NCBI GenBank assembly: GCA_032128875.1
Contig: JAVLKG010000004.1
Span: 128,001 to 192,000, forward strand
Length of the DNA: 64,000 nucleotides
DNA from: Candidatus Melainabacteria bacterium 17Bon1m
Lineage (GTDB): Bacteria > Cyanobacteriota > Vampirovibrionia > Obscuribacterales > Obscuribacteraceae
Direction: 5' to 3'
Part shown: piece after piece, positions 1-64,000 of the stretch
Layout of the letters: each line of letters begins with the position of its first letter
How positions within the stretch are numbered: the first letter of the stretch is position 1
Notes under the pieces: model-generated
Databases searched by the model: none
What the model saw: only the letters and a program-made list of their open reading frames with translations
What the model was told of the DNA's origin: nothing
Made by a program: the position numbers and the translations under genes

Positions 1-30
1 ACCTGACGGCAACGGCAAAGGCACCTAATA

Positions 31-62
31 GAAAAGGAGGCGGATTCAATAACCCGCCTCCT
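31..62 (-). terminator. Intrinsic terminator downstream of the RRM gene
   Basis: AGGAGGCGG (35-43) / CCGCCTCCT (54-62) perfect inverted repeat, followed on the minus strand by a T run. Confidence 0.75.
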
Positions 63-90
63 CTAAAAGTTTCAGTTGTCCGAATTCGTC

Positions 91-366
91 CTAGCGTCTG
101 AAACCGCTTCCAGCGCCTTCTCTCGGGCGCGATTCATTGACGACAATTTGTCTGCCCTCAATTGTCTGTCCGTTGAATTCCGAGATTGCAGCTTGTGCTG
201 CGTCAGCGGATTCCATTTCGACAAAAGCAAAACCACGCTTGCGGCCAGTTTCTCTGTCGACTGGCATCGCGACGGAGGCGACCGTTCCGGAGCGCGAGAA
301 CAGGTCTTGCAGCTCTTGTTCGGTCATTTTGAATGAGAGGTTTCCGACAAATAATTTCGTGTTCAT
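91..366 (-). CDS. rbp: RNA-binding protein, single RRM (cyanobacterial Rbp type)
   Basis: RNP2 LFVGNL, RNP1 RGFAFVEM, short Gly/Arg tail. Confidence 0.93.
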   Translation of the reverse strand: MNTKLFVGNLSFKMTEQELQDLFSRSGTVASVAMPVDRETGRKRGFAFVEMESADAAQAAISEFNGQTIEGRQIVVNESRPREGAGSGFRR

Positions 367-527
367 AACTGTCTATCCTTGAAATACAGAACGAATGCGG
401 ACGCTTTTGGCGTTTTGCATTAGACCTTTAGGGCCCGCAACAGTATCTCATGACTTGTCCCGAATGTCTCAAAAAAACGGGAGGTTCGGGAATTATTTTA
501 GCTGCGTACCGGCTGCCGAGGGGTAAT

Positions 528-3500
528 TTATGGGGTTGGCGTCGCCGGCTTGGGATCCCCGGAAGCCTTGTCCTGTTTGAGCCAACCGGCTATTGCGGTG
601 ACGCATTTGTCGAGCTGGAAGTACTTGCGTATGGCTGCATTAACTGAGCTTTGGGTCTGCGAATTTACACTTTGGGTGAAATTCTCAAGAAAGTCTAATG
701 GCAAGCCCATAATCGCTGAATAGCCCAACTGGCTGGCAATTGTGCGCGGCGAACGGCTCTCGACTACGTAGACACCGGTGAGGTGCCCCTTCTCGCGGGC
801 CAATTCGGCGGTCGAGATCCCTTCCTTGACGTACTGTTTGACGATTTGAGTGATTAGCCCTTGCGCTTTCTCTAAATTCTCCGGCGCCACTGAGTACGAA
901 ATCGCCCATATAGAATCCGGGTAAGACGCCTCGGTCAGGGAGGAAGTAATTGAATATGTAAGCCCGTACTTGTCACGCAAAGGCGCCAAGCGGCATGCGA
1001 AGCTGTCGTAGCCGAGGGCGGCGCTGGCAAGCGACTCCGCAAAATAGTCTTTGGACTTTATGGAAACCGGCGCTGAGCATCCAATCACTACGTCCATATT
1101 TGTTTTGTCGGGCAGATTGGACATAATGCGACGCCCAGCAAACGCGTTGTTTACCAGCGCAGGGTCTATCGAAATTGTTTCTTCCTTGCTTCCCTTGTAC
1201 GATGCGAACTCTTTGGCGATCAATTCAGCAACTTCGTCCGTCTTTATGTCTCCAACGAAGGTGAAGACTGTGTTGGCAGGCGTGAACTGGTTCTTATGAA
1301 AACTAACCAGGTCGTCTCTTGTGACTGTCTTTAGATGTTCGAGCTGATCCTCGAACGTGTTGGCATAATAAATGCTTTCCGGCTTGTAGAGCGCATGACG
1401 CAGTGACATCCAGGCAACAGATGTAGTGTTTGCTTTACGCTCTTCGATGTTTGATTCCAAAATCTTTCGCGACTTGTCAAACTCTTCTTGCTCGAAGAGT
1501 GGCTTCTGTATTACGTCGGCGATGAGTGGAACGATTAATTTCGCATCGGAAGCAACAACGTCAACATTGAAGCCTGCGAAGAAACTATCGGCACTGAAGT
1601 CTAGACTCGTGCCCATTGATTCGAGAATTTCTGAAATCTTGAATTTGGAATATTTGCAGGAACCCTTGGTTAACAGCTCTGCTGTTAAACCAGGAACTTT
1701 TGACTTCGTGTTCGGCAAGAAGTAACGTCCTGCCTTGATTTTTCCTGAAATCGTCACAGTGCCTGAACCCGGCATAGGCAAGACAATGACTGTGAGCCCA
1801 TTGTCGAATTTGAGGGTTTCAGTGCGAGAGCCGAGTTTTCCAATGCCGCGCTTGCGGGAAACAATCTTCAGCGGTTCTGCCTGCGCGTCACCGTCGCAAG
1901 CAGAGCTTCCTGGTAGCGCCTGCGGCTCGCCGGCTTCAGTGTTTATAGCAAGGTTTTTTTTCTCAGGTACAGATTGAATATTCAAACTGTTCTGTGCGCC
2001 GGTCAATGGAACTCTATTGTGAGCACCGCGGGCAGTGGCGGCAGTTTCATCCGATGGATTTACCGACTCACTTTCAGTTAAGCCTTCAGCCTCATTCTTC
2101 GCTGCCATTCCCAACTTGCCGTCTTGGTCCGTCTTGGGGCGGTAATAACCAACGGTCAAATTGTTCGAGTTTAAATATTTTTTCGCCGCAGCTTGCACCT
2201 GCAATGGTGTCACTTTGCTTATCTTGTCGCAATAAGTAGTCCACCACTTCCAGTCTGCGACACCTATTGCATCTCCAATTTGTTCTGCTCGTCCCTGACA
2301 ATCAACAGCATCAAGACGATATCGCTTTGTAATTTCCAGTTTGGCGCGATTTACTTCCGCCTCAGATGGTTCTTTGTTCGCTAGGTCTTCCACCGCTGCT
2401 CTAACCGCGGTCTCCAGCTTGTCTAACGCGATCTCTTTTGCAGGCGTTGCACCGACAACAAACAAGCCTGGATCTTTCATTACATTGTTGAATGCGTATG
2501 CATCTACAGCCAGACCATTATCGACAAGTGCGCGGTAGAGACGGCTAGAAGTCTTTCCTTTGTCTCCGAGAATGGATTGCAATACTTCTAATGGATAGGT
2601 GTCTTTATCCGTTGCTTTGACTGTGTGAAAACCAAGCAAAAGTCGCGGTACATCTTGTCCTCTCACGACGGTAAAACGCCTTTCTCCTTCTTGGGGCGGT
2701 TCTTTCGTATAGACGGTGGGAAGTTTTTTCTGCGCTCTTGGTATGCGACCAAACTTATTCAAAATGTCAGCGAGGACGGCTTCTTTTTTTATGTCGCCGA
2801 CGACTATCAAAGACGCGTTTTCCGGCCAATAGAAGTCATGGTAAAACTTCCTGAGCCGCTCGGTGGGTACGTTCTCAACGTCAGACCGCCAGCCTATTGT
2901 CGGATGATGATATGGGTGTTCACGAAATGCGGTCGCATATACACCACTCATCAAAAGTTCGTCGGGATCGTCTTCTCCTCTTTCCAGTTCGTTCCGCACC
3001 ACAGTCATTTCGCTGCTGCGGTCATCTTCTCGGAGCAAAAGATTACGCATGCGATCCGCTTCGAGATCGAGCAGCAGTCCTACATGTTGCGAAGGTGCAA
3101 CCTCATAGTAATTAGTGCGGTCTTGCGAAGTGGTGGCATTATTGATACCGCCAATTGGCTTTAGCGTGTCATCAATCCCGGTGCCTAGCATCGGGTCATA
3201 TTTTTTCGTGCCCTTGAACATCAAGTGCTCGAGGAAGTGGGTCGAACCTGTGTAACCGACCGCTTCATTGCGGGAGCCGATTCCATACACCATCATCACC
3301 GAAACAACCGGCGCGAGGTTTTGCTCTTGAATGAGAACGGTCAAGCCGTTCGATTTCATTCGATATACATTGAGTCCGTTGACCGGCTGCTTTGTCAGTT
3401 GATCGAAAGCTGTAAGAACTGACGCCTGGGCGTTTTTGGAGCTGCCTGATTTAGGGACTGTAGCCTTGGTGCCGGCAGCGTTTGCCATGCAGCTAGAGAC

Positions 3501-3569
3501 GGGGCAAAAGAAAATCGCCGCCGTCAATAGCCCGGTTAGAGTGCGCATTGGCAAGCGGCGATTTTTCAT
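528..3569 (-). CDS. M16 (pitrilysin/PqqL-like) zinc peptidase, fused two-half form, probably exported
   Basis: Inverted zincin motif HFLEH, NATT motif, second inactive M16 half after a linker, N-terminal signal-peptide-like segment. Confidence 0.92.
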   Translation of the reverse strand: MKNRRLPMRTLTGLLTAAIFFCPVSSCMANAAGTKATVPKSGSSKNAQASVLTAFDQLTKQPVNGLNVYRMKSNGLTVLIQEQNLAPVVSVMMVYGIGSRNEAVGYTGSTHFLEHLMFKGTKKYDPMLGTGIDDTLKPIGGINNATTSQDRTNYYEVAPSQHVGLLLDLEADRMRNLLLREDDRSSEMTVVRNELERGEDDPDELLMSGVYATAFREHPYHHPTIGWRSDVENVPTERLRKFYHDFYWPENASLIVVGDIKKEAVLADILNKFGRIPRAQKKLPTVYTKEPPQEGERRFTVVRGQDVPRLLLGFHTVKATDKDTYPLEVLQSILGDKGKTSSRLYRALVDNGLAVDAYAFNNVMKDPGLFVVGATPAKEIALDKLETAVRAAVEDLANKEPSEAEVNRAKLEITKRYRLDAVDCQGRAEQIGDAIGVADWKWWTTYCDKISKVTPLQVQAAAKKYLNSNNLTVGYYRPKTDQDGKLGMAAKNEAEGLTESESVNPSDETAATARGAHNRVPLTGAQNSLNIQSVPEKKNLAINTEAGEPQALPGSSACDGDAQAEPLKIVSRKRGIGKLGSRTETLKFDNGLTVIVLPMPGSGTVTISGKIKAGRYFLPNTKSKVPGLTAELLTKGSCKYSKFKISEILESMGTSLDFSADSFFAGFNVDVVASDAKLIVPLIADVIQKPLFEQEEFDKSRKILESNIEERKANTTSVAWMSLRHALYKPESIYYANTFEDQLEHLKTVTRDDLVSFHKNQFTPANTVFTFVGDIKTDEVAELIAKEFASYKGSKEETISIDPALVNNAFAGRRIMSNLPDKTNMDVVIGCSAPVSIKSKDYFAESLASAALGYDSFACRLAPLRDKYGLTYSITSSLTEASYPDSIWAISYSVAPENLEKAQGLITQIVKQYVKEGISTAELAREKGHLTGVYVVESRSPRTIASQLGYSAIMGLPLDFLENFTQSVNSQTQSSVNAAIRKYFQLDKCVTAIAGWLKQDKASGDPKPATPTP

Positions 3570-3599
3570 TTGTTGGATGCCTTCAATTGTGCTGGACGA

Positions 3600-4142
3600 C
3601 TATTTCTTGTCTTTTCCAGTGGCTGCTTTCCCTACGTTTTCAGCGCCTTTCACTACACCTTTGCCGACAGCAGTGGTGTCTTTGACGGCAGCTTTGCCAA
3701 CCGATTCGGTTGTCTTGATAGTGCCTTTGCCAAGAGCCTCAGTGTTTTTGACAGCAGCGGTGCCCAGGGCTTCGGTGCCTTTGACGGTAGCTTTGCTGAC
3801 GCCTGTGGTTGTCTTGATTGCGCCTTTACCGACAGCTTCTGTTCCTTCTACTGACGCTTTTACACCTTCTTTGGTGCCTCTGACAGCACCTTTGGTGATA
3901 TTTTCGGTGCCCTTGACGGCGCCTTTGCCGACGGCTTCGGTGCCTTTGACAACAGCCTTGCCGCCCTTTTCGATGTCTTTGCCAACGGCTTTGACGTCTT
4001 TTTCAATTGTTTTGATAATGCCGCCACCTTTTTTCTTGGTGGTTCCTGCCGCATCTGTCGATGCTGCATCTTCCGCCATGACTGCCGTTACGGCGGCGGA
4101 ACTAACAACGCAAAGCGCGATTAGTTTGTTACGAAATTGCAT
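3600..4142 (-). CDS. Secreted protein with 11-residue amphipathic tandem repeats
   Basis: Signal peptide ending ..VMA, then about 12 repeats of consensus KGTEAVGKGAV. Confidence 0.85.
   Translation of the reverse strand: MQFRNKLIALCVVSSAAVTAVMAEDAASTDAAGTTKKKGGGIIKTIEKDVKAVGKDIEKGGKAVVKGTEAVGKGAVKGTENITKGAVRGTKEGVKASVEGTEAVGKGAIKTTTGVSKATVKGTEALGTAAVKNTEALGKGTIKTTESVGKAAVKDTTAVGKGVVKGAENVGKAATGKDKK
3618..4013 (-). repeat. Degenerate 33-bp coding tandem repeat, about 12 copies
   Basis: Recurrent GTGCCTTTG(A/C)C and GACGGC/GACAGC units at 33-nt spacing, encoding the 11-aa repeats. Confidence 0.85.
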
Positions 4143-4277
4143 GTTGAAACTCCTTCACGAGAGACATCAGAATTCTGGCAAATTTTTCAATTTCTCGCCA
4201 GTAATCACTAAGTTGTTAACAAGGGGGTAACCTAGATATTCGCCGGTTACAACGATCTCGAGGCTGACATAGTTGAC

Positions 4278-5717
4278 ATGAAGATACGCGGTTCAATTCT
4301 TTCTACATTGGCGATGGCGGTTGTTTTTGCTGCCGCAGCAAGTGCCACGGTTCACGTTCAGCACTTGGGCTCACCCGCCAAAGGTGGTGCGGTTGATTTT
4401 GAGAAGGCTGCACAAGAAGCAACCAAGATGCTCTGTGAGTATTTGAAAATAGATACTACTGTTCCTCCCGGCAACGAAAAGCTCGGAGCAGAATATCTGG
4501 CTTCTGTCTTGAAACAAAACGGTATCGAAGCGCAGTTGTTTGAAACAGCGCCGAATCGTTCTTGTGTATACGCTCGCCTCAAAGGCACAGGAAAAAAGAA
4601 AGCTATTGTTCTGCTTAACCACATCGACGTAGTGCCGGCAGTCGCTGCTGATTGGAAACACCCGCCATTCTCCGGCGAAATTTTCGACAATGAGATTTGG
4701 GGGCGTGGCGCGCTCGATATGAAGGGCTTCGGCATCATTGAACTGGAAGCGATGCTAATGCTCAAGCGTCAAGGCGTCACTCTCGATCGTGACATCATTT
4801 TCCTTGGCACTCCCGATGAAGAAGTTGGCGGAGATTTTGGTGCCAGATGGTTTTCAGAGAAACATCCGGAACTTTTGAAAGATGCGGAATTTCTTATCAA
4901 TGAAGGTTCACACATCATTACCGGAAGTGATGGAAAACCGAAATTCTGGGGCGTAAATTTCTCTGAGAAGAATGTTCTTTGGTTGAAACTCACATCAACC
5001 GGTCAAGCCGGACACGCGTCGATGCCAATCAAAGACTCGGCAACCAACCGCCTTGCACGTGCCCTGGAAAAACTCGTTGCCGTATATCCGATGACGGTGC
5101 GTTCACCACAAGTGGTGCCTGATCTGAAGAAAATCAGCGAGACAAAACCTGAACCACTTAAAGGTTATTATTCACAAGTTGTAGAAGACATGAAGGACAA
5201 CGACTATATCGCCGGCATCGAAAACGATCGAATGCTTTCGTCAATGCTTGTGAATACCGCGTCTTTGACTGTTCTTAAAGCGGGGTATAAAACCAACGTG
5301 ATTCCTGGCGAGGCAAGCGCAGAAATCGATTGCCGCTTGTTGCCTGGAGTTGAAAAGGACGAGTTCATTGCTATCGTTCAGAAAATCATTGCAGATCCGA
5401 CAATCAAACTTTCCGTTCTTGAATGGAACGTTGCCGGCGCATCGGATATTCAAACTGATCTGATGAATTCAATTAAAAAGGTCGCTGCGGAAGAGTCTCC
5501 TGGAACTCCCGTCAGACCGGTAGTGGTGCCCTGGTTTACTGATTCTCATTGGTTTCGCAAACTCAACATCACCTGCTATGGATTTGAACCGTTTGAGGTA
5601 AAACCAGAATTGCTGGCCAGCATGCACGGCATCGACGAACGTATTCCAGTCAGCGTTTACTCGACCGGCTTGCGCCGTTTTTACAAAATCCTTCACGACG
5701 TAGCTGCCGCGAAGTAA
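4278..5717 (+). CDS. M20/M25/M40 family metallo-hydrolase (ArgE/DapE-like), exported
   Basis: HIDVV, GRGALDMKG, DEE and C-terminal HGIDE metal ligands; signal peptide. Confidence 0.92.
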   Translation: MKIRGSILSTLAMAVVFAAAASATVHVQHLGSPAKGGAVDFEKAAQEATKMLCEYLKIDTTVPPGNEKLGAEYLASVLKQNGIEAQLFETAPNRSCVYARLKGTGKKKAIVLLNHIDVVPAVAADWKHPPFSGEIFDNEIWGRGALDMKGFGIIELEAMLMLKRQGVTLDRDIIFLGTPDEEVGGDFGARWFSEKHPELLKDAEFLINEGSHIITGSDGKPKFWGVNFSEKNVLWLKLTSTGQAGHASMPIKDSATNRLARALEKLVAVYPMTVRSPQVVPDLKKISETKPEPLKGYYSQVVEDMKDNDYIAGIENDRMLSSMLVNTASLTVLKAGYKTNVIPGEASAEIDCRLLPGVEKDEFIAIVQKIIADPTIKLSVLEWNVAGASDIQTDLMNSIKKVAAEESPGTPVRPVVVPWFTDSHWFRKLNITCYGFEPFEVKPELLASMHGIDERIPVSVYSTGLRRFYKILHDVAAAK

Positions 5718-5726
5718 CCATTCAGG

Positions 5727-8700
5727 TCAGGGAGCGGCGTGCGGCTCTGCGACTTTGTCCGATTCAGTGTCTGCTACGGTTACCAATCCGTCCAGTAACA
5801 ACTTCACTGAGTCGATAAGCTCTTGCTCTGACGTTTTCGATTTGATCAAATGTTTCGTCAAACCGAGGGTCAGATTGTTCATGTCGTCTTTTGTAAGGTC
5901 TTGGCTCGTATAAACAATGAGAGGTGTCTCTCGCGATTCACCTTTGCGCAGGTTTTCCACAATGTCGAAACCGTTTGGCGCAGGAATTCCTATATCTAGA
6001 ATGATCAAGTCTGGATTTTCCGACTTTACCAATTTCAAAGCTTTACCGCCTTCGGACGCTTCGATTATTTCAACTGGAAAGCTGGAAACATGGTGCTTGA
6101 TCAACTCTCTTGTTGCGTTGTCGTCCTCAACGATCAGCACTTTCGCTTTATCATTGCCCTTATTGCGAACTGCAAATCGCAATGCGCGCTCGAGCTTCTT
6201 GGTTTCGACGGGCTTTAAAACCCAATCGAAAATTATCGCGGTTCCAAACAACTCAGCATTCTTATCAACGCCACTCAATACAACCGTAGGTACAGTGAAT
6301 GGCTTGTCCCCTGTCTGTTTCTTTTTCAGCCACTGAAGCCCGTTTCCATCAGGCAGATTGATGTCCAAAATCATTGCTTTCGGCGTGAATTCGTTCAGCA
6401 ATTCGTCTGCTTCTTCTAAATTTCGCGCCACTTCAATATCAAATCCTTCTTTTTTAAGCACGCTGCGAACAAGCTTGGTAAGCTGCTCATCGTCTTCCAC
6501 CATCAACACACGTGCGAGTGCAAATGACTTCAAATCCTGGCTTGTGGTTCTCGGGCTCTTCGCGGTGCATGGCAATTCTGCCCAAAAGGTGGTTCCCTTG
6601 CCTACTGTTGATGCGACACCAACCGTTCCGCCATGTTGCTCTGCAAGTCCTTTTGTAATAGCCAATCCCAGTCCGGTGCCGCCTTTTTGTCTGGTATCAC
6701 TGGAGTCGAGTTGCTGGAATTTGCCCCATAATTTGTGCTGCTCACTCTCAGGTATGCCTGCTCCTTTATCACTGACTGAAAAGCGCACCATGTCGTTATG
6801 CTTCTCAACATCCAAGATGACACTTTCACCTTCGGGAGAAAACTTTATTGCGTTTGAAAGAAAGTTGGCGAGAATTTGAATGACTCGATCCTGGTCACAT
6901 TTTAAAGTGCCGTTGTACATGATTTGATGCTTGAGTGTGACCTTTGCCTCGTTTGCTATACCTTGTGTTGCAGCAAACGCACCAATGACAAGGTCTTCTA
7001 CTTTCCTGTCGCCAAGTTTCAACTCAAGCCGGCCTGCTTCCAATTTACGAATATCGAGAATGTCATTTATAAGGCGAATCAAGCGATCCGACTCGTTGCG
7101 CGCGATAGTCACAAGGCGCGTGACTTTGTCTGATACTGGCCCGGCAAGTCCGCCTTCAATCAGCCGCAGGCTTGCGTGAATCGATGTGAGCGGGGTGCGC
7201 AATTCGTGCGACACGGTTGAGTAAAATTCACTGACACGCTTTTCTGCTTCTTTGCGTTCTGTAATGTCGTGACCGATACTGTAAATCGCTTCGATTTCGC
7301 CGTCGTCGCCGATCTGCGGGAATGTTCTTGCCCATATCCAGCGCATGGTGCCATCTGGTCGCACTACACGGTGTTCGATTTCTTGAGGGGTTTTCTCTTC
7401 TATAGTTTTTTTTGTGAAATTTATGACGGCTTCGACGTCGTCCGGATGTACACCTTTGAAAATCTCAGATGCACTCTCATAGATAGGTTCTCTCGAGCGT
7501 CCCCATATCTCTTCGTATGCGGGGCTCACGTATACAAAGGTGTCATTAGGTTTGGCAACGATAAAAACTTCTTGTATCTGTTCTGTAAGTGTTCTGAAAA
7601 GATGTTCTCGTTCTTCTAACAAGGTTTCTGATTGGCTGCGCTTGATACCGAGCGCGATACCATTGCAAACCCCTGAGAGTGTTTCTTGTAACTGTCGGCT
7701 TACTCCCCTTCTGCTGTACATTGCAAGTACGCCCAACAGCTCTTTGCCGAAAACCAGAGGATACGCTGCCAGCGAAGTCAGACCATCGGCAGTCACCCAC
7801 TCCTTGCTTTCCGGCTGAGCTGTTTTGTCCAATTCGTTTGTAAGCAATGGTCGCATCTGTTCTGCGACGATACCAATCTCACCTTCTCCAATATTGATTA
7901 GTTTTTGTCCTGGATCCGCAGTAGAGGAGTTGGCAGAACTTGCTCTGAGCAACAACTGCTTACTCCCGTCTTCTTCTACTGTCCAAATGCGAGCAACATT
8001 CGCTTTCAAGTGACGTGCCATCAAGCTTGTGCACTGCTTGAGAGTTTCATCCAAATTGGTTTGCTGGCTCAGTACATACGCTGTTTCTGCAACAAAGCTA
8101 GAGAGTTCGGCTCGCTCTACCAACTCTTCTTTGGCTCGAACAGCTTCGACAAATTGCCCTATCTCCTGCCCGAAGGCCGAAAGCGTGCTTAGCTGATCCT
8201 CGTCGCTCGCATCTAATTTGTCGGAGAAAAACTCGATCATTCCAAGCAACTGCTTTTGTCCCAAAATGGGAAATCCAAGACCATACTTGAGACCATCTGC
8301 AAGCGCAGCCTTCTTGCGAGGGAAATTCTCTTCAGCAAGAGTAGTAAGGTCTACAAATTGGGGAGCTCCGGTCGACCAAACCTGACCAGGCAACCCGTCT
8401 CCAAGTTTGAAAGTGCGTTCGAGCGTTGTTTTTTTGAAGTTGGGAAGCTCTTTTGCCTCGTCATTCCAAAATGCGATACCTTTGAGTTCGGCTTCCTCGT
8501 CTTCTTTGTTGACCAGCCAGGCAGTTCCAAACCGGAAGTTATTGAGCTTGCCCAATACCTCGAGCAGGCGCTCGAGCGCGCTGGGTATGTCCCGAGAGTC
8601 ACTGAGCACATGCGTGACAGCCAATTGAATCGCCAGCCTCCTGGCGACATTGTTCTTTTCCTTCAGAAAATAGCCGACCATAAGTAGGCAGATTGCCAGC

Positions 8701-9293
8701 GCGGATGCCGCCAGGGCCAACAGCGTGGATGAAAGCTCACCGGTGCGCTTAGTCTCTTTTGCAAGCTTTTCCGAACGAAATTTCAGCAAATCCTTTTCCG
8801 AAGAAATGATTTCGTGAAGGATTTCGTCCGCTTGAATCTCGACGTTCTCGTGGCCTCTTGAGCTTACGAACTTCTTCGCCCCTTCAAGACCTTCCTTCTT
8901 TGCCGCCGATAAGGCGTCGCGCAGATAGGCAGCGCGGCGCTCTAGCGTGTGTCTAAGAAATTCGACTCGCTGCACCTGAGTCGGATTGTCTGCGACCAAT
9001 TTGTTGAGCCTTTTGATCGCTGATTCGATAGCCTTGTTCGACTTTTCGAAATCGTTGATATACGACTCTTCTTGTTTAATGATGTAGCCGCGTTCGCTAG
9101 ATAACAACTCTTCCAGGGCAACGTCGACTTCCTCCAATTCCAAAAGCACGTCATAGGTATGAATTAGCCATGAGCGGTGGGTGATCATTACCTCTTGCTG
9201 TTTCATGCTGGCAAAAGTGGCATATCCGGCCGCAGCAAGCATCAGGAACAGCGTTCCAGCTATGCCAACAAGGATTGTCCATCTGTGGCGCAT
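5727..9293 (-). CDS. Hybrid sensor histidine kinase (CHASE3-GAF-GAF-PAS-HisKA-HATPase-REC-REC)
   Basis: TM-flanked CHASE3 (SERGYII), SHELRTPL H-box, NAIKFS, GGTGLGL, two C-terminal receiver domains. Confidence 0.93.
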   Translation of the reverse strand: MRHRWTILVGIAGTLFLMLAAAGYATFASMKQQEVMITHRSWLIHTYDVLLELEEVDVALEELLSSERGYIIKQEESYINDFEKSNKAIESAIKRLNKLVADNPTQVQRVEFLRHTLERRAAYLRDALSAAKKEGLEGAKKFVSSRGHENVEIQADEILHEIISSEKDLLKFRSEKLAKETKRTGELSSTLLALAASALAICLLMVGYFLKEKNNVARRLAIQLAVTHVLSDSRDIPSALERLLEVLGKLNNFRFGTAWLVNKEDEEAELKGIAFWNDEAKELPNFKKTTLERTFKLGDGLPGQVWSTGAPQFVDLTTLAEENFPRKKAALADGLKYGLGFPILGQKQLLGMIEFFSDKLDASDEDQLSTLSAFGQEIGQFVEAVRAKEELVERAELSSFVAETAYVLSQQTNLDETLKQCTSLMARHLKANVARIWTVEEDGSKQLLLRASSANSSTADPGQKLINIGEGEIGIVAEQMRPLLTNELDKTAQPESKEWVTADGLTSLAAYPLVFGKELLGVLAMYSRRGVSRQLQETLSGVCNGIALGIKRSQSETLLEEREHLFRTLTEQIQEVFIVAKPNDTFVYVSPAYEEIWGRSREPIYESASEIFKGVHPDDVEAVINFTKKTIEEKTPQEIEHRVVRPDGTMRWIWARTFPQIGDDGEIEAIYSIGHDITERKEAEKRVSEFYSTVSHELRTPLTSIHASLRLIEGGLAGPVSDKVTRLVTIARNESDRLIRLINDILDIRKLEAGRLELKLGDRKVEDLVIGAFAATQGIANEAKVTLKHQIMYNGTLKCDQDRVIQILANFLSNAIKFSPEGESVILDVEKHNDMVRFSVSDKGAGIPESEQHKLWGKFQQLDSSDTRQKGGTGLGLAITKGLAEQHGGTVGVASTVGKGTTFWAELPCTAKSPRTTSQDLKSFALARVLMVEDDEQLTKLVRSVLKKEGFDIEVARNLEEADELLNEFTPKAMILDINLPDGNGLQWLKKKQTGDKPFTVPTVVLSGVDKNAELFGTAIIFDWVLKPVETKKLERALRFAVRNKGNDKAKVLIVEDDNATRELIKHHVSSFPVEIIEASEGGKALKLVKSENPDLIILDIGIPAPNGFDIVENLRKGESRETPLIVYTSQDLTKDDMNNLTLGLTKHLIKSKTSEQELIDSVKLLLDGLVTVADTESDKVAEPHAAP

Positions 9294-9319
9294 TAATCTA
9301 ACGGCTTCAGACCAGGGAG

Positions 9320-9709
9320 CTAACTCTTGGTCAATATTCCCTGTATGTCATCTGGTAAGGTCATCGGATCAAAAGGTTTTGTAATAATGCCTTTAGCTCC
9401 CATCTTCTGATAAAGCTCAACCTCATGAGTCTGAGCCTTAGCGGTCATGAAAATCACGGGAATCGAGTTCAGGCTATCGACTTTGCGCAGTTCGCTCAAA
9501 GTTGTAGGACCGTCCATGCCGGGCATCATAACGTCCAAAATTATCAAATCAGGTTGAAGCTCCGTCGCCTTGCTGATGGCTTCGGCTCCCGAAGCCGCCA
9601 GGTCGACCTTCCAATCGGTCAGACCCTCAAGACCCATTTGCGCGAGGGTGCGAATATTCTGATCGTCGTCGACCAGGAGAACTTGCTTGATATGGGCTGC
9701 GCTCGTCAT
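9320..9709 (-). CDS. Single-domain response regulator
   Basis: VDDD, LDVMMP, FMTA and KPF receiver motifs. Confidence 0.95.
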   Translation of the reverse strand: MTSAAHIKQVLLVDDDQNIRTLAQMGLEGLTDWKVDLAASGAEAISKATELQPDLIILDVMMPGMDGPTTLSELRKVDSLNSIPVIFMTAKAQTHEVELYQKMGAKGIITKPFDPMTLPDDIQGILTKS

Positions 9710-9740
9710 TTTACTCTCATTTGTGGCGTGCTTTTTGTAC

Positions 9741-11876
9741 TCATGAGAGTACAGAACGGTTTTTCAAACCCCTTAAAGCATAATCTCTGAGCTTCTCAAA
9801 ATTATCCCCTTCCAGAGGGAATTCTGCGGTGCTGAAAGTCAGCGCGGTTTGGAATTCATTGCCGCGTGCGCTGGGAAACCACATTTTCTGCCAGTCTTCT
9901 TTCAACAGCTCGAATACTTGATTTACTGTGTCGACTGGTTCGCCGGCAAGAATAATGGCGAATTTGCCGTCCTCTAGCCGACCGCGCAAATCTTCCGCTC
10001 TAAAACGTTCTTTTAAAAGCTCGCCGAGTTTGCCGACCACGTGCTCAGCCGAAAACGAACCGTACAAGGTGTCTAGCTCTTCAAAATCGACAATTGAGAC
10101 AATGCCCATGGAGAGGCTCTGAGACTGTTGTCCGCAAAGATTTATCAGTTGCTCGCACTCAGTTGCCAGAGCCTGGTGGGTTAAAACTTTGCTCTGGGGA
10201 TCGACGCGAGTGGAAACCTCGCTCAGTGTTTTCGACATGTGCGCCTTGACGCGTGAGAGTAGTTCGTCAACAAGAACAGGTTTGCTCAAAAAATCGGTAC
10301 CACCGGCGGTGAAAGCCGCGCGTTTGCCTTCCGAATCGCTTTTCGATGTGAGGAAGATAACTGGTACTTGTTTCCACTCGTCATGCGATTTGAGGAGTCT
10401 GCAGACTTCATAACCGGTAAGACCCGGCATGATTACATCAAGGAGCAAAAGATCTGGTTGAAACTCATTCATAACGTCAAGAATGACGATTGGTTCGTTG
10501 AGAGAACGAACTTTTATCCCGGCAGGGATCAACACTGACTCCACAAAACCAGACAGCAACGGATCATCGTCAACGCACAGTACGCGTGGTCTGCGCATCT
10601 GTCCTGCGACTGTCATAATCTGCATCGCTTCGCTCAAATTTCCGCGAGTCACGTCGCCGTCCAGGAAAACTGAAGCGCCACCATATACGATATCAGCCTG
10701 TGTGTAACTTTCTTCCTTTGAATTCACAAAGCACAGAGGAATGCTTCTTTTGGCAGCCTGGCGCAACTCGCGGGCAAGCTGAAATCTGCCCGACGTTGTG
10801 TCTAGCGCCAAATCAATCAGTGCCGAATCATATTCTTGCTTTCCGAATTTTACGATTGCACCGACTGAGCTGCCGACCATGTCCAGTTCGCAATTGGCGT
10901 CTTGAGCCGCGCCCTTCAAAGGGCCAGGATATGCGCCTTCCGGGGTGACAGCAAGGCATGAAATCGAGGGCAATTTGTGCGTGTCTTCTGCTGTGCCTTG
11001 CTCTCTTGCTATTGATTCGACTATCTGTGTGCCTTCCACGACACAGCGAATCACTTCCGCCCAGATAACCTCTTGTTCGGTCTCTGTGTGCGGATCTACG
11101 GTAATCAAAAAGTCTTCGATGCGCTCGGCAAATTGACCGACTTTTGTAAATCCGTAGGATCCAGCGGTGCCTTTTACTTTGTGCGCAACACCCATTGCAT
11201 CTTGCAACAAGCGCAGATTTCTAGGATTCTCCCTTGCCCTTTTAACAGCGATTGTCACTTCTCCCCAAGCATCGGGGAGAGTTTTTATGAATGTTTCTCT
11301 TGCTTTCTTAATAGCGTTTTGAGTCTCGATTCGACGTTTGAGCTTCTTCAAGCGCTCGATTTCTTCAGGGTATGTGCTTTCATCCGCCAGCATCTTTTCT
11401 ATTTGCTCGAGCGATTCTTCTACCTGCGCAGAATCAAGTACCGGCTGAATTTTGAAACTGCCTGTATCTTCTTCGATTGGGCTAGGCGGAGCATCCGCAG
11501 GCGGCGGGATGATGTTTTCCAGTGTGTGGAGGAAAAGTTCAGGAACTATAGGTTTTTGAATAACTTGCGAAACTTTGAGGATGTTTCTCAGCCAATTGAA
11601 GGTCTTTTGGTCGCACCAATTACCCGTGCACAAAACGATCGGCAGAGTATCGTCCTGCTCTCGCACTTTGGTAATCCAGGTCATGCCATCGACCTCGGGC
11701 AGCCTGTAGTCGACGACTGCCAGCCCTGGTCTCTTTGCTTCCATAGCAGCGGTCGCTTCCTTGGCGCTGCGGGCAAGAACAACTTCGTAACCTCTGCTTT
11801 TCAACAGGTCGCCGACCAGGTCTCGAAATCCCTTGTCATCGTCGATAACGAGAATGTAAGTATTTTGCTCAGACAT
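9741..11876 (-). CDS. REC-Hpt-REC-REC protein with degenerate GGDEF domain
   Basis: Receiver motifs, Hpt HKVKGTAGSYGF, GGDEF replaced by EDGKF with RxxD (RAED); ATG at 11876 chosen although the ORF extends to 11945. Confidence 0.88.
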   Translation of the reverse strand: MSEQNTYILVIDDDKGFRDLVGDLLKSRGYEVVLARSAKEATAAMEAKRPGLAVVDYRLPEVDGMTWITKVREQDDTLPIVLCTGNWCDQKTFNWLRNILKVSQVIQKPIVPELFLHTLENIIPPPADAPPSPIEEDTGSFKIQPVLDSAQVEESLEQIEKMLADESTYPEEIERLKKLKRRIETQNAIKKARETFIKTLPDAWGEVTIAVKRARENPRNLRLLQDAMGVAHKVKGTAGSYGFTKVGQFAERIEDFLITVDPHTETEQEVIWAEVIRCVVEGTQIVESIAREQGTAEDTHKLPSISCLAVTPEGAYPGPLKGAAQDANCELDMVGSSVGAIVKFGKQEYDSALIDLALDTTSGRFQLARELRQAAKRSIPLCFVNSKEESYTQADIVYGGASVFLDGDVTRGNLSEAMQIMTVAGQMRRPRVLCVDDDPLLSGFVESVLIPAGIKVRSLNEPIVILDVMNEFQPDLLLLDVIMPGLTGYEVCRLLKSHDEWKQVPVIFLTSKSDSEGKRAAFTAGGTDFLSKPVLVDELLSRVKAHMSKTLSEVSTRVDPQSKVLTHQALATECEQLINLCGQQSQSLSMGIVSIVDFEELDTLYGSFSAEHVVGKLGELLKERFRAEDLRGRLEDGKFAIILAGEPVDTVNQVFELLKEDWQKMWFPSARGNEFQTALTFSTAEFPLEGDNFEKLRDYALRGLKNRSVLS

Positions 11877-11971
11877 GGTTTGCCCCAGAGTTATTAATTG
11901 ACAGAGGTTTTCGGCGTTTTGGTAAGACCAGGCTTCGCCGAGCAAGTTCCCTATTTTACTAACTTGGAAAT

Positions 11972-13213
11972 TTAGGTCCCACCTAATTTTAGGTCGCGCT
12001 GAAAATCGTTGTCCGATATTTGTTCTAAATAGTTTGATTTAGTCGAGTAGACGATAGAGGTATCGTTGTTTACAGTGAGTGTTGAGCGCATCTCTTCGGC
12101 TTCCTCAAGCCTCTGTGAAAGTTCTGCTGTTGGGTTGCCGAGCTGACTCTCGAACTCTCGTATACTTTGATTTTTCTTTCGTACTTGGCGATTTTTCTCA
12201 AACGTGTAGAGCAGCCGCACTGCAGGAAATATGAGGAAGAGCGTGGCGTAAAACAAGAGAAAGAGAAACAGGTATCCCGCCGAATTCAGGTGTGTAGGGC
12301 GTACGAGAAATATGCAAGCCGTCAGCGCCATTATGAAATTGACTGCGCCCATGGTGATGACCTTTTTTAACTCCTCCCTTTTCAGATTGCTGAACGTCCA
12401 CTGCTTCTGCTCCAGAAGCGGCGGCAGCAGTGCGTAGGACGTTACTTCACTTCTCTTCTGCATGTCCGGAAAGACATATACGATGCCGCCGGTGCTGGTT
12501 ACTTGTGGCATGCCGTTGAATTTCGCGAGAATGGCGAATAGAGTCTGCTCGTCTTCGGGCTCTTCTCCGGTGTAGGGGCTTAAATGCTCCGGTAGTACGA
12601 CGCCCTCGTTGAGTCTGATTACCTGAGCAAGCAGCTTCCACTTTTCCTGCTCCAGCTGTTTATTGGGATCGCCTTCTCCAAAAAGAAATGAATAGCAGTC
12701 GAGCAAAAATCCTTGTCGGGCACCACCATTGGTGCTGCCAGGTTTAAGCTTTTCCTTGCCCCAGTGGACTAAATCTTTTAGCGCAAGGCGTTGGACTAGT
12801 CCGAAGAAATCGCGCCACATGCCTGACACTGACTCGGTAGAGCCTGATACACCAGCCAGGAGCGTTTGAATTATCAACGCTATGCCGAATAAGCAAATCA
12901 ATGAGAAGAGAAGAGTGAGTCCGAAAGACAGACGAAAGAGAAAGGACGCGACTGCAAAGGCGTGACCGCCAATTTGATTGATTACACGACTGATTCCGTG
13001 TCTGAAATAGGTGTAGGAGTAATGTTCGCCAAAGCAGTAATAAATTTCGCCATCCTGTGCGACTTCCAGGTTTGCATCAGTATCGGATGCAATATGGTTG
13101 AGTTCGCCGGAAACCTCGGCGAGCGGCATGCCAGTCTTTGCTACTACGTCAGCAACCGTGACCCTTTTGCCCAGGTCGTTTATCGCATGGATTATCTTTG
13201 ACCGGTTTGACAT
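11972..13213 (-). CDS. Conserved membrane protein resembling the cyanobacterial/plastid At5g03900 family
   Basis: N-terminal RVTVADV..G..L..ASD..LEV..DGEIYY.F; FLFGEGDPN; G.PQVT..G.IVYVFP; TM segments (family recalled from memory). Confidence 0.75.
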   Translation of the reverse strand: MSNRSKIIHAINDLGKRVTVADVVAKTGMPLAEVSGELNHIASDTDANLEVAQDGEIYYCFGEHYSYTYFRHGISRVINQIGGHAFAVASFLFRLSFGLTLLFSLICLFGIALIIQTLLAGVSGSTESVSGMWRDFFGLVQRLALKDLVHWGKEKLKPGSTNGGARQGFLLDCYSFLFGEGDPNKQLEQEKWKLLAQVIRLNEGVVLPEHLSPYTGEEPEDEQTLFAILAKFNGMPQVTSTGGIVYVFPDMQKRSEVTSYALLPPLLEQKQWTFSNLKREELKKVITMGAVNFIMALTACIFLVRPTHLNSAGYLFLFLLFYATLFLIFPAVRLLYTFEKNRQVRKKNQSIREFESQLGNPTAELSQRLEEAEEMRSTLTVNNDTSIVYSTKSNYLEQISDNDFQRDLKLGGT

Positions 13214-13354
13214 TGCGACTACTAATTCGGATCACTACCCTGCGGATACAACCAAAAAGAACCTTTCGCTATAAGTCTATGAGCTTTAATAAGGCGCTCA
13301 CTTCTAATCTGCCAAGCTGCAGTCCGAATTAAGCGTTGAGGTTAACTTATGCTT

Positions 13355-15520
13355 TTAGCTGCCGGACGGTATAAACATCGAAGGCGCCTGACCGGCCAGA
13401 AATTTCATATAGAGGGAGTGTCTGCCGCCGCCCGACAGTGGTTCGATCCAGAAGGGGGCCATGTACAGATGATCGACGTGGGAGGTCGTCGGGTCTTTGC
13501 GAGTGACTTCGACAAAGTAGGCGCCACCTTTCTTGCCAATATTGTGGTTGATTTTGTCGAAAGTAAATTGGTTGCCCATGCCGCTCAATTCGTCGCCGCT
13601 TACTTTCACTTCTTGCATGACCTCAGCCAGGGTGCGATCGCCTATTTTTTGGTCGCCCCAGAGTTTTAAGGTGTACTGAGCGTCCGGTTCGATCTTGCCG
13701 CCGATCTTTGTTGTGAGCGTTAGCTCGTTTGTGACTGCTTGGTCGACGATTTGACCCATTTGATAGCGGTCGTTGGCGACCACTCTGCCGTTTAATCTGT
13801 CCATGTGTGTGGTGGCAAATGTGCGGCGTGATCTCAAACCTTCCAGGACTCCGGCTTTGTCTATTGAGCTTACCCAGATGCCTGTTTCTGCCGGAATCAT
13901 TCCGGGATCGCCAAAGTGAGCATCGCGCCCGACCACCGGTGACATGTGGAATCCGTCATTGATGTAGCCTCTCAAGCTGGTCAAGTCAGCATCTTTGGCT
14001 CCGATCTCATCGACCGGTACACGCCTCATTGCTCCGCCTTTGATGACTTCGATATTGGAGAAATATTTGCCTGAGCGCTGCACCCACTCTTCTTTTGTTT
14101 TAAAAGAATAGCGACCGTAGTCGGCGCCTCTGGTTCCGGAAGGCAGGCTAGGAGAATGATCTTCTGAAAAGCGCGGGTGAGCGGCGATGAATACTGGGTC
14201 GTTGCCCGTGCTGTCTTTAAGTTTGTTTTTCTCTATGTATGTAATTAGACCATTCATGTCGCCGTCGTTGTATTTGACGACATCGGGCATTACCATCGCG
14301 GGCTTTTCTTTCAAACCCAGCGCGCGTCTGATTGGTGCCGTAGATTCGTCCCAGAGAGTGCGTGGCTTTCTGATTGCCTCGAAGAATTGAGGCATTTCCA
14401 CCATGATGAAGTGGTTTTTGCCACCGGATTTAGGGTTGCCTACTTTTCCTATAGTCCCCATTTCGGAGCCGATGATTACAACGTGTTCGCCGTTGACCGT
14501 TGCTTTTGCAGCTTCTTTGTATTGTTCGGCATACCATTGTGGTGCCTCGGCAATGACCGGGCCATTTTGCTCGGGAATGCGCGGGTCGCCCGGTTTGACA
14601 CCATCACGGGCAGCAAGGTGATTGTGGTCGGAAACAAGAATAACGTTCTGTCCTTGCTCTTTTGCTTTGGCGGAAAGCGAAGTGACTGTGCCCATACCGT
14701 CCGACTGTTTGGTGTGGAGGTGCAGACTACCTTGAGCGAGAACATAATCGTCTTCGACTCTGGCAGCGCGCGCCGTCATTCCATCGCTCATGACGTCGCG
14801 GTTGTCGAATTCGCGAACGCGCTGCAAAATGCTTGAGAATGGGCGTTTAACCCAGCTTGTGTGTTCTGGCAAAACTGTCGGTGAGTCGAAGCGGCTGATG
14901 CCGGCGATTTCGCCAGCCTCGCCTTGCATGGTATGGATTTTGCCCATCGGCAATTTTGGATTGGGGCCGCTCTCTGTGACGCCGCGCACGTATTTGTTGT
15001 TGACGATGCCTGAGAGAAACTTGTTTTCCGTCTCGACAATGCTTTTCTGCGTACTTTGTCCCAAGCGGCTTATAGCCTTCGGGCTCTCTTTCATGGCATA
15101 ACCGGCTTCCGTGCCGGCGATGCCGCCTGCCAGATTGAGCACCAACTCGGTTGTGCCACTGACTGTGTGTCGTGCCAAAGTATGCGCCACGGCGTCAACA
15201 TCGGCGCCAGGCTTTTGGGCCTCGTCCGCCGCATTTGTCAGCGACTTATAGCCTTGATAGAGCATCGGCGCTGTGAGAATCGCCCCGACTGCCCAGGCTG
15301 CGGGCCCTTTGGCGGGGAGGAAGTAACCCATCGCAGTACCGATGCCGGCTGACATAACGAATGTCTTGCCGGCGTGAGCAATTGAAGTGGATGGTCGCTC
15401 CCATGCCTCTTGAGCCAGCTCGGTCGTCGCCGAAGGCAATTCCTTCAGGGCTTTGCCATAGACATCCATGGCAGAGACTGCGTTTTCGTTTTGGGCTTGG
15501 GCTTCTGTAGGTTCTGGCAT
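13355..15520 (-). CDS. PHP-fold (CehA/McbA-like) metallohydrolase with hydrophobic N-terminal extension
   Basis: HLHTKQSDG, SDHNH, GSE, AHP and DAH PHP motifs; likely start ATG 15520 (ORF open to 15634). Confidence 0.8.
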   Translation of the reverse strand: MPEPTEAQAQNENAVSAMDVYGKALKELPSATTELAQEAWERPSTSIAHAGKTFVMSAGIGTAMGYFLPAKGPAAWAVGAILTAPMLYQGYKSLTNAADEAQKPGADVDAVAHTLARHTVSGTTELVLNLAGGIAGTEAGYAMKESPKAISRLGQSTQKSIVETENKFLSGIVNNKYVRGVTESGPNPKLPMGKIHTMQGEAGEIAGISRFDSPTVLPEHTSWVKRPFSSILQRVREFDNRDVMSDGMTARAARVEDDYVLAQGSLHLHTKQSDGMGTVTSLSAKAKEQGQNVILVSDHNHLAARDGVKPGDPRIPEQNGPVIAEAPQWYAEQYKEAAKATVNGEHVVIIGSEMGTIGKVGNPKSGGKNHFIMVEMPQFFEAIRKPRTLWDESTAPIRRALGLKEKPAMVMPDVVKYNDGDMNGLITYIEKNKLKDSTGNDPVFIAAHPRFSEDHSPSLPSGTRGADYGRYSFKTKEEWVQRSGKYFSNIEVIKGGAMRRVPVDEIGAKDADLTSLRGYINDGFHMSPVVGRDAHFGDPGMIPAETGIWVSSIDKAGVLEGLRSRRTFATTHMDRLNGRVVANDRYQMGQIVDQAVTNELTLTTKIGGKIEPDAQYTLKLWGDQKIGDRTLAEVMQEVKVSGDELSGMGNQFTFDKINHNIGKKGGAYFVEVTRKDPTTSHVDHLYMAPFWIEPLSGGGRHSLYMKFLAGQAPSMFIPSGS

Positions 15521-15696
15521 TTTGGGAGCTTGAACTTGAGAGGGTAACAGCGAGTTTATTCTTCTGCCCGCCCGTCTCCAATGGGGAAGGTACGCAAAAC
15601 GTTTTTGCGAAGCTAAAAACCGGGAGTTTTTCAAACGAAAACGAAAGGCGTTGGTTTGCCGATTGTTTATCGGCTGTATGCAAAGCAGGATAACCC

Positions 15697-15725
15697 TTGA
15701 CGGCGTGTTGCATATGAACTATTGT
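15697..15725 (+). promoter_or_regulatory. Putative sigma70-type promoter for the HTH-TPR/ClpN operon
   Basis: TTGACG-17 nt-TATTGT. Confidence 0.5.
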
Positions 15726-15740
15726 ATAAAATACTAATAA

Positions 15741-16637
15741 TTGGATATTTCGCCTCGATCCCCTATGCCCAGGCTGAAAAAGACCATCGCAAATAAAACA
15801 AGGAAGCCCTCGCATGCAAGGGGTGGGCGAAAGCGCTCATCGGCAAATTTTGTCGAGCCGGTGCGGGAGCTTTTGATGCGCCGAGTCTCACGCGAAATTG
15901 ATCGGCGCGACTGGACTCAAGCGCAGGCTGCTGAATTTCTTGGCGTGACACAACCGCGCATCTCCGACTTGACTCGCGGTTTGACTGAAAACTTCACGAT
16001 CGATGCTCTGGTGCAATGGATTGGTTTGCTAGGGATGGAATTGCAGATTGACACTAAAAGCGGTGGCAATCAGTCAAGCATTTCAACGTGGTTTGATGTC
16101 AGTGAAGACACTATTCCGTTCTACACAAAATTGATTGCTGTCAGTCCTCAAAACACTGATAGTTACAGCAAAAGAGCCCAGGCTTATCATCAACTGGGGC
16201 AATACGATCTTGCTATCGGCGATTACACACGCGCCATGGAGCTTTCTGCTAATTTACAGCACCTGCGGATTAACCGAGCGCAGGCATATATTTGCCTCGG
16301 TCAATACGGTGCGGCTTTTATAGACTGCGATCAGTTGATTGCTCAGAAGCCTGATGATGAAACTTGCGCATGGGCTTACATTACTCGCGCCTCTGCTCAG
16401 CAGGCTCAATTAGATGATTCAGCTGCGCTGAGTGAATATGCAAAAGCAATTGAAGTGCTTCCAAATTTTGCAGCAGCGTATTTACATCGCGCAGCTTTGC
16501 ACGAACGCATCAACAACTATAAGGCAGCAATCAAAGACTTCTCGAAAGTATTAGAACTCGAGCCGAGCAATACTCAGGCTCGGCAACATCTGGAACATAT
16601 TCGCAAAAAGAGCGGGGAACACGGCGATGATGAATAG
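15741..16637 (+). CDS. XRE-family (HigA-like) HTH fused to TPR repeats
   Basis: WTQAQAAEFLGVTQPRISDL HTH followed by 4-5 TPRs; alternative ATG at 15765. Confidence 0.87.
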   Translation: MDISPRSPMPRLKKTIANKTRKPSHARGGRKRSSANFVEPVRELLMRRVSREIDRRDWTQAQAAEFLGVTQPRISDLTRGLTENFTIDALVQWIGLLGMELQIDTKSGGNQSSISTWFDVSEDTIPFYTKLIAVSPQNTDSYSKRAQAYHQLGQYDLAIGDYTRAMELSANLQHLRINRAQAYICLGQYGAAFIDCDQLIAQKPDDETCAWAYITRASAQQAQLDDSAALSEYAKAIEVLPNFAAAYLHRAALHERINNYKAAIKDFSKVLELEPSNTQARQHLEHIRKKSGEHGDDE

Positions 16638-17049
16638 CTACAACATCGAAAGAATTTGCACCTCCAGCGCTGAAAAAGCGTTGTTGTTTGCGAAAGAAGA
16701 GGCGAAGAATTCCGGTCTTGATGTCGATGCAAGGCACTTGATGCTCGGTTTGCTTCGCGAAGGCAGGGGCATTGGTGCTAAGCACTTAAATCAAATGCGA
16801 GTAAGCGCTGATTCGGTCAGACAACTGGTGCATGAAGCACCAGCTGCCACCACATATTTTAGAGTCGGAGTTGAGAATCATCTGGAGCGTGCATTTGAAG
16901 AATGCACCAGATTAGGACACGACTTTATCGGGTCGGAACACTTGCTTTTAGCCATTCTTGAAGATGGTGACAACTGCGAGATTTTTAGAAAGCTGAATGT
17001 GAATGCGTCCGCAGAACGCAGCAATTTGCTGAACTTACTAGGTTCGTGA
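16627..17049 (+). CDS. Stand-alone Clp N-terminal (Clp repeat) domain protein
   Basis: Two Clp_N repeats (HLMLGLLREG; LGHDFIGSEHLLLAIL), no AAA+ domain; overlaps the upstream gene. Confidence 0.87.
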   Translation: MMNSYNIERICTSSAEKALLFAKEEAKNSGLDVDARHLMLGLLREGRGIGAKHLNQMRVSADSVRQLVHEAPAATTYFRVGVENHLERAFEECTRLGHDFIGSEHLLLAILEDGDNCEIFRKLNVNASAERSNLLNLLGS

Positions 17050-17064
17050 AACCGAAAGAAGCTT

Positions 17065-18243
17065 TTAGCCGCGAATTTCTTTTGCCCTGGATGAGACGCG
17101 TTTTGCTTCTGATTGCCTATTCGAGCGGTTCAATGCACCCGCATAACAATCGAGAAGCGCAGACAATGAAGCGTGACGTGGTCCGTTGATTTTCTCGGAA
17201 ATTTTGACTGCATCACCGTAATATTGTGCTGCCTGTCCACTGTTTCCTTGCTTGATGCAAATATGTCCAAGCTGGACTTCGCAATCCATCACGTACTTGC
17301 TGCCTTTTCCATAGCCTGATTCAAAGCTTGTAAGAGCTTCTTGGTAAAGTGATTTTGCTTCTGCGAGTTTTCCTAGATTGAGAAGGCACTGTCCAAGTCC
17401 GTCGATTTTTGCGAAGGTCTCAGGTTTGCAGCCACCCAAAGTCGTTTTGCTGATCTCCATGGCGCGACGATAAAGCGGTTCTGCCATGTGATATCTGCCT
17501 TCGTCGCAATAGAGTTTTGCGAGATTCTCCATGCTGGATGCGATCGCCATATGGTCTTTCGGCAGCACACCATGCCTCAGTGCCAGAGAGCGTTTGTAGA
17601 GTTGTTCTGACTGCTGAAATTTCTTCACGTCTTTGCATGAGCCGGCCAGACCATCAACCAGGACAGCCAATTCCAAGTAACTACCTGTGGTGACTTTTGA
17701 TGTTTGCCCCTGCGCTTGTTTTACAAAAATCTCGGCTTCTTCCAGCTCTTTATGATGTTTGTAGAACTTGTCCAAGGTTTCAAAAGCAAGCGCGACTTCG
17801 CGTTTTTCTTTGAGCTTTTGATCGACATAGCCGACTACGCGATTGCAGATCGGTTCGGCTTTAGCCGGATTGTTTTTGAGATGAAATTGGCAAAGTTTTG
17901 CTACTGCGGCAACAGTGTCGTAATTGTCCGGACCAAGTGCTTTTTGTTTGATGCGCACAGCTTGCTCGAAAAGCGGACCGGCTTTGGCGTTTTGCCCCCG
18001 GAAGCTATAAAGCACGCCTAAATTCGTCAACGACGTAGCCAGTCGCATATCATTTGGTCCGAATTTCTTAGCTTCTGCCAGCGATGCTTCGAAGTTGCGT
18101 TGGGCTACGCCGAAGTTGCCGCCTTCGTACGCTTTCGCACCATCCATCGTGTATTTGTTCCAGGCTGCTTCATCTGCAAGCGCCGGACTAGATAGGCAGG
18201 CCGCGAGCAGCGCCAGAGGCGTCAGTTTAATAAGAACTTTCAT
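17065..18243 (-). CDS. Exported TPR protein (kinesin-light-chain-type TPRs)
   Basis: Signal peptide (ALA), repeated A.SL.NL..LY...G....AEPLY.RA motifs. Confidence 0.88.
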   Translation of the reverse strand: MKVLIKLTPLALLAACLSSPALADEAAWNKYTMDGAKAYEGGNFGVAQRNFEASLAEAKKFGPNDMRLATSLTNLGVLYSFRGQNAKAGPLFEQAVRIKQKALGPDNYDTVAAVAKLCQFHLKNNPAKAEPICNRVVGYVDQKLKEKREVALAFETLDKFYKHHKELEEAEIFVKQAQGQTSKVTTGSYLELAVLVDGLAGSCKDVKKFQQSEQLYKRSLALRHGVLPKDHMAIASSMENLAKLYCDEGRYHMAEPLYRRAMEISKTTLGGCKPETFAKIDGLGQCLLNLGKLAEAKSLYQEALTSFESGYGKGSKYVMDCEVQLGHICIKQGNSGQAAQYYGDAVKISEKINGPRHASLSALLDCYAGALNRSNRQSEAKRVSSRAKEIRG

Positions 18244-18299
18244 TAACCGGGTCTGAGATTATTATGGGTCGCTTAGCAACCTCAGATTGTAACCCAGAC

Positions 18300-19202
18300 T
18301 TAGCCTAGAGCCCTAATGATCTGCTCGTCATTAAATAAACTCTTGGGAGTCAGATCTCCTGGCAACTGGTCGCAAGGCTCGACTGGCGCTTGATTCCCGT
18401 CAGCAATCATGCGGACCAGGGTGCGGGTGAGAATTGCTTCCTTTGATGAGTGCTCCTGTTCTTGTGCTTTGGAAAATTGGGCCATAACCAGTGACGGGAC
18501 CATCACGCAAGACCTTTTTAGCACTTTGGCCGTGCGCTTGCATGCTTCTGCATATGTAATTGCTTCCGGACCTTGAACATTCACGGTTTGTCTTTCCATT
18601 TGCTCGTCCAAAAGGGCGGCAAGCAGGACATTGACGAGATCGTCGACAGCTACAGGATTGATTTTCTTTTCGACTAAACCCACGGTCGGAATCATCGAAC
18701 CACGGTCCAGATGCTGCTTGATGGACGTCAGGAAGCGGTCGTTTTTGCCGTACACAATGGTCGGTTTAAGGATGGTGTAGTCGATTTCGCTGTTGCGAAT
18801 CAGTTGTTCGGCTTCCCACTTTGATTCGTAATACTTGTTGTAGCACTTCGGTCTGGCTCTCTGGCAGCTCACCATGACGATTTTCGACACTCCCGCTTTG
18901 CGTGCCGAGTGGATTAAATTGACCGTCGATTCAATATGATTTTTGTAAAAGTCGCCGGAATGCGGCTCATAGTTGATGCCTGCAAGGTGGGCGACTACGT
19001 CGCAGCCTTGTATAGCAAGGAAAAGCTTGTTGGCATCGGAAAGTGAAACGGGCGTGTACGGGGCATTGGTGAGGCTGCGGATGGAATCATCACGGTGATT
19101 CAATCCCCTTGCCAAAATCCGCGGGTGATGCCCTTTGGAAACCAACGCGCGTGCCAAGTGTGAGCCTATGAACCCTGTGCCGCCGGTAATCGCTACGTTC
19201 AC
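18300..19202 (-). CDS. Atypical SDR / NAD(P)-binding epimerase-like protein (NDUFA9-like)
   Basis: TGGTGFIG, HLAG, YxxxK (YYESK); GTG start at 19202 with SD. Confidence 0.85.
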   Translation of the reverse strand: MNVAITGGTGFIGSHLARALVSKGHHPRILARGLNHRDDSIRSLTNAPYTPVSLSDANKLFLAIQGCDVVAHLAGINYEPHSGDFYKNHIESTVNLIHSARKAGVSKIVMVSCQRARPKCYNKYYESKWEAEQLIRNSEIDYTILKPTIVYGKNDRFLTSIKQHLDRGSMIPTVGLVEKKINPVAVDDLVNVLLAALLDEQMERQTVNVQGPEAITYAEACKRTAKVLKRSCVMVPSLVMAQFSKAQEQEHSSKEAILTRTLVRMIADGNQAPVEPCDQLPGDLTPKSLFNDEQIIRALG

Positions 19203-19417
19203 GCTTCCCTCTCTTGCAACGAGACTTGAGTATTCATAGGTGCAGCCGTCAAAGACTTTAGCAGTTAATCGCCATACCAAACATACCCTTCAATTATCGC
19301 TCTGCAGAACTTACTGGAAATTGCCGTCGGATGCCACTTTTTACGTTTTTGCTGTATCTTTAGTAATTCTTCTATAGTAAATTTCCCGGCGACACGTAAA
19401 AAGGCTGAGGCTCATTA

Positions 19418-22186
19418 ATGGTGAACACCCTAGATTCAGTTGACAAGGTAGAGCAAACGATTAAGGAGCTGGGCATTCGCCGAGTCACTGAATCGAAGAA
19501 CGTAGTTGAGTATGCGCTCGACAACGGGTTGAAGGTTCTCTTCTTGGAGAATCACACCTCGCCGGTTATCACTCTTCTAGTGGTTTACAAGGTCGGCAGT
19601 CGTAACGAAGCCGTCGGTTACACCGGCTCCACTCACTTCCTGGAGCACATGCTCTTCAAAGGAACCAAGAAGCACAATGCCGAGAAAGGAAATGGCATTG
19701 ATGACCTGCTGACGCAAATCGGCGCTTATTGGAACGCCACCACCTGGTTCGACCGCACTAGTTATTTCGAGGTTGTGCCGTCTGAGTATTTGGAATTGTG
19801 CGTCGAGCTGGAAGCTGACCGTATGCGCAACTTGCTTCTGAGACAGGAAGACCACGATTCAGAAATGTCTGTAGTGCGCAACGAAATGGAGCGCGGTGAG
19901 AATTATCCGGAAGAAGCAATTGAGAAAGAGCTCTACGCAATTGCATTCCGCGAACATCCTTATCACCATCCGACTATCGGCTGGCGCTCAGACGTTGAAG
20001 GCGTCGACATGGATCGCTTGAGAGAGTTTTACAACACCTTCTATTGGCCCAACAATGCCACCGTCATTCTGGTCGGCGACTTCGAGCCATCCAAGGCGTT
20101 GGGTCATATGCACAAGTATTTCGGCAAAATTCCGAAGTCACCACACCCGATACCGCAGGTTTATACGACCGAACCGCCGCAAGAAGGCGAACGTCGGTTT
20201 GAAATCCATCGCGCCGGTGATTTGCCAAAGGTGTGGATGGGCTATCACGTGCCGGAAGCAAGTCACGCAGACAATTATCCTCTGGCTGTAATTCGCCACA
20301 TCCTCGGTTCGACCTACGAGCGCTCAAGTCGCTTGTATAAGAAGCTCATTGACTCGAGTATCGCTGCTGAGGTTTTTGCGCGTCATGATGACTTGAGAGA
20401 TCCCGCGCTCTTTATTCTGGGTGCGACACTCAATCCTGATGTTGATATTGAGAAAGCCGAGACGGCCATCTTCGAAGAACTGGAGCGTCTTGCCAAAGAG
20501 CCGGTCAACGATGATGAATTGGAGCGCGCCCGCAGCGCAAATCGTAAGGGCACCATTCTTTCTAAAGCTGATCCTTCGAGCCTCGCATTCATGCTTGGCG
20601 AAGCTGAGTCGAAAGCAGACTGGCATTGGCTCATGGACTATGATGACAAATTCGATGCAGTCACAAAAGACGACATCATGAAGACAGCAGCTAAGTACTT
20701 CGTGAAGTCGAATAGAACTGTCGGTCGCTTTTTCCCGAAAGCACTGGAAGACGGATTGACCGACTTTTCTGCGGACGAATCGGATGAAGAAGGCGATGAG
20801 ATGCCGGTAGAAGCTGCCAAATCCCATGGTAAACCGGAAGAGATTAATGTCGCTGAGTTTTTGAACAGCAGACCGCCGGTAGCAAAAGTAAAAGCTGCCA
20901 AGTCATCGACCAAGACTCCTTCTTTCGAAAGCCGTGTCGTCAAAGAAGTTTTGCCGAATGGACTGACACTTCTCTTGTTGAGAAATCCGGGCACTGAATC
21001 TATCGGCATTACCTCCACCACCAAGGCCGGGAAATTCTTCTCGTATAAAGAACCAGGCGCATTGCCTGATTTCACTGCAGATTTGATGACCAAGGGTTCG
21101 AAGAACTACGGCAAGATCGAGATTGCCGAAATTCTGGAAAACATGGGCATCTCCGGAAGCCTCGAGTTTTCTGTCGATAACTATCGCATGAGCTTTGGCT
21201 CTCACTTGGTCGCGAGCGATTTGCCGCAATTCACCGATTTGCTCGCTGACGTTATGCGCAATCCACTCTTCTTAGAAGAGGAGCTTGCGAAAACCAAAAT
21301 TGAATGGCGTGCCAGATTGACGGAAGCAATGAGCAATACCAGGCTAATGGCCTGGAATGCGGTTCGCCGTTCGCTCTATCATCCAGACCATCCTTTCTAT
21401 GAGCAAACCTATGAGGAACAGCTCCAGGAAATTGACAGCATTCACTCCGGCGATCTCAGCAAACTTCATTCGAGATTGTTCGGGCCGAAAGGCACGATTT
21501 TGACCCTTGTCGGCGATATGGATGTAGATAAGACAATCGCGTTGATGCGAGACAAATTCGGTGATTGGCAAGGCAACGATCCACTTTCGATTGAAATTCC
21601 ATCTGTCAAATTGCCTGCTAAGGGACAGCGTATCGATATTCAGTTGAAAGACAAGCGCTCAACCGATTTGATCATGGCTCATACCACAGAGCTGCAGCGC
21701 AATTCGAAAGACTTCTATGCCGCCAAGCTGGCTAACGCCGCTCTTGGCCAAGACACGATTACCTCCAGACTCGGTCAAGTGGTGCGCGACAAAGCCGGTC
21801 TGACTTATGGCATCTACTCGAGTTTCTCCGATACTGCATACGGTGCAGCTCCCTGGTCCATATCTCTGAGCGTCAATCCAGCCAACTTGGATCGCTCTCT
21901 GGCACTGGTATCGGAAGTGGTGCAAGACTATCTGAAGAACGGCATCTCAAAAGACGAGCTGGCAAAAGAGACAGGTCGTGCTCTGGGCACTTTCAAGGTC
22001 GGTTTAAGTTCGTCTCTGGGAATTGCCAGAGCTCTCACCGAGTTTGAGTTCCTGGGATTAGGTGCAAAAGAATTGGATCGAATCACCGATCACTATCTCT
22101 CTTTGACAAAAGAGAAAGTAGACGCAGCCGCGCGCAATTACTTCCACCCGGACAAGGCGGTAACCGTAGCGAGCGGTACCTTCTAA
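19418..22186 (+). CDS. M16 zinc peptidase, fused two-half form, cytoplasmic
   Basis: HFLEH motif, NATT motif, R/Y pair in the C-half (RDKAGLTY); no signal peptide. Confidence 0.93.
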   Translation: MVNTLDSVDKVEQTIKELGIRRVTESKNVVEYALDNGLKVLFLENHTSPVITLLVVYKVGSRNEAVGYTGSTHFLEHMLFKGTKKHNAEKGNGIDDLLTQIGAYWNATTWFDRTSYFEVVPSEYLELCVELEADRMRNLLLRQEDHDSEMSVVRNEMERGENYPEEAIEKELYAIAFREHPYHHPTIGWRSDVEGVDMDRLREFYNTFYWPNNATVILVGDFEPSKALGHMHKYFGKIPKSPHPIPQVYTTEPPQEGERRFEIHRAGDLPKVWMGYHVPEASHADNYPLAVIRHILGSTYERSSRLYKKLIDSSIAAEVFARHDDLRDPALFILGATLNPDVDIEKAETAIFEELERLAKEPVNDDELERARSANRKGTILSKADPSSLAFMLGEAESKADWHWLMDYDDKFDAVTKDDIMKTAAKYFVKSNRTVGRFFPKALEDGLTDFSADESDEEGDEMPVEAAKSHGKPEEINVAEFLNSRPPVAKVKAAKSSTKTPSFESRVVKEVLPNGLTLLLLRNPGTESIGITSTTKAGKFFSYKEPGALPDFTADLMTKGSKNYGKIEIAEILENMGISGSLEFSVDNYRMSFGSHLVASDLPQFTDLLADVMRNPLFLEEELAKTKIEWRARLTEAMSNTRLMAWNAVRRSLYHPDHPFYEQTYEEQLQEIDSIHSGDLSKLHSRLFGPKGTILTLVGDMDVDKTIALMRDKFGDWQGNDPLSIEIPSVKLPAKGQRIDIQLKDKRSTDLIMAHTTELQRNSKDFYAAKLANAALGQDTITSRLGQVVRDKAGLTYGIYSSFSDTAYGAAPWSISLSVNPANLDRSLALVSEVVQDYLKNGISKDELAKETGRALGTFKVGLSSSLGIARALTEFEFLGLGAKELDRITDHYLSLTKEKVDAAARNYFHPDKAVTVASGTF

Positions 22187-22349
22187 TAGAACTAAAGCCT
22201 ACCAGTAGAACCGAAGCCCAACTAAAAGTTCGACGGTCGATTGTAATTCGACTGATAACTTCATTTGAGCGACCTAAGATAAAAAAACATATCCAAGCGG
22301 TACTGTATGAGATACCATGGTGGCACTAGTCTAGAAAGCGAGTGCGCAG

Positions 22350-22973
22350 ATGACATTTACCAATCAGACCACGAGTTTTGAACCTACGAGCTTTGATCCC
22401 GCCAGTTTGGAGGGTCTTGAGCCTTTGCTGGACAAGGTTTTTTCAGCAGATCCAACTGTGCGTCTAGAGCATCCCGATGTCAGACCTTTTATGTCACCGG
22501 TGGCGAAGCTTCCCACCCGCACCACAGACAGTGGCGACATTCTAGGCGCGGATGATGACGAGATCATTTCAGGCACTTCCAGATCCTCTGAGAGCGCCGA
22601 TGCCTCGCTGGTGATCAACGAGCTGTGCGCCACAATTGATCTGTTGCGTGCCCAGTTGGCTTTTTCGAGCTCCGAACTGCGTTTTGCTAATGACAGAAAT
22701 CGATGGCTTGAAATGCAGATGGCCACCAAGGACGATCAATTGAGATTGATGCCCGATTTGATGACTCGTGCCTCGCAAGTAACCATCGCCGAGCGCGAAT
22801 TGAAAGACATTCAGCTGGATGCGGATCGCCTCCTTGAAGAGACCAGAGAAATCAGAGAAATCGCCGAGCAGCTCTCAGCCAGCCTGAACGAATCGCTCAA
22901 AGATTTGGAAGAGATTAATAAGCCAATATGGCAAAAAATCTGGGAATTCTTGATGCGTCCGATCTGGCAATAA
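22350..22973 (+). CDS. Hypothetical coiled-coil protein with C-terminal amphipathic helix
   Basis: Heptad-rich C-half ending KPIWQKIWEFLMRPIWQ. Confidence 0.7.
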   Translation: MTFTNQTTSFEPTSFDPASLEGLEPLLDKVFSADPTVRLEHPDVRPFMSPVAKLPTRTTDSGDILGADDDEIISGTSRSSESADASLVINELCATIDLLRAQLAFSSSELRFANDRNRWLEMQMATKDDQLRLMPDLMTRASQVTIAERELKDIQLDADRLLEETREIREIAEQLSASLNESLKDLEEINKPIWQKIWEFLMRPIWQ

Positions 22974-22993
22974 GCTGAGCGTAGCTATTTCGA

Positions 22994-23704
22994 ATGAAGC
23001 TGCTAGCCTCGACTTTTGCTGTGTTAATGGCTTGCTGTTTAGCTTCCGCAGCTGAGAGTAAAGGACAAAATTCCGTCCTGATCGACAGAAAAAGCAGAAG
23101 CCTATCCATAGTCAATCAGGCAGGAAGAATTTTGCTTTCGTGTCCGATAGGAATAGGCCGGGGTCCGCTGAAAGAGAAATCCAGCATGCAAGATTGCATT
23201 ACTCCCACAGGCGCATTCACGGTTGATGTTGTTCTTACCGACACGCCGGCACTCAATCAAATTGATAAAAGCACGAAGGAGCGAATCGAAAGAGATGCTC
23301 GTTTTCGGCAATTTGTGAAAGATGGGGATGGGCTTGCAAAAGTTTTCCGCACCATGAACGAGCAAGATTTCAATCGTGACGGCGCGCCGGACAAAGCATA
23401 CGGTCTTGCCTTTTTAGGCTTGCAGGGAAAAAACACAGGACCCAAGCTTATTGCCGCAGGTAAATCTGCCAGATGGTATTCAATTGCTCTACACGGAACA
23501 CCAAATGAAGCGAGAGCGATCGGTGGCGCCACCTCCGAAGGATGCATCCATCTTTCCAGAGAGTCGCTTAAGACGATCTTGGATGCGCATTTTGTTGGTG
23601 TTGGAACATCTGTATATATAAATGATGGTGTTAAAGACGTTGTTCTTGTAAAGAGAAAGTCATTCGCTGATGACAACCAAGAGCAAGTCAGGATGCGGAA
23701 TTAA
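22994..23704 (+). CDS. L,D-transpeptidase (YkuD family)
   Basis: TPTG motif, ALHGT...SEGCIHL catalytic His/Cys; signal peptide. Confidence 0.87.
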   Translation: MKLLASTFAVLMACCLASAAESKGQNSVLIDRKSRSLSIVNQAGRILLSCPIGIGRGPLKEKSSMQDCITPTGAFTVDVVLTDTPALNQIDKSTKERIERDARFRQFVKDGDGLAKVFRTMNEQDFNRDGAPDKAYGLAFLGLQGKNTGPKLIAAGKSARWYSIALHGTPNEARAIGGATSEGCIHLSRESLKTILDAHFVGVGTSVYINDGVKDVVLVKRKSFADDNQEQVRMRN

Positions 23705-23830
23705 GGTACACAAACAGAAATACCCAGCCGTTTTGTGAATTGTCAAGAGATGCAAGCATATCGAATCATGGTAATTTGTCAGCCGCCCACGAGAGTAGTC
23801 TCAATAAGTCAGAAGGGCTAAGGAGAGGTT

Positions 23831-24418
23831 ATGCGAAAAGTAGTTGCTCAGAGTGTAATGATGTCCTTGTTGACCGTTTGTCTCGGAAGCCAAAGTTTGG
23901 CTCAACATTGGACGAAGAAGCCTTTTGACGCAACATACGATGTTCAGTCCGCAGCTGGAAAGTCTTCTTTGCGCATGGTGACTGACGGACAAGGTCGTGT
24001 TCGCAATGAGATGAGCACTGCCGCAGGCAAGATGATCTCTATTCTCGACCAGCCGAACAAAGTTATGTATTCGATCATGGAATCTCAGCGCATGGTCATG
24101 AAGATGCCCTATCAAGAAACTGGTGCGGGCATTACTGACGAACAATCCGCCAAGGCGATGAATGCTAAGTCTCTTGGCACCAAAGTGATTGATGGACACC
24201 CATGCCACGGTTGGCAGACTGTATCGAAAGGTGCCACCACCGACAGTTGGACTGGTGATGATATCGGTTGCGTCGTTCTTTCGACCACCAAAGGTCCGGG
24301 ATATGACAGCAGTATGAAGCTGCTCAAATACTCTGCTGCTAAGCCGAGCCCATCGGATTTTGCGGTTCCATCAGGCTACAAAGTAATGGATATGCCGGGC
24401 TCAGCCGCGGTACGTTGA
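23831..24418 (+). CDS. Exported DUF4412-like protein
   Basis: Signal peptide, LGTKVIDGHPC, C-terminal FAVPSGYK. Confidence 0.75.
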   Translation: MRKVVAQSVMMSLLTVCLGSQSLAQHWTKKPFDATYDVQSAAGKSSLRMVTDGQGRVRNEMSTAAGKMISILDQPNKVMYSIMESQRMVMKMPYQETGAGITDEQSAKAMNAKSLGTKVIDGHPCHGWQTVSKGATTDSWTGDDIGCVVLSTTKGPGYDSSMKLLKYSAAKPSPSDFAVPSGYKVMDMPGSAAVR

Positions 24419-24434
24419 TCGTCAGGGAAAAGTA

Positions 24435-24761
24435 ATGCAAAAACAATTAGTAGTCAGAGGCTGCGCCGCATTTTTGATCACATGCGCTTCGCTGGCTTCT
24501 GGGCTCTTTTTTTCTGCCTCTGTAGCACAGCCTACGGAGCCCGAAATGCAGGTTGTTGTTGTGCCCAGACTTGATTTGGAAAAAGGCAGCACGCCGACAG
24601 AGAGCAGCCTGGAAGAGAAGAAATTAGAAAAACGTCTGGCGCCGGTTAATGCAGTTGCTGGAATATCTGAGGTTGTCGGTCGCACTCTCAAGCGCAAGAA
24701 GATGAAAGGCTCAATCATTATGATTGAAGACCTGGCGAGACCCGGCGATAAACTCGACTAG
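24435..24761 (+). CDS. Small exported SAF-domain protein (CpaB/FlgA N-terminal-like)
   Basis: VVVVPRLDLEKG...EVVGRTLKR..KGSII..EDL SAF pattern after a signal peptide. Confidence 0.65.
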   Translation: MQKQLVVRGCAAFLITCASLASGLFFSASVAQPTEPEMQVVVVPRLDLEKGSTPTESSLEEKKLEKRLAPVNAVAGISEVVGRTLKRKKMKGSIIMIEDLARPGDKLD

Positions 24762-24781
24762 AAAAACAGTGTGGTAGCGGT

Positions 24782-25501
24782 ATGTTTCCCGAAGACATTG
24801 TCACTCGCATGCTTCAAAAGTATGCATCGTGTTCTTCGTATGAGGACAGCGGCTATCTCGAGAGTTTTCTCGAAGGAGAAGAGAGAACGCACGGTTTTTA
24901 TTTGAAGTTTCGCACCTGGTACAAACGTCCGTTCCATTTTCGCTTTGAATGGATCTCGCGGGATTTTCTCGATGCTTCCTGGAAAGAATATGTAGTAGGA
25001 TGCGACGGCTCTGTCGCGTTTTCCAAAGATTTAGAAAACGGCATCAAAATACAGTCCAGTTTGAAATATGCCATTGCCGAAGCAAACACGCCTTCACGCA
25101 ACTCCATCACGCAAATTACCCAACACTTCCCTGATCTTGATTTGCTTCCGATTGCCTGGCTAGATCGTCACAAAGACCTGACCTTAATAGGCAAAGAATC
25201 CGCAAATGATATTGAGTGTTATTGTGTGGCAAGCACTGTGAAAAACCCGCATGACAAAATCATTTGGGTGTCTTGCGAAGACTACTCTCTGCGGCGCGTA
25301 AAAACTTATACTAAAGTGTCTTCGAATATTTCCAATGAAGTGTTGGACCTCGCTAAAAAGATCGCACTCAAAGAAGTAGACTCTATGGCTTTGTCTCCTA
25401 CCCAAAGACCAGAGAAGCGCTGTTATATCGAGACGAATTACGAAGAAGTGTCATTCGACAAAGAATTGCCGGATGATTTTTTCACTTTGCCTTCGGAATA
25501 A
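24782..25501 (+). CDS. Hypothetical LolA/DUF2092-like protein
   Basis: Y....SYEDSG, KRP..FRFEW, C-terminal FDKELPDDFF. Confidence 0.6.
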   Translation: MFPEDIVTRMLQKYASCSSYEDSGYLESFLEGEERTHGFYLKFRTWYKRPFHFRFEWISRDFLDASWKEYVVGCDGSVAFSKDLENGIKIQSSLKYAIAEANTPSRNSITQITQHFPDLDLLPIAWLDRHKDLTLIGKESANDIECYCVASTVKNPHDKIIWVSCEDYSLRRVKTYTKVSSNISNEVLDLAKKIALKEVDSMALSPTQRPEKRCYIETNYEEVSFDKELPDDFFTLPSE

Positions 25502-25507
25502 ACTTCG

Positions 25508-25954
25508 ATGTTTCGTAAAGCTTTGGAGGCGGACTTGCCTCACGTTCAAGAACTTGTCGATGTTTTATATCAGTCAGATCCGAACACTCAGGATGTGACC
25601 ACCAACGTCAGACGAACATTCTTGGAGTTTGAATCGAAGCCGGACAAGGGACAGTTGATTGTCTTTGAAGACAATAGCGAGATTGTCGGCTATTGCATTA
25701 TCATCTTCTTCTGGAGCAACGAGTATGGTGGCAATGTAATCGACATTGATGAAATTTGTATTGCTCAAGACAAACGCCGCTCGTCAATTGCGACCGATTT
25801 GATCAATTGGTTGGAGACAACTTTCGCAGACGATGCTGTTGGTTTTAGTTTGGAAATTGCGCATCACAACAGCCCCGCGCAAAACTTGGCTATGAAAATG
25901 GGTTTTTCACCCGTGCGAAATCAACACATGATCAAAATTACTAAGACGAAATGA
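25508..25954 (+). CDS. GNAT family N-acetyltransferase
   Basis: IDEICI..DKRRSSIA motif A, N..A..L..KMGF motif B. Confidence 0.85.
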   Translation: MFRKALEADLPHVQELVDVLYQSDPNTQDVTTNVRRTFLEFESKPDKGQLIVFEDNSEIVGYCIIIFFWSNEYGGNVIDIDEICIAQDKRRSSIATDLINWLETTFADDAVGFSLEIAHHNSPAQNLAMKMGFSPVRNQHMIKITKTK

Positions 25955-26044
25955 GGAAATAGGGAACCTGAAAGTACCGCTGCTCGGGTTGCTTTGTGGA
26001 GGGCGCTGCATGGTTTTTCCAAAGTCGTGGCAACAACCTAGCGT

Positions 26045-27460
26045 TTACTGCTGCGCGCTCATGAGCGGTTGATAGTTTTGATAAATCATAAAGACTGTTG
26101 CTTTGTCTCTTTTTGAGAGAACCGGCCAATTAGTATTAGACATCGAGAAAAACATTATGTCGTGATTGTTGGTCGAATGCCCCTGAAGTCCCATGGAATG
26201 ACCAAGTTCGTGTAGACACGTTTTCTTCATCTCTTCATCGGAAAGTGGCTCTTGAGTTTGTCTGTCGATTGTCAAAATACGAATGTCGGCACGATCGATT
26301 TCGATGCAATCTTTTCCTCTGTCCACGGTAGACAACAGGCAGACTCCCTGCTCGACGTTGTGTCCTGTTGGTTTGACAGAGTGTGGATCACCTGTCCATT
26401 CCGCGGTGAGATCAGCTTGCTCTTTTGAATTGACAAGCACATATTGAAGACGCCCTTGTCCTGCTTTCATCCATGCATTGAGTGCATCGAAAAATCCAAG
26501 GCGAAATTCAGGTTTATAACCTGGCACTCCGTCGCCCATTGAAACCCAGACTTTAATCGGCAAGCGATTAGGCGGCCAGCGGTAAAAGCGTCCATTGTCG
26601 CTGATGGCACCACCGTAATCGAGCGCTTGCGGATCTGATCTTTGCTCCGAGCTTTTTTCAGTCAGTGCTTGAATCATGTTGTGAATTTGATCGATGTCCG
26701 GCGCGTTTGGATTGTTGGAAGCATATTTTTTCAGCCAGCTGACAGCCTTCATCAATTGGCCGCTTGTCTGATAGCACTCCGCCATGTTCAAAAGAGCTGA
26801 CGAGTGACGCGGGTTGACTTGTAATAGATCTTCGTATGCCCGGATTGCACCTTGTGTATCTCCGAGTTCTGATTTCGCGCGAGCCAGAGCGAATAAAACT
26901 ATTTCCGAGTTGGGAGAGATTTGCAGAGCGCGCTCAAGAGTTTGCTTTGCGTCGAAATTGCGCTTCTCCTTCATTTGAGCCTTGGCGTGGGCCACGAGCA
27001 ATTCTGCTTCTACCTCCTTGGCATTGGATGCGTTGGGATTCTCCCTAAGATACTTGTGAAACCAGGGTATCGCCTGCAGTTCCATGCCCGCATCTATGCA
27101 TGCGTATGCGGCATTCAAACATGCTTCAGGAAATGGGTTCCGCAAGCGCACAGCTTGCTGATAACACTCTATAGCTCTCGTGTATTCTCGAGACCGCAAA
27201 TGGGCATTGCCCAGCTCGAAATGCAAAATCGCCGAACGCGGCATTGCTGCCAACTCGCCGTTGAGAAAGAAAATCGCATCCTGTAATTTACCGGAGTGCA
27301 TCATACTTTCCGCTTTTTTCGCCGAGCGGTTTTCAGCATTCACTTCCTCTTGTGTCTTTTGTCCTTGTGCAAGTGACTGATTCGACAAGTTAAGGAGAGT
27401 ACATGCCGAGAAGAGCATGAGCATGCATGTATGAATCGACTTTCTTGATTGCCTGTACAT
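26045..27460 (-). CDS. TPR-containing matrixin (M10/metzincin) metalloprotease, exported
   Basis: TPRs followed by HELGHSMGLQGH and Met-turn (DIMF). Confidence 0.9.
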   Translation of the reverse strand: MYRQSRKSIHTCMLMLFSACTLLNLSNQSLAQGQKTQEEVNAENRSAKKAESMMHSGKLQDAIFFLNGELAAMPRSAILHFELGNAHLRSREYTRAIECYQQAVRLRNPFPEACLNAAYACIDAGMELQAIPWFHKYLRENPNASNAKEVEAELLVAHAKAQMKEKRNFDAKQTLERALQISPNSEIVLFALARAKSELGDTQGAIRAYEDLLQVNPRHSSALLNMAECYQTSGQLMKAVSWLKKYASNNPNAPDIDQIHNMIQALTEKSSEQRSDPQALDYGGAISDNGRFYRWPPNRLPIKVWVSMGDGVPGYKPEFRLGFFDALNAWMKAGQGRLQYVLVNSKEQADLTAEWTGDPHSVKPTGHNVEQGVCLLSTVDRGKDCIEIDRADIRILTIDRQTQEPLSDEEMKKTCLHELGHSMGLQGHSTNNHDIMFFSMSNTNWPVLSKRDKATVFMIYQNYQPLMSAQQ

Positions 27461-27571
27461 AGAAGCTTAAATACCGACGATTCTGAATACTTACCCGTGG
27501 CGAAAGCCTTGTAATCGACCTTATGGGACTTCCGGGGCGCTCATTCGGTAGAATCAATACGGAGGTGTCCT

Positions 27572-28141
27572 GTGCTTTACGCGACGGCAACTATAAGCTG
27601 GATTTTTACGCTAATTGTGTCGGCAGGCTGGCGAGATTTGGATGCCGGTGCCCGTGCGGCAATGCGTGAAGGTCGTTTGGCTGAAGCCGAGTCGCAGTGG
27701 AAGGACGCTATTGCTCGCGCAGAGAGTGATAAAGAGATAAATCCCGGCGTCGTTGATTGTTTGATCGGTCTTGCCTGGCTATACGACAAACGTGGAGACA
27801 CGGCCGAATCGGAGCGATTGTACGAATTGGCGATGCGAACAGTTGAGGGCGTTAAAGGCGGTGACAGTGCTGCATATGCCGATCGGTTGCCGGATCTGGC
27901 GGCGCTTTACCGTCGGCACGGCAAAAGCTGGCATTCTGATTTGCTGTTTCAGCGCCTCATAAAAATCCGCGAGAATACAAGCGGCAAAATTTCTCCTCAA
28001 GCTGCTTCTGCTCTTGAGATGTATAGCCGTTTTTTGCAATCAGAAGGTCGCCAGGCAGAAGCAACGAAAATGGCAGAGAAGGCGCATACAATTAGGGATT
28101 CGCTTAGAGATTCGCAGTCTGATACGCCACCAGTGCAGTAG
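27572..28141 (+). CDS. TPR protein
   Basis: KLC-type TPR pattern; GGAGG SD before GTG start. Confidence 0.75.
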   Translation: MLYATATISWIFTLIVSAGWRDLDAGARAAMREGRLAEAESQWKDAIARAESDKEINPGVVDCLIGLAWLYDKRGDTAESERLYELAMRTVEGVKGGDSAAYADRLPDLAALYRRHGKSWHSDLLFQRLIKIRENTSGKISPQAASALEMYSRFLQSEGRQAEATKMAEKAHTIRDSLRDSQSDTPPVQ

Positions 28142-28212
28142 TTCACTGGATAAAACGGTAAAAGGCAGACTGTCTTATGTTTCTTTATCGAACTTCAACG
28201 GGGGATATTCGG

Positions 28213-29001
28213 ATGAAGACGGACGAAGTTGCTGCCTATTGGGAGAAAAACGCAACCGCCTGGACGACTATGGCTCGACAGGGTTTTGATGTTTGTCGAA
28301 ACCATTTGAACGCGCCTGGTTTTCTTAAAATGCTCCCTGATGTGAATGGGCTTAAAGGGCTGGACGTTGGCTGCGGTGAAGGTTTTAACACGCGCATGGT
28401 GGCTGCTCGTGGTGCGCAAATGACGGGGATAGACATCCGCCAGAAGTTTCTCGATTACGCTAAAGAGAATGAAAAGACTGAATCTCACGGCATCACCTTT
28501 CAGCACGCCAGCGCTCAAGCATTACCTTTCGCAGATGATAGTTTTGATTTTGTTATGTCCACGATGGCGATGATGGACATGCCTGATATTCCGCGCGCGG
28601 CACGCGAGGTTTTTCGTGTTTTGAAACCGGGTGGCTTTTTTCAGTTTTCCATCTGCCATCCGTGTTTTCAAACTTCTCTATTCGAGTGGACTCGCGATGA
28701 AAATGGTGACCCCACTGGGCTTATCTGCGGAGACTATTTCCACGAAGAAATGGAAAAGATTTTGGAATGGACGTTTACGAACGCTCCTGAAGAGATGAAA
28801 AACGAATTTGGCAATTTTGTGATTCCCACCTATTACAAAACCTTGAGCGGTTGGCTGAACATGCTTCTCGACATCGGTTTTGTGTTGGAAAGATTTTTGG
28901 AGCCTTGTCCTGACGCGCAAACGCTGGAAAAGTATCCTGCTTTGAAAGGCGCTGCAAAGGTTGCTCTATTTCTCCATATTCGTTGTCGCAAACCGTTTTG
29001 A
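28213..29001 (+). CDS. Class I SAM-dependent methyltransferase
   Basis: LDVGCGEG, LPFADDSFD, RVLKPGG. Confidence 0.92.
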   Translation: MKTDEVAAYWEKNATAWTTMARQGFDVCRNHLNAPGFLKMLPDVNGLKGLDVGCGEGFNTRMVAARGAQMTGIDIRQKFLDYAKENEKTESHGITFQHASAQALPFADDSFDFVMSTMAMMDMPDIPRAAREVFRVLKPGGFFQFSICHPCFQTSLFEWTRDENGDPTGLICGDYFHEEMEKILEWTFTNAPEEMKNEFGNFVIPTYYKTLSGWLNMLLDIGFVLERFLEPCPDAQTLEKYPALKGAAKVALFLHIRCRKPF

Positions 29002-29077
29002 GCTGTGGATCTGCTATCTTTCTTACACTTAGTCTTTGTATTGTCAGTAGAATATGACTACGTATCGCTACTGAGTT

Positions 29078-30286
29078 ATGCCTGGGGGCAAGGTGTCTAA
29101 GCGGCCGATTCCGGTATTGATTGGTGACCTTTTGGTTAAGTCTGACTTGATCAGTCTTGGTCAGCTCGCCGACGCATTGCCGATTTCGCAGAAGACAGGA
29201 TTGCCGGTCGGTCGCGTACTTGTTTCTTCCGGGTTCATCACTGAAGACCGGCTGCATTCTGCGCTCATGGCTCAAAGTTTGATCCGTGACAAGCTGCTGA
29301 ATGTTGAATACGCTGTCCTGGCATTGCGTAAGACAGGCGAGAAAGACATCAATCTCGATGATGCTTTGCGTGAGGTCGGCTGGCGATCGGAGTATTTTGA
29401 GTTTACGAACAAGCTGGGACAGTTGCTTGTAGAAGCAGAGCTTGTCAACACGGACCAGTTAGAAGACGCGCTTCAAACATGCTTTAACACCGGGCTGCCG
29501 CTCGGTCGAATTCTTGTTCTCAAAGGCGTCATGAACGACATGACGGCGTATGCTGCACTGACGGCGCAGCAACTGATTCGCCAGGGAAAAATTACACGCC
29601 AGCAGGCAATGGAAGCGCTTGCAGTCTCAGCAGAAAAGAACACTTCATTGGAAGAGTCTTTGGCTTTGCATGGTCATTACCAAGTTCAGCAAAACAATGC
29701 AGTCAGACTTGGTGAGCTTCTTGTTCTTGCCGAATTGGTAAGCGAAATTGATTTGCTTACTGCCGTAGAACGCGGCATTGTTGATGAACTGCCAATTGGG
29801 CAGGTTCTTACTCAAGCAAAATTGATCAGTTATTCAACTCTGGTCGACGCGCTCAAAGTGCAAGAACTTGTTTGCGCTCGGGTTTTGAACCCGCTGGAAG
29901 CTGCCGAAGTTTTGAAATTGACCAAGGCTCGTGGTATTGCCATTCCGCAAGCTGTCTCTGAGGTGACCAAGCGAACTCAGACCGAGAAGAGTCGCGGCTT
30001 GACCATGCTGGAGCTTTTGAAGATGGTGCGCTTGATTCCGGATACCGACATGGAAATGGTGCTGCAGCAGAGCAGCCGTACGGGCACTCCTGTGGAGAAT
30101 ATCCTTCTCACTACCGGTCTTATCGATTCAGCTACGCTGCAGGTTGCACTGCGCTGCCACCAGTTGATGAGCGACGGTTATTTGACGCACGAACAAGCAA
30201 TCTTCGCGTTGCACCACTACGTCTGGAGCAAAGAAGATTTTCAGTTGATTATGGAAAAACTGGGCTGGGTTTCGCCTCAGCGTTAG
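29078..30286 (+). CDS. Protein built of tandem MshEN-like (T2SSE_N) repeats
   Basis: Repeated (R/K/P)(L/I/V)G.(L/V/I)L(V/T).....I....L..AL units; no ATPase domain. Confidence 0.75.
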   Translation: MPGGKVSKRPIPVLIGDLLVKSDLISLGQLADALPISQKTGLPVGRVLVSSGFITEDRLHSALMAQSLIRDKLLNVEYAVLALRKTGEKDINLDDALREVGWRSEYFEFTNKLGQLLVEAELVNTDQLEDALQTCFNTGLPLGRILVLKGVMNDMTAYAALTAQQLIRQGKITRQQAMEALAVSAEKNTSLEESLALHGHYQVQQNNAVRLGELLVLAELVSEIDLLTAVERGIVDELPIGQVLTQAKLISYSTLVDALKVQELVCARVLNPLEAAEVLKLTKARGIAIPQAVSEVTKRTQTEKSRGLTMLELLKMVRLIPDTDMEMVLQQSSRTGTPVENILLTTGLIDSATLQVALRCHQLMSDGYLTHEQAIFALHHYVWSKEDFQLIMEKLGWVSPQR

Positions 30287-30335
30287 TTCTTACGCGTGAG
30301 CGCAAGTCTTTTGCGTGAAGACTCTGTCTTTCGCT

Positions 30336-31034
30336 TTATTCAGCGACCCAAACTTTATCTCCGCCCTGCATTTTAGCCATGGTGCAGGCCTGATATGCCT
30401 TTTGAATCAACTCGTCCGGTGAAGGTGAATGATCTGGGAAAGCGGAGACTCCGATACTGACGGTAACGCTCCAGTTTTGACCCATTTCGGAGATGCGTTC
30501 ATAGCTGACTTTGGAGCGAATGCGCTCTGCCAAAACCAGTGTTCCTTTGAGGTCAGTGTTGGGCAGCACGACTGCGAAGTGGTCGGCATCGTAGCGAGCC
30601 GGAATGTCCACGTCGCGGATCATCTTCATGATGAAGTTGGAGAGTCCTTTTAGGATTGAGTCGGAAACAAGTTTTCCGTGTGATTGCTCAACTTGTTCGA
30701 GTTGATCGACTCTGATGATCAAAAGCGCTTCGTTTTGCTTGTAGCGGCGCGAGCGCTTCAATTCATCTTTGAAGATTCGCATGATCGAATCATGGTTGTA
30801 GAGTTCAGTCAGGCTGTCGAGCAAAGCCAGCTTCTGTATATCTGCTGACGAATTGCTGGAGACAAAGGCTTGTGCGCCGGAAAGCAACTGGCTTTGCTCG
30901 AGTTCTCTTACGCGCGCCATCGGATCGATTTGTTGTTTTCTCTTGATCTCACCTGTGGTGCGGAGTTGATCAAGCTTTTGTCTGAACAAGCTTTCTCTGC
31001 CGAAAAGTGCGTCTTCTTTGCCACCGCGTGTCAT
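30336..31034 (-). CDS. Degenerate GGDEF-domain protein
   Basis: DSLTELYN start, RDVD I-site, GGDEF replaced by DADHF, VTVSIGVS. Confidence 0.88.
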   Translation of the reverse strand: MTRGGKEDALFGRESLFRQKLDQLRTTGEIKRKQQIDPMARVRELEQSQLLSGAQAFVSSNSSADIQKLALLDSLTELYNHDSIMRIFKDELKRSRRYKQNEALLIIRVDQLEQVEQSHGKLVSDSILKGLSNFIMKMIRDVDIPARYDADHFAVVLPNTDLKGTLVLAERIRSKVSYERISEMGQNWSVTVSIGVSAFPDHSPSPDELIQKAYQACTMAKMQGGDKVWVAE

Positions 31035-31504
31035 CCGTACACCCCAAAACACTGAGTAGATCTATAACTGCTGAATTATACTGCAAGGTCCCTTTGGGCA
31101 GGACCGATTGCAACACCGATGCAAATTACATTGGCATGTTCTCAATGAGAAAAAGTCCAGAAATCCTTGATTGCCAAGGGGTTTGGTTGTCATTAAACGT
31201 AGTACTATTTAGATATTGGTCAAATATCTTTTGACACATAACATGTTTTTTCACTTCTAGTTATCAAGCCCCCGCGCACCCCGGAACAAAAGCGTCCCTC
31301 GTGATGTCAGTGGCTTTACTGGAACTCCCCGGTCTAATGAAAGGGACAGTTAGCTCTTGATAAACTTATTCCTACCGGAAATACCGGGAAAAATCGGCTG
31401 CTGTCAAGGTAAAGTCATAGCTTCCGATGGAGACCTGAAAAAAACATACTGGCCACATCTAAACAAATTGACTTCACTTCGTACTTCCAAGGTTCTATAA
31501 GCCG

Positions 31505-32221
31505 ATGAATTCAACAGCCAAGCGGCGCGTGTCGCTCCACAAGAGCTTTACGTTACTGACATTGTTTTTTGTCATTTCAACGTTCATGCCAAACAATGCA
31601 GCACTTGCAGGTTCTGCGCTCTCTGATGCCGAAAAGCTCGCCAAAGGTGAAGTTGTTGTCGGTGTGAAAAATGTTGGCAGCACCAAGTATGTAACCGGCA
31701 CAATTTTGCTAGACCAGTCGCCAGAGCAAGTCTGGCCTGTCATGGTCAATCCCTTCGAGTTTCAAGGCAAGATTTCTCCACGTATGAAGACCGTGGATGT
31801 AATGCTCGACAAAGAAGATCAGTCGATTATGAAGGTGACGCTCGATCTCGGCGTTTTCATTCCGAATTTCAGTTATACAGTTGATTCCCACTACACACGC
31901 AAAGAGGGTCTCATCTCATTTAAGCGTCTAGGTGGAACTCTCAAGGATTTCAGCGGTACGTGGGAAATGAAGCCTGCTGATAATGGCAAAACCGAATTGA
32001 CCTACTCCATGTTTGTAGATCCCGGTTTCTTTGTTCCTCAATGGATCATGCGCGAAGGTGTCAAAGTTGAGTTGCCTTCGACTCTGACTTTGCTGCGCAA
32101 GCGCCTCGACAATGTTTATCTGCACCAAAATGCTCTTGAACCTAAAACGATTCTTGCTGCACGTGGTCAGTTGGCTCATAAGACTCCGGCTACAACCGGC
32201 GGAGTATCTGTCTGGCAATAA
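31505..32221 (+). CDS. SRPBCC/START (polyketide cyclase-like) protein, exported
   Basis: SPEQVW.V, G.LKDFSGTW, TELTY...VDPG..VP; signal peptide. Confidence 0.82.
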   Translation: MNSTAKRRVSLHKSFTLLTLFFVISTFMPNNAALAGSALSDAEKLAKGEVVVGVKNVGSTKYVTGTILLDQSPEQVWPVMVNPFEFQGKISPRMKTVDVMLDKEDQSIMKVTLDLGVFIPNFSYTVDSHYTRKEGLISFKRLGGTLKDFSGTWEMKPADNGKTELTYSMFVDPGFFVPQWIMREGVKVELPSTLTLLRKRLDNVYLHQNALEPKTILAARGQLAHKTPATTGGVSVWQ

Positions 32222-32290
32222 GCCAAGATCAGGACTCGTCGTGTTCTTTGCCACGGCTGTTCATCATGACTTAGCGCTTAAGCGCTAGTG

Positions 32291-33886
32291 CTATTGATTG
32301 GCTTGCTTAATTTCTAACTTCGATTCAGTCTTGGTTTCAGTCTTGGTTGTGACTGTTTTGGTTTCGACCTTGACCTCTGACTTGGGTTCTTTAGGTGCTT
32401 GCATTTGAGTGCCGGCCAGAGTGCTCACAAGTGCACCGATGGAAGTACGAACATCGCCAACGCCTGGTGCGTGTCCATTCACCATGATTGTCACAAGAAG
32501 AGTTTGACCGCCTGAATTCTTCAGCACGCCTGTAATGCATCTGACACTATCCATGGCACCAGTTTTAAACTTCCAAGAACCAGTCTTTTGTCCGTGTTTT
32601 ACATCGCCACCTTTGAGCAAACTGACATAGCCGCCTTCGCCGTATTTGCTTAGCATGTGGCGAAGCACCATATTTAGGGCGTGAGGCGTGACGCAATCTT
32701 TACGTGATAGACCACACCCGTCTTTTAGTACGACTTCGTTCATTGGCACGCCGAATGATCCTAGCCAGCCGCGCAAACGAGCCAGCCCTTTTTCTTCCAT
32801 GCTGGGATGGTCATTTGATTTGTTATCGCTGCCCAGGGCAACGGTTCTAAGCAATTGCTGAGCATAGAGATTGTCGCTTTGATGAAGGCAAGTCTGAATG
32901 ATTTTGGAGAGTGGTTCGGACTTGTGCTCAACGAGAACTGAGAGATTGAGCTCTTTACCTGCTTCGCTGTTTTTGCCACCAAATTTGATGCCGGCGTTTT
33001 TCGCTGCCGTGCGAGCAAGGGCCAGGTTGAACATATTTGGATTGCTGACCACTAAAGGACCGCGCCCTGTCGCTACCGGATATCCGCGATAAGCGCGCAC
33101 TGTGTTGGTTCTATCGTCGTACACCATCCAACCCGGGTAGAGGTCTTGGCGCATAATTGACTTCGAGTGGGCGTTGACCTCCTGGGTGCTGTCGATCTCC
33201 AATAGTTTTGCGTTGTTGGGCAAATTGCCGCCACCAAAGATATTGCTGTCGACAACGAGGTCCGAAGAGACAGGCATCCATTCCTGTCCAAAATCTTCAT
33301 TGAGAAAACTGGGGACAAAGTGGTCGCCACCATTGGGTGTCGGGCTCAGCTTTAGACTGCCATCTACACTCTTTATGCCTTTATTCGACAACTCGCTGAA
33401 GAGACGCATGAGATCTCCGTACGAGAGAGTCGGGTCTTCAGATGGAATAAGATACAAATCCCCTTTGATCTTGCCGCCTTTGATTTCGCCACTACAGGCA
33501 ATGGCGGTGGTGTAGCGATAATTTCCGCCATACGATTCGAAGGCGCATGCAGTTGAAAAAACTTTCGCCGTAGAAGCAGGAGTGAAGCGCTTTTCTCCCT
33601 GGGATGAGCAAACGACGTTGCCGGTCGCGAAGTCCATCACCTCGACTGCCACCTGCGAATTGCGCAGCTCATATCGCTTGAGCCAGGAATTGACCGCATT
33701 TGTTATCGGCATGTCGAACTTCATTTGAGCAGGTCTGGCTGCCGGATTGCTCGCATGTGCGCTTGATGCGCGTCTGCCTGATCCCCGAGCCGCTCTGGCG
33801 GAAGCACTTTTCATAGTCAAAACTTCGCACGCCGACCATACATTAATAAGAACGAGAGCTGAAAGGAGTAAAGATCTTGTTTTCAT
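32291..33886 (-). CDS. dacB: D-alanyl-D-alanine carboxypeptidase/endopeptidase PBP4 (S13)
   Basis: PASTAK (SxxK), SDN, DGCGLSR, KTG. Confidence 0.92.
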   Translation of the reverse strand: MKTRSLLLSALVLINVWSACEVLTMKSASARAARGSGRRASSAHASNPAARPAQMKFDMPITNAVNSWLKRYELRNSQVAVEVMDFATGNVVCSSQGEKRFTPASTAKVFSTACAFESYGGNYRYTTAIACSGEIKGGKIKGDLYLIPSEDPTLSYGDLMRLFSELSNKGIKSVDGSLKLSPTPNGGDHFVPSFLNEDFGQEWMPVSSDLVVDSNIFGGGNLPNNAKLLEIDSTQEVNAHSKSIMRQDLYPGWMVYDDRTNTVRAYRGYPVATGRGPLVVSNPNMFNLALARTAAKNAGIKFGGKNSEAGKELNLSVLVEHKSEPLSKIIQTCLHQSDNLYAQQLLRTVALGSDNKSNDHPSMEEKGLARLRGWLGSFGVPMNEVVLKDGCGLSRKDCVTPHALNMVLRHMLSKYGEGGYVSLLKGGDVKHGQKTGSWKFKTGAMDSVRCITGVLKNSGGQTLLVTIMVNGHAPGVGDVRTSIGALVSTLAGTQMQAPKEPKSEVKVETKTVTTKTETKTESKLEIKQANQ

Positions 33887-33933
33887 TCAGGCCGCCATAG
33901 AATCGAGATTTACTTTTTTTTTGGTTCGTCAGT

Positions 33934-34377
33934 TTAGTTGCATAGTTCAAGAATTTTCGGCGGTATTTTGCATGGCCTCATGTTTGACGATGTGAGAAAG
34001 ACTCCTTCATGAATTGCTGAAGTTGCCAATTCGCCACCAACTCTGATCTCGCCTTTGAATTTAATTCTTGCTTTTGAAATCGAATCGATCCACATGTATC
34101 CGTGCGGTTTGTCGAAAAGTTTGATTGCTCGTTTGTATTCAATGTGATGCGCCGTGATGATGGGTACGAATCCATCATTCATGCATTCTTCGAGTGGATA
34201 GTACTTTTCGAAGATTTGGAGCCGCAGCGCTTCAAACCAGCGAAGATAAACGATGTTGGAGACATGTGCTGCAAAATCAATGTCGTAGGTGCCAATGAAA
34301 ATATCCATATCGACGGCAAGCATTCGTTTTTCTTGCGCTGGTGATTCGACTAATTTCTCTGGCGAATTGGCGGTCAT
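33934..34377 (-). CDS. Acyl-CoA thioesterase (4HBT hotdog fold)
   Basis: DIDFAAHVSNIVYLRWFE motif. Confidence 0.88.
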   Translation of the reverse strand: MTANSPEKLVESPAQEKRMLAVDMDIFIGTYDIDFAAHVSNIVYLRWFEALRLQIFEKYYPLEECMNDGFVPIITAHHIEYKRAIKLFDKPHGYMWIDSISKARIKFKGEIRVGGELATSAIHEGVFLTSSNMRPCKIPPKILELCN

Positions 34378-34465
34378 ATTACTGGTTGGTCTCCTCGATC
34401 TCCTGGCATCGTTTTATCTTAAAACGTGTATTTTAGCCAATTGGGAGCAGACTTACCTGAAGCGA

Positions 34466-34495
34466 AGCGGGCTTTCCTTTGAAAGAAAGCCCGCT
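34466..34495. terminator. Strong hairpin between FMN reductase and thioesterase genes
   Basis: AGCGGGCTTTC / GAAAGCCCGCT 11-bp perfect stem; the T run is on the plus-strand side. Confidence 0.5.
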
Positions 34496-34544
34496 CGTTT
34501 TTGCGCTTATGGGAACCGGCGTTAACCGGCATGAATGTTGACTT

Positions 34545-35084
34545 TTACGAAACCCTAATCGGCCCGGTCACAGAAATCATGCGTCTGGCGGTGTCTGCCA
34601 GCTCAACTATACGTCTTTGCATGTCTGTATCCGTGATCTGACTTGCCTGGAACGAGGAGCCATCTGCGTAGACGAAGCGCGGGATGATCACGCAACGAAA
34701 ATCCAGCATCAGGCTGTTGGCGACATTCATGACCGACATATAGCTCGACTTTCCGCCTGCTGCGCAGAGGAAGCCAACTAATTTGTCTGTCCAAGAGCGG
34801 CCGGTCAGTTCGATCAAATTCTTGGCTGCTGCGGACAAATAGAAGTTGTATACAGGTGCAGCCATGAGAACGCAACGCGCATTAGCAATCAAACTGGAAA
34901 GTTCTTGCACATTCGCGTCGCTGTAGCAGGCGCCCGCATCGCAGACAGGCAGCGGGTAATCCTGCAGGTCGATAAACTTGACCTTGTCTTTCTTGGCCAA
35001 TTCATCAAACACTTCTTTCGCCATGATGCGGCTGTTGCTTTCTGGATTTAAGCTCGTGCTGATGACCAGATAGTCGTATGTCAT
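34545..35084 (-). CDS. NADPH-dependent FMN reductase (flavodoxin-like)
   Basis: STSLNPESNS phosphate loop, APVYN, KNLIE, AAGG. Confidence 0.88.
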   Translation of the reverse strand: MTYDYLVISTSLNPESNSRIMAKEVFDELAKKDKVKFIDLQDYPLPVCDAGACYSDANVQELSSLIANARCVLMAAPVYNFYLSAAAKNLIELTGRSWTDKLVGFLCAAGGKSSYMSVMNVANSLMLDFRCVIIPRFVYADGSSFQASQITDTDMQRRIVELADTARRMISVTGPIRVS

Positions 35085-35155
35085 GATTCTTCTCCGCGCA
35101 ATTATTGTCAGTTCAAATGCAGATTCTGATCGCAACCGGGTGTAGTTTATTGCGC

Positions 35156-35686
35156 TCAGGCTGCAGATTCAGAGCTTTTTGAACTGGGCTCTTTGCTCTG
35201 TAATTTTGGCTCGATTTCTGTGGTTTTGTTTTGCACTTTGTCGAGAGCCTTGATGTATCGATTTGCGTGATAGCGCTCAACAAGCCCAAGCGCTTTGAAT
35301 CGCTTCGCCGCTTTGATGAAGATCTCAGCGTGTTGTGCTGACTCCTTAGCTTGCTCTTGAAATTCACTAACGGCAGCTTGATCGCCCTCTTGAACAGCGA
35401 CTCGCTCGAATTCAGGATACATCTGATTGGTTTCATATAGCTCACCTTCAATCGCCAATTCAAGAATTCTTTCCACAGTCATTTCGTTTGACGGGTAAAG
35501 CAGCTCCAGGTGAGCAAACGCGTGACCAGTCTCTTGATGCGCAGTTTCTTCAAACAAGTCGGCGACTTCATCTGCGCCTAACTTACGTGCGATTTTTGCG
35601 AAGTACAGGTACTTACGATTTGCCATTGATTCGCCTGCGAAGGCTGATTCTAAGTTTTTTTCGGTTTGTGTGTTGTGTTGATGCAT
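35156..35686 (-). CDS. rbr: Rubrerythrin family di-iron protein lacking a rubredoxin domain
   Basis: AFAGESMANRKYLYFA, ETAHQETGHA, EGELYE, ESAQH; no CxxC pairs. Confidence 0.9.
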   Translation of the reverse strand: MHQHNTQTEKNLESAFAGESMANRKYLYFAKIARKLGADEVADLFEETAHQETGHAFAHLELLYPSNEMTVERILELAIEGELYETNQMYPEFERVAVQEGDQAAVSEFQEQAKESAQHAEIFIKAAKRFKALGLVERYHANRYIKALDKVQNKTTEIEPKLQSKEPSSKSSESAA

Positions 35687-35714
35687 GAGAACTCCTTCTA
35701 GATCGCTTCTATTC

Positions 35715-35729
35715 TTAGACTCGATCTAA
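35715..35729. promoter_or_regulatory. Putative PerR/Fur operator upstream of rubrerythrin
   Basis: TTAGA-CTCGA-TCTAA palindrome; the same arms occur upstream of the regulator gene. Confidence 0.7.
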
Positions 35730-35778
35730 ATTGTGGGTAAAAAAAAGCGTTGAAACGCTTTATATTGTGTCTATCGCC

Positions 35779-36204
35779 TTATTCACTTGTATTTCCTGCT
35801 TTTCCGCCGACTACTTCACCAAAAATAGTCACGTGAAAGCTACGAACCTTGTATTTATCGCCCAATTCAAGCTTTATTTGGTTGAGCGTTTCGGCCGGAA
35901 TGTCGATTACATCGCCAGTCTCGATATCTACAAAGTGGTGGTGGTCTGACATATTGGCGTCATATCGCACCCTTCCGGCTTCTGTAGTCACTTCTTGAAC
36001 CACGCCAGCGGCAACAAGTGCGTTAAGCGTGTTGTAGACAGTGGCTCTCGATAAACTGACAGGCAATTTAGTCTTAACCGCCTGAAACACCTCGTCGGCA
36101 GTTGGGTGACTGTGAGTGCCTAGAAGATATTCTGCAATGACCATGCGTTGGGGCGTTGGTTTGACCCCATGCGTGCTCAGTAACTCTTCTACGTTGTGTT
36201 TCAT
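35779..36204 (-). CDS. perR: Fur-family transcriptional repressor, probably PerR
   Basis: TPQR, HPTADE, SRATVYNTL, RYDAN...HHHF; adjacent to rubrerythrin; no CxxC. Confidence 0.8.
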   Translation of the reverse strand: MKHNVEELLSTHGVKPTPQRMVIAEYLLGTHSHPTADEVFQAVKTKLPVSLSRATVYNTLNALVAAGVVQEVTTEAGRVRYDANMSDHHHFVDIETGDVIDIPAETLNQIKLELGDKYKVRSFHVTIFGEVVGGKAGNTSE

Positions 36205-36263
36205 GGCTTTCCGGCCTTTTCTTTGGGTGGCAAACTTAAATTGCCGGTTTGAATCTGTCTGTA

Positions 36264-36295
36264 TTTAGAATAAGTCTAAACGTGGACATTGTCAA
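36264..36295 (-). promoter_or_regulatory. perR promoter overlapped by an autoregulatory operator
   Basis: Minus strand TTGACA (36295-36290), 17 nt, TATTCT (36272-36267); palindrome TTTAGA-ATAAG-TCTAAA (36264-36280) covers the -10. Confidence 0.75.
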
Positions 36296-36439
36296 CCCCG
36301 CTTGATCATCTTTCATAAAACGTATGTCCGCACCCGATTTTCGTCTATAAAATAGGTTCGATTCGAATCTATATAATCCAAATAATCCGATCATATTCAA
36401 TAACTAGGCAAATCGGTCAGTAAAGGAGTGGAAGGCTAA

Positions 36440-36673
36440 ATGGCGCTCAATGTAATTAAGAAAGCCATTGAAGAAGGCAAAATGCGTTGTCCTGAGTGCA
36501 AGGGCTCAGTAAAGCAATTTGATAAGTATGTTGAAACCTGCGACTCCGTCTGGGATGGTGCCGGCGACTCCGGGTTGGAAACCAAAGATGCAAAAGTGAC
36601 GCTGATCTGCGGCAATGGTGGCTGCCAATGGCGTGAGCGCACCGAGTATTGGTCGGAATATATAGAAGACTAA
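36440..36673 (+). CDS. Small Cys-rich metal-binding (zinc-ribbon/rubredoxin-like) protein
   Basis: CPEC ... CGNGGC; AAGGAG upstream. Confidence 0.72.
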   Translation: MALNVIKKAIEEGKMRCPECKGSVKQFDKYVETCDSVWDGAGDSGLETKDAKVTLICGNGGCQWRERTEYWSEYIED

Positions 36674-37704
36674 CTCTCTGTTTTGGTGGCGCCATCTGCT
36701 TCCTTTTCAGGTTGCGACAGCGAAGAGCTTGTATCTGCGGGATCCGTTTCGTCCGTCGGAGATTGTGCAGGAGCTGATTTTGCTTCGATTGCTTCGGCGT
36801 GTTTGAGGCAAGCTTCGCTTTGAGCGCGATTGCCGCGTGCAGTATTGAGATCTGCGAGTTTTCGCCAAATATATGCAGACTCCGCTGAATCGGGTCCACT
36901 CTTCTTTTCTGTAAGCGCAAGCGCGCGCTTCAAAAGCTGCTCGGCAAGCGGGTATTGCCCCATAGTTTTGTAAGTCACTGCCATGCCGATTAGATTCACA
37001 GGGGTGTCTGCATCGGCAGTGTGTCCGGCCGCACCATTCTGAATGGCTTGCCTGTACTCGCTTTCCATATCATCGAGGCGACTTTCTCTGGCTTTTATGT
37101 TTTCAATCGTCTTTGCCAGTGCTTGTTCTGCGATTTCTCTGTCTTTGCCGGTGCCACTGCGCGACATTGTTTGCAATGCAGAGACGGTTCCTTGACTGGC
37201 ATAAATAGCTGCAATCCGCCCGGCTAATTTTGCATCGGCCAATGAATTGATAGCTAGAATTGCTGCCTTTTTGCTCTGCTCGCTGCCGGTAAGGTGAGGA
37301 ATGAACTTCTCGATCGTTTGAATTTCCTGAACTTTCAACTGCTGCTGGTTATATGTATAAGTGAAAACACCGCCGGCAAGGAAGATGAAAACACCGGAAA
37401 TAATCGGCGCCACCGCAGCGATTTTGTCCCACATATCTTTTTCAGGTCTAGGCGCACTTGTCACCGTAAGTGAGGCAGAGCCATCACTACCCGTAATCTT
37501 TTTTACTACGTCAGGAGCACGTTCAAGCTTTGGTTCCGCTTGATCTGCGCTTTCTGTCATTACTGATGAGTCGTCCATTTGTAGATTTCCTGATCGCGCA
37601 GGGCGCGTAGAATGCTCGCTTCGGCTGCCCGTGTCCGTGCGCGCAGTTCTTTGAATCACAGTCAAAGTATATTCCTGTGCCGTATTTGGATCAAATTGAT
37701 TCAT
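36670..37704 (-). CDS. Membrane-anchored TPR protein
   Basis: Single TM (IISGVFIFLAGGVF), HEAT-like helices, C-terminal TPRs. Confidence 0.75.
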   Translation of the reverse strand: MNQFDPNTAQEYTLTVIQRTARTDTGSRSEHSTRPARSGNLQMDDSSVMTESADQAEPKLERAPDVVKKITGSDGSASLTVTSAPRPEKDMWDKIAAVAPIISGVFIFLAGGVFTYTYNQQQLKVQEIQTIEKFIPHLTGSEQSKKAAILAINSLADAKLAGRIAAIYASQGTVSALQTMSRSGTGKDREIAEQALAKTIENIKARESRLDDMESEYRQAIQNGAAGHTADADTPVNLIGMAVTYKTMGQYPLAEQLLKRALALTEKKSGPDSAESAYIWRKLADLNTARGNRAQSEACLKHAEAIEAKSAPAQSPTDETDPADTSSSLSQPEKEADGATKTES

Positions 37705-37862
37705 TCAGATTTGATTCTCTGTCTCAATGAATGGATGATGGGCACGTGATTTGCGCCTTTGTAAATAAAGGTTCAATGCATTCAAATGTGCTAATCTACT
37801 GAGCTTCTATCACATTGTCTGTGTAATTCTTGTGAATTGCCTGTGTGGTGTTGGAGGCGATT

Positions 37863-38873
37863 GTGTCCGTCAAAACTCAAGAAAAAATGCGTGCCGTCAT
37901 TATCACCAAATTTGGCGAGCCCGAAGTGCTGAAAGTAGAACAAGTCGAAGCGCCGCAGCCGGAGCGCGGCGAGGTGCGCGTAAGAGTAATGGCGACATCC
38001 GTTAATCGTGCAGATGTTGTGCAGCGTCTAGGTAATTATCCTGCACCACCGGACTGTCCTCAAAACATTCCTGGTTTGGAATTCGCCGGTATTGTGGATG
38101 CCATCGGCGATGGTGCTGGAGATTGGAAGACAGGCGATCGTGTATTCGGCTTGTGTGGCGGCGGTGCGTATGCCGAATATGTGGTGGTTCATGGTCGCAC
38201 GCTGGCACCGATACCAGCGAATTTATCATTTACAGAAGCGGCAGCCATTCCTGAAGTATTCATGACTGCTTACGATGCATTGGTTTCACAAATGCGGCTT
38301 GTCTCTGGCGACGATGTTTTAATCAGCGCTGTGGGAAGTGGTGTCGGCACCGCAGCCGTCCAGATTGTCAAAGCTCTGGGCGCGCGCTCGATTGGCACAA
38401 GCCGCACAAAAGACAAGTTGGAGCAGGCGAAAAAACTGGGCCTGGATGACGGCATATTGGTGCAGGATGGAAAATTCGCAGAAGAGGTTTTGAAAGTTAC
38501 TGGTGGCAAGGGGATTGACCTTGTGCTTGAACTCACCGGTGGTGCATATGTTGAAGAAGATATCGCTTGTCTGGCTCCCCAAGGGCGTCTAATAGTTGTT
38601 GGTTTGGTGGCAGGTGCGAAGGCCAATGTAAATCTTGGAAAAGTTTTGAGCAACAGACTCGAAATTAAGGGAACCACGATGCGGCGCCGTCCGCTCGAAG
38701 AAAAAATCCAGGCTAATAACATTTTTGTCAAACAAGTTTTGCCACTCTTTGAGAAAGGGCTCTTGAAGCCGATTGTCGCCAAGATTTTTAAACTCGAAGA
38801 AGCCGCCGAAGCACATCACTTCATGCAGGCAGACAAGAACTTCGGAAAAGTTGTTCTGAGTCTCGAGAGCTAG
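37863..38873 (+). CDS. NAD(P)H-quinone oxidoreductase, PIG3/zeta-crystallin family
   Basis: VNRAD...R.G.YP, PGLEFAG, GSGVG, NFGKVVL; GTG at 37863 with GGAGG SD. Confidence 0.92.
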   Translation: MSVKTQEKMRAVIITKFGEPEVLKVEQVEAPQPERGEVRVRVMATSVNRADVVQRLGNYPAPPDCPQNIPGLEFAGIVDAIGDGAGDWKTGDRVFGLCGGGAYAEYVVVHGRTLAPIPANLSFTEAAAIPEVFMTAYDALVSQMRLVSGDDVLISAVGSGVGTAAVQIVKALGARSIGTSRTKDKLEQAKKLGLDDGILVQDGKFAEEVLKVTGGKGIDLVLELTGGAYVEEDIACLAPQGRLIVVGLVAGAKANVNLGKVLSNRLEIKGTTMRRRPLEEKIQANNIFVKQVLPLFEKGLLKPIVAKIFKLEEAAEAHHFMQADKNFGKVVLSLES

Positions 38874-39808
38874 TGCGTATATCGGAAATACAGTGGCGAC
38901 TGCAACGTATGTCCAATGAATCTGTTGAAGATGCGCAGCCGACGGAAGATGGCTCTCTGACACTAAGAGATCCCGAGACCGGTGAGCTGTATCATAATCG
39001 CGCTGGTGCTTATACAGAAGCACTTGCTAATTTCGTAGAACCCCTTAATTTGTCCGAGTTGGCGTCGACAAATGATCAATTGGCTTTTCTTGATGTGTGC
39101 TTTGGTTTGGGTTACAACACCTTATGCCTTTTGAACGAGCTGGCTAAGTTGGAGTTGAAGGCTGAGTCAATCAAAATCGTCGCAATCGAAAAGTTTCAAA
39201 AACCTCTCCTTTATATAAGTAGAGTTTTGTCTGACAATCGATTCCACCATTTGCAAAAACAGATTCTCTCGCAAGCTCCAAGATTGTCTGCTGGAGAGTT
39301 TGGCAGCAGCGAGTTTGCGTTGCACTGCAGGCAAGGGTCTGTGCGAGTGAACTTTGAAATACTTCAGGGTGACTTGCGTGAAGTGGTGCCGCAGATGGTT
39401 GCACACCACAGCGGTATTTTCCATGGAATCTTCCACGACCCCTTTTCTCCCCGCCGCGCTCCAGAATTGTGGACAATCGATCTCTTCGAGTGCTACAAGC
39501 AACTACTTTGCCAACCAAACGGTAAGGTAGTTACTTACAGCTCTGCAAGCGCGATTCGCGGTGCCTTTAGACAATGTGGGCTGATAGTGCGAAGGACTAC
39601 CGCGGTAGGTGGAAAGTCCGGAGGTACGCTGGCCATGCTTCCCTCCGCGAATGTCACAGAAGAGCAAGGACTGCCACTGCTTGAAGAGGAGATGGCGAAA
39701 CTCGCTGGTAGAGCCGGAGTTCCCTATCGTGATGCGCAATTTTGTAAAACGTCAAGAGAAATATTGAAAGCGCGCGAAGCAGAGCAAAGACTGCTATTCC
39801 CCTATTAA
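38873..39808 (+). CDS. Stand-alone MnmC-type (MnmD) tRNA methyltransferase domain
   Basis: TEDGS.TL...ELYH...GA..EA, DVCFGLGYN, DPFSP...PELW. Confidence 0.85.
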   Translation: MRISEIQWRLQRMSNESVEDAQPTEDGSLTLRDPETGELYHNRAGAYTEALANFVEPLNLSELASTNDQLAFLDVCFGLGYNTLCLLNELAKLELKAESIKIVAIEKFQKPLLYISRVLSDNRFHHLQKQILSQAPRLSAGEFGSSEFALHCRQGSVRVNFEILQGDLREVVPQMVAHHSGIFHGIFHDPFSPRRAPELWTIDLFECYKQLLCQPNGKVVTYSSASAIRGAFRQCGLIVRRTTAVGGKSGGTLAMLPSANVTEEQGLPLLEEEMAKLAGRAGVPYRDAQFCKTSREILKAREAEQRLLFPY

Positions 39809-40018
39809 TGAACATTTTGGGTCTTTCAATTTTTGATGCTGCCGCAATTGTTTTGTATATAAAAGCAGTACCGCCTTTGCGCCATTTTTAGAGAACCGCA
39901 TCTAGAGCCAGCCTCAGAATGAAGAAAATATGAATATGAGTCGCGTTTAATCAAAATGCGAGAACATTTAGCACCTCCCTGCGTCTTCCAATACGTGAAA
40001 GCAAGGAGGCTATGTCCT

Positions 40019-40354
40019 ATGAAGAAGATTATGACACTCGGACTCGTCGCAGGTGCATTGGCACTCACGACCGCTGCCTTCGCGCCTACAGAAGCTCAAG
40101 CTAATGATCGCGAGAAAGCCTTGAATCAATTGGCAATGCAAATGTACATGAATAATATGGCGGCGCAAGGACAGTATTACAACAACCCATATTACGGTAA
40201 CCCGTATTACAACAACGGCTACGGATATGGACGCTATATAAACGGCAATGGCTATTGGAGAAATAACCATTACTTCAACAACAACTGGAACAACGGCTAC
40301 TACAACGGTAGAAGTCTAAATACAGTCGGAAGAATTCTCAACCGAATCTTCTAA
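40019..40354 (+). CDS. Small secreted Asn/Tyr/Gly-rich protein
   Basis: AAGGAGG upstream, signal peptide ending AQA, low-complexity N/Y/G tract, downstream terminator. Confidence 0.8.
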   Translation: MKKIMTLGLVAGALALTTAAFAPTEAQANDREKALNQLAMQMYMNNMAAQGQYYNNPYYGNPYYNNGYGYGRYINGNGYWRNNHYFNNNWNNGYYNGRSLNTVGRILNRIF

Positions 40355-40370
40355 ACGCGTTGTAAAACCG

Positions 40371-40398
40371 GGCGGCAAGGCACCTGCTTGCCGCCTTT
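40371..40398 (+). terminator. Intrinsic terminator
   Basis: GGCGGCAAG / CTTGCCGCC stem followed by TTT. Confidence 0.65.
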
Positions 40399-40428
40399 AC
40401 TAGTCAGACAAACAGTTTTTCGGCACGG

Positions 40429-40454
40429 AAGCAGCACCATCCCCGGTGCTGCTT
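40429..40454. terminator. Hairpin downstream of the convergent kdsD gene
   Basis: AAGCAGCACC / GGTGCTGCTT 10-bp perfect stem. Confidence 0.55.
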
Positions 40455-40470
40455 TCGAATTTTCTGACCG

Positions 40471-41520
40471 TTAAATTACGCCGGCTCGCAGCAAGTCTTT
40501 TAAGTGAATAAGACCTTCTGGCCTTGAGTGTTCATCGAGAATAATCAAGTCGGAAATCGCATGCTTTTCCATCAACTTTAGTGCTTCAACTGCAAGAGCA
40601 TCAGAGCTGATTGTTTTCGGATTTGCAGTGGAAATCTCTGTTGCTAGTTTCTCAAATGCATCGTGTCCGAATTTGACGAGCGATCTTCTCAAGTCACCGT
40701 CGGTGATTATGCCTTTTAGGCGCTGCTGTTCGTCCACGACAACGGCAAAGCCGAGGCGCTTTGAATCAATTTCTGCAAGCACTTCATTGTAATTTGCAGT
40801 CTGCGAAACTTGAGGCATTTGTAATCCGACGCGCATTACGTCGCGCACAGAAACAAGTTGTTGACCAAGCGAACCGCCCGGATGGCGGCGAGCGAAATCC
40901 TCAGCGCGGAATCCTTTTCTCGTCATGAGCACAATCGCCATAGCGTCTGCCATCGCCAATGTTGCTGTTGTAGATGTTGTCGGTGCCAGATTGAATGGGC
41001 AAGCTTCTCTGTCGATGCCGACGTCGATAACTACTTCACTGTGCTTTGCCAGAGTCGATTGTGTCCCGCCAGTCAACGAAATTACCTTGAGTCCCATTCG
41101 TTTGATAGGGTCGAGAACTTGTTTGATTTCGGATGTCTCTCCGGAATACGAGAGCGCAATCACAAGATCTCTTTCTTCCAGCATTCCGAAATCGCCATGG
41201 CGCAGTTCTGCCGGATGAACAAAGAATGCTGGTGTACCGGTCGAGGCGAGGGTAGCTGCAATCTTGTTGCCGATGTGCCCCGACTTGCCGATGCCCGTAA
41301 CAACTACTTTGCCCTGGCAGCCCAAAAGCAGCTCGATTGCGTGCTCGAATGAATCACCTAAGCGGTCGGCTATGGCTCGCAGCGCGTCGGCTTCCATGTT
41401 GAGCACACGTTTTGCTTGCTCCACCAGCGGCTCTCTCGATGAAGCGGGTGGGCAGTCTGCTAAATAGGTTTCCGGAGCAAAAGTGCTCTGGCTGAGATTT
41501 GCGTCTTGTGGGTTTGCCAT
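40471..41520 (-). CDS. kdsD: Arabinose-5-phosphate isomerase KpsF/GutQ (SIS + CBS pair)
   Basis: GIGKSGHI, HPAE..HGD.G, SYSGET, APTTST, HPGG.LG, CBS pair. Confidence 0.93.
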   Translation of the reverse strand: MANPQDANLSQSTFAPETYLADCPPASSREPLVEQAKRVLNMEADALRAIADRLGDSFEHAIELLLGCQGKVVVTGIGKSGHIGNKIAATLASTGTPAFFVHPAELRHGDFGMLEERDLVIALSYSGETSEIKQVLDPIKRMGLKVISLTGGTQSTLAKHSEVVIDVGIDREACPFNLAPTTSTTATLAMADAMAIVLMTRKGFRAEDFARRHPGGSLGQQLVSVRDVMRVGLQMPQVSQTANYNEVLAEIDSKRLGFAVVVDEQQRLKGIITDGDLRRSLVKFGHDAFEKLATEISTANPKTISSDALAVEALKLMEKHAISDLIILDEHSRPEGLIHLKDLLRAGVI

Positions 41521-41826
41521 TCGTATAAAAATCCAGCTGGGCTGACAAGGAATTGAGGAATGCCAGATATACCGGCATCATAACTATCGAAGAGATTCTA
41601 CCTGGTGTTGCCAGTGGCTACTTTGGAAGGAATTCAAGCTGTCGCCAAAAACATATTGTCAAGAAGTCTTGAGCTCCAACTGGTGGGTGTTTTGCAGATC
41701 TTACTTTTCATTTTTATGTAACATCTGAGTCTAAGTTAAATCTCAGTTTTATATGTACAAGCAACGTTTCTGCTGAGAATTTGGGCAATTTCTATTTAGT
41801 GGGCTCTGGAAACCGTCTCTAAGAAT

Positions 41827-44211
41827 ATGCCGGCAATCTTCTCTCGGGGAGAGAAACTAGAAAACGGACACTATACCGTCGTCAAGGAAATTGGCGTGGG
41901 TGGGATGGGTGTTGTGTATCATTGCCGCGATGAGCTGCTCACGCGCGATGTCGCTATTAAGATGCTCTTGCCGGAGTTGATGTCTGACAAGAAGAATCTT
42001 GAGGTCTTTCGTCAGGAAGCCAGACTGGCCGCTCAGCTCGAGCATCCCAACTTGGTGACAGTCTACGACATCGGAGTTGAAGAACGGCACGGAAAGCAAC
42101 ATCACTTCCTGGCAATGGAGTATCTAACAGGCGGCAACCTGGCAATTCGTTTGCAGGATTCAGCGCTCTCTCTCGAGCACGCGCTCAATTGGATGAAACA
42201 GCTCGCCTCTGGCATTTCCTTTGCCCACAAGCGCGGAGTTATCCACCAGGACATCAAAGCGGACAACATCTTCATCACCAATGAAGGCGATCTGAAGATC
42301 GGAGACTTCGGGCTAGCTCGTTTGCTTGCCGGCAGGGTCGGCGCCGGCAATACCAAAATTATGGGCACGCCTGCCTACATGTCACCGGAACTCGCTCGCG
42401 GCGAGCCACAGGATCACCGCTCCGACATTTATTCGTTGGGCGTTCTGTTTTTCGAAATGGCTACCGGCAGTTTGCCCTTCAGAGCCAAAGGCATGATCGA
42501 AATGGCAATGAAGCATGCCACCGCTGCCATTCCTTCTATACGCCGACAAAATCCGGAAGCGCCCGAGATACTCGATAAAGTAATTCGTCGAATGATGGCG
42601 AAGATGGCGGAAGACCGTTATCAGAGCGCAGCAGATATTTTAGACATTATTGATGAGCTGATTTTCGAATTACGCGTTCAACGGCTCGGTATCAGTTCTA
42701 ATCGTCCGTTACTTAAATCCGGCGATGTATTGCAGGATGCTCTCGACCAAAGAGATGCCCGCAGTTCTGGAGCTAACCGAGCAGTTCAGGCTCCTGATGT
42801 TTTGCCGAGCATGCAGAACAAACAAATTCCTAAAGTCGACAAAGCAAAATCACCGCTCCACCTGGAGTCGACACTCGAATTAGACAGAGAAAAAGAACTA
42901 CTCGAAGCTCAGGAGCGCGAAGACAGAGCCAGTGCAGCAAAGTGGCAGATGGCTGCAGACGCTGCCGCAAAGACCCCAGAGTCGAGAGTTGCTGATAAAT
43001 CGGGCAATGCAGATGATGCTAAGAAAGGTGAATTTAAGGCTCAAGAAAAGGCTCCCACTACAAACATTCAAGTTCCACCTAAGCATGCCGAACCCGTTGC
43101 AATGCCGTCGGCAAGCGAGAGTCAGCAAGCGCCGTCTCCCAAGCCTCCTTTTTCTCCAGCAAAGGCTACTTCTGGACACTCTAATCAGTCACTTCAAAAA
43201 CTTAGGGTTTCGCTGGCTACTGAATGGGTGTTTAAGACAAAAGGACCAATCGGTTGGTTAGCGCACCCACTGATTGATCGCAGCGAAAAGATTATCTTCC
43301 TTGCATCCTGTGATGGCAATCTTTATGCACTCGATTTGCGAGGAGGCAACAAGCTCTGGAATCATCAAATGAAAGAGCCTATATTGTCGGCACCAGTCAC
43401 CATCGGTAATTATGTCTTTGTAAGTGCGGCGTCGGGAGAGACATTTTGTCTTGATTCTTATACGGGCAAAGTTATCTGGAATAAGAATCTAAATGCCAAG
43501 ACAGTAGCCTCCTTGGCCGTCGTTAAAGAATCAGCATTGCTCGTTGCTAGCGGAAATGAGTTGCGCGCGCTTGACGTTCGCTCTGGAGAGGTTCTTTGGT
43601 TTTACTCCGCAGCAGCTCCTATCGTCGCTACCCCATTGGTGCAGGGGGATACTGTGCTGGTCGGCACCAAAGATGGTGACTTACATGCGGTCACTGCTTC
43701 GAAAGGCAATTTTATCTGGAAGTTCCGAGGTGAAGGTGCCATCATCTCTTCGCCATTCGCGTCTGTCGATACTGCTTATGTCGGCACCAAGACCGGTAAT
43801 TTCTATGCTTTGGAGAGCAGCCATGGTGCGATGGTTTGGGAGTATCCTGCTAACGGACGCATCGTAAGCAAAGGAACAATCGTTTTCACATCGGTCGTAT
43901 TTGCCAGCCAAGACAGGTGGTTGTATTGCTGCGAAAAATATGACGGCAGACTCAAATGGAAAGCGGCATTAAAAGGCAGAGTATCTGCAGATCTCTGTAC
44001 GTATAAAGGGAAGATCATTTGCGCAACTGAAGATGGTTGGTTGCAAACCTTTTCTGCATCTACCGGTCAATTGAAATGGCAGACGGATATTAGCCGAAAA
44101 ATTCAATCACCACCGCTGGTGGCTAATAATACGCTATACGTAGGTACAGTCGAAGGCGAATTGCACGCCTATTCTCTTTCATCCACCGATAATTCGGAGC
44201 GGACTGCATAA
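41827..44211 (+). CDS. Hanks-type Ser/Thr kinase with C-terminal PQQ-like beta-propeller
   Basis: GVGGMG, VAIK, HQDIK..N, DFG, GTPAYMSPE; repeated G...W propeller blades. Confidence 0.93.
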   Translation: MPAIFSRGEKLENGHYTVVKEIGVGGMGVVYHCRDELLTRDVAIKMLLPELMSDKKNLEVFRQEARLAAQLEHPNLVTVYDIGVEERHGKQHHFLAMEYLTGGNLAIRLQDSALSLEHALNWMKQLASGISFAHKRGVIHQDIKADNIFITNEGDLKIGDFGLARLLAGRVGAGNTKIMGTPAYMSPELARGEPQDHRSDIYSLGVLFFEMATGSLPFRAKGMIEMAMKHATAAIPSIRRQNPEAPEILDKVIRRMMAKMAEDRYQSAADILDIIDELIFELRVQRLGISSNRPLLKSGDVLQDALDQRDARSSGANRAVQAPDVLPSMQNKQIPKVDKAKSPLHLESTLELDREKELLEAQEREDRASAAKWQMAADAAAKTPESRVADKSGNADDAKKGEFKAQEKAPTTNIQVPPKHAEPVAMPSASESQQAPSPKPPFSPAKATSGHSNQSLQKLRVSLATEWVFKTKGPIGWLAHPLIDRSEKIIFLASCDGNLYALDLRGGNKLWNHQMKEPILSAPVTIGNYVFVSAASGETFCLDSYTGKVIWNKNLNAKTVASLAVVKESALLVASGNELRALDVRSGEVLWFYSAAAPIVATPLVQGDTVLVGTKDGDLHAVTASKGNFIWKFRGEGAIISSPFASVDTAYVGTKTGNFYALESSHGAMVWEYPANGRIVSKGTIVFTSVVFASQDRWLYCCEKYDGRLKWKAALKGRVSADLCTYKGKIICATEDGWLQTFSASTGQLKWQTDISRKIQSPPLVANNTLYVGTVEGELHAYSLSSTDNSERTA

Positions 44212-44214
44212 CGT

Positions 44215-45117
44215 CTAGTGCGTAGTTTGAAAGATTCTATCTAGCAGAATTGCAAAGAACGCAAGAATACTCACCACGCCGTTTACGTTGAAAAATGCTG
44301 CATTCACTTTGCTCAAATCATTTGCTTTGACCAGGCTGTGTTCGTAAAAGAGCATCACTCCTATCATTAAGAGTCCAGCCCAGTAGGCGATTCCAGCATT
44401 TATCTGCAATCCCAAGAGCGACATTGCCGTTACCGTCACTACATGCAGTGCAGTCGAAATATTCAGCGCCGAGGCAATTCCAAAACGTGACGGAATGCTA
44501 TGCAGCTTTTCTTTCTTGTCGATATCGAAATCCTGGCATGCATAAATGATGTCAAAACCGGCTACCCAGGTGCTTACGGCAAGCGCAAGAAGCCATGGCG
44601 CGGCACTGTCCAACATCCCTCCTGCTGCTACCCAACCTCCCAGGGCTGCACCACCAAGTGCGATGCCCAGCACGATGTGGCAAAGCCAGGTAATTCGTTT
44701 TGTATAGGAATAAAAACTCAGCCAGAAAAGAGCGATAGGAGAAAGATAGAGGCAAAGCGGCGGCAAATGTGAAGCTGCGAACAACATAATCAGGAATGAG
44801 AGCACAGCAAAGATCGCCGCGTGCATACCTTTTATTCGTCCGGCTGGTATGGCGCGGCTGCTGGTGCGCGGGTTACGTGCGTCAATTTTTGAATCTATTA
44901 ATCGATTCAGAGTCATCGCACCTGCGCGGGCGCCAGTAAATGCGAGAACTGTCCAAAAGACCACATCCCAGCCGGGCAGTTTTTGCGATGCCAAAACAAG
45001 ACCAGAGAGCGCAAAAGGTAGCGCGAACACTGTGTGCTCGAGCTTGATCATTTCCGTCCACTCTTTTGTGGTCGTCGTTAGATCTAGAGTTTTAGCGGTT
45101 TTGTTACTTACGGTCAC
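44215..45117 (-). CDS. mqnP: UbiA-like polyprenyltransferase, futalosine menaquinone pathway type
   Basis: IKLEHTVFALPFA, NRLID..ID..NPRT..R.IP.G, GFDIIYACQD, AFFNVNG; start uncertain (GTG 45117 used, ORF open to 45201). Confidence 0.82.
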   Translation of the reverse strand: MTVSNKTAKTLDLTTTTKEWTEMIKLEHTVFALPFALSGLVLASQKLPGWDVVFWTVLAFTGARAGAMTLNRLIDSKIDARNPRTSSRAIPAGRIKGMHAAIFAVLSFLIMLFAASHLPPLCLYLSPIALFWLSFYSYTKRITWLCHIVLGIALGGAALGGWVAAGGMLDSAAPWLLALAVSTWVAGFDIIYACQDFDIDKKEKLHSIPSRFGIASALNISTALHVVTVTAMSLLGLQINAGIAYWAGLLMIGVMLFYEHSLVKANDLSKVNAAFFNVNGVVSILAFFAILLDRIFQTTH

Positions 45118-45442
45118 GGTGTAGCAAATGTTTTGGTCGCGCCTTATTTTACGCCAGCAGTTTACGACATCAACGGCTGTGCACGTTCTCTTGATTGTCA
45201 TGGGGCGCAGGGGTGGCGCTTTTGCCGCTCCAATCAGTTAAAAACCCTGTAATAGACAGCGTCTTTTGAATTGTCAGTATGTGTCGTGGCTTACAAATCG
45301 GCTTTGTGAGCCGATTATCAAGCGGGTTCTACTTGAATATTTGACATGTAGCTGAGATGATGATTTAACGGCGAAAAGCACAGTATTTCTGTTGTATGCC
45401 GCTTACATAACCCATCAATAAGCAATCGCTTTATTCGAGAGG

Positions 45443-45994
45443 ATGTCATTGAGTATGAGCTCCGATGTTCCGTCACCAGCCCCAGCAAAGAATGCTCAGG
45501 GCACAACAATTGATCTTCAAGGCGTTGCGGCATTTGCCCGCCTCGTAGAGTTGCTTGCTCAAGAATTGGGCACCAATCCCGGTAAGATGCAGGGCAACCT
45601 TCCCACAGGACCAGCCGCGTTCAATCAATTGATTGGCGAATTCGAGCTTAATAACTCAGGATTCAATCGCAAACTGACTATATTGTCTCAGCCCGGCTCG
45701 CCCCTCACTCTTCGTTTCCAAAGCTCCCATAGCGAAAATCGTGGAGAAAAGGGCACCACTCCATTGCAGATTGTTTCTGACTTTTACATTGCTGCCGCTG
45801 TTGAAGATGTAGTACCGCAAGGTCGCGCTTTGGCTCGATACTGCGAAGACATTTTCACCATTCTCGACAGAATGGTTACGCTCGGACATTCCAATAAGCT
45901 GCAAGGAATGAACGTTTCTGCTGCTGAAATTGAAGCGTTCGAATATGGTGAGGCCGGCAATTTGGTCCGCCAATCAACCCGCGCTTCACTCTAA
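45443..45994 (+). CDS. Hypothetical protein upstream of the ACP gene
   Basis: 183-aa ORF co-oriented with the ACP-MBOAT cluster; no motif recognised. Confidence 0.65.
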   Translation: MSLSMSSDVPSPAPAKNAQGTTIDLQGVAAFARLVELLAQELGTNPGKMQGNLPTGPAAFNQLIGEFELNNSGFNRKLTILSQPGSPLTLRFQSSHSENRGEKGTTPLQIVSDFYIAAAVEDVVPQGRALARYCEDIFTILDRMVTLGHSNKLQGMNVSAAEIEAFEYGEAGNLVRQSTRASL

Positions 45995-46055
45995 ATTAAG
46001 TCCACCGTTTTTGTGTCGATATCAAATGGGAGTTTTGCTCCCTAAGTAAGGAACT

Positions 46056-46337
46056 ATGCAAACAGATAACAGCACTGTCACGGCTTCGATTGAGTCAACC
46101 GAACCGCGCGTCAAACAGTTCATCACTAAAAAATTCAAGATTGAATTTTCTGATCAGGTAAATGATGACACCGACTTCTTTGCAGAGGGGCTCATCGATT
46201 CCTACGGTTTTCTTGAACTTGTTAAATGGCTCGAAGGCGAATTCAAGATACGTTTTGAAGATGAAGAGTTGTTCGCCGGCAATTTGAATACGGCGAAAAA
46301 CATCACTCAAACGATCGTGAAAAAGATCAATTCTTAG
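46056..46337 (+). CDS. Acyl carrier protein (DltC-like)
   Basis: GLIDSYGFLELV phosphopantetheine site; LEGEFKIRF. Confidence 0.9.
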   Translation: MQTDNSTVTASIESTEPRVKQFITKKFKIEFSDQVNDDTDFFAEGLIDSYGFLELVKWLEGEFKIRFEDEELFAGNLNTAKNITQTIVKKINS

Positions 46338-46383
46338 ACCCTTTGACCGATAGCGCACGGCGCATACCTTGGAGATTTTGCAT

Positions 46384-47319
46384 ATGGAGAGTGGGGCTGG
46401 TAAGCTGGCGCTCCTGTTTCCCGGTCAGGGTGCGCACGCACCGAAGATGCTGGACGGTTATTTTTCGGATAAATCCTTCGATGATTACTATGGGGTAATC
46501 GTCGATGAGTTAGGTTACGCGCCCCTTGAGGCGGTGGATAAGAATCCGGAAGTGTTCAACAGTCATTTGCTCAGTTCGTTGTTCACGATTCTGGCAAGCA
46601 AATTGTCGCTCGAACGATTTTTGAAAGCTGGACTCGGAAAGCCTGAGTATTTCGCTGGTTACAGCGTCGGTCAGTTCATGGCGCTGCATGCTGCTTCCTG
46701 TTTCGATTTTCCTTTTCTGGTTAAGTTGACTAATGCTCGTTCAACTTTTCTGGACGAATGCGCTCAATCAACGCCTGGTGCGATGCTTGCCATTGTTGGA
46801 CCGGCCTTGCCTGATATAGAGCCTGTAATTACGTCGTTGCAACAGGCTGGAGAAGAGATTTTCATCAGCAATATCAATTGTCTCGGGCAATATTCTCTTG
46901 CCGGCAGCAAGCAGGCAGTGAAAATTGCGATGGAGAAGCTGGCGGAGTTTTCCCCCAAGCGCTTGCAAGAATTACCTGTTGCCGGGGCGTGGCATTGCCC
47001 TCTCGTCGCTGCGGCGGGGCAAAAGTTTTCCGCTTATTTGGAAAATTGCGATTGGAAAGCGCCTCAGGTTCCTGTTATTAACAACGTCACAGGAGAGCTT
47101 TTGCCAACCGAAATTACAGCGCAAAAGAAGGAATTGGTCAGTCATGTTACTTCTGCTGTTCAATGGAGCGCGGGTGTAAAGACCCTGGTGAATCTCGGCT
47201 GTGATCGTTTTGTAGAAGTTGGATATGGAAATGTTCTAACCAAATTCGGTTTTTTCATTGATCGACAGGCCGAATTCTCAGCCTATTGCGGCGATGAACT
47301 GGCCAAAGCTAAGTCCTAA
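46384..47319 (+). CDS. ACP S-malonyltransferase-like (FabD/AT) protein
   Basis: LFPGQG, GYSVG nucleophile elbow, conserved Arg (NARS), AGAWH, VEVGYG. Confidence 0.88.
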   Translation: MESGAGKLALLFPGQGAHAPKMLDGYFSDKSFDDYYGVIVDELGYAPLEAVDKNPEVFNSHLLSSLFTILASKLSLERFLKAGLGKPEYFAGYSVGQFMALHAASCFDFPFLVKLTNARSTFLDECAQSTPGAMLAIVGPALPDIEPVITSLQQAGEEIFISNINCLGQYSLAGSKQAVKIAMEKLAEFSPKRLQELPVAGAWHCPLVAAAGQKFSAYLENCDWKAPQVPVINNVTGELLPTEITAQKKELVSHVTSAVQWSAGVKTLVNLGCDRFVEVGYGNVLTKFGFFIDRQAEFSAYCGDELAKAKS

Positions 47320-47422
47320 GTTTTCGCTCATCTTGAATTCGCAAAGAACAGGCACATTGGGCGTTCTCGAGTGCTTTACATGTTAAAATTGGGGGCTTCT
47401 GCGAGTAACAAAACTCCGCCCT

Positions 47423-48880
47423 ATGCTGTTTTCCAGCCTCGAATATTTGTTTTTCCTGCCAACGGTAGTCTTGGCGTTTTGGCTTAGCCCTAAGCCATTT
47501 CGCCTGCCGCTTTTGCTTTTGGCCAGCTACATCTTCTACATGAGCTGGAATCCAATCATGGTGCTGCTTGTAATTGCCATGACTGTTTTCAATTTCTACT
47601 GGGGCAAACTCATCCACACTGGCGGTGAAAAGCCTAGGAAGAAAAAACTGCTGATTATCGGCTTGGCGGCCAACCTCTTATGCCTGGCTTACTTCAAATA
47701 TGCCAATTTCTTCATTGATTCTGCATTGAGTGCATACAACCTTGTCGGTCACCAGAATGCGCATTTTGCGCTCAACATCATTCTGCCGTTGGGAATTTCG
47801 TTCTTCGTCTTTGAGTTTGTTCACTACTTGGTCGACATCTATCGAGGCAACAAACCACTTGATTCGTTCACGCTTTTCGCTTTGTTTGCCGCCTTCTTTC
47901 CGACGCAAATTGCCGGACCCATCAAGCGCTATCAAGATTTTTCCAAACAAATTCAAGAAGAGAAAAAATTCCAGCTTTCCTATCTTGATGAAGGCGTGCC
48001 GCTGATCATCCTGGGCTTGGCGAAGAAAGTGCTGATTGCCAACAATCTGGCGACTGTTGTCGACATGATGGCAAATACCATCAGCTCCTATTCCGCTCCG
48101 GAGCTGTGGGTTTTCGCATACGCATTTGCGTTTCAAGTGTATTTTGATTTTTCCGGCTATACAGACATTGCAAGAGGCTCTGCAATGCTCTTCGGTTATC
48201 GAATTCCGCTCAACTTCAATTTACCTTTCATAGCAAGCAGCATGTCTGATCTATGGCGCCGTTGGCATATGAGTTTGACCACCTGGCTTCGTGATTATTT
48301 GTTGATACCGATCTCCGGGTTTCGCGGCTCACATACGCGTTTTGCAATTGCAACCCTGATCACAATGACGATATGCGGTTTGTGGCATGGAGCATCGTGG
48401 AATTTCGTCTTGTGGGGCTTCTATTTCGGTGTCTGTCTGGTCATCAACAATTACTTCAAGCGCTGGCGAGACAACACAGAGTTTCTCAAATCGTTTTTTG
48501 AGAGTAAGTATTTCAATTGGCTGTCGATATTTTTGACGTTTCAGACATTTTGCTTGGGCGCTGTCATATTCAGAATTCACGACCTTAAGACAGACTTTGC
48601 CCTAATGAAGAAAATGCTGACGCTCACGCCGTTTCATGGAACCAATATTGGTGGGCAGTACATATTAGCCAGACCCGAATTGCCTGTCTTTGTGCCAGTT
48701 GTGTTGTGCATAGTCGCTGCACTGCTTTTAGCCAACATTCCCGTAAGCAAATTGCAAGAGTCCGGTTTATTAAAGCGCGTGCCTGTTCCCATCAGGGCAT
48801 CATATATGGTGCTGCTGGTTTTTATCATGCTCATTTTTGTTCCACGTAGTTCTAGCCCCTTCATTTACTTCCAGTTTTAG
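47423..48880 (+). CDS. MBOAT O-acyltransferase, AlgI/PatA/DltB family
   Basis: LPLGISFF, AGPI.R, DFSGYTD.A.G, WRRWHMSL..W.RDY, GLWHGA, C-terminal FIYFQF. Confidence 0.95.
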   Translation: MLFSSLEYLFFLPTVVLAFWLSPKPFRLPLLLLASYIFYMSWNPIMVLLVIAMTVFNFYWGKLIHTGGEKPRKKKLLIIGLAANLLCLAYFKYANFFIDSALSAYNLVGHQNAHFALNIILPLGISFFVFEFVHYLVDIYRGNKPLDSFTLFALFAAFFPTQIAGPIKRYQDFSKQIQEEKKFQLSYLDEGVPLIILGLAKKVLIANNLATVVDMMANTISSYSAPELWVFAYAFAFQVYFDFSGYTDIARGSAMLFGYRIPLNFNLPFIASSMSDLWRRWHMSLTTWLRDYLLIPISGFRGSHTRFAIATLITMTICGLWHGASWNFVLWGFYFGVCLVINNYFKRWRDNTEFLKSFFESKYFNWLSIFLTFQTFCLGAVIFRIHDLKTDFALMKKMLTLTPFHGTNIGGQYILARPELPVFVPVVLCIVAALLLANIPVSKLQESGLLKRVPVPIRASYMVLLVFIMLIFVPRSSSPFIYFQF

Positions 48881-48882
48881 AT

Positions 48883-50106
48883 ATGACTGTCGCAACTCCA
48901 CCAAAATCTACTGATGAAAAGGTTGCCGACATCAAGTCGGGCAAGGCGAAGAATGCTTTGCTTTCGAGCATGTTCATCTGGATAGTGGTGCTCTTTATTG
49001 CAACTGGTGAGGTTATTCGCCCTTTTTACAAACTCGTAGACACTGGGTTTGCAGAAAAGCTGAGAACCTTCTATCAGTCTGACAGGCATCCTGACGCTCT
49101 TCTGCTGGGTTCATCAGTGGCGTTTCCTTCTTCATTTGACTGTGATGCTTCAATCGGTGTTCTTACCGATAAAGATCTGAAGAGCAATTATCATGGCGCG
49201 GTGCAGCTTCAGAAATCAATTGAAGCAAGCACTGGCAAGAAATTCACTCTGGAGAACCTTGCTTGCTTCGGGGCGATGGCAAACCAAGCATGGCTGGAAG
49301 CAGAAAAGCTAGTCGAGTTTCAAAAATCTCCGAAGGTGATCATCTATGAGATGGTATCTCGTGACCTATTCGATGCCAGCATGCCTCGAAGCTTTGAATC
49401 TGAATACTATCGTGTCCTTTCTTTCCTGCATCCGAAGAGTTCCAGCAATAGTAATCCGTTTCAATCGATTGGCGATTCGATAGGGAATAGCCATGTCGTA
49501 ACTCTGATCAGGAATTTGATTTCTGATCCTGAAACGTTGAAGAATTCTGATCGGCTGCGCTTTGAGTTCGATTCTGCTCTTGGTGCAATGGTTTGTGTTT
49601 ATCAACATCGTTTTGAAATTTTAGGTCAACTCTCTAACTCAGTTTCAGATCTCTTTTCTCGTCAATCTGCTATGGAAGGAGCTCTCTCTAAAGTCGAAAT
49701 TGAGAACAAAAGAAAAAATCCATTTGCGAAAGTCTCCGCACAACGTGTAGAAACCTATGTTGTCGATTCATCACCTCAATTAGGACGTTTTGAAGATGAG
49801 AAGGTTTATTTCTTGAAGTTCGTGCAACTTTGCAAGCAGAACAAGATTCAGCTAATCGTCGTAAACATGCCTGTCACTGAGGAATACGACAAGCTTGTGC
49901 CGACTGAAATTAAGGCGCGTTGGCCCAAAGAAGCCAGGCAGTCCGTGGAAAGCGCGGGCTTTGCGTTCATCGACTTTGACGACAAGAAAGTCTTCCCAAA
50001 GAGTTGCTTCGTCGACATGGCACACCTGAACCTAACTGGTGCTTTAAAAGTGAACGAACTACTTTCCAAAGAAATTGCCAAACGCAATCTTTTAAAAGAC
50101 ATGTAA
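48883..50106 (+). CDS. Membrane-anchored SGNH-like acyltransferase (DltD/AlgJ/DUF1574-like)
   Basis: N-terminal TM, LLLGSS, C-terminal DMAHLN (DxxH). Confidence 0.78.
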   Translation: MTVATPPKSTDEKVADIKSGKAKNALLSSMFIWIVVLFIATGEVIRPFYKLVDTGFAEKLRTFYQSDRHPDALLLGSSVAFPSSFDCDASIGVLTDKDLKSNYHGAVQLQKSIEASTGKKFTLENLACFGAMANQAWLEAEKLVEFQKSPKVIIYEMVSRDLFDASMPRSFESEYYRVLSFLHPKSSSNSNPFQSIGDSIGNSHVVTLIRNLISDPETLKNSDRLRFEFDSALGAMVCVYQHRFEILGQLSNSVSDLFSRQSAMEGALSKVEIENKRKNPFAKVSAQRVETYVVDSSPQLGRFEDEKVYFLKFVQLCKQNKIQLIVVNMPVTEEYDKLVPTEIKARWPKEARQSVESAGFAFIDFDDKKVFPKSCFVDMAHLNLTGALKVNELLSKEIAKRNLLKDM

Positions 50107-50132
50107 GAGCGCTGTGTGTAAAGCGCCGGCTC

Positions 50133-51047
50133 TCAGTGTTTGTATGGCTTGAATTGTTTTTCGAACCATTTGGCCGTGCGAGTAAGTTGTGCTGGACCAA
50201 AGAAGAAGTGATCTCCTTCTTTTACGACCTCAAAATCGCATCGCACTCCAGCCTTGTCGAGAGCTTTCTTGAAATTCTCGCTTTGTCTGATTGAAACCGT
50301 TCGATCTTTGTCGCCGTGCATAATCAAGAAAGGAGGATCATCTATCGAAGCAAACTCCATAGGGCTGGCGAGTCTTATTTCATTTTGCTTGCTGTCTTGA
50401 GGTCCTTTGAAAAGCTTGTAGAAGACGGACTCTTGATTCCAACCCTTCTTAGGTATGTGTTCGAAATCAACAAAGCCGCACCAATCGCACACTGCCATAA
50501 CCTTGCTTGATTGCTCAGTGTTTCCTTCCACACCTTCCAGGTCTCTCTCTCCGCCGCTTGTTCCTAGAAGCGAGGCAAGGTGTCCACCTGAGGACATGCC
50601 CCAAACACCTATTTTGTCCGGATTTAGATTGTATTTGGTGGCGTTTGCGCGAAGATAGCGCACTGCTGCTTTGCAGTCATGAATCTGGGCTGGAAAAGGC
50701 GCTTCACTCGAGAGACGGTAATTGATAGCAGCGACAGCAATGCCCCTTTTAATTAGCTCTGGGCAAGGAGCTGGGCGTTTATCGCCGCCTTCCCAGGCGC
50801 CTCCGTGAATCCATACGACCACCGGCACTCTTTCTTGTGAAACATTGCCAGGCAGAAAGAGATCCAAAGTTTGGGACTTGAGTTTTGAACCAGGTATGTA
50901 CGGCAGGTCCGCGTGAAGCGTTGGCGCCGCGTTTACGCTTGCTGACTTGCTTTTAGCGCAACCACTGACAGTCGCCATCAATATCAATCCAAGTGCCGCT
51001 ATCAAAACGATAGATGGTCTTTGCTGGTAGTTTGTCACGAAACTCAT
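50133..51047 (-). CDS. Alpha/beta hydrolase (HSL/BD-FAE-like esterase), putative lipoprotein
   Basis: HGGAW, GMSSGG nucleophile, HGDKD, GDH; lipobox-like VSGC. Confidence 0.9.
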   Translation of the reverse strand: MSFVTNYQQRPSIVLIAALGLILMATVSGCAKSKSASVNAAPTLHADLPYIPGSKLKSQTLDLFLPGNVSQERVPVVVWIHGGAWEGGDKRPAPCPELIKRGIAVAAINYRLSSEAPFPAQIHDCKAAVRYLRANATKYNLNPDKIGVWGMSSGGHLASLLGTSGGERDLEGVEGNTEQSSKVMAVCDWCGFVDFEHIPKKGWNQESVFYKLFKGPQDSKQNEIRLASPMEFASIDDPPFLIMHGDKDRTVSIRQSENFKKALDKAGVRCDFEVVKEGDHFFFGPAQLTRTAKWFEKQFKPYKH

Positions 51048-51380
51048 GGATGTTAATGGCGCTCGCACGAAAGCTAAGGTTGAAACCAACCAAGATTATC
51101 CTACCTTCTCTCAATTCGTGTTTAATCGCAAAATAAGCACAGCTGGTAGGTTTTCATCCAAACATATTCGAAGGATACGCCTGAGTGATATGGGCTTTGC
51201 GTAGTTCCCGAAGGCAGAATTTTCACAATATCGTAATACTTGACAGCCCTGGCGAAACGCTCAAAAGCGGCTCTGGTGAAGGCGTTTGGCAATGTCTATT
51301 TGTTTGCATAAAGTCACCAAAAAGCGGAATCAAAATGGAAACACCAGCGTCTACTTACACATACTGAAAACGGAGTCGTT

Positions 51381-51686
51381 ATGGAACTGCGTATTGATGA
51401 ATCCAATTTGAGCCGCCACAGCCGAGGAGGCGATGGCGAAGCGTTGGAATCATGGGTGCACATCATGCACATCGCTAGAGCTTTTGAAGAAGCTGGCGAT
51501 ATAAAGATGGCGGAAGAATTTTTTCGAACAGCTGTATGGATTTCAGATGAGTTTCTCAGTGCCGAAACCTCTATGAAGGGGCTTTTAATGCTGAGTTCGA
51601 CCTTGTCGAAGGACGGGCGAAGTACAGAAGCAGCACTGGCATTTATGCGCGCATTACGAATGTTCGACGAGAATATCAACAACTAG
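51381..51686 (+). CDS. Hypothetical TPR-like helical protein
   Basis: GGAG SD, TPR-like helix pair, downstream terminator. Confidence 0.6.
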   Translation: MELRIDESNLSRHSRGGDGEALESWVHIMHIARAFEEAGDIKMAEEFFRTAVWISDEFLSAETSMKGLLMLSSTLSKDGRSTEAALAFMRALRMFDENINN

Positions 51687-51723
51687 AGATCGCGCGAGTT
51701 TAAAAAGTTTTGCAGAGGGGGTG

Positions 51724-51762
51724 GGGCTGTCCGGTTGAAAGACCGGGCAGCTCCCAGTTTTT
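51724..51762 (+). terminator. Terminator hairpin between convergent genes
   Basis: GCTGTCCGGTT-GAAA-GACCGGGCAGC stem-loop followed by a T run. Confidence 0.65.
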
Positions 51763-51783
51763 AAGCGACTAATTCTGCACACT

Positions 51784-53415
51784 CTAGGTTTGGAGTCGTT
51801 GCTGTAACTTGCCGTATTGAATTTTGGAGTTGTGGCGTGCATCGACGGGTATGGTGTCGACCCATCGAATTTCGTCGAATCGCAGCCATTTGAAAGCATC
51901 AGTCACATTTTTTTTCAGCGGTTTTGCATGATTCAAAAGTTCAATTAGTCGTTCTTTTAGAGATCCAGATTTTTTTTCTATTACTAAAATCCGTTTTGTA
52001 CCAAACTTCATGCAAGTCGCTCGACGCACCAACGGGATTTCTGAGGCTGCAACTTCGACCTGAAATGGGTAAAGCTCACCGTACTCATCGCTGATCTTCA
52101 TCGCGCATCTTCCCATGAGCCACAACCGGCCTTCTGAATCTAAGTAACCGGCGTCTCCTGTTCGATGCCAAATTTTAGAACTTTTTCGACGTTTGGTTGC
52201 GGTTGAGAATTTTGTCTCCGCATCACCTACGCCATTCAAATATGTTTCAACAACATGCTCTCCTCGAACAACAATCTCTCCTGTAACGTAAGCAGGCAGT
52301 CTCGTGAATTTCTTCAGTGTACCTGTCGCGAGCGCATTCAACTCACTCTGGTGCACAATTGCCAATTCAATTTCGTCGATGGGTTTGCCTGCAAGCAATC
52401 CGCTACCATCAAAAGTCTTCTGCAAATCTTCTGGCGTGACTTCCTTGTTGGAGATGTGCGCAATCGGCTCTGCCTCAGTGGAGCCATACACTGATATAAC
52501 TTCTGCATTCGGAAAAGCAGCTTCGATTTGCTTCAACAATGAAGGAAAGACTGGTCCGCCACCAGTCAGTATCTGTGTTAGACCATGGACATTTATGTGC
52601 ATTTCATTTAACTGATCAATCACGCGCTGCAGAAATGCTGGTGATGCAATTATGCGATTTACCCCACAAACTCGCATTTGACGAATAATTCTTTGCGCGT
52701 TGATTGTTGCTGGTTTGCGCATGTCGCCATCGGGAAGTACCGATGTGATTCCCTGTGCCAATGCCGAGAGGACAAACACTGGAAGCGTTGTAAGCTCTAC
52801 ATCCGACTTTTTACCAGGCAAAGTTTTTGCTAAAACCTTTTGTTGATTTAACAAGAAACCATGTGTGCGAACAATCGCCTTTGGATTGCTGGTAGATCCA
52901 CTTGTGAAGGTTATTAGCGCCGGATGATCATCGGCAACATCTTCGATTGGCGTTGGTAAGCCCAGTGAACCATCTGTGGTGCTATATGCCGCAGCCCGCC
53001 CAATTTGAGGAACAATCTGATCTGCAAGAACCTTGACGCGAATGTCACGGACTTCTCTAATTGCAGAGCTGAGTACGCGCAGTCTAGCTGTCGATACCAT
53101 CGCGTCCGGACGAACTAGCTGAAGTGAGTGTTTTAGCGCCTTATAGCCACCCGCGGGATCCACAATTACAACAGTCGCACCAATTCTGAACAATGCTAGC
53201 AAAAGCACGTATGTTTCGATGCGCATTGAAACAGCCAGCAGCACTCGGTCATTTTTTTCGATACCGGAATCGAGTAATTTCTCCGCCGCAAGTTCTGTCA
53301 GTTTTTGCAGAGTCCTATATGTCAAAGCGCGGTCGACGTTGTGCCGAAAGTCTCTCAGCGCGATTCGCTCGGGCTGGCAGACTGCATGTTCATCGAGTAT
53401 TCTGACAAGGTTCAT
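51784..53415 (-). CDS. AMP-binding (ANL) enzyme, OleC-like
   Basis: FTSGSTSNPK, YGSTEAEP, WHRTGDAG, RHNSKI. Confidence 0.9.
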   Translation of the reverse strand: MNLVRILDEHAVCQPERIALRDFRHNVDRALTYRTLQKLTELAAEKLLDSGIEKNDRVLLAVSMRIETYVLLLALFRIGATVVIVDPAGGYKALKHSLQLVRPDAMVSTARLRVLSSAIREVRDIRVKVLADQIVPQIGRAAAYSTTDGSLGLPTPIEDVADDHPALITFTSGSTSNPKAIVRTHGFLLNQQKVLAKTLPGKKSDVELTTLPVFVLSALAQGITSVLPDGDMRKPATINAQRIIRQMRVCGVNRIIASPAFLQRVIDQLNEMHINVHGLTQILTGGGPVFPSLLKQIEAAFPNAEVISVYGSTEAEPIAHISNKEVTPEDLQKTFDGSGLLAGKPIDEIELAIVHQSELNALATGTLKKFTRLPAYVTGEIVVRGEHVVETYLNGVGDAETKFSTATKRRKSSKIWHRTGDAGYLDSEGRLWLMGRCAMKISDEYGELYPFQVEVAASEIPLVRRATCMKFGTKRILVIEKKSGSLKERLIELLNHAKPLKKNVTDAFKWLRFDEIRWVDTIPVDARHNSKIQYGKLQQRLQT

Positions 53416-53460
53416 TGTTCGTTCAAAGTCGTTTCTAGAGTTGTATTTACTAACAGTTGG

Positions 53461-54534
53461 CTACAGAGCTTTGCCGTAAAGTGAGTAAGTTCGAATTGCT
53501 TCTCCGTACATCGAGCTGATTCCGCTGGCTGCATTGCCCATTGCATAGAGTGCGTGGATTGCCTCGCGGTAGCCTTTCTCGTAAGCTCTTGAATGCACCT
53601 CTTGATACATCAAGCGCCCAAGTCCTTTAAGTTTTTCGTCCTGATTGCGGGCGATTGTTTTCATCACCAGTCGTGGTTGAAAAGCCGCTGAATTTTGATC
53701 TGGATAAGCGAAGAGATAGCCGACTATCTTTCCTGCCTTTTCTGCAACCACCATAAGTTCTGGGTCGGCCAGCGATGTCAGCTTCGTTTGCTCTTTCATA
53801 AATGACGCTCTGTCGATTGGCGAAAATAGAAAGTTGTTTTGCATTGCTTCCATCGTGACTCGAAAGATGCCTTCTAGGTCTGAATCGATGTCGTTTGCAT
53901 TGAGTGTTCTGAGTTTGACACCTTGACGTGACAATCTTGCTTTGATTGTTTTGCTGTCAGGGTCTTTTGAATCAAGGTTATGGTTGATTGAAGAACCATA
54001 AGTTTTTACAACCTTGAATCCAGCATCTAGAAAATGTTTGTTCCAACTAAGTGGATTGACCGGCTCGAGTGAAAATATGCGTTCGCCACAGCTCTCACTA
54101 ATCAGCCGGTATCGGCGCCAGGTGCTGCCGTCGATAGGTCCAATGACTGCGTTGCAGCCCCTCTTCTTCAATTCGAATTCAGCCAGCTCAAGCAGTTCTA
54201 TACCGGCTTTGAGTGATGTGGCGGCATAATGACCTATGAATCCAAGTTTTACCTCAGAGCCTATGACGCGCAAGTCCAATTGGTCTGCTGAAGGTGGAAA
54301 GAGCAATTTGGGCTCAGTCCAGATTGAGCAGCGCGCCGTTAGTTTGCCTTCGTACATTGCGAACAAATAGAGTGAAGGCGAACCATTGGTCTGAGTCGGT
54401 TCAACACACTCATGCGGGAAAGATAGAGCAAACTTGGTCGATATCTCCGCCAACTCGGCTGACAAGCTTTCCGGCTTGACTGCAAAAGTGTAATTTAAGC
54501 AGCCAGAATGCGGCGCAGACAGAGCTTCTGTCAT
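53461..54534 (-). CDS. GNAT-fold acyltransferase (tandem GNAT, YghO-like)
   Basis: IGHY, GPIDGSTWRRYR, GLGRLM motif A. Confidence 0.75.
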   Translation of the reverse strand: MTEALSAPHSGCLNYTFAVKPESLSAELAEISTKFALSFPHECVEPTQTNGSPSLYLFAMYEGKLTARCSIWTEPKLLFPPSADQLDLRVIGSEVKLGFIGHYAATSLKAGIELLELAEFELKKRGCNAVIGPIDGSTWRRYRLISESCGERIFSLEPVNPLSWNKHFLDAGFKVVKTYGSSINHNLDSKDPDSKTIKARLSRQGVKLRTLNANDIDSDLEGIFRVTMEAMQNNFLFSPIDRASFMKEQTKLTSLADPELMVVAEKAGKIVGYLFAYPDQNSAAFQPRLVMKTIARNQDEKLKGLGRLMYQEVHSRAYEKGYREAIHALYAMGNAASGISSMYGEAIRTYSLYGKAL

Positions 54535-54649
54535 CGCGAATCTCCTTTATTTTTCAGACCCACCAACTTAATAGTAGGTTTTGGGTGGACTATTGTTCCC
54601 AGTATTCACACAGTTTCATGAGTGTTTACCTGGACTTAAACTGCCGTTT

Positions 54650-55990
54650 TTAATGGATGAAAGCCGCCGGTACTGAGCCGATAAGGGACCCCAGTATGGC
54701 AAACAGAGCCTGCTTGAACCACCGGGTTTTCCCGGTGAGAGACCTGGTCGGATCTTGCTGGGAAAGATAGAAAGAAAGAACCGGCAGGGCTATACATAGT
54801 GGTGCTGCAACGCTCAGGAGTATTGCCTGGCGCGTGAATCCGGCGAGGATGACAAAAGGGATGAAAAGAAGCAACCAGCTTTTGAGAACGCCGCTTGTCA
54901 ACACCAGGATTCTTGAAGAGTTGAATCCGCGAGAATGAACGTGAGCCACCATGATTATTGCGGCATGCACAGCGAAAGCAAGCGTATAAGGAAAGATGAA
55001 TTCCCTGCCGAAGGACAGTTGCGAACATATCCAGATGAGCCCGGTGCTCGCGACGCTAAGCACAGCATACATTGAGTGCCTGTTTTCAATCGACTGAAAA
55101 CGCATGGGCATACACCAGCGGTAGCAAGAGAAAACAATGAGTGGCATCGTCATCCATTGCAATCCGCCGACCACGAAGCTGCCGTATGCAAATAGTGCCA
55201 CGCCGAGGATAGCGCTTCCGGTGAGTGTTGTCTTGTGGCGCCATGCGATGGTGAAGGATAGGATTATCGCCAACACAATGAGCCTGATGGCTAATGTTTC
55301 GGTCGGCACATCGACGTGTGTGCGCAAGACCAAAAGTGCACCCAGAGGAATTGCTAGATTGTCAAAACCGCGCCAGGCAATTCCTTCGAAGAGCATAGCC
55401 AGAATGCCCATAATGAGCGAGATAAACAGTGTTTTGTCGGCGGGCGTCGTAGTGAAAAGGTCGAGAGGGACGAGAGTGCCCAGAAGCGCGAAAGTGAAAA
55501 ACGCCAGCGAACCCTCCGTGCTCTTCGCGCCATCAACTGTCGCGTATTTGTGCGTTCCATACTTAATTCCGACCATTGCGGAAACAGCGTCGGCGAGTGT
55601 AAGAATCAGTACTGGAATGCAAAAAAAGAGTGGTTGTTCGAATGTTAGTGTGAAAAGAATGCCGATTGCCAGCGGAAAGCAGATGTGCCCGTAAGACTGC
55701 CTACCATCTGCTTTGAGAACGCAGCCCCATGAGTTGAGCATCTTAAGTTTGCCGACAAAGGATAAAGTCACAGCCGTGGCGATTGATAAAACCGCCACTG
55801 GCCATGACTCTTCGAATAAATACGGAAAGCTGAGCGTGACACATCCCATAAGCACATGCACTGCCTTTCGAATCAATTCCGGTTCGCAACCAGTCTTCTT
55901 CTTGATATAGGACAGCACGCTCATTGCTGCCGTGAGAACTCCCATCACCAGGCTCATGCCGAGAATTGGATTAGGAAATGCTCCTAACAC
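54650..55990 (-). CDS. Polytopic phytol/dolichol kinase-like (CTP_transf_1 superfamily) membrane protein
   Basis: RKAVH, LADAVSAMVG..YG, KSTEGS, DNLAIP plus extra TM domain; start overlaps the upstream stop. Confidence 0.82.
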   Translation of the reverse strand: MLGAFPNPILGMSLVMGVLTAAMSVLSYIKKKTGCEPELIRKAVHVLMGCVTLSFPYLFEESWPVAVLSIATAVTLSFVGKLKMLNSWGCVLKADGRQSYGHICFPLAIGILFTLTFEQPLFFCIPVLILTLADAVSAMVGIKYGTHKYATVDGAKSTEGSLAFFTFALLGTLVPLDLFTTTPADKTLFISLIMGILAMLFEGIAWRGFDNLAIPLGALLVLRTHVDVPTETLAIRLIVLAIILSFTIAWRHKTTLTGSAILGVALFAYGSFVVGGLQWMTMPLIVFSCYRWCMPMRFQSIENRHSMYAVLSVASTGLIWICSQLSFGREFIFPYTLAFAVHAAIIMVAHVHSRGFNSSRILVLTSGVLKSWLLLFIPFVILAGFTRQAILLSVAAPLCIALPVLSFYLSQQDPTRSLTGKTRWFKQALFAILGSLIGSVPAAFIH

Positions 55991-57129
55991 GTTATTTCCT
56001 CGATCACCAGCCTGCTATAAAAGAAGGCTTTATCTTCCTTGTGCAGTTGTTCTGCCAATTCTGTATGTGATTTGAGAACAGGTGCCATTCTCTCAGGTCT
56101 ACTGCGTGGTGCAAGCATGTTCCAGTAAACAAGCTTGGCACCGGTGCGCCCCGCGAGTACGAGTTCGCTGAGCAACTTGTGGTAGTTGTCCATCGACATG
56201 TACTCGAAAATGTCGCTCAGGTTGAACTTGTCGACTGAGCCCGGAGAAAGTTCTTCCAACACTGATTCAATACTTCCGACGCGCAATTCTAGCTTGTCGA
56301 TGTTCGCCTTGATCTTTTCGTAGTTGTCTTTGCGCAAATAGTGCGGCAGAGCCGACACATAGTTGCCCTTGAGAATCCACTGCATGTAGGGGTTTTCAGC
56401 CGGGTCAAGAACTGTCAAAGCGTATTGCGTTCTATCCAGGATTGCCTGAGCAACGTCGGTTTGAACATATTGGAAAAACGCCGGATCGCGGCCGAGCAAG
56501 CCCATTACTTTGCGAGAAAAGAACATGCGAAACAGTGTGCGCCATTTCGGTGTGTTCCAAACTTCATCGAAGAAGCGTTTGCGATCTTCGCTGTTGCGTT
56601 TGATAAGCAGGTCATCGCAAGTTTCCTTGCTATGTACAAATGGCAAAGCCGCGTTGCGAAAAATCTCGAAGTACTTTTCGAACTTGCCAGCGTGCCCTAT
56701 GCCTCTTGAAAGATCGAGCTTTTGCACATCGAAGAAATTTCTTGTCTCTTGTGATAAGTGCGGACGCAGTTTTGCATACAGTGCAAGTCTATTGCCAGGC
56801 TTTACGCCAATGAGGCAAAGTAAGTCTTCATATGAGAGAAACTTGATTGCGCGGGCTTTGAGTTCTAGGCAAGCAATTTGCTGGCGGTTGAAATCTACAG
56901 CGATCACTTTTGATGGATCTTGAGACAAAAGCGACAAGCTATTGTCTCCAGCAGAAGCTACCGAAATGCAGACATCGCCTGCTTTCACATCCAGTGCTTT
57001 CAGCAAGATGTCGGCATCTTCCCAGCACTGTGCGTAGCGGATGCGTGAAAAATCAGCATGGTTTTCGATTTCGGAAAAACGAAGTTCCGGTCTGTTTTTC
57101 AAAGTAAGAGTGGAGTTAAGTTTTTTCAT
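55984..57129 (-). CDS. DUF3419 / BtaA-like SAM-dependent 3-amino-3-carboxypropyl transferase
   Basis: YAQCWED, SAGDN.L, VDFN..Q...LELK, LSDIFEYM. Confidence 0.85.
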   Translation of the reverse strand: MKKLNSTLTLKNRPELRFSEIENHADFSRIRYAQCWEDADILLKALDVKAGDVCISVASAGDNSLSLLSQDPSKVIAVDFNRQQIACLELKARAIKFLSYEDLLCLIGVKPGNRLALYAKLRPHLSQETRNFFDVQKLDLSRGIGHAGKFEKYFEIFRNAALPFVHSKETCDDLLIKRNSEDRKRFFDEVWNTPKWRTLFRMFFSRKVMGLLGRDPAFFQYVQTDVAQAILDRTQYALTVLDPAENPYMQWILKGNYVSALPHYLRKDNYEKIKANIDKLELRVGSIESVLEELSPGSVDKFNLSDIFEYMSMDNYHKLLSELVLAGRTGAKLVYWNMLAPRSRPERMAPVLKSHTELAEQLHKEDKAFFYSRLVIEEITC

Positions 57130-57140
57130 CGACGCCCCTC

Positions 57141-59786
57141 CTAGCTCGCCTCCCTGCGGAGACCTGTGGAATCAATGAGTTTCACGACGTTGTCGCTAAG
57201 ATCATGTTCCGAATTTTGGGAAGCACTTTCGGCTGTGCTTGCAGCTGGAATTTCTGATGACAGCAGTTGTGCGTTTTCAGTTTTGCTCGAATCTGAAAGC
57301 TTTGTGATCGTCCCTGTTTTGCCGTCAAATTCGATGAGGTCGCCGTCCGTCAGCCAGTTCATCACTCCTGCCGCTGACACTACTGCAGGAATGCCGAGCT
57401 CACGAGAAACAATTGCGGTGTGGGAAAGTAAGCTGCCATATTCGACGATGATGCCTTTCGCTTGGGTGAAAAGAACAATCCAACCTGGGTCTGTTCTTTC
57501 GGCTATGAGGATCTCGTCTTCCAGCGGTTTTGCATTTAAAGGATCGCGAACCACGCGTACACGACCGCGTACAGTGCCTGGTGAGCAGCCGAGACCTGTC
57601 ATAGTTTCAGACTTACTATCAGATAGGTCAGGTGATTTAATTTGGTCGAAGCATGGCGTCGCCCCTACGGTAGCTTCTATAACGGCGCTTCTGGTGACGA
57701 TGCGGTTTGGCGGCGGAAGCTCGTTCTGAAATTGGAGAAATTCCTTCCTGCGAAGTTCAGCAAGCGCAGCTATGTTCGCCGTCGTTCCTTTACCTTCTAT
57801 AAAGCTGAGAACTTCTTCTACTTCTAAGTAGAAAATGTCGTTTTTGTCATTTAGTATGCCTTGTTGTTCGAGCTGTTTGCCAAACTGGAGAAAGATTCTT
57901 CTGACTAAACCAAACAAACGTGTTCGCTCGAATCTCAAATTCTCTCGCCAACGAATACGCTCGACAGCCTGGTTGGCAACGAAGTTGAAAACCACCCGTT
58001 TGAAAAAAGGCAGTTTGGCAATTTGAGATTTTGAATAGGTTGGCGACGGTTCCTGTAAGTTTGCGGTTCGTACTTTTCTTGGAGCTGATGCCAGAGCAGC
58101 AATGTTTCTCAAAAGCGGTAAAGGATTATCGTTAAGAGTTTGACTTTCTAGTTTTAACTCGTTAAGACAACGGTCGCCGAACCTATCAAGATAGTTTTTG
58201 AAAGCTATTTCAAATCTCTCGTTGTCCTTCATGAGGTTCTCAATTTCCTGCATGTTTCCATTTGAGAGAGCAAGTTGAAGTTCTAGATCGTCACGAGCGA
58301 TGTCTGCCATCTTTGTGATCAGTTTTGCAGGCTCTGCGCTGATAATTCCACCGGCGTTGACAAGCAACTCGTGCTGCGAGAAAGATTGTGGCATCCAATT
58401 TTGGCTGAGCGAATTCAGCATTCCGAAGAAGATCATGGCAAAGAAGTCGTTGACTAGTGGCGCATCCCACGATGAGAGAAGTTTCGCTTCTAAGCTGCGA
58501 TAGAGCTTCGCAAGCTGATCTGTGTTCAGCTTGGATAAGTCTTTTGGTACTTCAGATAATGTGGTGTTGAAGTGGTTTTGAAAATTAGAAATCTCTTTTT
58601 GCAGCTTTGCAAATCGAACTGTCATCGCACACAGTGAGGTTGCGAAGTTTAGATACGCTCTGCCTGTAGAAACCTTGTTATCTTCGATGACTTGCTCAAT
58701 TACTTCTGCGGGCAGCTCTTCTTTGACACCCATCATCTGTTCCATGAAAGGTCTATTTACTTGAAACCCAGGAAGCAGTGCGAGCAATTTGTACCAGTTG
58801 ACCAGGTTGTAATAGATACGACCGCGGATGTAGCCGAGCATGCGCGGGAAAATCTGACTATTTGCCTCAATGCGCTCATTCGATACGCCCATCAAACGAC
58901 AGAAGTGGATATAAACATGTTCGTATGCTTTCGCTGCGAAGCTGAATGTGAGCGGCGTAGTTACTCCTTGATAGCTTTCTGAGATGTTGCTGTTGTCCCA
59001 GATTCTCAGGTTTCCCTCAAGCTTCTCGGGAAGAGTTGTGATTGGGCGAGCTTGCAAAATGAAAAGTTGATTGCCGTCATGTGCCCATTCGATGTCCTGT
59101 GGGCAACCAAAAAGCAATTCGATCTTTCTTGCGATGTGCGCAATCTCTAATGCTATGGCATCACTAATCTCAGACTCGTTGGCAAAACCTGCTTTTCTTT
59201 TGATTGTTTGACCATTGATGACGTACAACAGTTCGCCGCTAACTTCGCCCGAGACGAGTCTATCTGCTAGACCGCCAACTGCGTTGATCACAACGGTATT
59301 TCTGTCTCCACTGATTGGATCAGCGCTAAATGCCACGCCTGCAACTTTTGCGTCAACCATCTTTTGAACGATTATCGCGGGGCCGTCGGATTTCCTTTCG
59401 ATGCCCATGCCATTGCAGTATGCTTGCAAACGATCCGTTGTTCCGGACAGCCAAACTGATCGTGCTGCGGTGATGACCCACTCGCTGCTGACATTCAAGA
59501 AAGTATCTAGCTGTCCTGCGAATGATGTTTTTGCACCGTCCTCGTCAATTGCCGATGAGCGAACTGCCAGCAATGTAGTTCCAACCTTGAACTTTCTGTG
59601 AGCTATTTTGAGCTCTTCTTCCAAAAGTGGATCTTGCCAGGTTGTGTCGCTGCGAAAGGCACCGGGAACAATCGTCACAAATGCTGGTACTGCAAATCCA
59701 GCTGCTTTGAGGCGTGCGAGGTTTGCAGCTTTATTGCCGGTGAGCTCCGGTTTGTGACGTTCGTATTCGAGAATGATGTTTTTCAT
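57141..59786 (-). CDS. PEP-utilising dikinase with rifampicin-phosphotransferase-like architecture
   Basis: ATP-grasp (VRSSA..ED....SFAG, QDIEWA, LQARPIT), central substrate domain (NISESY.GVTTPL), C-terminal phospho-His swivel (LSHTAIVSRELGIP). Confidence 0.9.
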   Translation of the reverse strand: MKNIILEYERHKPELTGNKAANLARLKAAGFAVPAFVTIVPGAFRSDTTWQDPLLEEELKIAHRKFKVGTTLLAVRSSAIDEDGAKTSFAGQLDTFLNVSSEWVITAARSVWLSGTTDRLQAYCNGMGIERKSDGPAIIVQKMVDAKVAGVAFSADPISGDRNTVVINAVGGLADRLVSGEVSGELLYVINGQTIKRKAGFANESEISDAIALEIAHIARKIELLFGCPQDIEWAHDGNQLFILQARPITTLPEKLEGNLRIWDNSNISESYQGVTTPLTFSFAAKAYEHVYIHFCRLMGVSNERIEANSQIFPRMLGYIRGRIYYNLVNWYKLLALLPGFQVNRPFMEQMMGVKEELPAEVIEQVIEDNKVSTGRAYLNFATSLCAMTVRFAKLQKEISNFQNHFNTTLSEVPKDLSKLNTDQLAKLYRSLEAKLLSSWDAPLVNDFFAMIFFGMLNSLSQNWMPQSFSQHELLVNAGGIISAEPAKLITKMADIARDDLELQLALSNGNMQEIENLMKDNERFEIAFKNYLDRFGDRCLNELKLESQTLNDNPLPLLRNIAALASAPRKVRTANLQEPSPTYSKSQIAKLPFFKRVVFNFVANQAVERIRWRENLRFERTRLFGLVRRIFLQFGKQLEQQGILNDKNDIFYLEVEEVLSFIEGKGTTANIAALAELRRKEFLQFQNELPPPNRIVTRSAVIEATVGATPCFDQIKSPDLSDSKSETMTGLGCSPGTVRGRVRVVRDPLNAKPLEDEILIAERTDPGWIVLFTQAKGIIVEYGSLLSHTAIVSRELGIPAVVSAAGVMNWLTDGDLIEFDGKTGTITKLSDSSKTENAQLLSSEIPAASTAESASQNSEHDLSDNVVKLIDSTGLRREAS

Positions 59787-59804
59787 TTTGCTGCCTTAGT
59801 GTAT

Positions 59805-60722
59805 TTAAAAGGTTTTTCCAAACATGGAAAACATTGATGGCACAGTCCCCAGTGCGACGTATGTGACTAACGTCCAGACTCCGGAGAAACTCTCGAACGG
59901 CTTACCGCTCGAAGAATGTTTTACAAACTTGATAGCAATTGCAACGGCGCCAGTTGCAAGAAATAAGACGAGCGCGATGATCGGCACTGCAAACCCGAGT
60001 TTTGCAGCAGTAGCTATCGCCAAACAGCCAGATGCCGCGATTGCCGCAAGCCATGCAAAGACAGCCGGTCTGCTTCCCCAGGCTGAAGTGTAGCTTGTCA
60101 CTCCGTCTTTTTCTTCATCAGAAGATTTGATCTTGCGCCCGATTTCGATGATCACTCCATTGCAAAAACTTACAGCGAGAAACAGCCACAATCCCGATGG
60201 TGGCAATGCGGTGCCTTTCATCCAATCGAAAGCGGTAACGAAAATGTCTACGAAAAGCAAAATCAGCATGTGCGTCCATAAGTAGGTGAATGGACGTTGC
60301 TTCAGCCAGTCGCCAACGAAAAACTCCACGCTCATTAGCGCGAAGTACAGCCATGTGAGGGCTAGAGGGAGAAGCAGGCTTTGCTGGTAGGAAAACGCGA
60401 GGGACAATTGAATTGCGCCACCGAGTGCGCCAAGCATCGCCAGCTCTTTCAGTTTGACCAAGCCGCGGGGAACCGGCCGCTCCGGCTGGTACCGGCAGTC
60501 TTCTTCGTGGTCTTTAAACTCATCGGCAACACGAAGCTGGAAGAAAAGGATTAGGGAGCAGAGATACGCTGCCAGAAAGGCTTGAATGTCCGGCATTCCT
60601 GCTTCGCCGCGCATCATTCGAGAAACACAGAGCGCCGAATAGGAGAATGCTGCCACTATGGCGCCGTATTGGGAGAGCGGGAAGCGCTCTCTTTGATAGA
60701 CGAACCAACGGTTTAGTTTCAT
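59805..60722 (-). CDS. Divergent UbiA-family prenyltransferase
   Basis: About 8 TMs, RVADEFKDHEED...PERPVPRG Asp-rich motif, EIGRK. Confidence 0.8.
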   Translation of the reverse strand: MKLNRWFVYQRERFPLSQYGAIVAAFSYSALCVSRMMRGEAGMPDIQAFLAAYLCSLILFFQLRVADEFKDHEEDCRYQPERPVPRGLVKLKELAMLGALGGAIQLSLAFSYQQSLLLPLALTWLYFALMSVEFFVGDWLKQRPFTYLWTHMLILLFVDIFVTAFDWMKGTALPPSGLWLFLAVSFCNGVIIEIGRKIKSSDEEKDGVTSYTSAWGSRPAVFAWLAAIAASGCLAIATAAKLGFAVPIIALVLFLATGAVAIAIKFVKHSSSGKPFESFSGVWTLVTYVALGTVPSMFSMFGKTF

Positions 60723-60876
60723 TTTTCTGCGCCCTAGAGCTGAGTGTGCGGAAGCTAGCGGTCGATCCGCTAGGACTCCACCGCTGTGCCTACAGACTCA
60801 TTCTAGGTCGGCATGTTTCCGAAAGTCGGCTGTATGCGATCAGTTTGCCGACTGTTTTGCTCCTCTGTCTGACACA

Positions 60877-62106
60877 TCAGAAGGGATACACATATCCTTT
60901 TTCGTATCCGTGATAGGACAAATTCGGATCTCGAGTCAGAAAGTTGATTGCCTGGCTTTGCTTTGGGTTCGATTCATTTTTTATGGACAGCGTTCGAATA
61001 TATTCGCCTGTGGCTGTTCTCAACTTACCTGATGGGGTAGAGATTGCTGCGCTGTAGCCTTCCTTCTTAAGAGCCGAATTCAAAGTTTCTGTAAATGTCT
61101 TCGAAAGACCGACGTATTCATCTTGCAATGCACTCTTTATAAAAGTGTCTACCAATTCGCCACTCTCTTTCTTATTCAATGCAACTGATTTTGCAATCAA
61201 AGAACTTACACACCCTTCCATCTCTTTGCGAAGGTCGGCTTTTGATATGGTCGAAACATCTCCAGTCTGCATAGCCAATTTGCCAAAATTGAATTGCAGA
61301 AAGTATTTTGTGTACTTGTGTTCTTGTGTGCTGCTTTGATATTTCGTCATATCGCTCAGTGATATCTCACCCTTCTTCAAAAGAAGTGGATCATTCATGA
61401 GGTGTTGCAATGCTCTTAGCTCAGACATGCTTTTCTGTAGGGAAGGATCACATGATTTATATGGGTTGAGTCCTTCGATAATAGTGCTGCCACCCTCAAC
61501 GGATTTACCTGCGAACAATGAATGCTGCGCATGACTGGTTTTAACAGAGATAAATCTGTCTACTACTACTGAATTCCCCTCTCCTAATGTGAAAACCGTC
61601 GCTGGGATTTGTTCCATCAGGTAATTGAAGGCTGACGCTTTATCGATTCTGACTTGCTTACCGCTGCCTGCAAGAGCTGTATTGAATTGGTTTTGCAAAT
61701 CACTTCTTGAACTCGAAGCGTCAATCAATCGCGTGATTCCGCTGCGTATTTCAAAATTGAGCGGCGCGTTGCTGGGGGCAGATTCTATTGCCGCCGTCAG
61801 ATTAACCAAAATTGCGCGATCTATGTCAGGTTTTGAAATCGAACCAGCGCCTCCCGAAACTTGCCCGAAGTTTTTAAGCAAGTACAATTCTGGACTTCCA
61901 GGGCGCTGAGAGTTTGTGTCTTGCATTCCACTTCTTAGTTCGTCTCGAGTGAGTCGCGAATCACCACTCTTATCAATCCTTTTGAAATCGCTCTTCGCCT
62001 CAAACAATGCATCCAATACCATGTTAGAGCGTGCCTGCGACTCTTCGTCATCTACTTCCGGCGACGTCTTATCAGCACGTGCTTCTTCGATTGCATCTTT
62101 TGCCAT
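60877..62106 (-). CDS. Hypothetical protein with EF-hand-like loop
   Basis: FKRIDKSGDSRLTRDEL; remainder unrecognised. Confidence 0.7.
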   Translation of the reverse strand: MAKDAIEEARADKTSPEVDDEESQARSNMVLDALFEAKSDFKRIDKSGDSRLTRDELRSGMQDTNSQRPGSPELYLLKNFGQVSGGAGSISKPDIDRAILVNLTAAIESAPSNAPLNFEIRSGITRLIDASSSRSDLQNQFNTALAGSGKQVRIDKASAFNYLMEQIPATVFTLGEGNSVVVDRFISVKTSHAQHSLFAGKSVEGGSTIIEGLNPYKSCDPSLQKSMSELRALQHLMNDPLLLKKGEISLSDMTKYQSSTQEHKYTKYFLQFNFGKLAMQTGDVSTISKADLRKEMEGCVSSLIAKSVALNKKESGELVDTFIKSALQDEYVGLSKTFTETLNSALKKEGYSAAISTPSGKLRTATGEYIRTLSIKNESNPKQSQAINFLTRDPNLSYHGYEKGYVYPF

Positions 62107-62307
62107 TTCAAAACCTCAAATAAATTCGGCGTTAGCAGACCCTACTTTCTATCGGTTTGCAAAGCTGCAGCAGCTCGGGCTTTGGGGTGCGCCTTGCTCT
62201 GTTGTGGCTCATACTAGCCGTCCAATGTTGCCGCAAAGTTGCCAAATCGTTGTTGATTTGTTGCCGGTTGCTTTTGCGACGCGTCCGATTATCCGCTGGC
62301 TTCGATG

Positions 62308-63555
62308 CTACCGCCTAATGAACCGGATCACTCTCTGGTCATTGTCGACGGTGTACTCGTATCCTTCATATAGGTCTTGTCCGACTAGCGGACGCCCTAG
62401 AGAGCCGTAGTTTGCGGTCACATCGCAGTTGTATTTCTCGATTGGCCCGAGCTTCACTCGATTGACTTTGAATCGCAATCCGCTGCCGCTGCCCGTTACT
62501 CCAGAGTGGGTGACAGCTTCACCATCTTCGGTCGAGAGGTTGAGCGCTTTGACGTCATTCATTCCCATGCTGATGGCCGAAGCGGAGTTGCCTGTGTCGA
62601 AGTACATTGGGTAGGACCGCCCATTTACTTCAACATTGACGACCATCTTTGGACCTTCCCATGAGAAAGGTACGGCATAGCCTCCGCGTGCCGCGCCCGA
62701 TCCGCCGGAGCCTTTCTTCTTAAGCCTGATGGCGCCGGCATTTCTGTCAATTGAATATTCGAAGTCTTGGATGAAAGATTGCCCGAGAAGCGGCGGCGCT
62801 GCATTGTATGCGAGCACTTTGATGGGGAAGTTTTGCCGCAGTATGGTCCCGACTTTGACGTCTGCCGGCATCATCCAGTAGGACTGAAGGCTGGCATTGG
62901 ACGAGCCACCGGACTGACCAGTTGGTTCTCCTTCCGGTAGTCTGATGCCCATCTCTTGTAGCTGATTTTTACCGACAACAATTCCTGTTGCGCCAGTGTC
63001 GAAGGTCATTTTGAGTGGGCGATTATTGATGTATACATCAACTTTCAACTGCGCATCCCCCTTTTCGAAGAATATTGTTGCTTGTTCGGGAAGGTTTGAG
63101 CTGGAAGAGCTCCTTACGGCAGAGGCGCTGCTGCCGCCAGAGTATGTTCTCACCGAACTCTGGGCGTTTGTGCCGGAACTTGCCGTGGCTGGTTTTGGAT
63201 ACCACTGCGCGTCGGTGGTTCCGGGATTGAGGCGCATGCCGCCGACTACCTGTGCGGAGCGCGTTGCCGCAGCGGTGCCGGGAAACTTCTTAAGGATAAG
63301 CTGGTAATTGACGAGGGCGTCGGCTGTCTTCCCTTGATAGTGTTGGCTCACCGCCAAGTAGTACAAAGCGTTCGCGTTCGTGGGCTCGTTGGTGACGGCT
63401 TTCTTGAGCAATTTGGAAGCTTCATCAAAACGTTTTTCACCAAGAAGCTTCACGCCTTGCTTGAAGTCTTCGCCAGCCATGGCGGGCGACCAGGAAAGTC
63501 CCAGAAAGGAGACCAACACAAGGATAACCAAGAGTTTCGTCTGTTGCTGTTGCAT
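62308..63555 (-). CDS. TPR plus tandem retropepsin-like aspartyl protease, exported
   Basis: Signal peptide, TPRs, two DTG motifs (FDTGA, FDTGN), each followed by LLG/LVG. Confidence 0.88.
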   Translation of the reverse strand: MQQQQTKLLVILVLVSFLGLSWSPAMAGEDFKQGVKLLGEKRFDEASKLLKKAVTNEPTNANALYYLAVSQHYQGKTADALVNYQLILKKFPGTAAATRSAQVVGGMRLNPGTTDAQWYPKPATASSGTNAQSSVRTYSGGSSASAVRSSSSSNLPEQATIFFEKGDAQLKVDVYINNRPLKMTFDTGATGIVVGKNQLQEMGIRLPEGEPTGQSGGSSNASLQSYWMMPADVKVGTILRQNFPIKVLAYNAAPPLLGQSFIQDFEYSIDRNAGAIRLKKKGSGGSGAARGGYAVPFSWEGPKMVVNVEVNGRSYPMYFDTGNSASAISMGMNDVKALNLSTEDGEAVTHSGVTGSGSGLRFKVNRVKLGPIEKYNCDVTANYGSLGRPLVGQDLYEGYEYTVDNDQRVIRFIRR

Positions 63556-63685
63556 CTGGAAGCACTCCCAAACTGACAAGCTGAAAGAGGGTTTTCCTCA
63601 TCCTCTCTCAGTGTTTTTTACCCGTTTGGGTAAGTAGTCCAATTCGGAAATCAACTGGTTCGAACTGCCAGCCTTTATCAGATTT

Positions 63686-64000
63686 CTAGACCGTCCACTC
63701 TTCTTTGCGCTCGGGCGGATTCAAACGTTTTATCGACAATAAAAATCCGATTGATGACATGTCGACCAACAGCGCTGTTCCTCCATAGCTAAGGAAAGGC
63801 AATGGCACACCCGCTACCGGCATAATCCCAATGACCATGCCGATGTTGAGGAAAACGTGGAAAAGGAACATGCACATAAGCCCAAGTGCCATTAGGCTGC
63901 CCGCGGGTTCTCCTCGGGCTTGATGGGCGATCATAAGAGCACGGATGCAGATGCAGGCGTAAGCAATGACCACAAGAGCGGTGAACTTAAATCCCCACTC
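63686..64000 (-). CDS. rodA: Rod shape-determining protein RodA (SEDS), 3' part; runs off the window
   Basis: EWGF...NIGMVIGIMPVAGVPLPFLSYGG. Confidence 0.85.
   Translation of the reverse strand, partial: EWGFKFTALVVIAYACICIRALMIAHQARGEPAGSLMALGLMCMFLFHVFLNIGMVIGIMPVAGVPLPFLSYGGTALLVDMSSIGFLLSIKRLNPPERKEEWTV

Follow-up and report, generated by a model that had tools for sequence, protein, structure and literature searches.

In plants and cyanobacteria, phytol is salvaged by the CTP-dependent phytol kinase VTE5 and then the DUF92 phytyl-phosphate kinase VTE6, which feed a UbiA-family enzyme, either VTE2/HPT or ChlG. The donors known for UbiA enzymes are allylic prenyl diphosphates and PRPP. 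The BtaA/BtaB pathway makes the betaine lipid DGTS and, to our knowledge, BtaA is the sole characterised DUF3419 enzyme. The known phosphate acceptors of RPH-type dikinases are hydroxyl or enol oxygens, the products being phosphomonoesters. FcrA, a fatty acyl-CoA reductase derived from class I HMG-CoA reductase, has been shown experimentally to produce fatty alcohols, and the part of that paper drawn on here defines its signature residues (Glu at the Ser684 position and Phe at the Leu862 position) and links it to wax esters and possibly to AGPS/PlsC-type ether lipids (PMC11948995). The same part of the paper contains no mention of UbiA.

The ORF listing of the window, by which we mean the whole 64-kb stretch of DNA analysed, contains a run of six co-oriented minus-strand ORFs at 51784-60722. 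In gene order these encode a divergent UbiA-superfamily membrane transferase (59805-60722; 305 aa), an RPH-type swivel-His dikinase (57141-59786; 881 aa), a DUF3419/BtaA-like SAM-dependent enzyme (55984-57129; 381 aa), a polytopic membrane protein of the VTE5/VTE6 superfamily (54650-55990; 446 aa, GTG start), a tandem-GNAT acyltransferase (53461-54534; 357 aa), and an ANL-superfamily acyl-adenylate/CoA ligase of the PRK09274 type (51784-53415; 543 aa). Two of the six products are polytopic membrane proteins. The ORF coordinates confirm the six genes and the gaps of 18, 11, -7, 115, and 45 nt given in the first-pass annotation, and both of its proposed bounds were recovered. The 154 nt preceding the UbiA start are structured (fold z -2.93) and contain a conserved 112-nt block; downstream, a G+C-rich 14-bp hairpin (51723-51754) separates the ligase stop codon from a convergent plus-strand TPR ORF (51381-51686). 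The terminator scan flags this hairpin on the plus strand only, the T-run being on that side, from which we surmise that it probably serves both convergent units as a two-way terminator. In three of four runs the assembled contigs end inside it, at 51728-51744.

The first-pass annotation regarded this putative operon as an orphan, a description that no longer holds. Among 80 loci fetched via homologues of the cassette membrane protein, all six genes occur together in 43, and in 36 of these with the gene order and strand of the window, under nine phylum-level labels (Melainabacteria 8, Acidobacteriota 6, Verrucomicrobiota 6, Gammaproteobacteria 4, Desulfobacterota 4, Planctomycetota 3, and Cyanobacteria, Vulcanimicrobiota, and Nitrospirota 1 each, with 2 unlabelled metagenome records); in the remaining seven the GNAT-ligase pair is placed upstream. 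This is the co-occurrence check across phyla that had been suggested. Outside Melainabacteria the cassette proteins are 39-56% identical to those of the window. The six genes are one conserved unit, not a chance grouping, and the window carries the Obscuribacteraceae (Melainabacteria) form of a widely conserved, probably lipid-building, bacterial cassette. The usual partners are indeed absent from the unit: it has no BtaB methyltransferase, and no OleABD-like gene occurs among the Pfam-scanned neighbours or the families recurring in the 80 loci. The product was likewise rightly taken as uncharacterised: a literature search on the cassette found no published description of one.

The cassette consists of three separable modules: (FcrA)-UbiA-dikinase, the BtaA-like enzyme with the kinase-like membrane protein, and the tandem GNAT with the ligase. 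One genome (G028) carries an HMGR-UbiA-dikinase set on one contig and the DUF3419-membrane protein pair on another; three cyanobacterial loci (L018, L025, and L061) possess the first five genes without GNAT-ligase nearby; and some other loci have only the membrane protein and GNAT, with the ligase present or absent. The BtaA-like gene is directly upstream of the membrane-protein gene in 60 of the 80 loci, with a 7-nt overlap in the window. GNAT and ligase genes travel as a pair, and since the ligase keeps company with GNAT and not with FcrA, it is uninformative on the alcohol.

The UbiA-like protein matches PF01040 (49.7 bits; cut-off 34.2), its top NCBIfam model is PRK13592 (77 bits vs. a cut-off of 443), and its best PDB match is DGGGP synthase (6m31; E 0.023). 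An alignment of 48 homologues shows conservation of the first acidic motif, ADEFKD.eeD; the second motif region reads iEiGRKi..E..GV..Y there, which is atypical. A canonical UbiA gene (44215-45201) also occurs in the window, separated from the cassette by 6.5 kb that include unrelated genes on the opposite strand. The dikinase possesses an ATP-grasp domain, a central substrate domain, and a mobile His domain (PPDK_N 162 bits; PEP-utilizers 76.7 bits); the Pfam scan found no PEP-utilizers_C, and there is no PEP/pyruvate TIM barrel. Its closest solved relatives are the Listeria structures 5fbs and 5hv1 (E 1.8e-52), and the swivel-His motif GSLLSH.AIV.RE.GiP is conserved in 44 homologues. NCBIfam matches to the RedH, PigC, and Rph models all fall far under the equivalog cut-offs (PigC 280.8 vs. 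1300; Rph 252.6 vs. 999). In two Obscuribacteraceae MAGs (L014 and L015) the dikinase and DUF3419 domains form a single ORF of 1298 and 1338 aa, a fusion which belongs to a sister genus.

The BtaA-like protein (DUF3419, PF11899; 240 bits) carries the SAM-binding motif S.ASAGDN, conserved in 63 homologues; the PDB search returned no solved relative at E<=1. It is presumed to be a 3-amino-3-carboxypropyl transferase, an activity that is assumed because BtaA alone has been characterised in this family. The genome holds a second DUF3419 gene, 26% identical to that of the cassette, with a Methyltransf_11 gene two genes upstream, and this pair is the better BtaA/BtaB candidate. In the DUF3419 tree the Melainabacteria cassette forms a long separate branch (support 96*).

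The membrane protein has no Pfam or NCBIfam match, although many of its homologues are named "phytol kinase" by the KO-based pipeline of JGI. In an hhalign comparison, its N-terminal half aligns with cyanobacterial DUF92/VTE6 proteins at the catalytic motif (probability 81.7%, E 1.1e-5), and one homologue (G031) touches CTP_transf_1 with 20.2 bits, below the cut-off of 24. Residues 48-228 of the structural model (pLDDT 87.6) match CdsA (4q2e; Z 8.0 over 162 residues) and CarS (5guf; Z 6.1, 19% identity), Z values that VIA-align itself rates as middling and unspecific for helical bundles. It is reasonable to place the N-terminal half (about 1-228) in the superfamily of CTP-dependent lipid kinases and cytidylyltransferases (VTE5, VTE6, DolK, CdsA, and CarS), so that the original label "phytol-kinase-like" was a fair one; on the modelled fold, the protein might be a cytidylyltransferase instead of a kinase. 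The C-terminal half (about 229-446, ~220 aa) has no recognised fold and no match.

The GNAT label stands, with the refinement that the protein is a tandem GNAT in which the C-terminal domain alone has the CoA-loop motif; Acetyltransf_1 is recognised only at residues 252-328 (28.7 bits), and the CoA loop is invariant, with G304 and G306 kept in 28/28. The top Foldseek match of the model (pLDDT 88.1) is the tandem GNAT MAB_4324 (7q3a; E 2.5e-15), with MshD (1ozp/2c27) also found. The weak best matches of the active domain are phosphinothricin, methionine-sulfoximine, and arsinothricin N-acetyltransferases, PA4866 and ArsN1b among them (ArsN1b E 1e-5; 25.4 vs. a cut-off of 210), which presumably acetylate 2-amino-4-substituted butanoates. 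The ligase (PF00501, AMP-binding, 171.7 bits; PRK09274 373.9 bits vs. 478) was termed OleC-like, a family resemblance that is real, but identity with OleC is not upheld (236.8 vs. 900 and 206.8 vs. 850). Across 54 homologues the core motifs TFTSGST..PK, YGSTEAEP, and WHRTGD are conserved, as is RHN.K at the C terminus.

Two non-coding blocks on the minus strand are far better conserved than synonymous sites. The 112-nt leader block (60743-60854), upstream of the UbiA-like gene, was aligned between the window and seven same-genus loci and is conserved in 7/7 of the latter; it shows 68-93% identity to the window vs. 41-63% at UbiA third codon positions. It contains an invariant TAGAAT and a 10-bp hairpin kept in 8/8 sequences, with one compensatory pair only. 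The leader profile matches only itself in the 7.55-Mb genome (nhmmer; contig positions 188743-188854) and, among all loci, only L003-L009; Rfam gave no match at E<=1. It may represent a promoter and 5' UTR or a cis-regulatory RNA. By the same third-position yardstick, the 115-nt spacer between the membrane-protein and GNAT genes (54535-54649), which has a mean column identity of 82% with long invariant blocks over eight sequences and no Rfam match, may serve the GNAT-ligase pair as an internal promoter or a UTR element.

An HMG-CoA-reductase-like gene of the FcrA type heads the cassette in 35 of the 45 loci with room upstream, and both signature residues are present in 35/35 of its products, which points to a fatty alcohol elsewhere. 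The FcrA-type gene is absent from the window, and PF00368 was found neither in this genome (93% complete) nor in any of 24 relatives from its family, of which 13 encode the cassette membrane protein. The alcohol here must therefore have another origin: a different reductase may make it, the cell may take it up, or it may be an isoprenoid alcohol. The fatty-alcohol reading is not simply transferable to this genome. The first-pass suggestion of a free isoprenoid alcohol as substrate of the two kinases finds no support in the FcrA-headed loci.

What the cassette makes is probably a membrane lipid not yet described, put together from a long-chain alcohol, a fatty acid, and a head group derived from an amino acid. 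Our favoured, still tentative, proposal for the product is a membrane aminolipid. A long-chain alcohol, in most phyla presumably supplied by the FcrA-type reductase encoded first in the operon, would be phosphate-activated by the membrane protein (with a nucleotide triphosphate) and the dikinase (ATP to AMP and Pi, via phospho-His). The UbiA-like enzyme would alkylate or prenylate a membrane-bound acceptor with the activated chain; the BtaA-like enzyme would take the 3-amino-3-carboxypropyl (homoserine) group from SAM and attach it to an oxygen of the lipid; and the ligase would activate a fatty acid that the tandem GNAT places on the new α-amino group. These steps would yield an amphiphilic aminolipid of the N-acyl homoserine type whose chain is ether-linked. 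Acylation of this amine by the ligase and GNAT, already suggested in the first pass, would fit the N-acetyltransferase matches, the invariant CoA loop, and the pairing of the two genes. A lipid product is favoured by the two polytopic membrane proteins, and activation of an alcohol by the DUF92/VTE6 motif and CdsA/CarS-like fold of the membrane protein, by the RPH architecture and conserved His of the dikinase, and by the FcrA signature of the reductase that leads the cassette elsewhere. For this route we infer all substrates, the order of the steps, and the product, against an observed background of gene content, conservation, modules, fusion, families, motifs, and non-coding blocks. Counting against it are the atypical second acidic motif of the UbiA-like protein; UbiA-type transfer of a saturated alkyl diphosphate, for which we know of no precedent; conversion of a monophosphate to a diphosphate, which we do not know of among RPH-type dikinases; the chance that the membrane protein is a cytidylyltransferase; and the missing FcrA gene here.

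A lineage-specific variant, which follows the first-pass route, has a free polyprenol such as farnesol or geranylgeraniol salvaged to its diphosphate by the two phosphorylating enzymes and then used by the UbiA-like enzyme for ordinary allylic prenyl transfer, the rest being as in the favoured route. It seems unlikely, although it would accommodate the missing PF00368 in this and the 24 related genomes. Allylic donors are normal UbiA chemistry, VTE5/VTE6/UbiA salvage is the closest functional analogue, and a switch of substrate would agree with the long Melainabacteria branch in the DUF3419 tree. However, the other five or six proteins have clear orthologues in FcrA-bearing cassettes (39-56% identity outside Melainabacteria), which makes the same chemistry the simplest assumption, and no isoprenoid gene lies in or beside the operon, the canonical UbiA gene at 44215-45201 being 6.5 kb off past unrelated opposite-strand genes. 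Less probable is a single phosphorylation of an alcohol or lipid hydroxyl, with the BtaA-like enzyme alkylating the phosphate oxygen, GNAT N-acylating, and the UbiA-like enzyme acting elsewhere on the molecule, to give a phosphodiester-linked homoserine one carbon longer than its phosphoserine-lipid analogue. The dikinase-BtaA-like fusion, the tie of the BtaA-like gene to the kinase-like membrane protein (its tightest, 60/80 loci, overlapping by 7 nt here), and the phosphomonoesters made by RPH-type enzymes all argue for it; but adjacent genes fuse easily and fusion indicates coupling, not order, no DUF3419 enzyme is known to us to alkylate phosphate, and one phosphorylating enzyme and the UbiA-like enzyme are left without a clear role. 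We rate as more doubtful again an archaeal-style CDP activation, whereby the dikinase makes a lipid monophosphate, a CdsA/CarS-type membrane protein the CDP-lipid, and the UbiA-like enzyme an ether core as DGGGP synthase does. CdsA and CarS are the best structural matches (Z 8.0 and 6.1, within the unspecific range of the tool for helical bundles), the G031 homologue touches CTP_transf_1, and 6m31 (E 0.023) is the only solved relative of the UbiA-like protein by sequence, yet it is with DUF92/VTE6, a kinase family, that the conserved motif aligns, the KO-based pipeline calls the homologues phytol kinase, and the cassette has no CDP-alcohol phosphatidyltransferase to use a CDP-lipid. That these are chance neighbours engaged in quinone prenylation, antibiotic phosphorylation, DGTS synthesis, and olefin synthesis is highly improbable, for although every family has such a textbook role and a rifampicin-type phosphotransferase could stand alone, this is contradicted by six-gene recurrence in 43/80 loci from many phyla, by equivalog scores below cut-off (Rph 252.6 vs. 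999, OleC 236.8 vs. 900, prenyltransferases 77 vs. 443 or lower), and by the separate DUF3419-methyltransferase pair elsewhere in the genome.

Compared with phytol/prenol salvage, the favoured route follows the same logic of lipid alcohol to monophosphate to diphosphate to UbiA-superfamily enzyme, and the N-terminal half of the membrane protein carries the DUF92 catalytic motif, its homologues being named phytol kinase by JGI. The cassette differs in that its host is non-photosynthetic with no DUF92 gene match in this genome, an RPH-type dikinase would have to carry out the second phosphorylation, an extra, unmatched C-terminal half of ~220 aa is present in the membrane protein, and a BtaA-like enzyme, GNAT, and ligase are added. 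With BtaA/BtaB it shares a DUF3419 enzyme whose SAM-binding motif is conserved and, presumably, aminocarboxypropyl transfer onto a membrane lipid, whereas BtaB is lacking (0/80 loci) and the amine is probably acylated rather than methylated. The dikinase has the three-part architecture and conserved swivel His of Listeria RPH (5fbs/5hv1) and the PigC/RedH ligases, but scores far below the equivalog cut-offs, and its gene is always found in a lipid cassette adjoining the UbiA gene, with the DUF3419 fusion in two MAGs. As for FcrA, as defined in the part of PMC11948995 used here, both signature residues occur in the product of the gene that opens the cassette in most other phyla (35/35); the window has no such gene, and none turned up in the rest of this genome. 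Archaeal ether-lipid assembly resembles the cassette, in which one lipid operon encodes both a UbiA-family enzyme and a membrane enzyme of the CdsA/CarS fold; the cassette differs in having no genes for GGGPS, G1P dehydrogenase, or CDP-alcohol transferase, and in the marginal similarity of its proteins (E 0.023; Z 6.1). Finally, the cassette GNAT shares the tandem fold of MshD and MAB_4324 (Foldseek E 2.5e-15), and the 2-amino-4-substituted butanoates that we take to be the substrates of PAT, PA4866, and ArsN1 have the skeleton that a BtaA-type enzyme installs. It differs from these enzymes in scoring far below their cut-offs and in being paired with a long-chain-type ligase, so that the acyl group it transfers may be long.

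The six minus-strand genes at 51784-60722 encode, 5′ to 3′, a UbiA-like protein (59805-60722; ORF call and PF01040), a dikinase (57141-59786; PPDK_N and PEP-utilizers domains), a DUF3419/BtaA-like protein (55984-57129; DUF3419 domain), a membrane protein of 446 amino acid residues (54650-55990; no Pfam or NCBIfam assignment), a tandem GNAT of 357 residues (53461-54534; Acetyltransf_1) and an ANL ligase (51784-53415; AMP-binding). The ORF list gives gaps of 18, 11, −7, 115 and 45 nt, identical to those reported in the first-pass annotation for six co-oriented genes, and G+C content is uniform throughout the region. The source genome, that of Candidatus Melainabacteria bacterium 17Bon1m, is assembled into 35 contigs totalling 7.55 Mb, with a completeness of 93%. 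An alignment of 21 membrane-protein homologues was used to scan one genome per species, yielding 158 confirmed relatives, and the 80 loci that were kept were searched by tblastn with the six window proteins. All six genes are present in 43 of the 80, contig ends truncating many of the others, and 36 of these 43 share the order and strand of the window. By record title the latter belong to Melainabacteria (8), Acidobacteriota (6), Verrucomicrobiota (6), Gammaproteobacteria (4), Desulfobacterota (4, including Desulfosarcina variabilis), Planctomycetota (3), Cyanobacteria (1), Vulcanimicrobiota (1) and Nitrospirota (1), with two unlabelled metagenome records; in the seven remaining six-gene loci, six from Planctomycetota and one from Gemmatimonadota, the GNAT and ligase genes are found together on the upstream side. 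The proposal that these genes form one unit could have been refuted by a lack of co-occurrence in other genomes, and on this neighbourhood comparison that refutation fails. Within the Obscuribacteraceae the cassette is accessory, being found, by way of its membrane protein, in 10 of 12 genomes from the same genus and in 13 of 24 from the same family. A literature search covering few subscription journals found no description of it, in agreement with the earlier statement that no characterised product is known for the combination. The unit is a predicted operon for lipid synthesis whose superfamilies are known but whose combination is so far undescribed; specific to the window are a reductase-free form, a fusion of dikinase and DUF3419 in a sister genus, and two conserved non-coding blocks.

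Judged by which genes are present or absent together across loci, the cassette consists of three modules: (FcrA)-UbiA-dikinase, DUF3419-membrane protein and GNAT-ligase, where FcrA is an HMG-CoA-reductase-like fatty acyl-CoA reductase. The ligase travels with the GNAT and not with FcrA: three cyanobacterial loci keep FcrA with no GNAT-ligase pair nearby, and the FcrA-less Melainabacteria keep the ligase. The DUF3419 gene lies directly upstream of the membrane-protein gene in 60 of 80 loci, and in the window the two overlap by 7 nt. In two Obscuribacteraceae MAGs the dikinase and DUF3419 protein form a single ORF (L014, 6105-10001; L015, 5985-10001), and these fused products of 1298 and 1338 residues each contain PPDK_N, PEP-utilizers and DUF3419. 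Eight loci (L016, L026, L034, L040, L046, L052, L055 and the unlabelled L021) carry the membrane-protein gene without an upstream DUF3419 gene, either alone or with the GNAT gene, with or without the ligase; six are from oxygenic cyanobacteria, one is from Chloroflexota and one is unlabelled. The membrane protein thus works outside the full cassette too.

The window form is missing a reductase. When the ORFs of the 80 loci were clustered, 35 loci proved to have, immediately before the UbiA gene, a gene for a protein of approximately 435 residues that matches the HMG-CoA_red domain at 376 bits. This gene is present in 35 of the 45 loci that have a UbiA match and at least 1500 nt of upstream sequence, among them three of five Acidobacteriota loci and none of the eight from Melainabacteria. 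FcrA is distinguished by two replacements: Glu stands in place of Ser684, which precedes the catalytic Lys691 by seven residues, and a bulky residue in place of Leu862, which precedes His866 by four; the paper's text makes no mention of UbiA (PMC11948995). In all 35 cassette proteins, Glu is found seven positions ahead of the Lys in a conserved DKK and Phe four positions ahead of the conserved C-terminal His, the catalytic Lys and His being assigned by assumption. With both signature residues in 35 of 35, the cassette in most phyla begins with a predicted fatty-alcohol-forming reductase. Searches of the window's genome with PF00368 and with the HMGR-like protein of the D. variabilis locus gave no match (5 of 14 control genomes were positive), and PF00368 was not found in 24 same-family genomes, 13 of which carry the cassette membrane protein. 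In G028, from one family within the class, HMGR-UbiA-dikinase and DUF3419-membrane protein lie on separate contigs; G031 (1.8 Mb, 99% complete) has the six-gene form and no PF00368 match. As to alternative reductases, PF03015 was uninformative because the control genomes also gave zero matches, and PF07993 matches 16 generic SDR genes. Some cassettes of Acidobacteriota, Gammaproteobacteria and Burkholderiales have a cytochrome P450 gene inserted beside that of the GNAT (L029, 11598-13673; L024, 17253-18527; also L035, L069 and L074). L029 has no HMGR-like gene within 5.3 kb upstream of UbiA, and L035 ends at UbiA. The insertion hints at an alternative, hydroxylation-based source of alcohol.

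No cassette protein reaches the threshold of a named NCBIfam equivalog. The UbiA-like protein scores 49.7 bits against PF01040 (gathering score 34.2; residues 34-279), and falls below the cut-offs of PRK13592, PRK05951, BchG, EboC and GGGP transferase (best 77.3 bits versus 443), so that superfamily membership holds and the named subfamilies do not. Members of the UbiA superfamily possess two Asp-rich motifs, NDxxDxxxD and DxxxD, for binding Mg-diphosphate. Here the first acidic motif is a variant, ADEFKD.eeD, conserved in 48 sequences, and the second region is atypical, with only E..GV..Y conserved at ≥90%. The only solved sequence relative is DGGGP synthase (E 0.023). A canonical UbiA prenyltransferase (44215-45201, minus strand; 188 bits) lies approximately 6.5 kb from the cassette; neither its score nor its gene context links it to the divergent cassette protein.

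The dikinase possesses the ATP-grasp, central domain and swivel His, and no PEP/pyruvate TIM barrel; 44 homologues share the His of GSLLSH. Its best solved relatives are Listeria 5fbs and 5hv1 (E 1.8e-52; 5fbs aligned over residues 457-828), which we take to be rifampicin phosphotransferase, though they were deposited as "phosphoenolpyruvate synthase." The designation RPH-type is borne out by architecture and phospho-His and not by function-level models: scores against the RPH equivalogs NF041857 and NF000283 are 252.6 versus 999 and 188.8 versus 1700, and the cut-offs for Rph, PigC and RedH are missed by a wide margin.

The membrane protein, for which no Pfam match was found, was modeled with AlphaFold (pLDDT 87.6). 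VIA-align superimposes residues 48-228 on CdsA (Z 8.0 over 162 residues) and CarS (Z 6.1, 19% identity), values that the program rates as middling for helical bundles. Comparison of the N-terminal half with 14 cyanobacterial DUF92/VTE6 proteins using hhalign gave a probability of 81.7% (E 1.1e-5, 45 columns), and the aligned stretch coincides exactly with the conserved motif LADA..A.VG..YG...KSTEGS. The G031 homologue scores 20.2 bits against CTP_transf_1, below the cut-off of 24. The JGI name of many homologues, phytol kinase, and the motif favor a putative kinase over a cytidylyltransferase. Weak DUF92 Pfam matches occur in 5 of 21 homologues, located at the start of the C-terminal half in three of ten re-scanned; a fused VTE5-VTE6 protein was considered and rejected, the C-terminal half giving a probability of only 0.07% against the same 14 proteins. 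That half (approximately residues 229-446) has no match by Foldseek, VIA-align or DUF92 hhalign, and an Atlas look-up (at 0.90) returned hypothetical proteins only. Foldseek with the full model against PDB found nothing at E ≤ 0.001, and the profile of the protein had no match in a PDB sequence search.

The DUF3419 protein matches its domain at 240 bits, and the SAM-binding ASAGDN is conserved in 63 sequences; a PDB sequence search found no solved relative. The N-methyltransferase BtaB is lacking among the six genes and the flanking ORFs, and no methyltransferase family recurs among the ORFs of the 80 loci, which confirms the annotation of BtaA without BtaB. A second DUF3419 gene is found elsewhere in the genome, in the region 101026-103941 of contig C13 (5027-7939 of locus L098), encoding 400 residues (135.8 bits) with 26% identity to the cassette copy. 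It lies in a plus-strand run of DUF2071, Methyltransf_11 (283 residues), a 142-residue ORF, DoxX and DUF3419, and together with Methyltransf_11 may form a genuine BtaA/BtaB pair for DGTS, distinct from the cassette. A quick, unrooted IQ-TREE phylogeny of 66 DUF3419 rows, from which ORFs outside 340-470 residues were excluded and in which the DUF3419 portions of the two fused proteins were included, places the Melainabacteria on one side of a long-stemmed branch (SH-aLRT 96) and the oxygenic Cyanobacteria in a separate clade (95) nested among Acidobacteriota, Desulfobacterota and Gammaproteobacteria. These two groups are not sister to each other here, and phylum labels are strongly clustered (19 changes versus 45.9 in shuffles).

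The GNAT match (28.7 bits versus 20.7) is confined to residues 252-328 of 357, where G304 and G306 of the CoA loop are invariant in 28 of 28 sequences. Its model (pLDDT 88.1) has the tandem GNAT 7q3a as top Foldseek match (E 2.5e-15), followed by glucosamine N-acetyltransferase, MshD and VipF. The nearest sequence relatives, which are weak, are ArsN1b, PA4866 and phosphinothricin N-acetyltransferases; these acetylate 2-amino-4-substituted butanoates, the skeleton that is made by BtaA-type transfer. For the ligase (AMP-binding, 171.7 bits), 54 homologues retain the ANL core motifs, and the nearest model is PRK09274 at 373.9 bits, below the cut-off of 478. The label OleC-like is retained only as far as the ANL family, the OleC models scoring 236.8 versus 900 and 206.8 versus 850; as previously observed, the unit has no thiolase, hydrolase or reductase (OleA/B/D) partner, nor do the recurrent families of the 80 loci. 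At a strict threshold of 1e-20 the ligase has no PDB sequence match.

Of the structured leader and the terminator described as bounding the unit, the first corresponds to the 154 nt upstream of the UbiA start, which fold with a z of −2.93, and the second to a G+C-rich 14-bp hairpin (51723-51754) that ends the unit against a convergent TPR ORF. Alignment with seven same-genus loci delimits a conserved leader block of 112 nt (60743-60854, minus strand), whose copies in those loci are 68-93% identical to the window, versus 41-63% for the neighbouring UbiA gene at third codon positions. The block has an invariant TAGAAT, and a hairpin is kept in eight of eight sequences; since compensatory change is seen in one pair only, RNA structure is no more than suggested. 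Neither the leader nor its three sub-blocks has a second copy in the genome or occurs in loci outside the genus. Rfam gives nothing at E ≤ 1 across 49000-64000, so that no known riboswitch (e.g., SAM) explains the leader. The 115-nt spacer before the GNAT gene (54535-54649, minus strand) is also conserved, with a mean column identity of 82% and long invariant blocks in eight same-genus sequences. A GGTGG core is common to it and the leader hairpin, and a role as internal promoter or regulator site of the GNAT-ligase pair is possible. Counts of terminator-like (19 versus 12.9 ± 3.8) and promoter-like (7 versus 10.5 ± 3.2) sites are near shuffle expectation. Four runs labelled transcriptomic assemble over 49500-63500 into contigs of 11-52 kb with a flat depth of 14-22 that span genes of both strands; these libraries probably carry genomic DNA here. 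Contigs of three of the four break at the hairpin (51728-51744).

Among the flanking genes, the 409-residue ORF immediately upstream (60877-62106, minus strand) is fast-evolving with only a sub-threshold EF-hand match, and was rejected as a member of the unit, being 57% identical in the same-genus locus L003, where the operon proteins are 83-96% identical. Beyond it, a gene for a TPR and retropepsin-like aspartyl protease (62308-63579, minus strand; 423 residues) is kept beside the cassette in L003-L008. On the other side, genes for an acyltransferase-like protein (weak Acyl_transf_1), an MBOAT (485 residues) and a DltD/DUF1574-like protein (407 residues) stand in a row at 46369-50106 on the plus strand and resemble a module for polymer O-acylation; another DUF1574-like gene is found on contig C13 (96982-98307).

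Starting from the observed gene content, conservation, modules, fusion, folds and motifs, we infer the following substrates, step order and product. The membrane kinase-like protein and the dikinase would phosphorylate, and so activate, a long-chain alcohol; the UbiA-like enzyme would move the activated chain onto a membrane acceptor; the DUF3419 enzyme would add an aminocarboxypropyl group from SAM; and the ligase and tandem GNAT would N-acylate the new amine. We consider this four-step route possible, if a little short of probable. To our knowledge, non-allylic donors are unprecedented for UbiA enzymes, and a rival route would salvage an isoprenoid alcohol; the reductase heading the cassette in most phyla is predicted to form fatty alcohols. 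We also know of no RPH-type dikinase that transfers phosphate to phosphate to give a diphosphate, and a second rival gives the product a phospho-homoserine head group. A third has the chain activated as a CDP derivative: the membrane protein may be a cytidylyltransferase, as its resemblance to CdsA and CarS would allow, the motif pointing rather to a kinase. That the genes are chance neighbours is at odds with the joint presence of all six in 43 of 80 loci.

An extended form of the four-step route is a complete, hitherto unrecognised bacterial pathway to an ether-type aminolipid, which we regard as unlikely. The alcohol would be converted to a diphosphate donor by the CTP-type membrane kinase and the swivel-His dikinase, a UbiA-type enzyme would make the ether linkage as in archaea, but using a chain that is either non-isoprenoid or a salvaged isoprenoid, and the head would be an N-acylated, SAM-derived homoserine; in Obscuribacteraceae the pathway would be reductase-free and under a lineage-specific, strongly conserved leader, possibly a new ligand-sensing RNA. 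An alcohol-derived, UbiA-built aminolipid would be a new lipid class and its synthesis a new bacterial ether-bond route, relevant to the "lipid divide" between bacteria and archaea and to where ether-lipid biomarkers come from, with new chemistry for RPH-type dikinases, DUF3419 and VTE5/VTE6-like kinases.

One gene order is kept across many phyla, which include Cyanobacteria and their non-photosynthetic relatives, Planctomycetota, Acidobacteriota, Verrucomicrobiota, Desulfobacterota and Gammaproteobacteria, and the product is very likely needed by cells under some condition. The reductase-free version represents a natural experiment separating the six-gene core from alcohol supply, and the two conserved non-coding blocks offer a handle on regulation. 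By family, the closest relatives of the cassette are BtaA, RPH/PigC, FcrA (elsewhere), DGGGPS/CarS and the PAT/ArsN-type GNATs; as a working scheme, the nearest parallel is the VTE5/VTE6/UbiA-type chain of phytol salvage.
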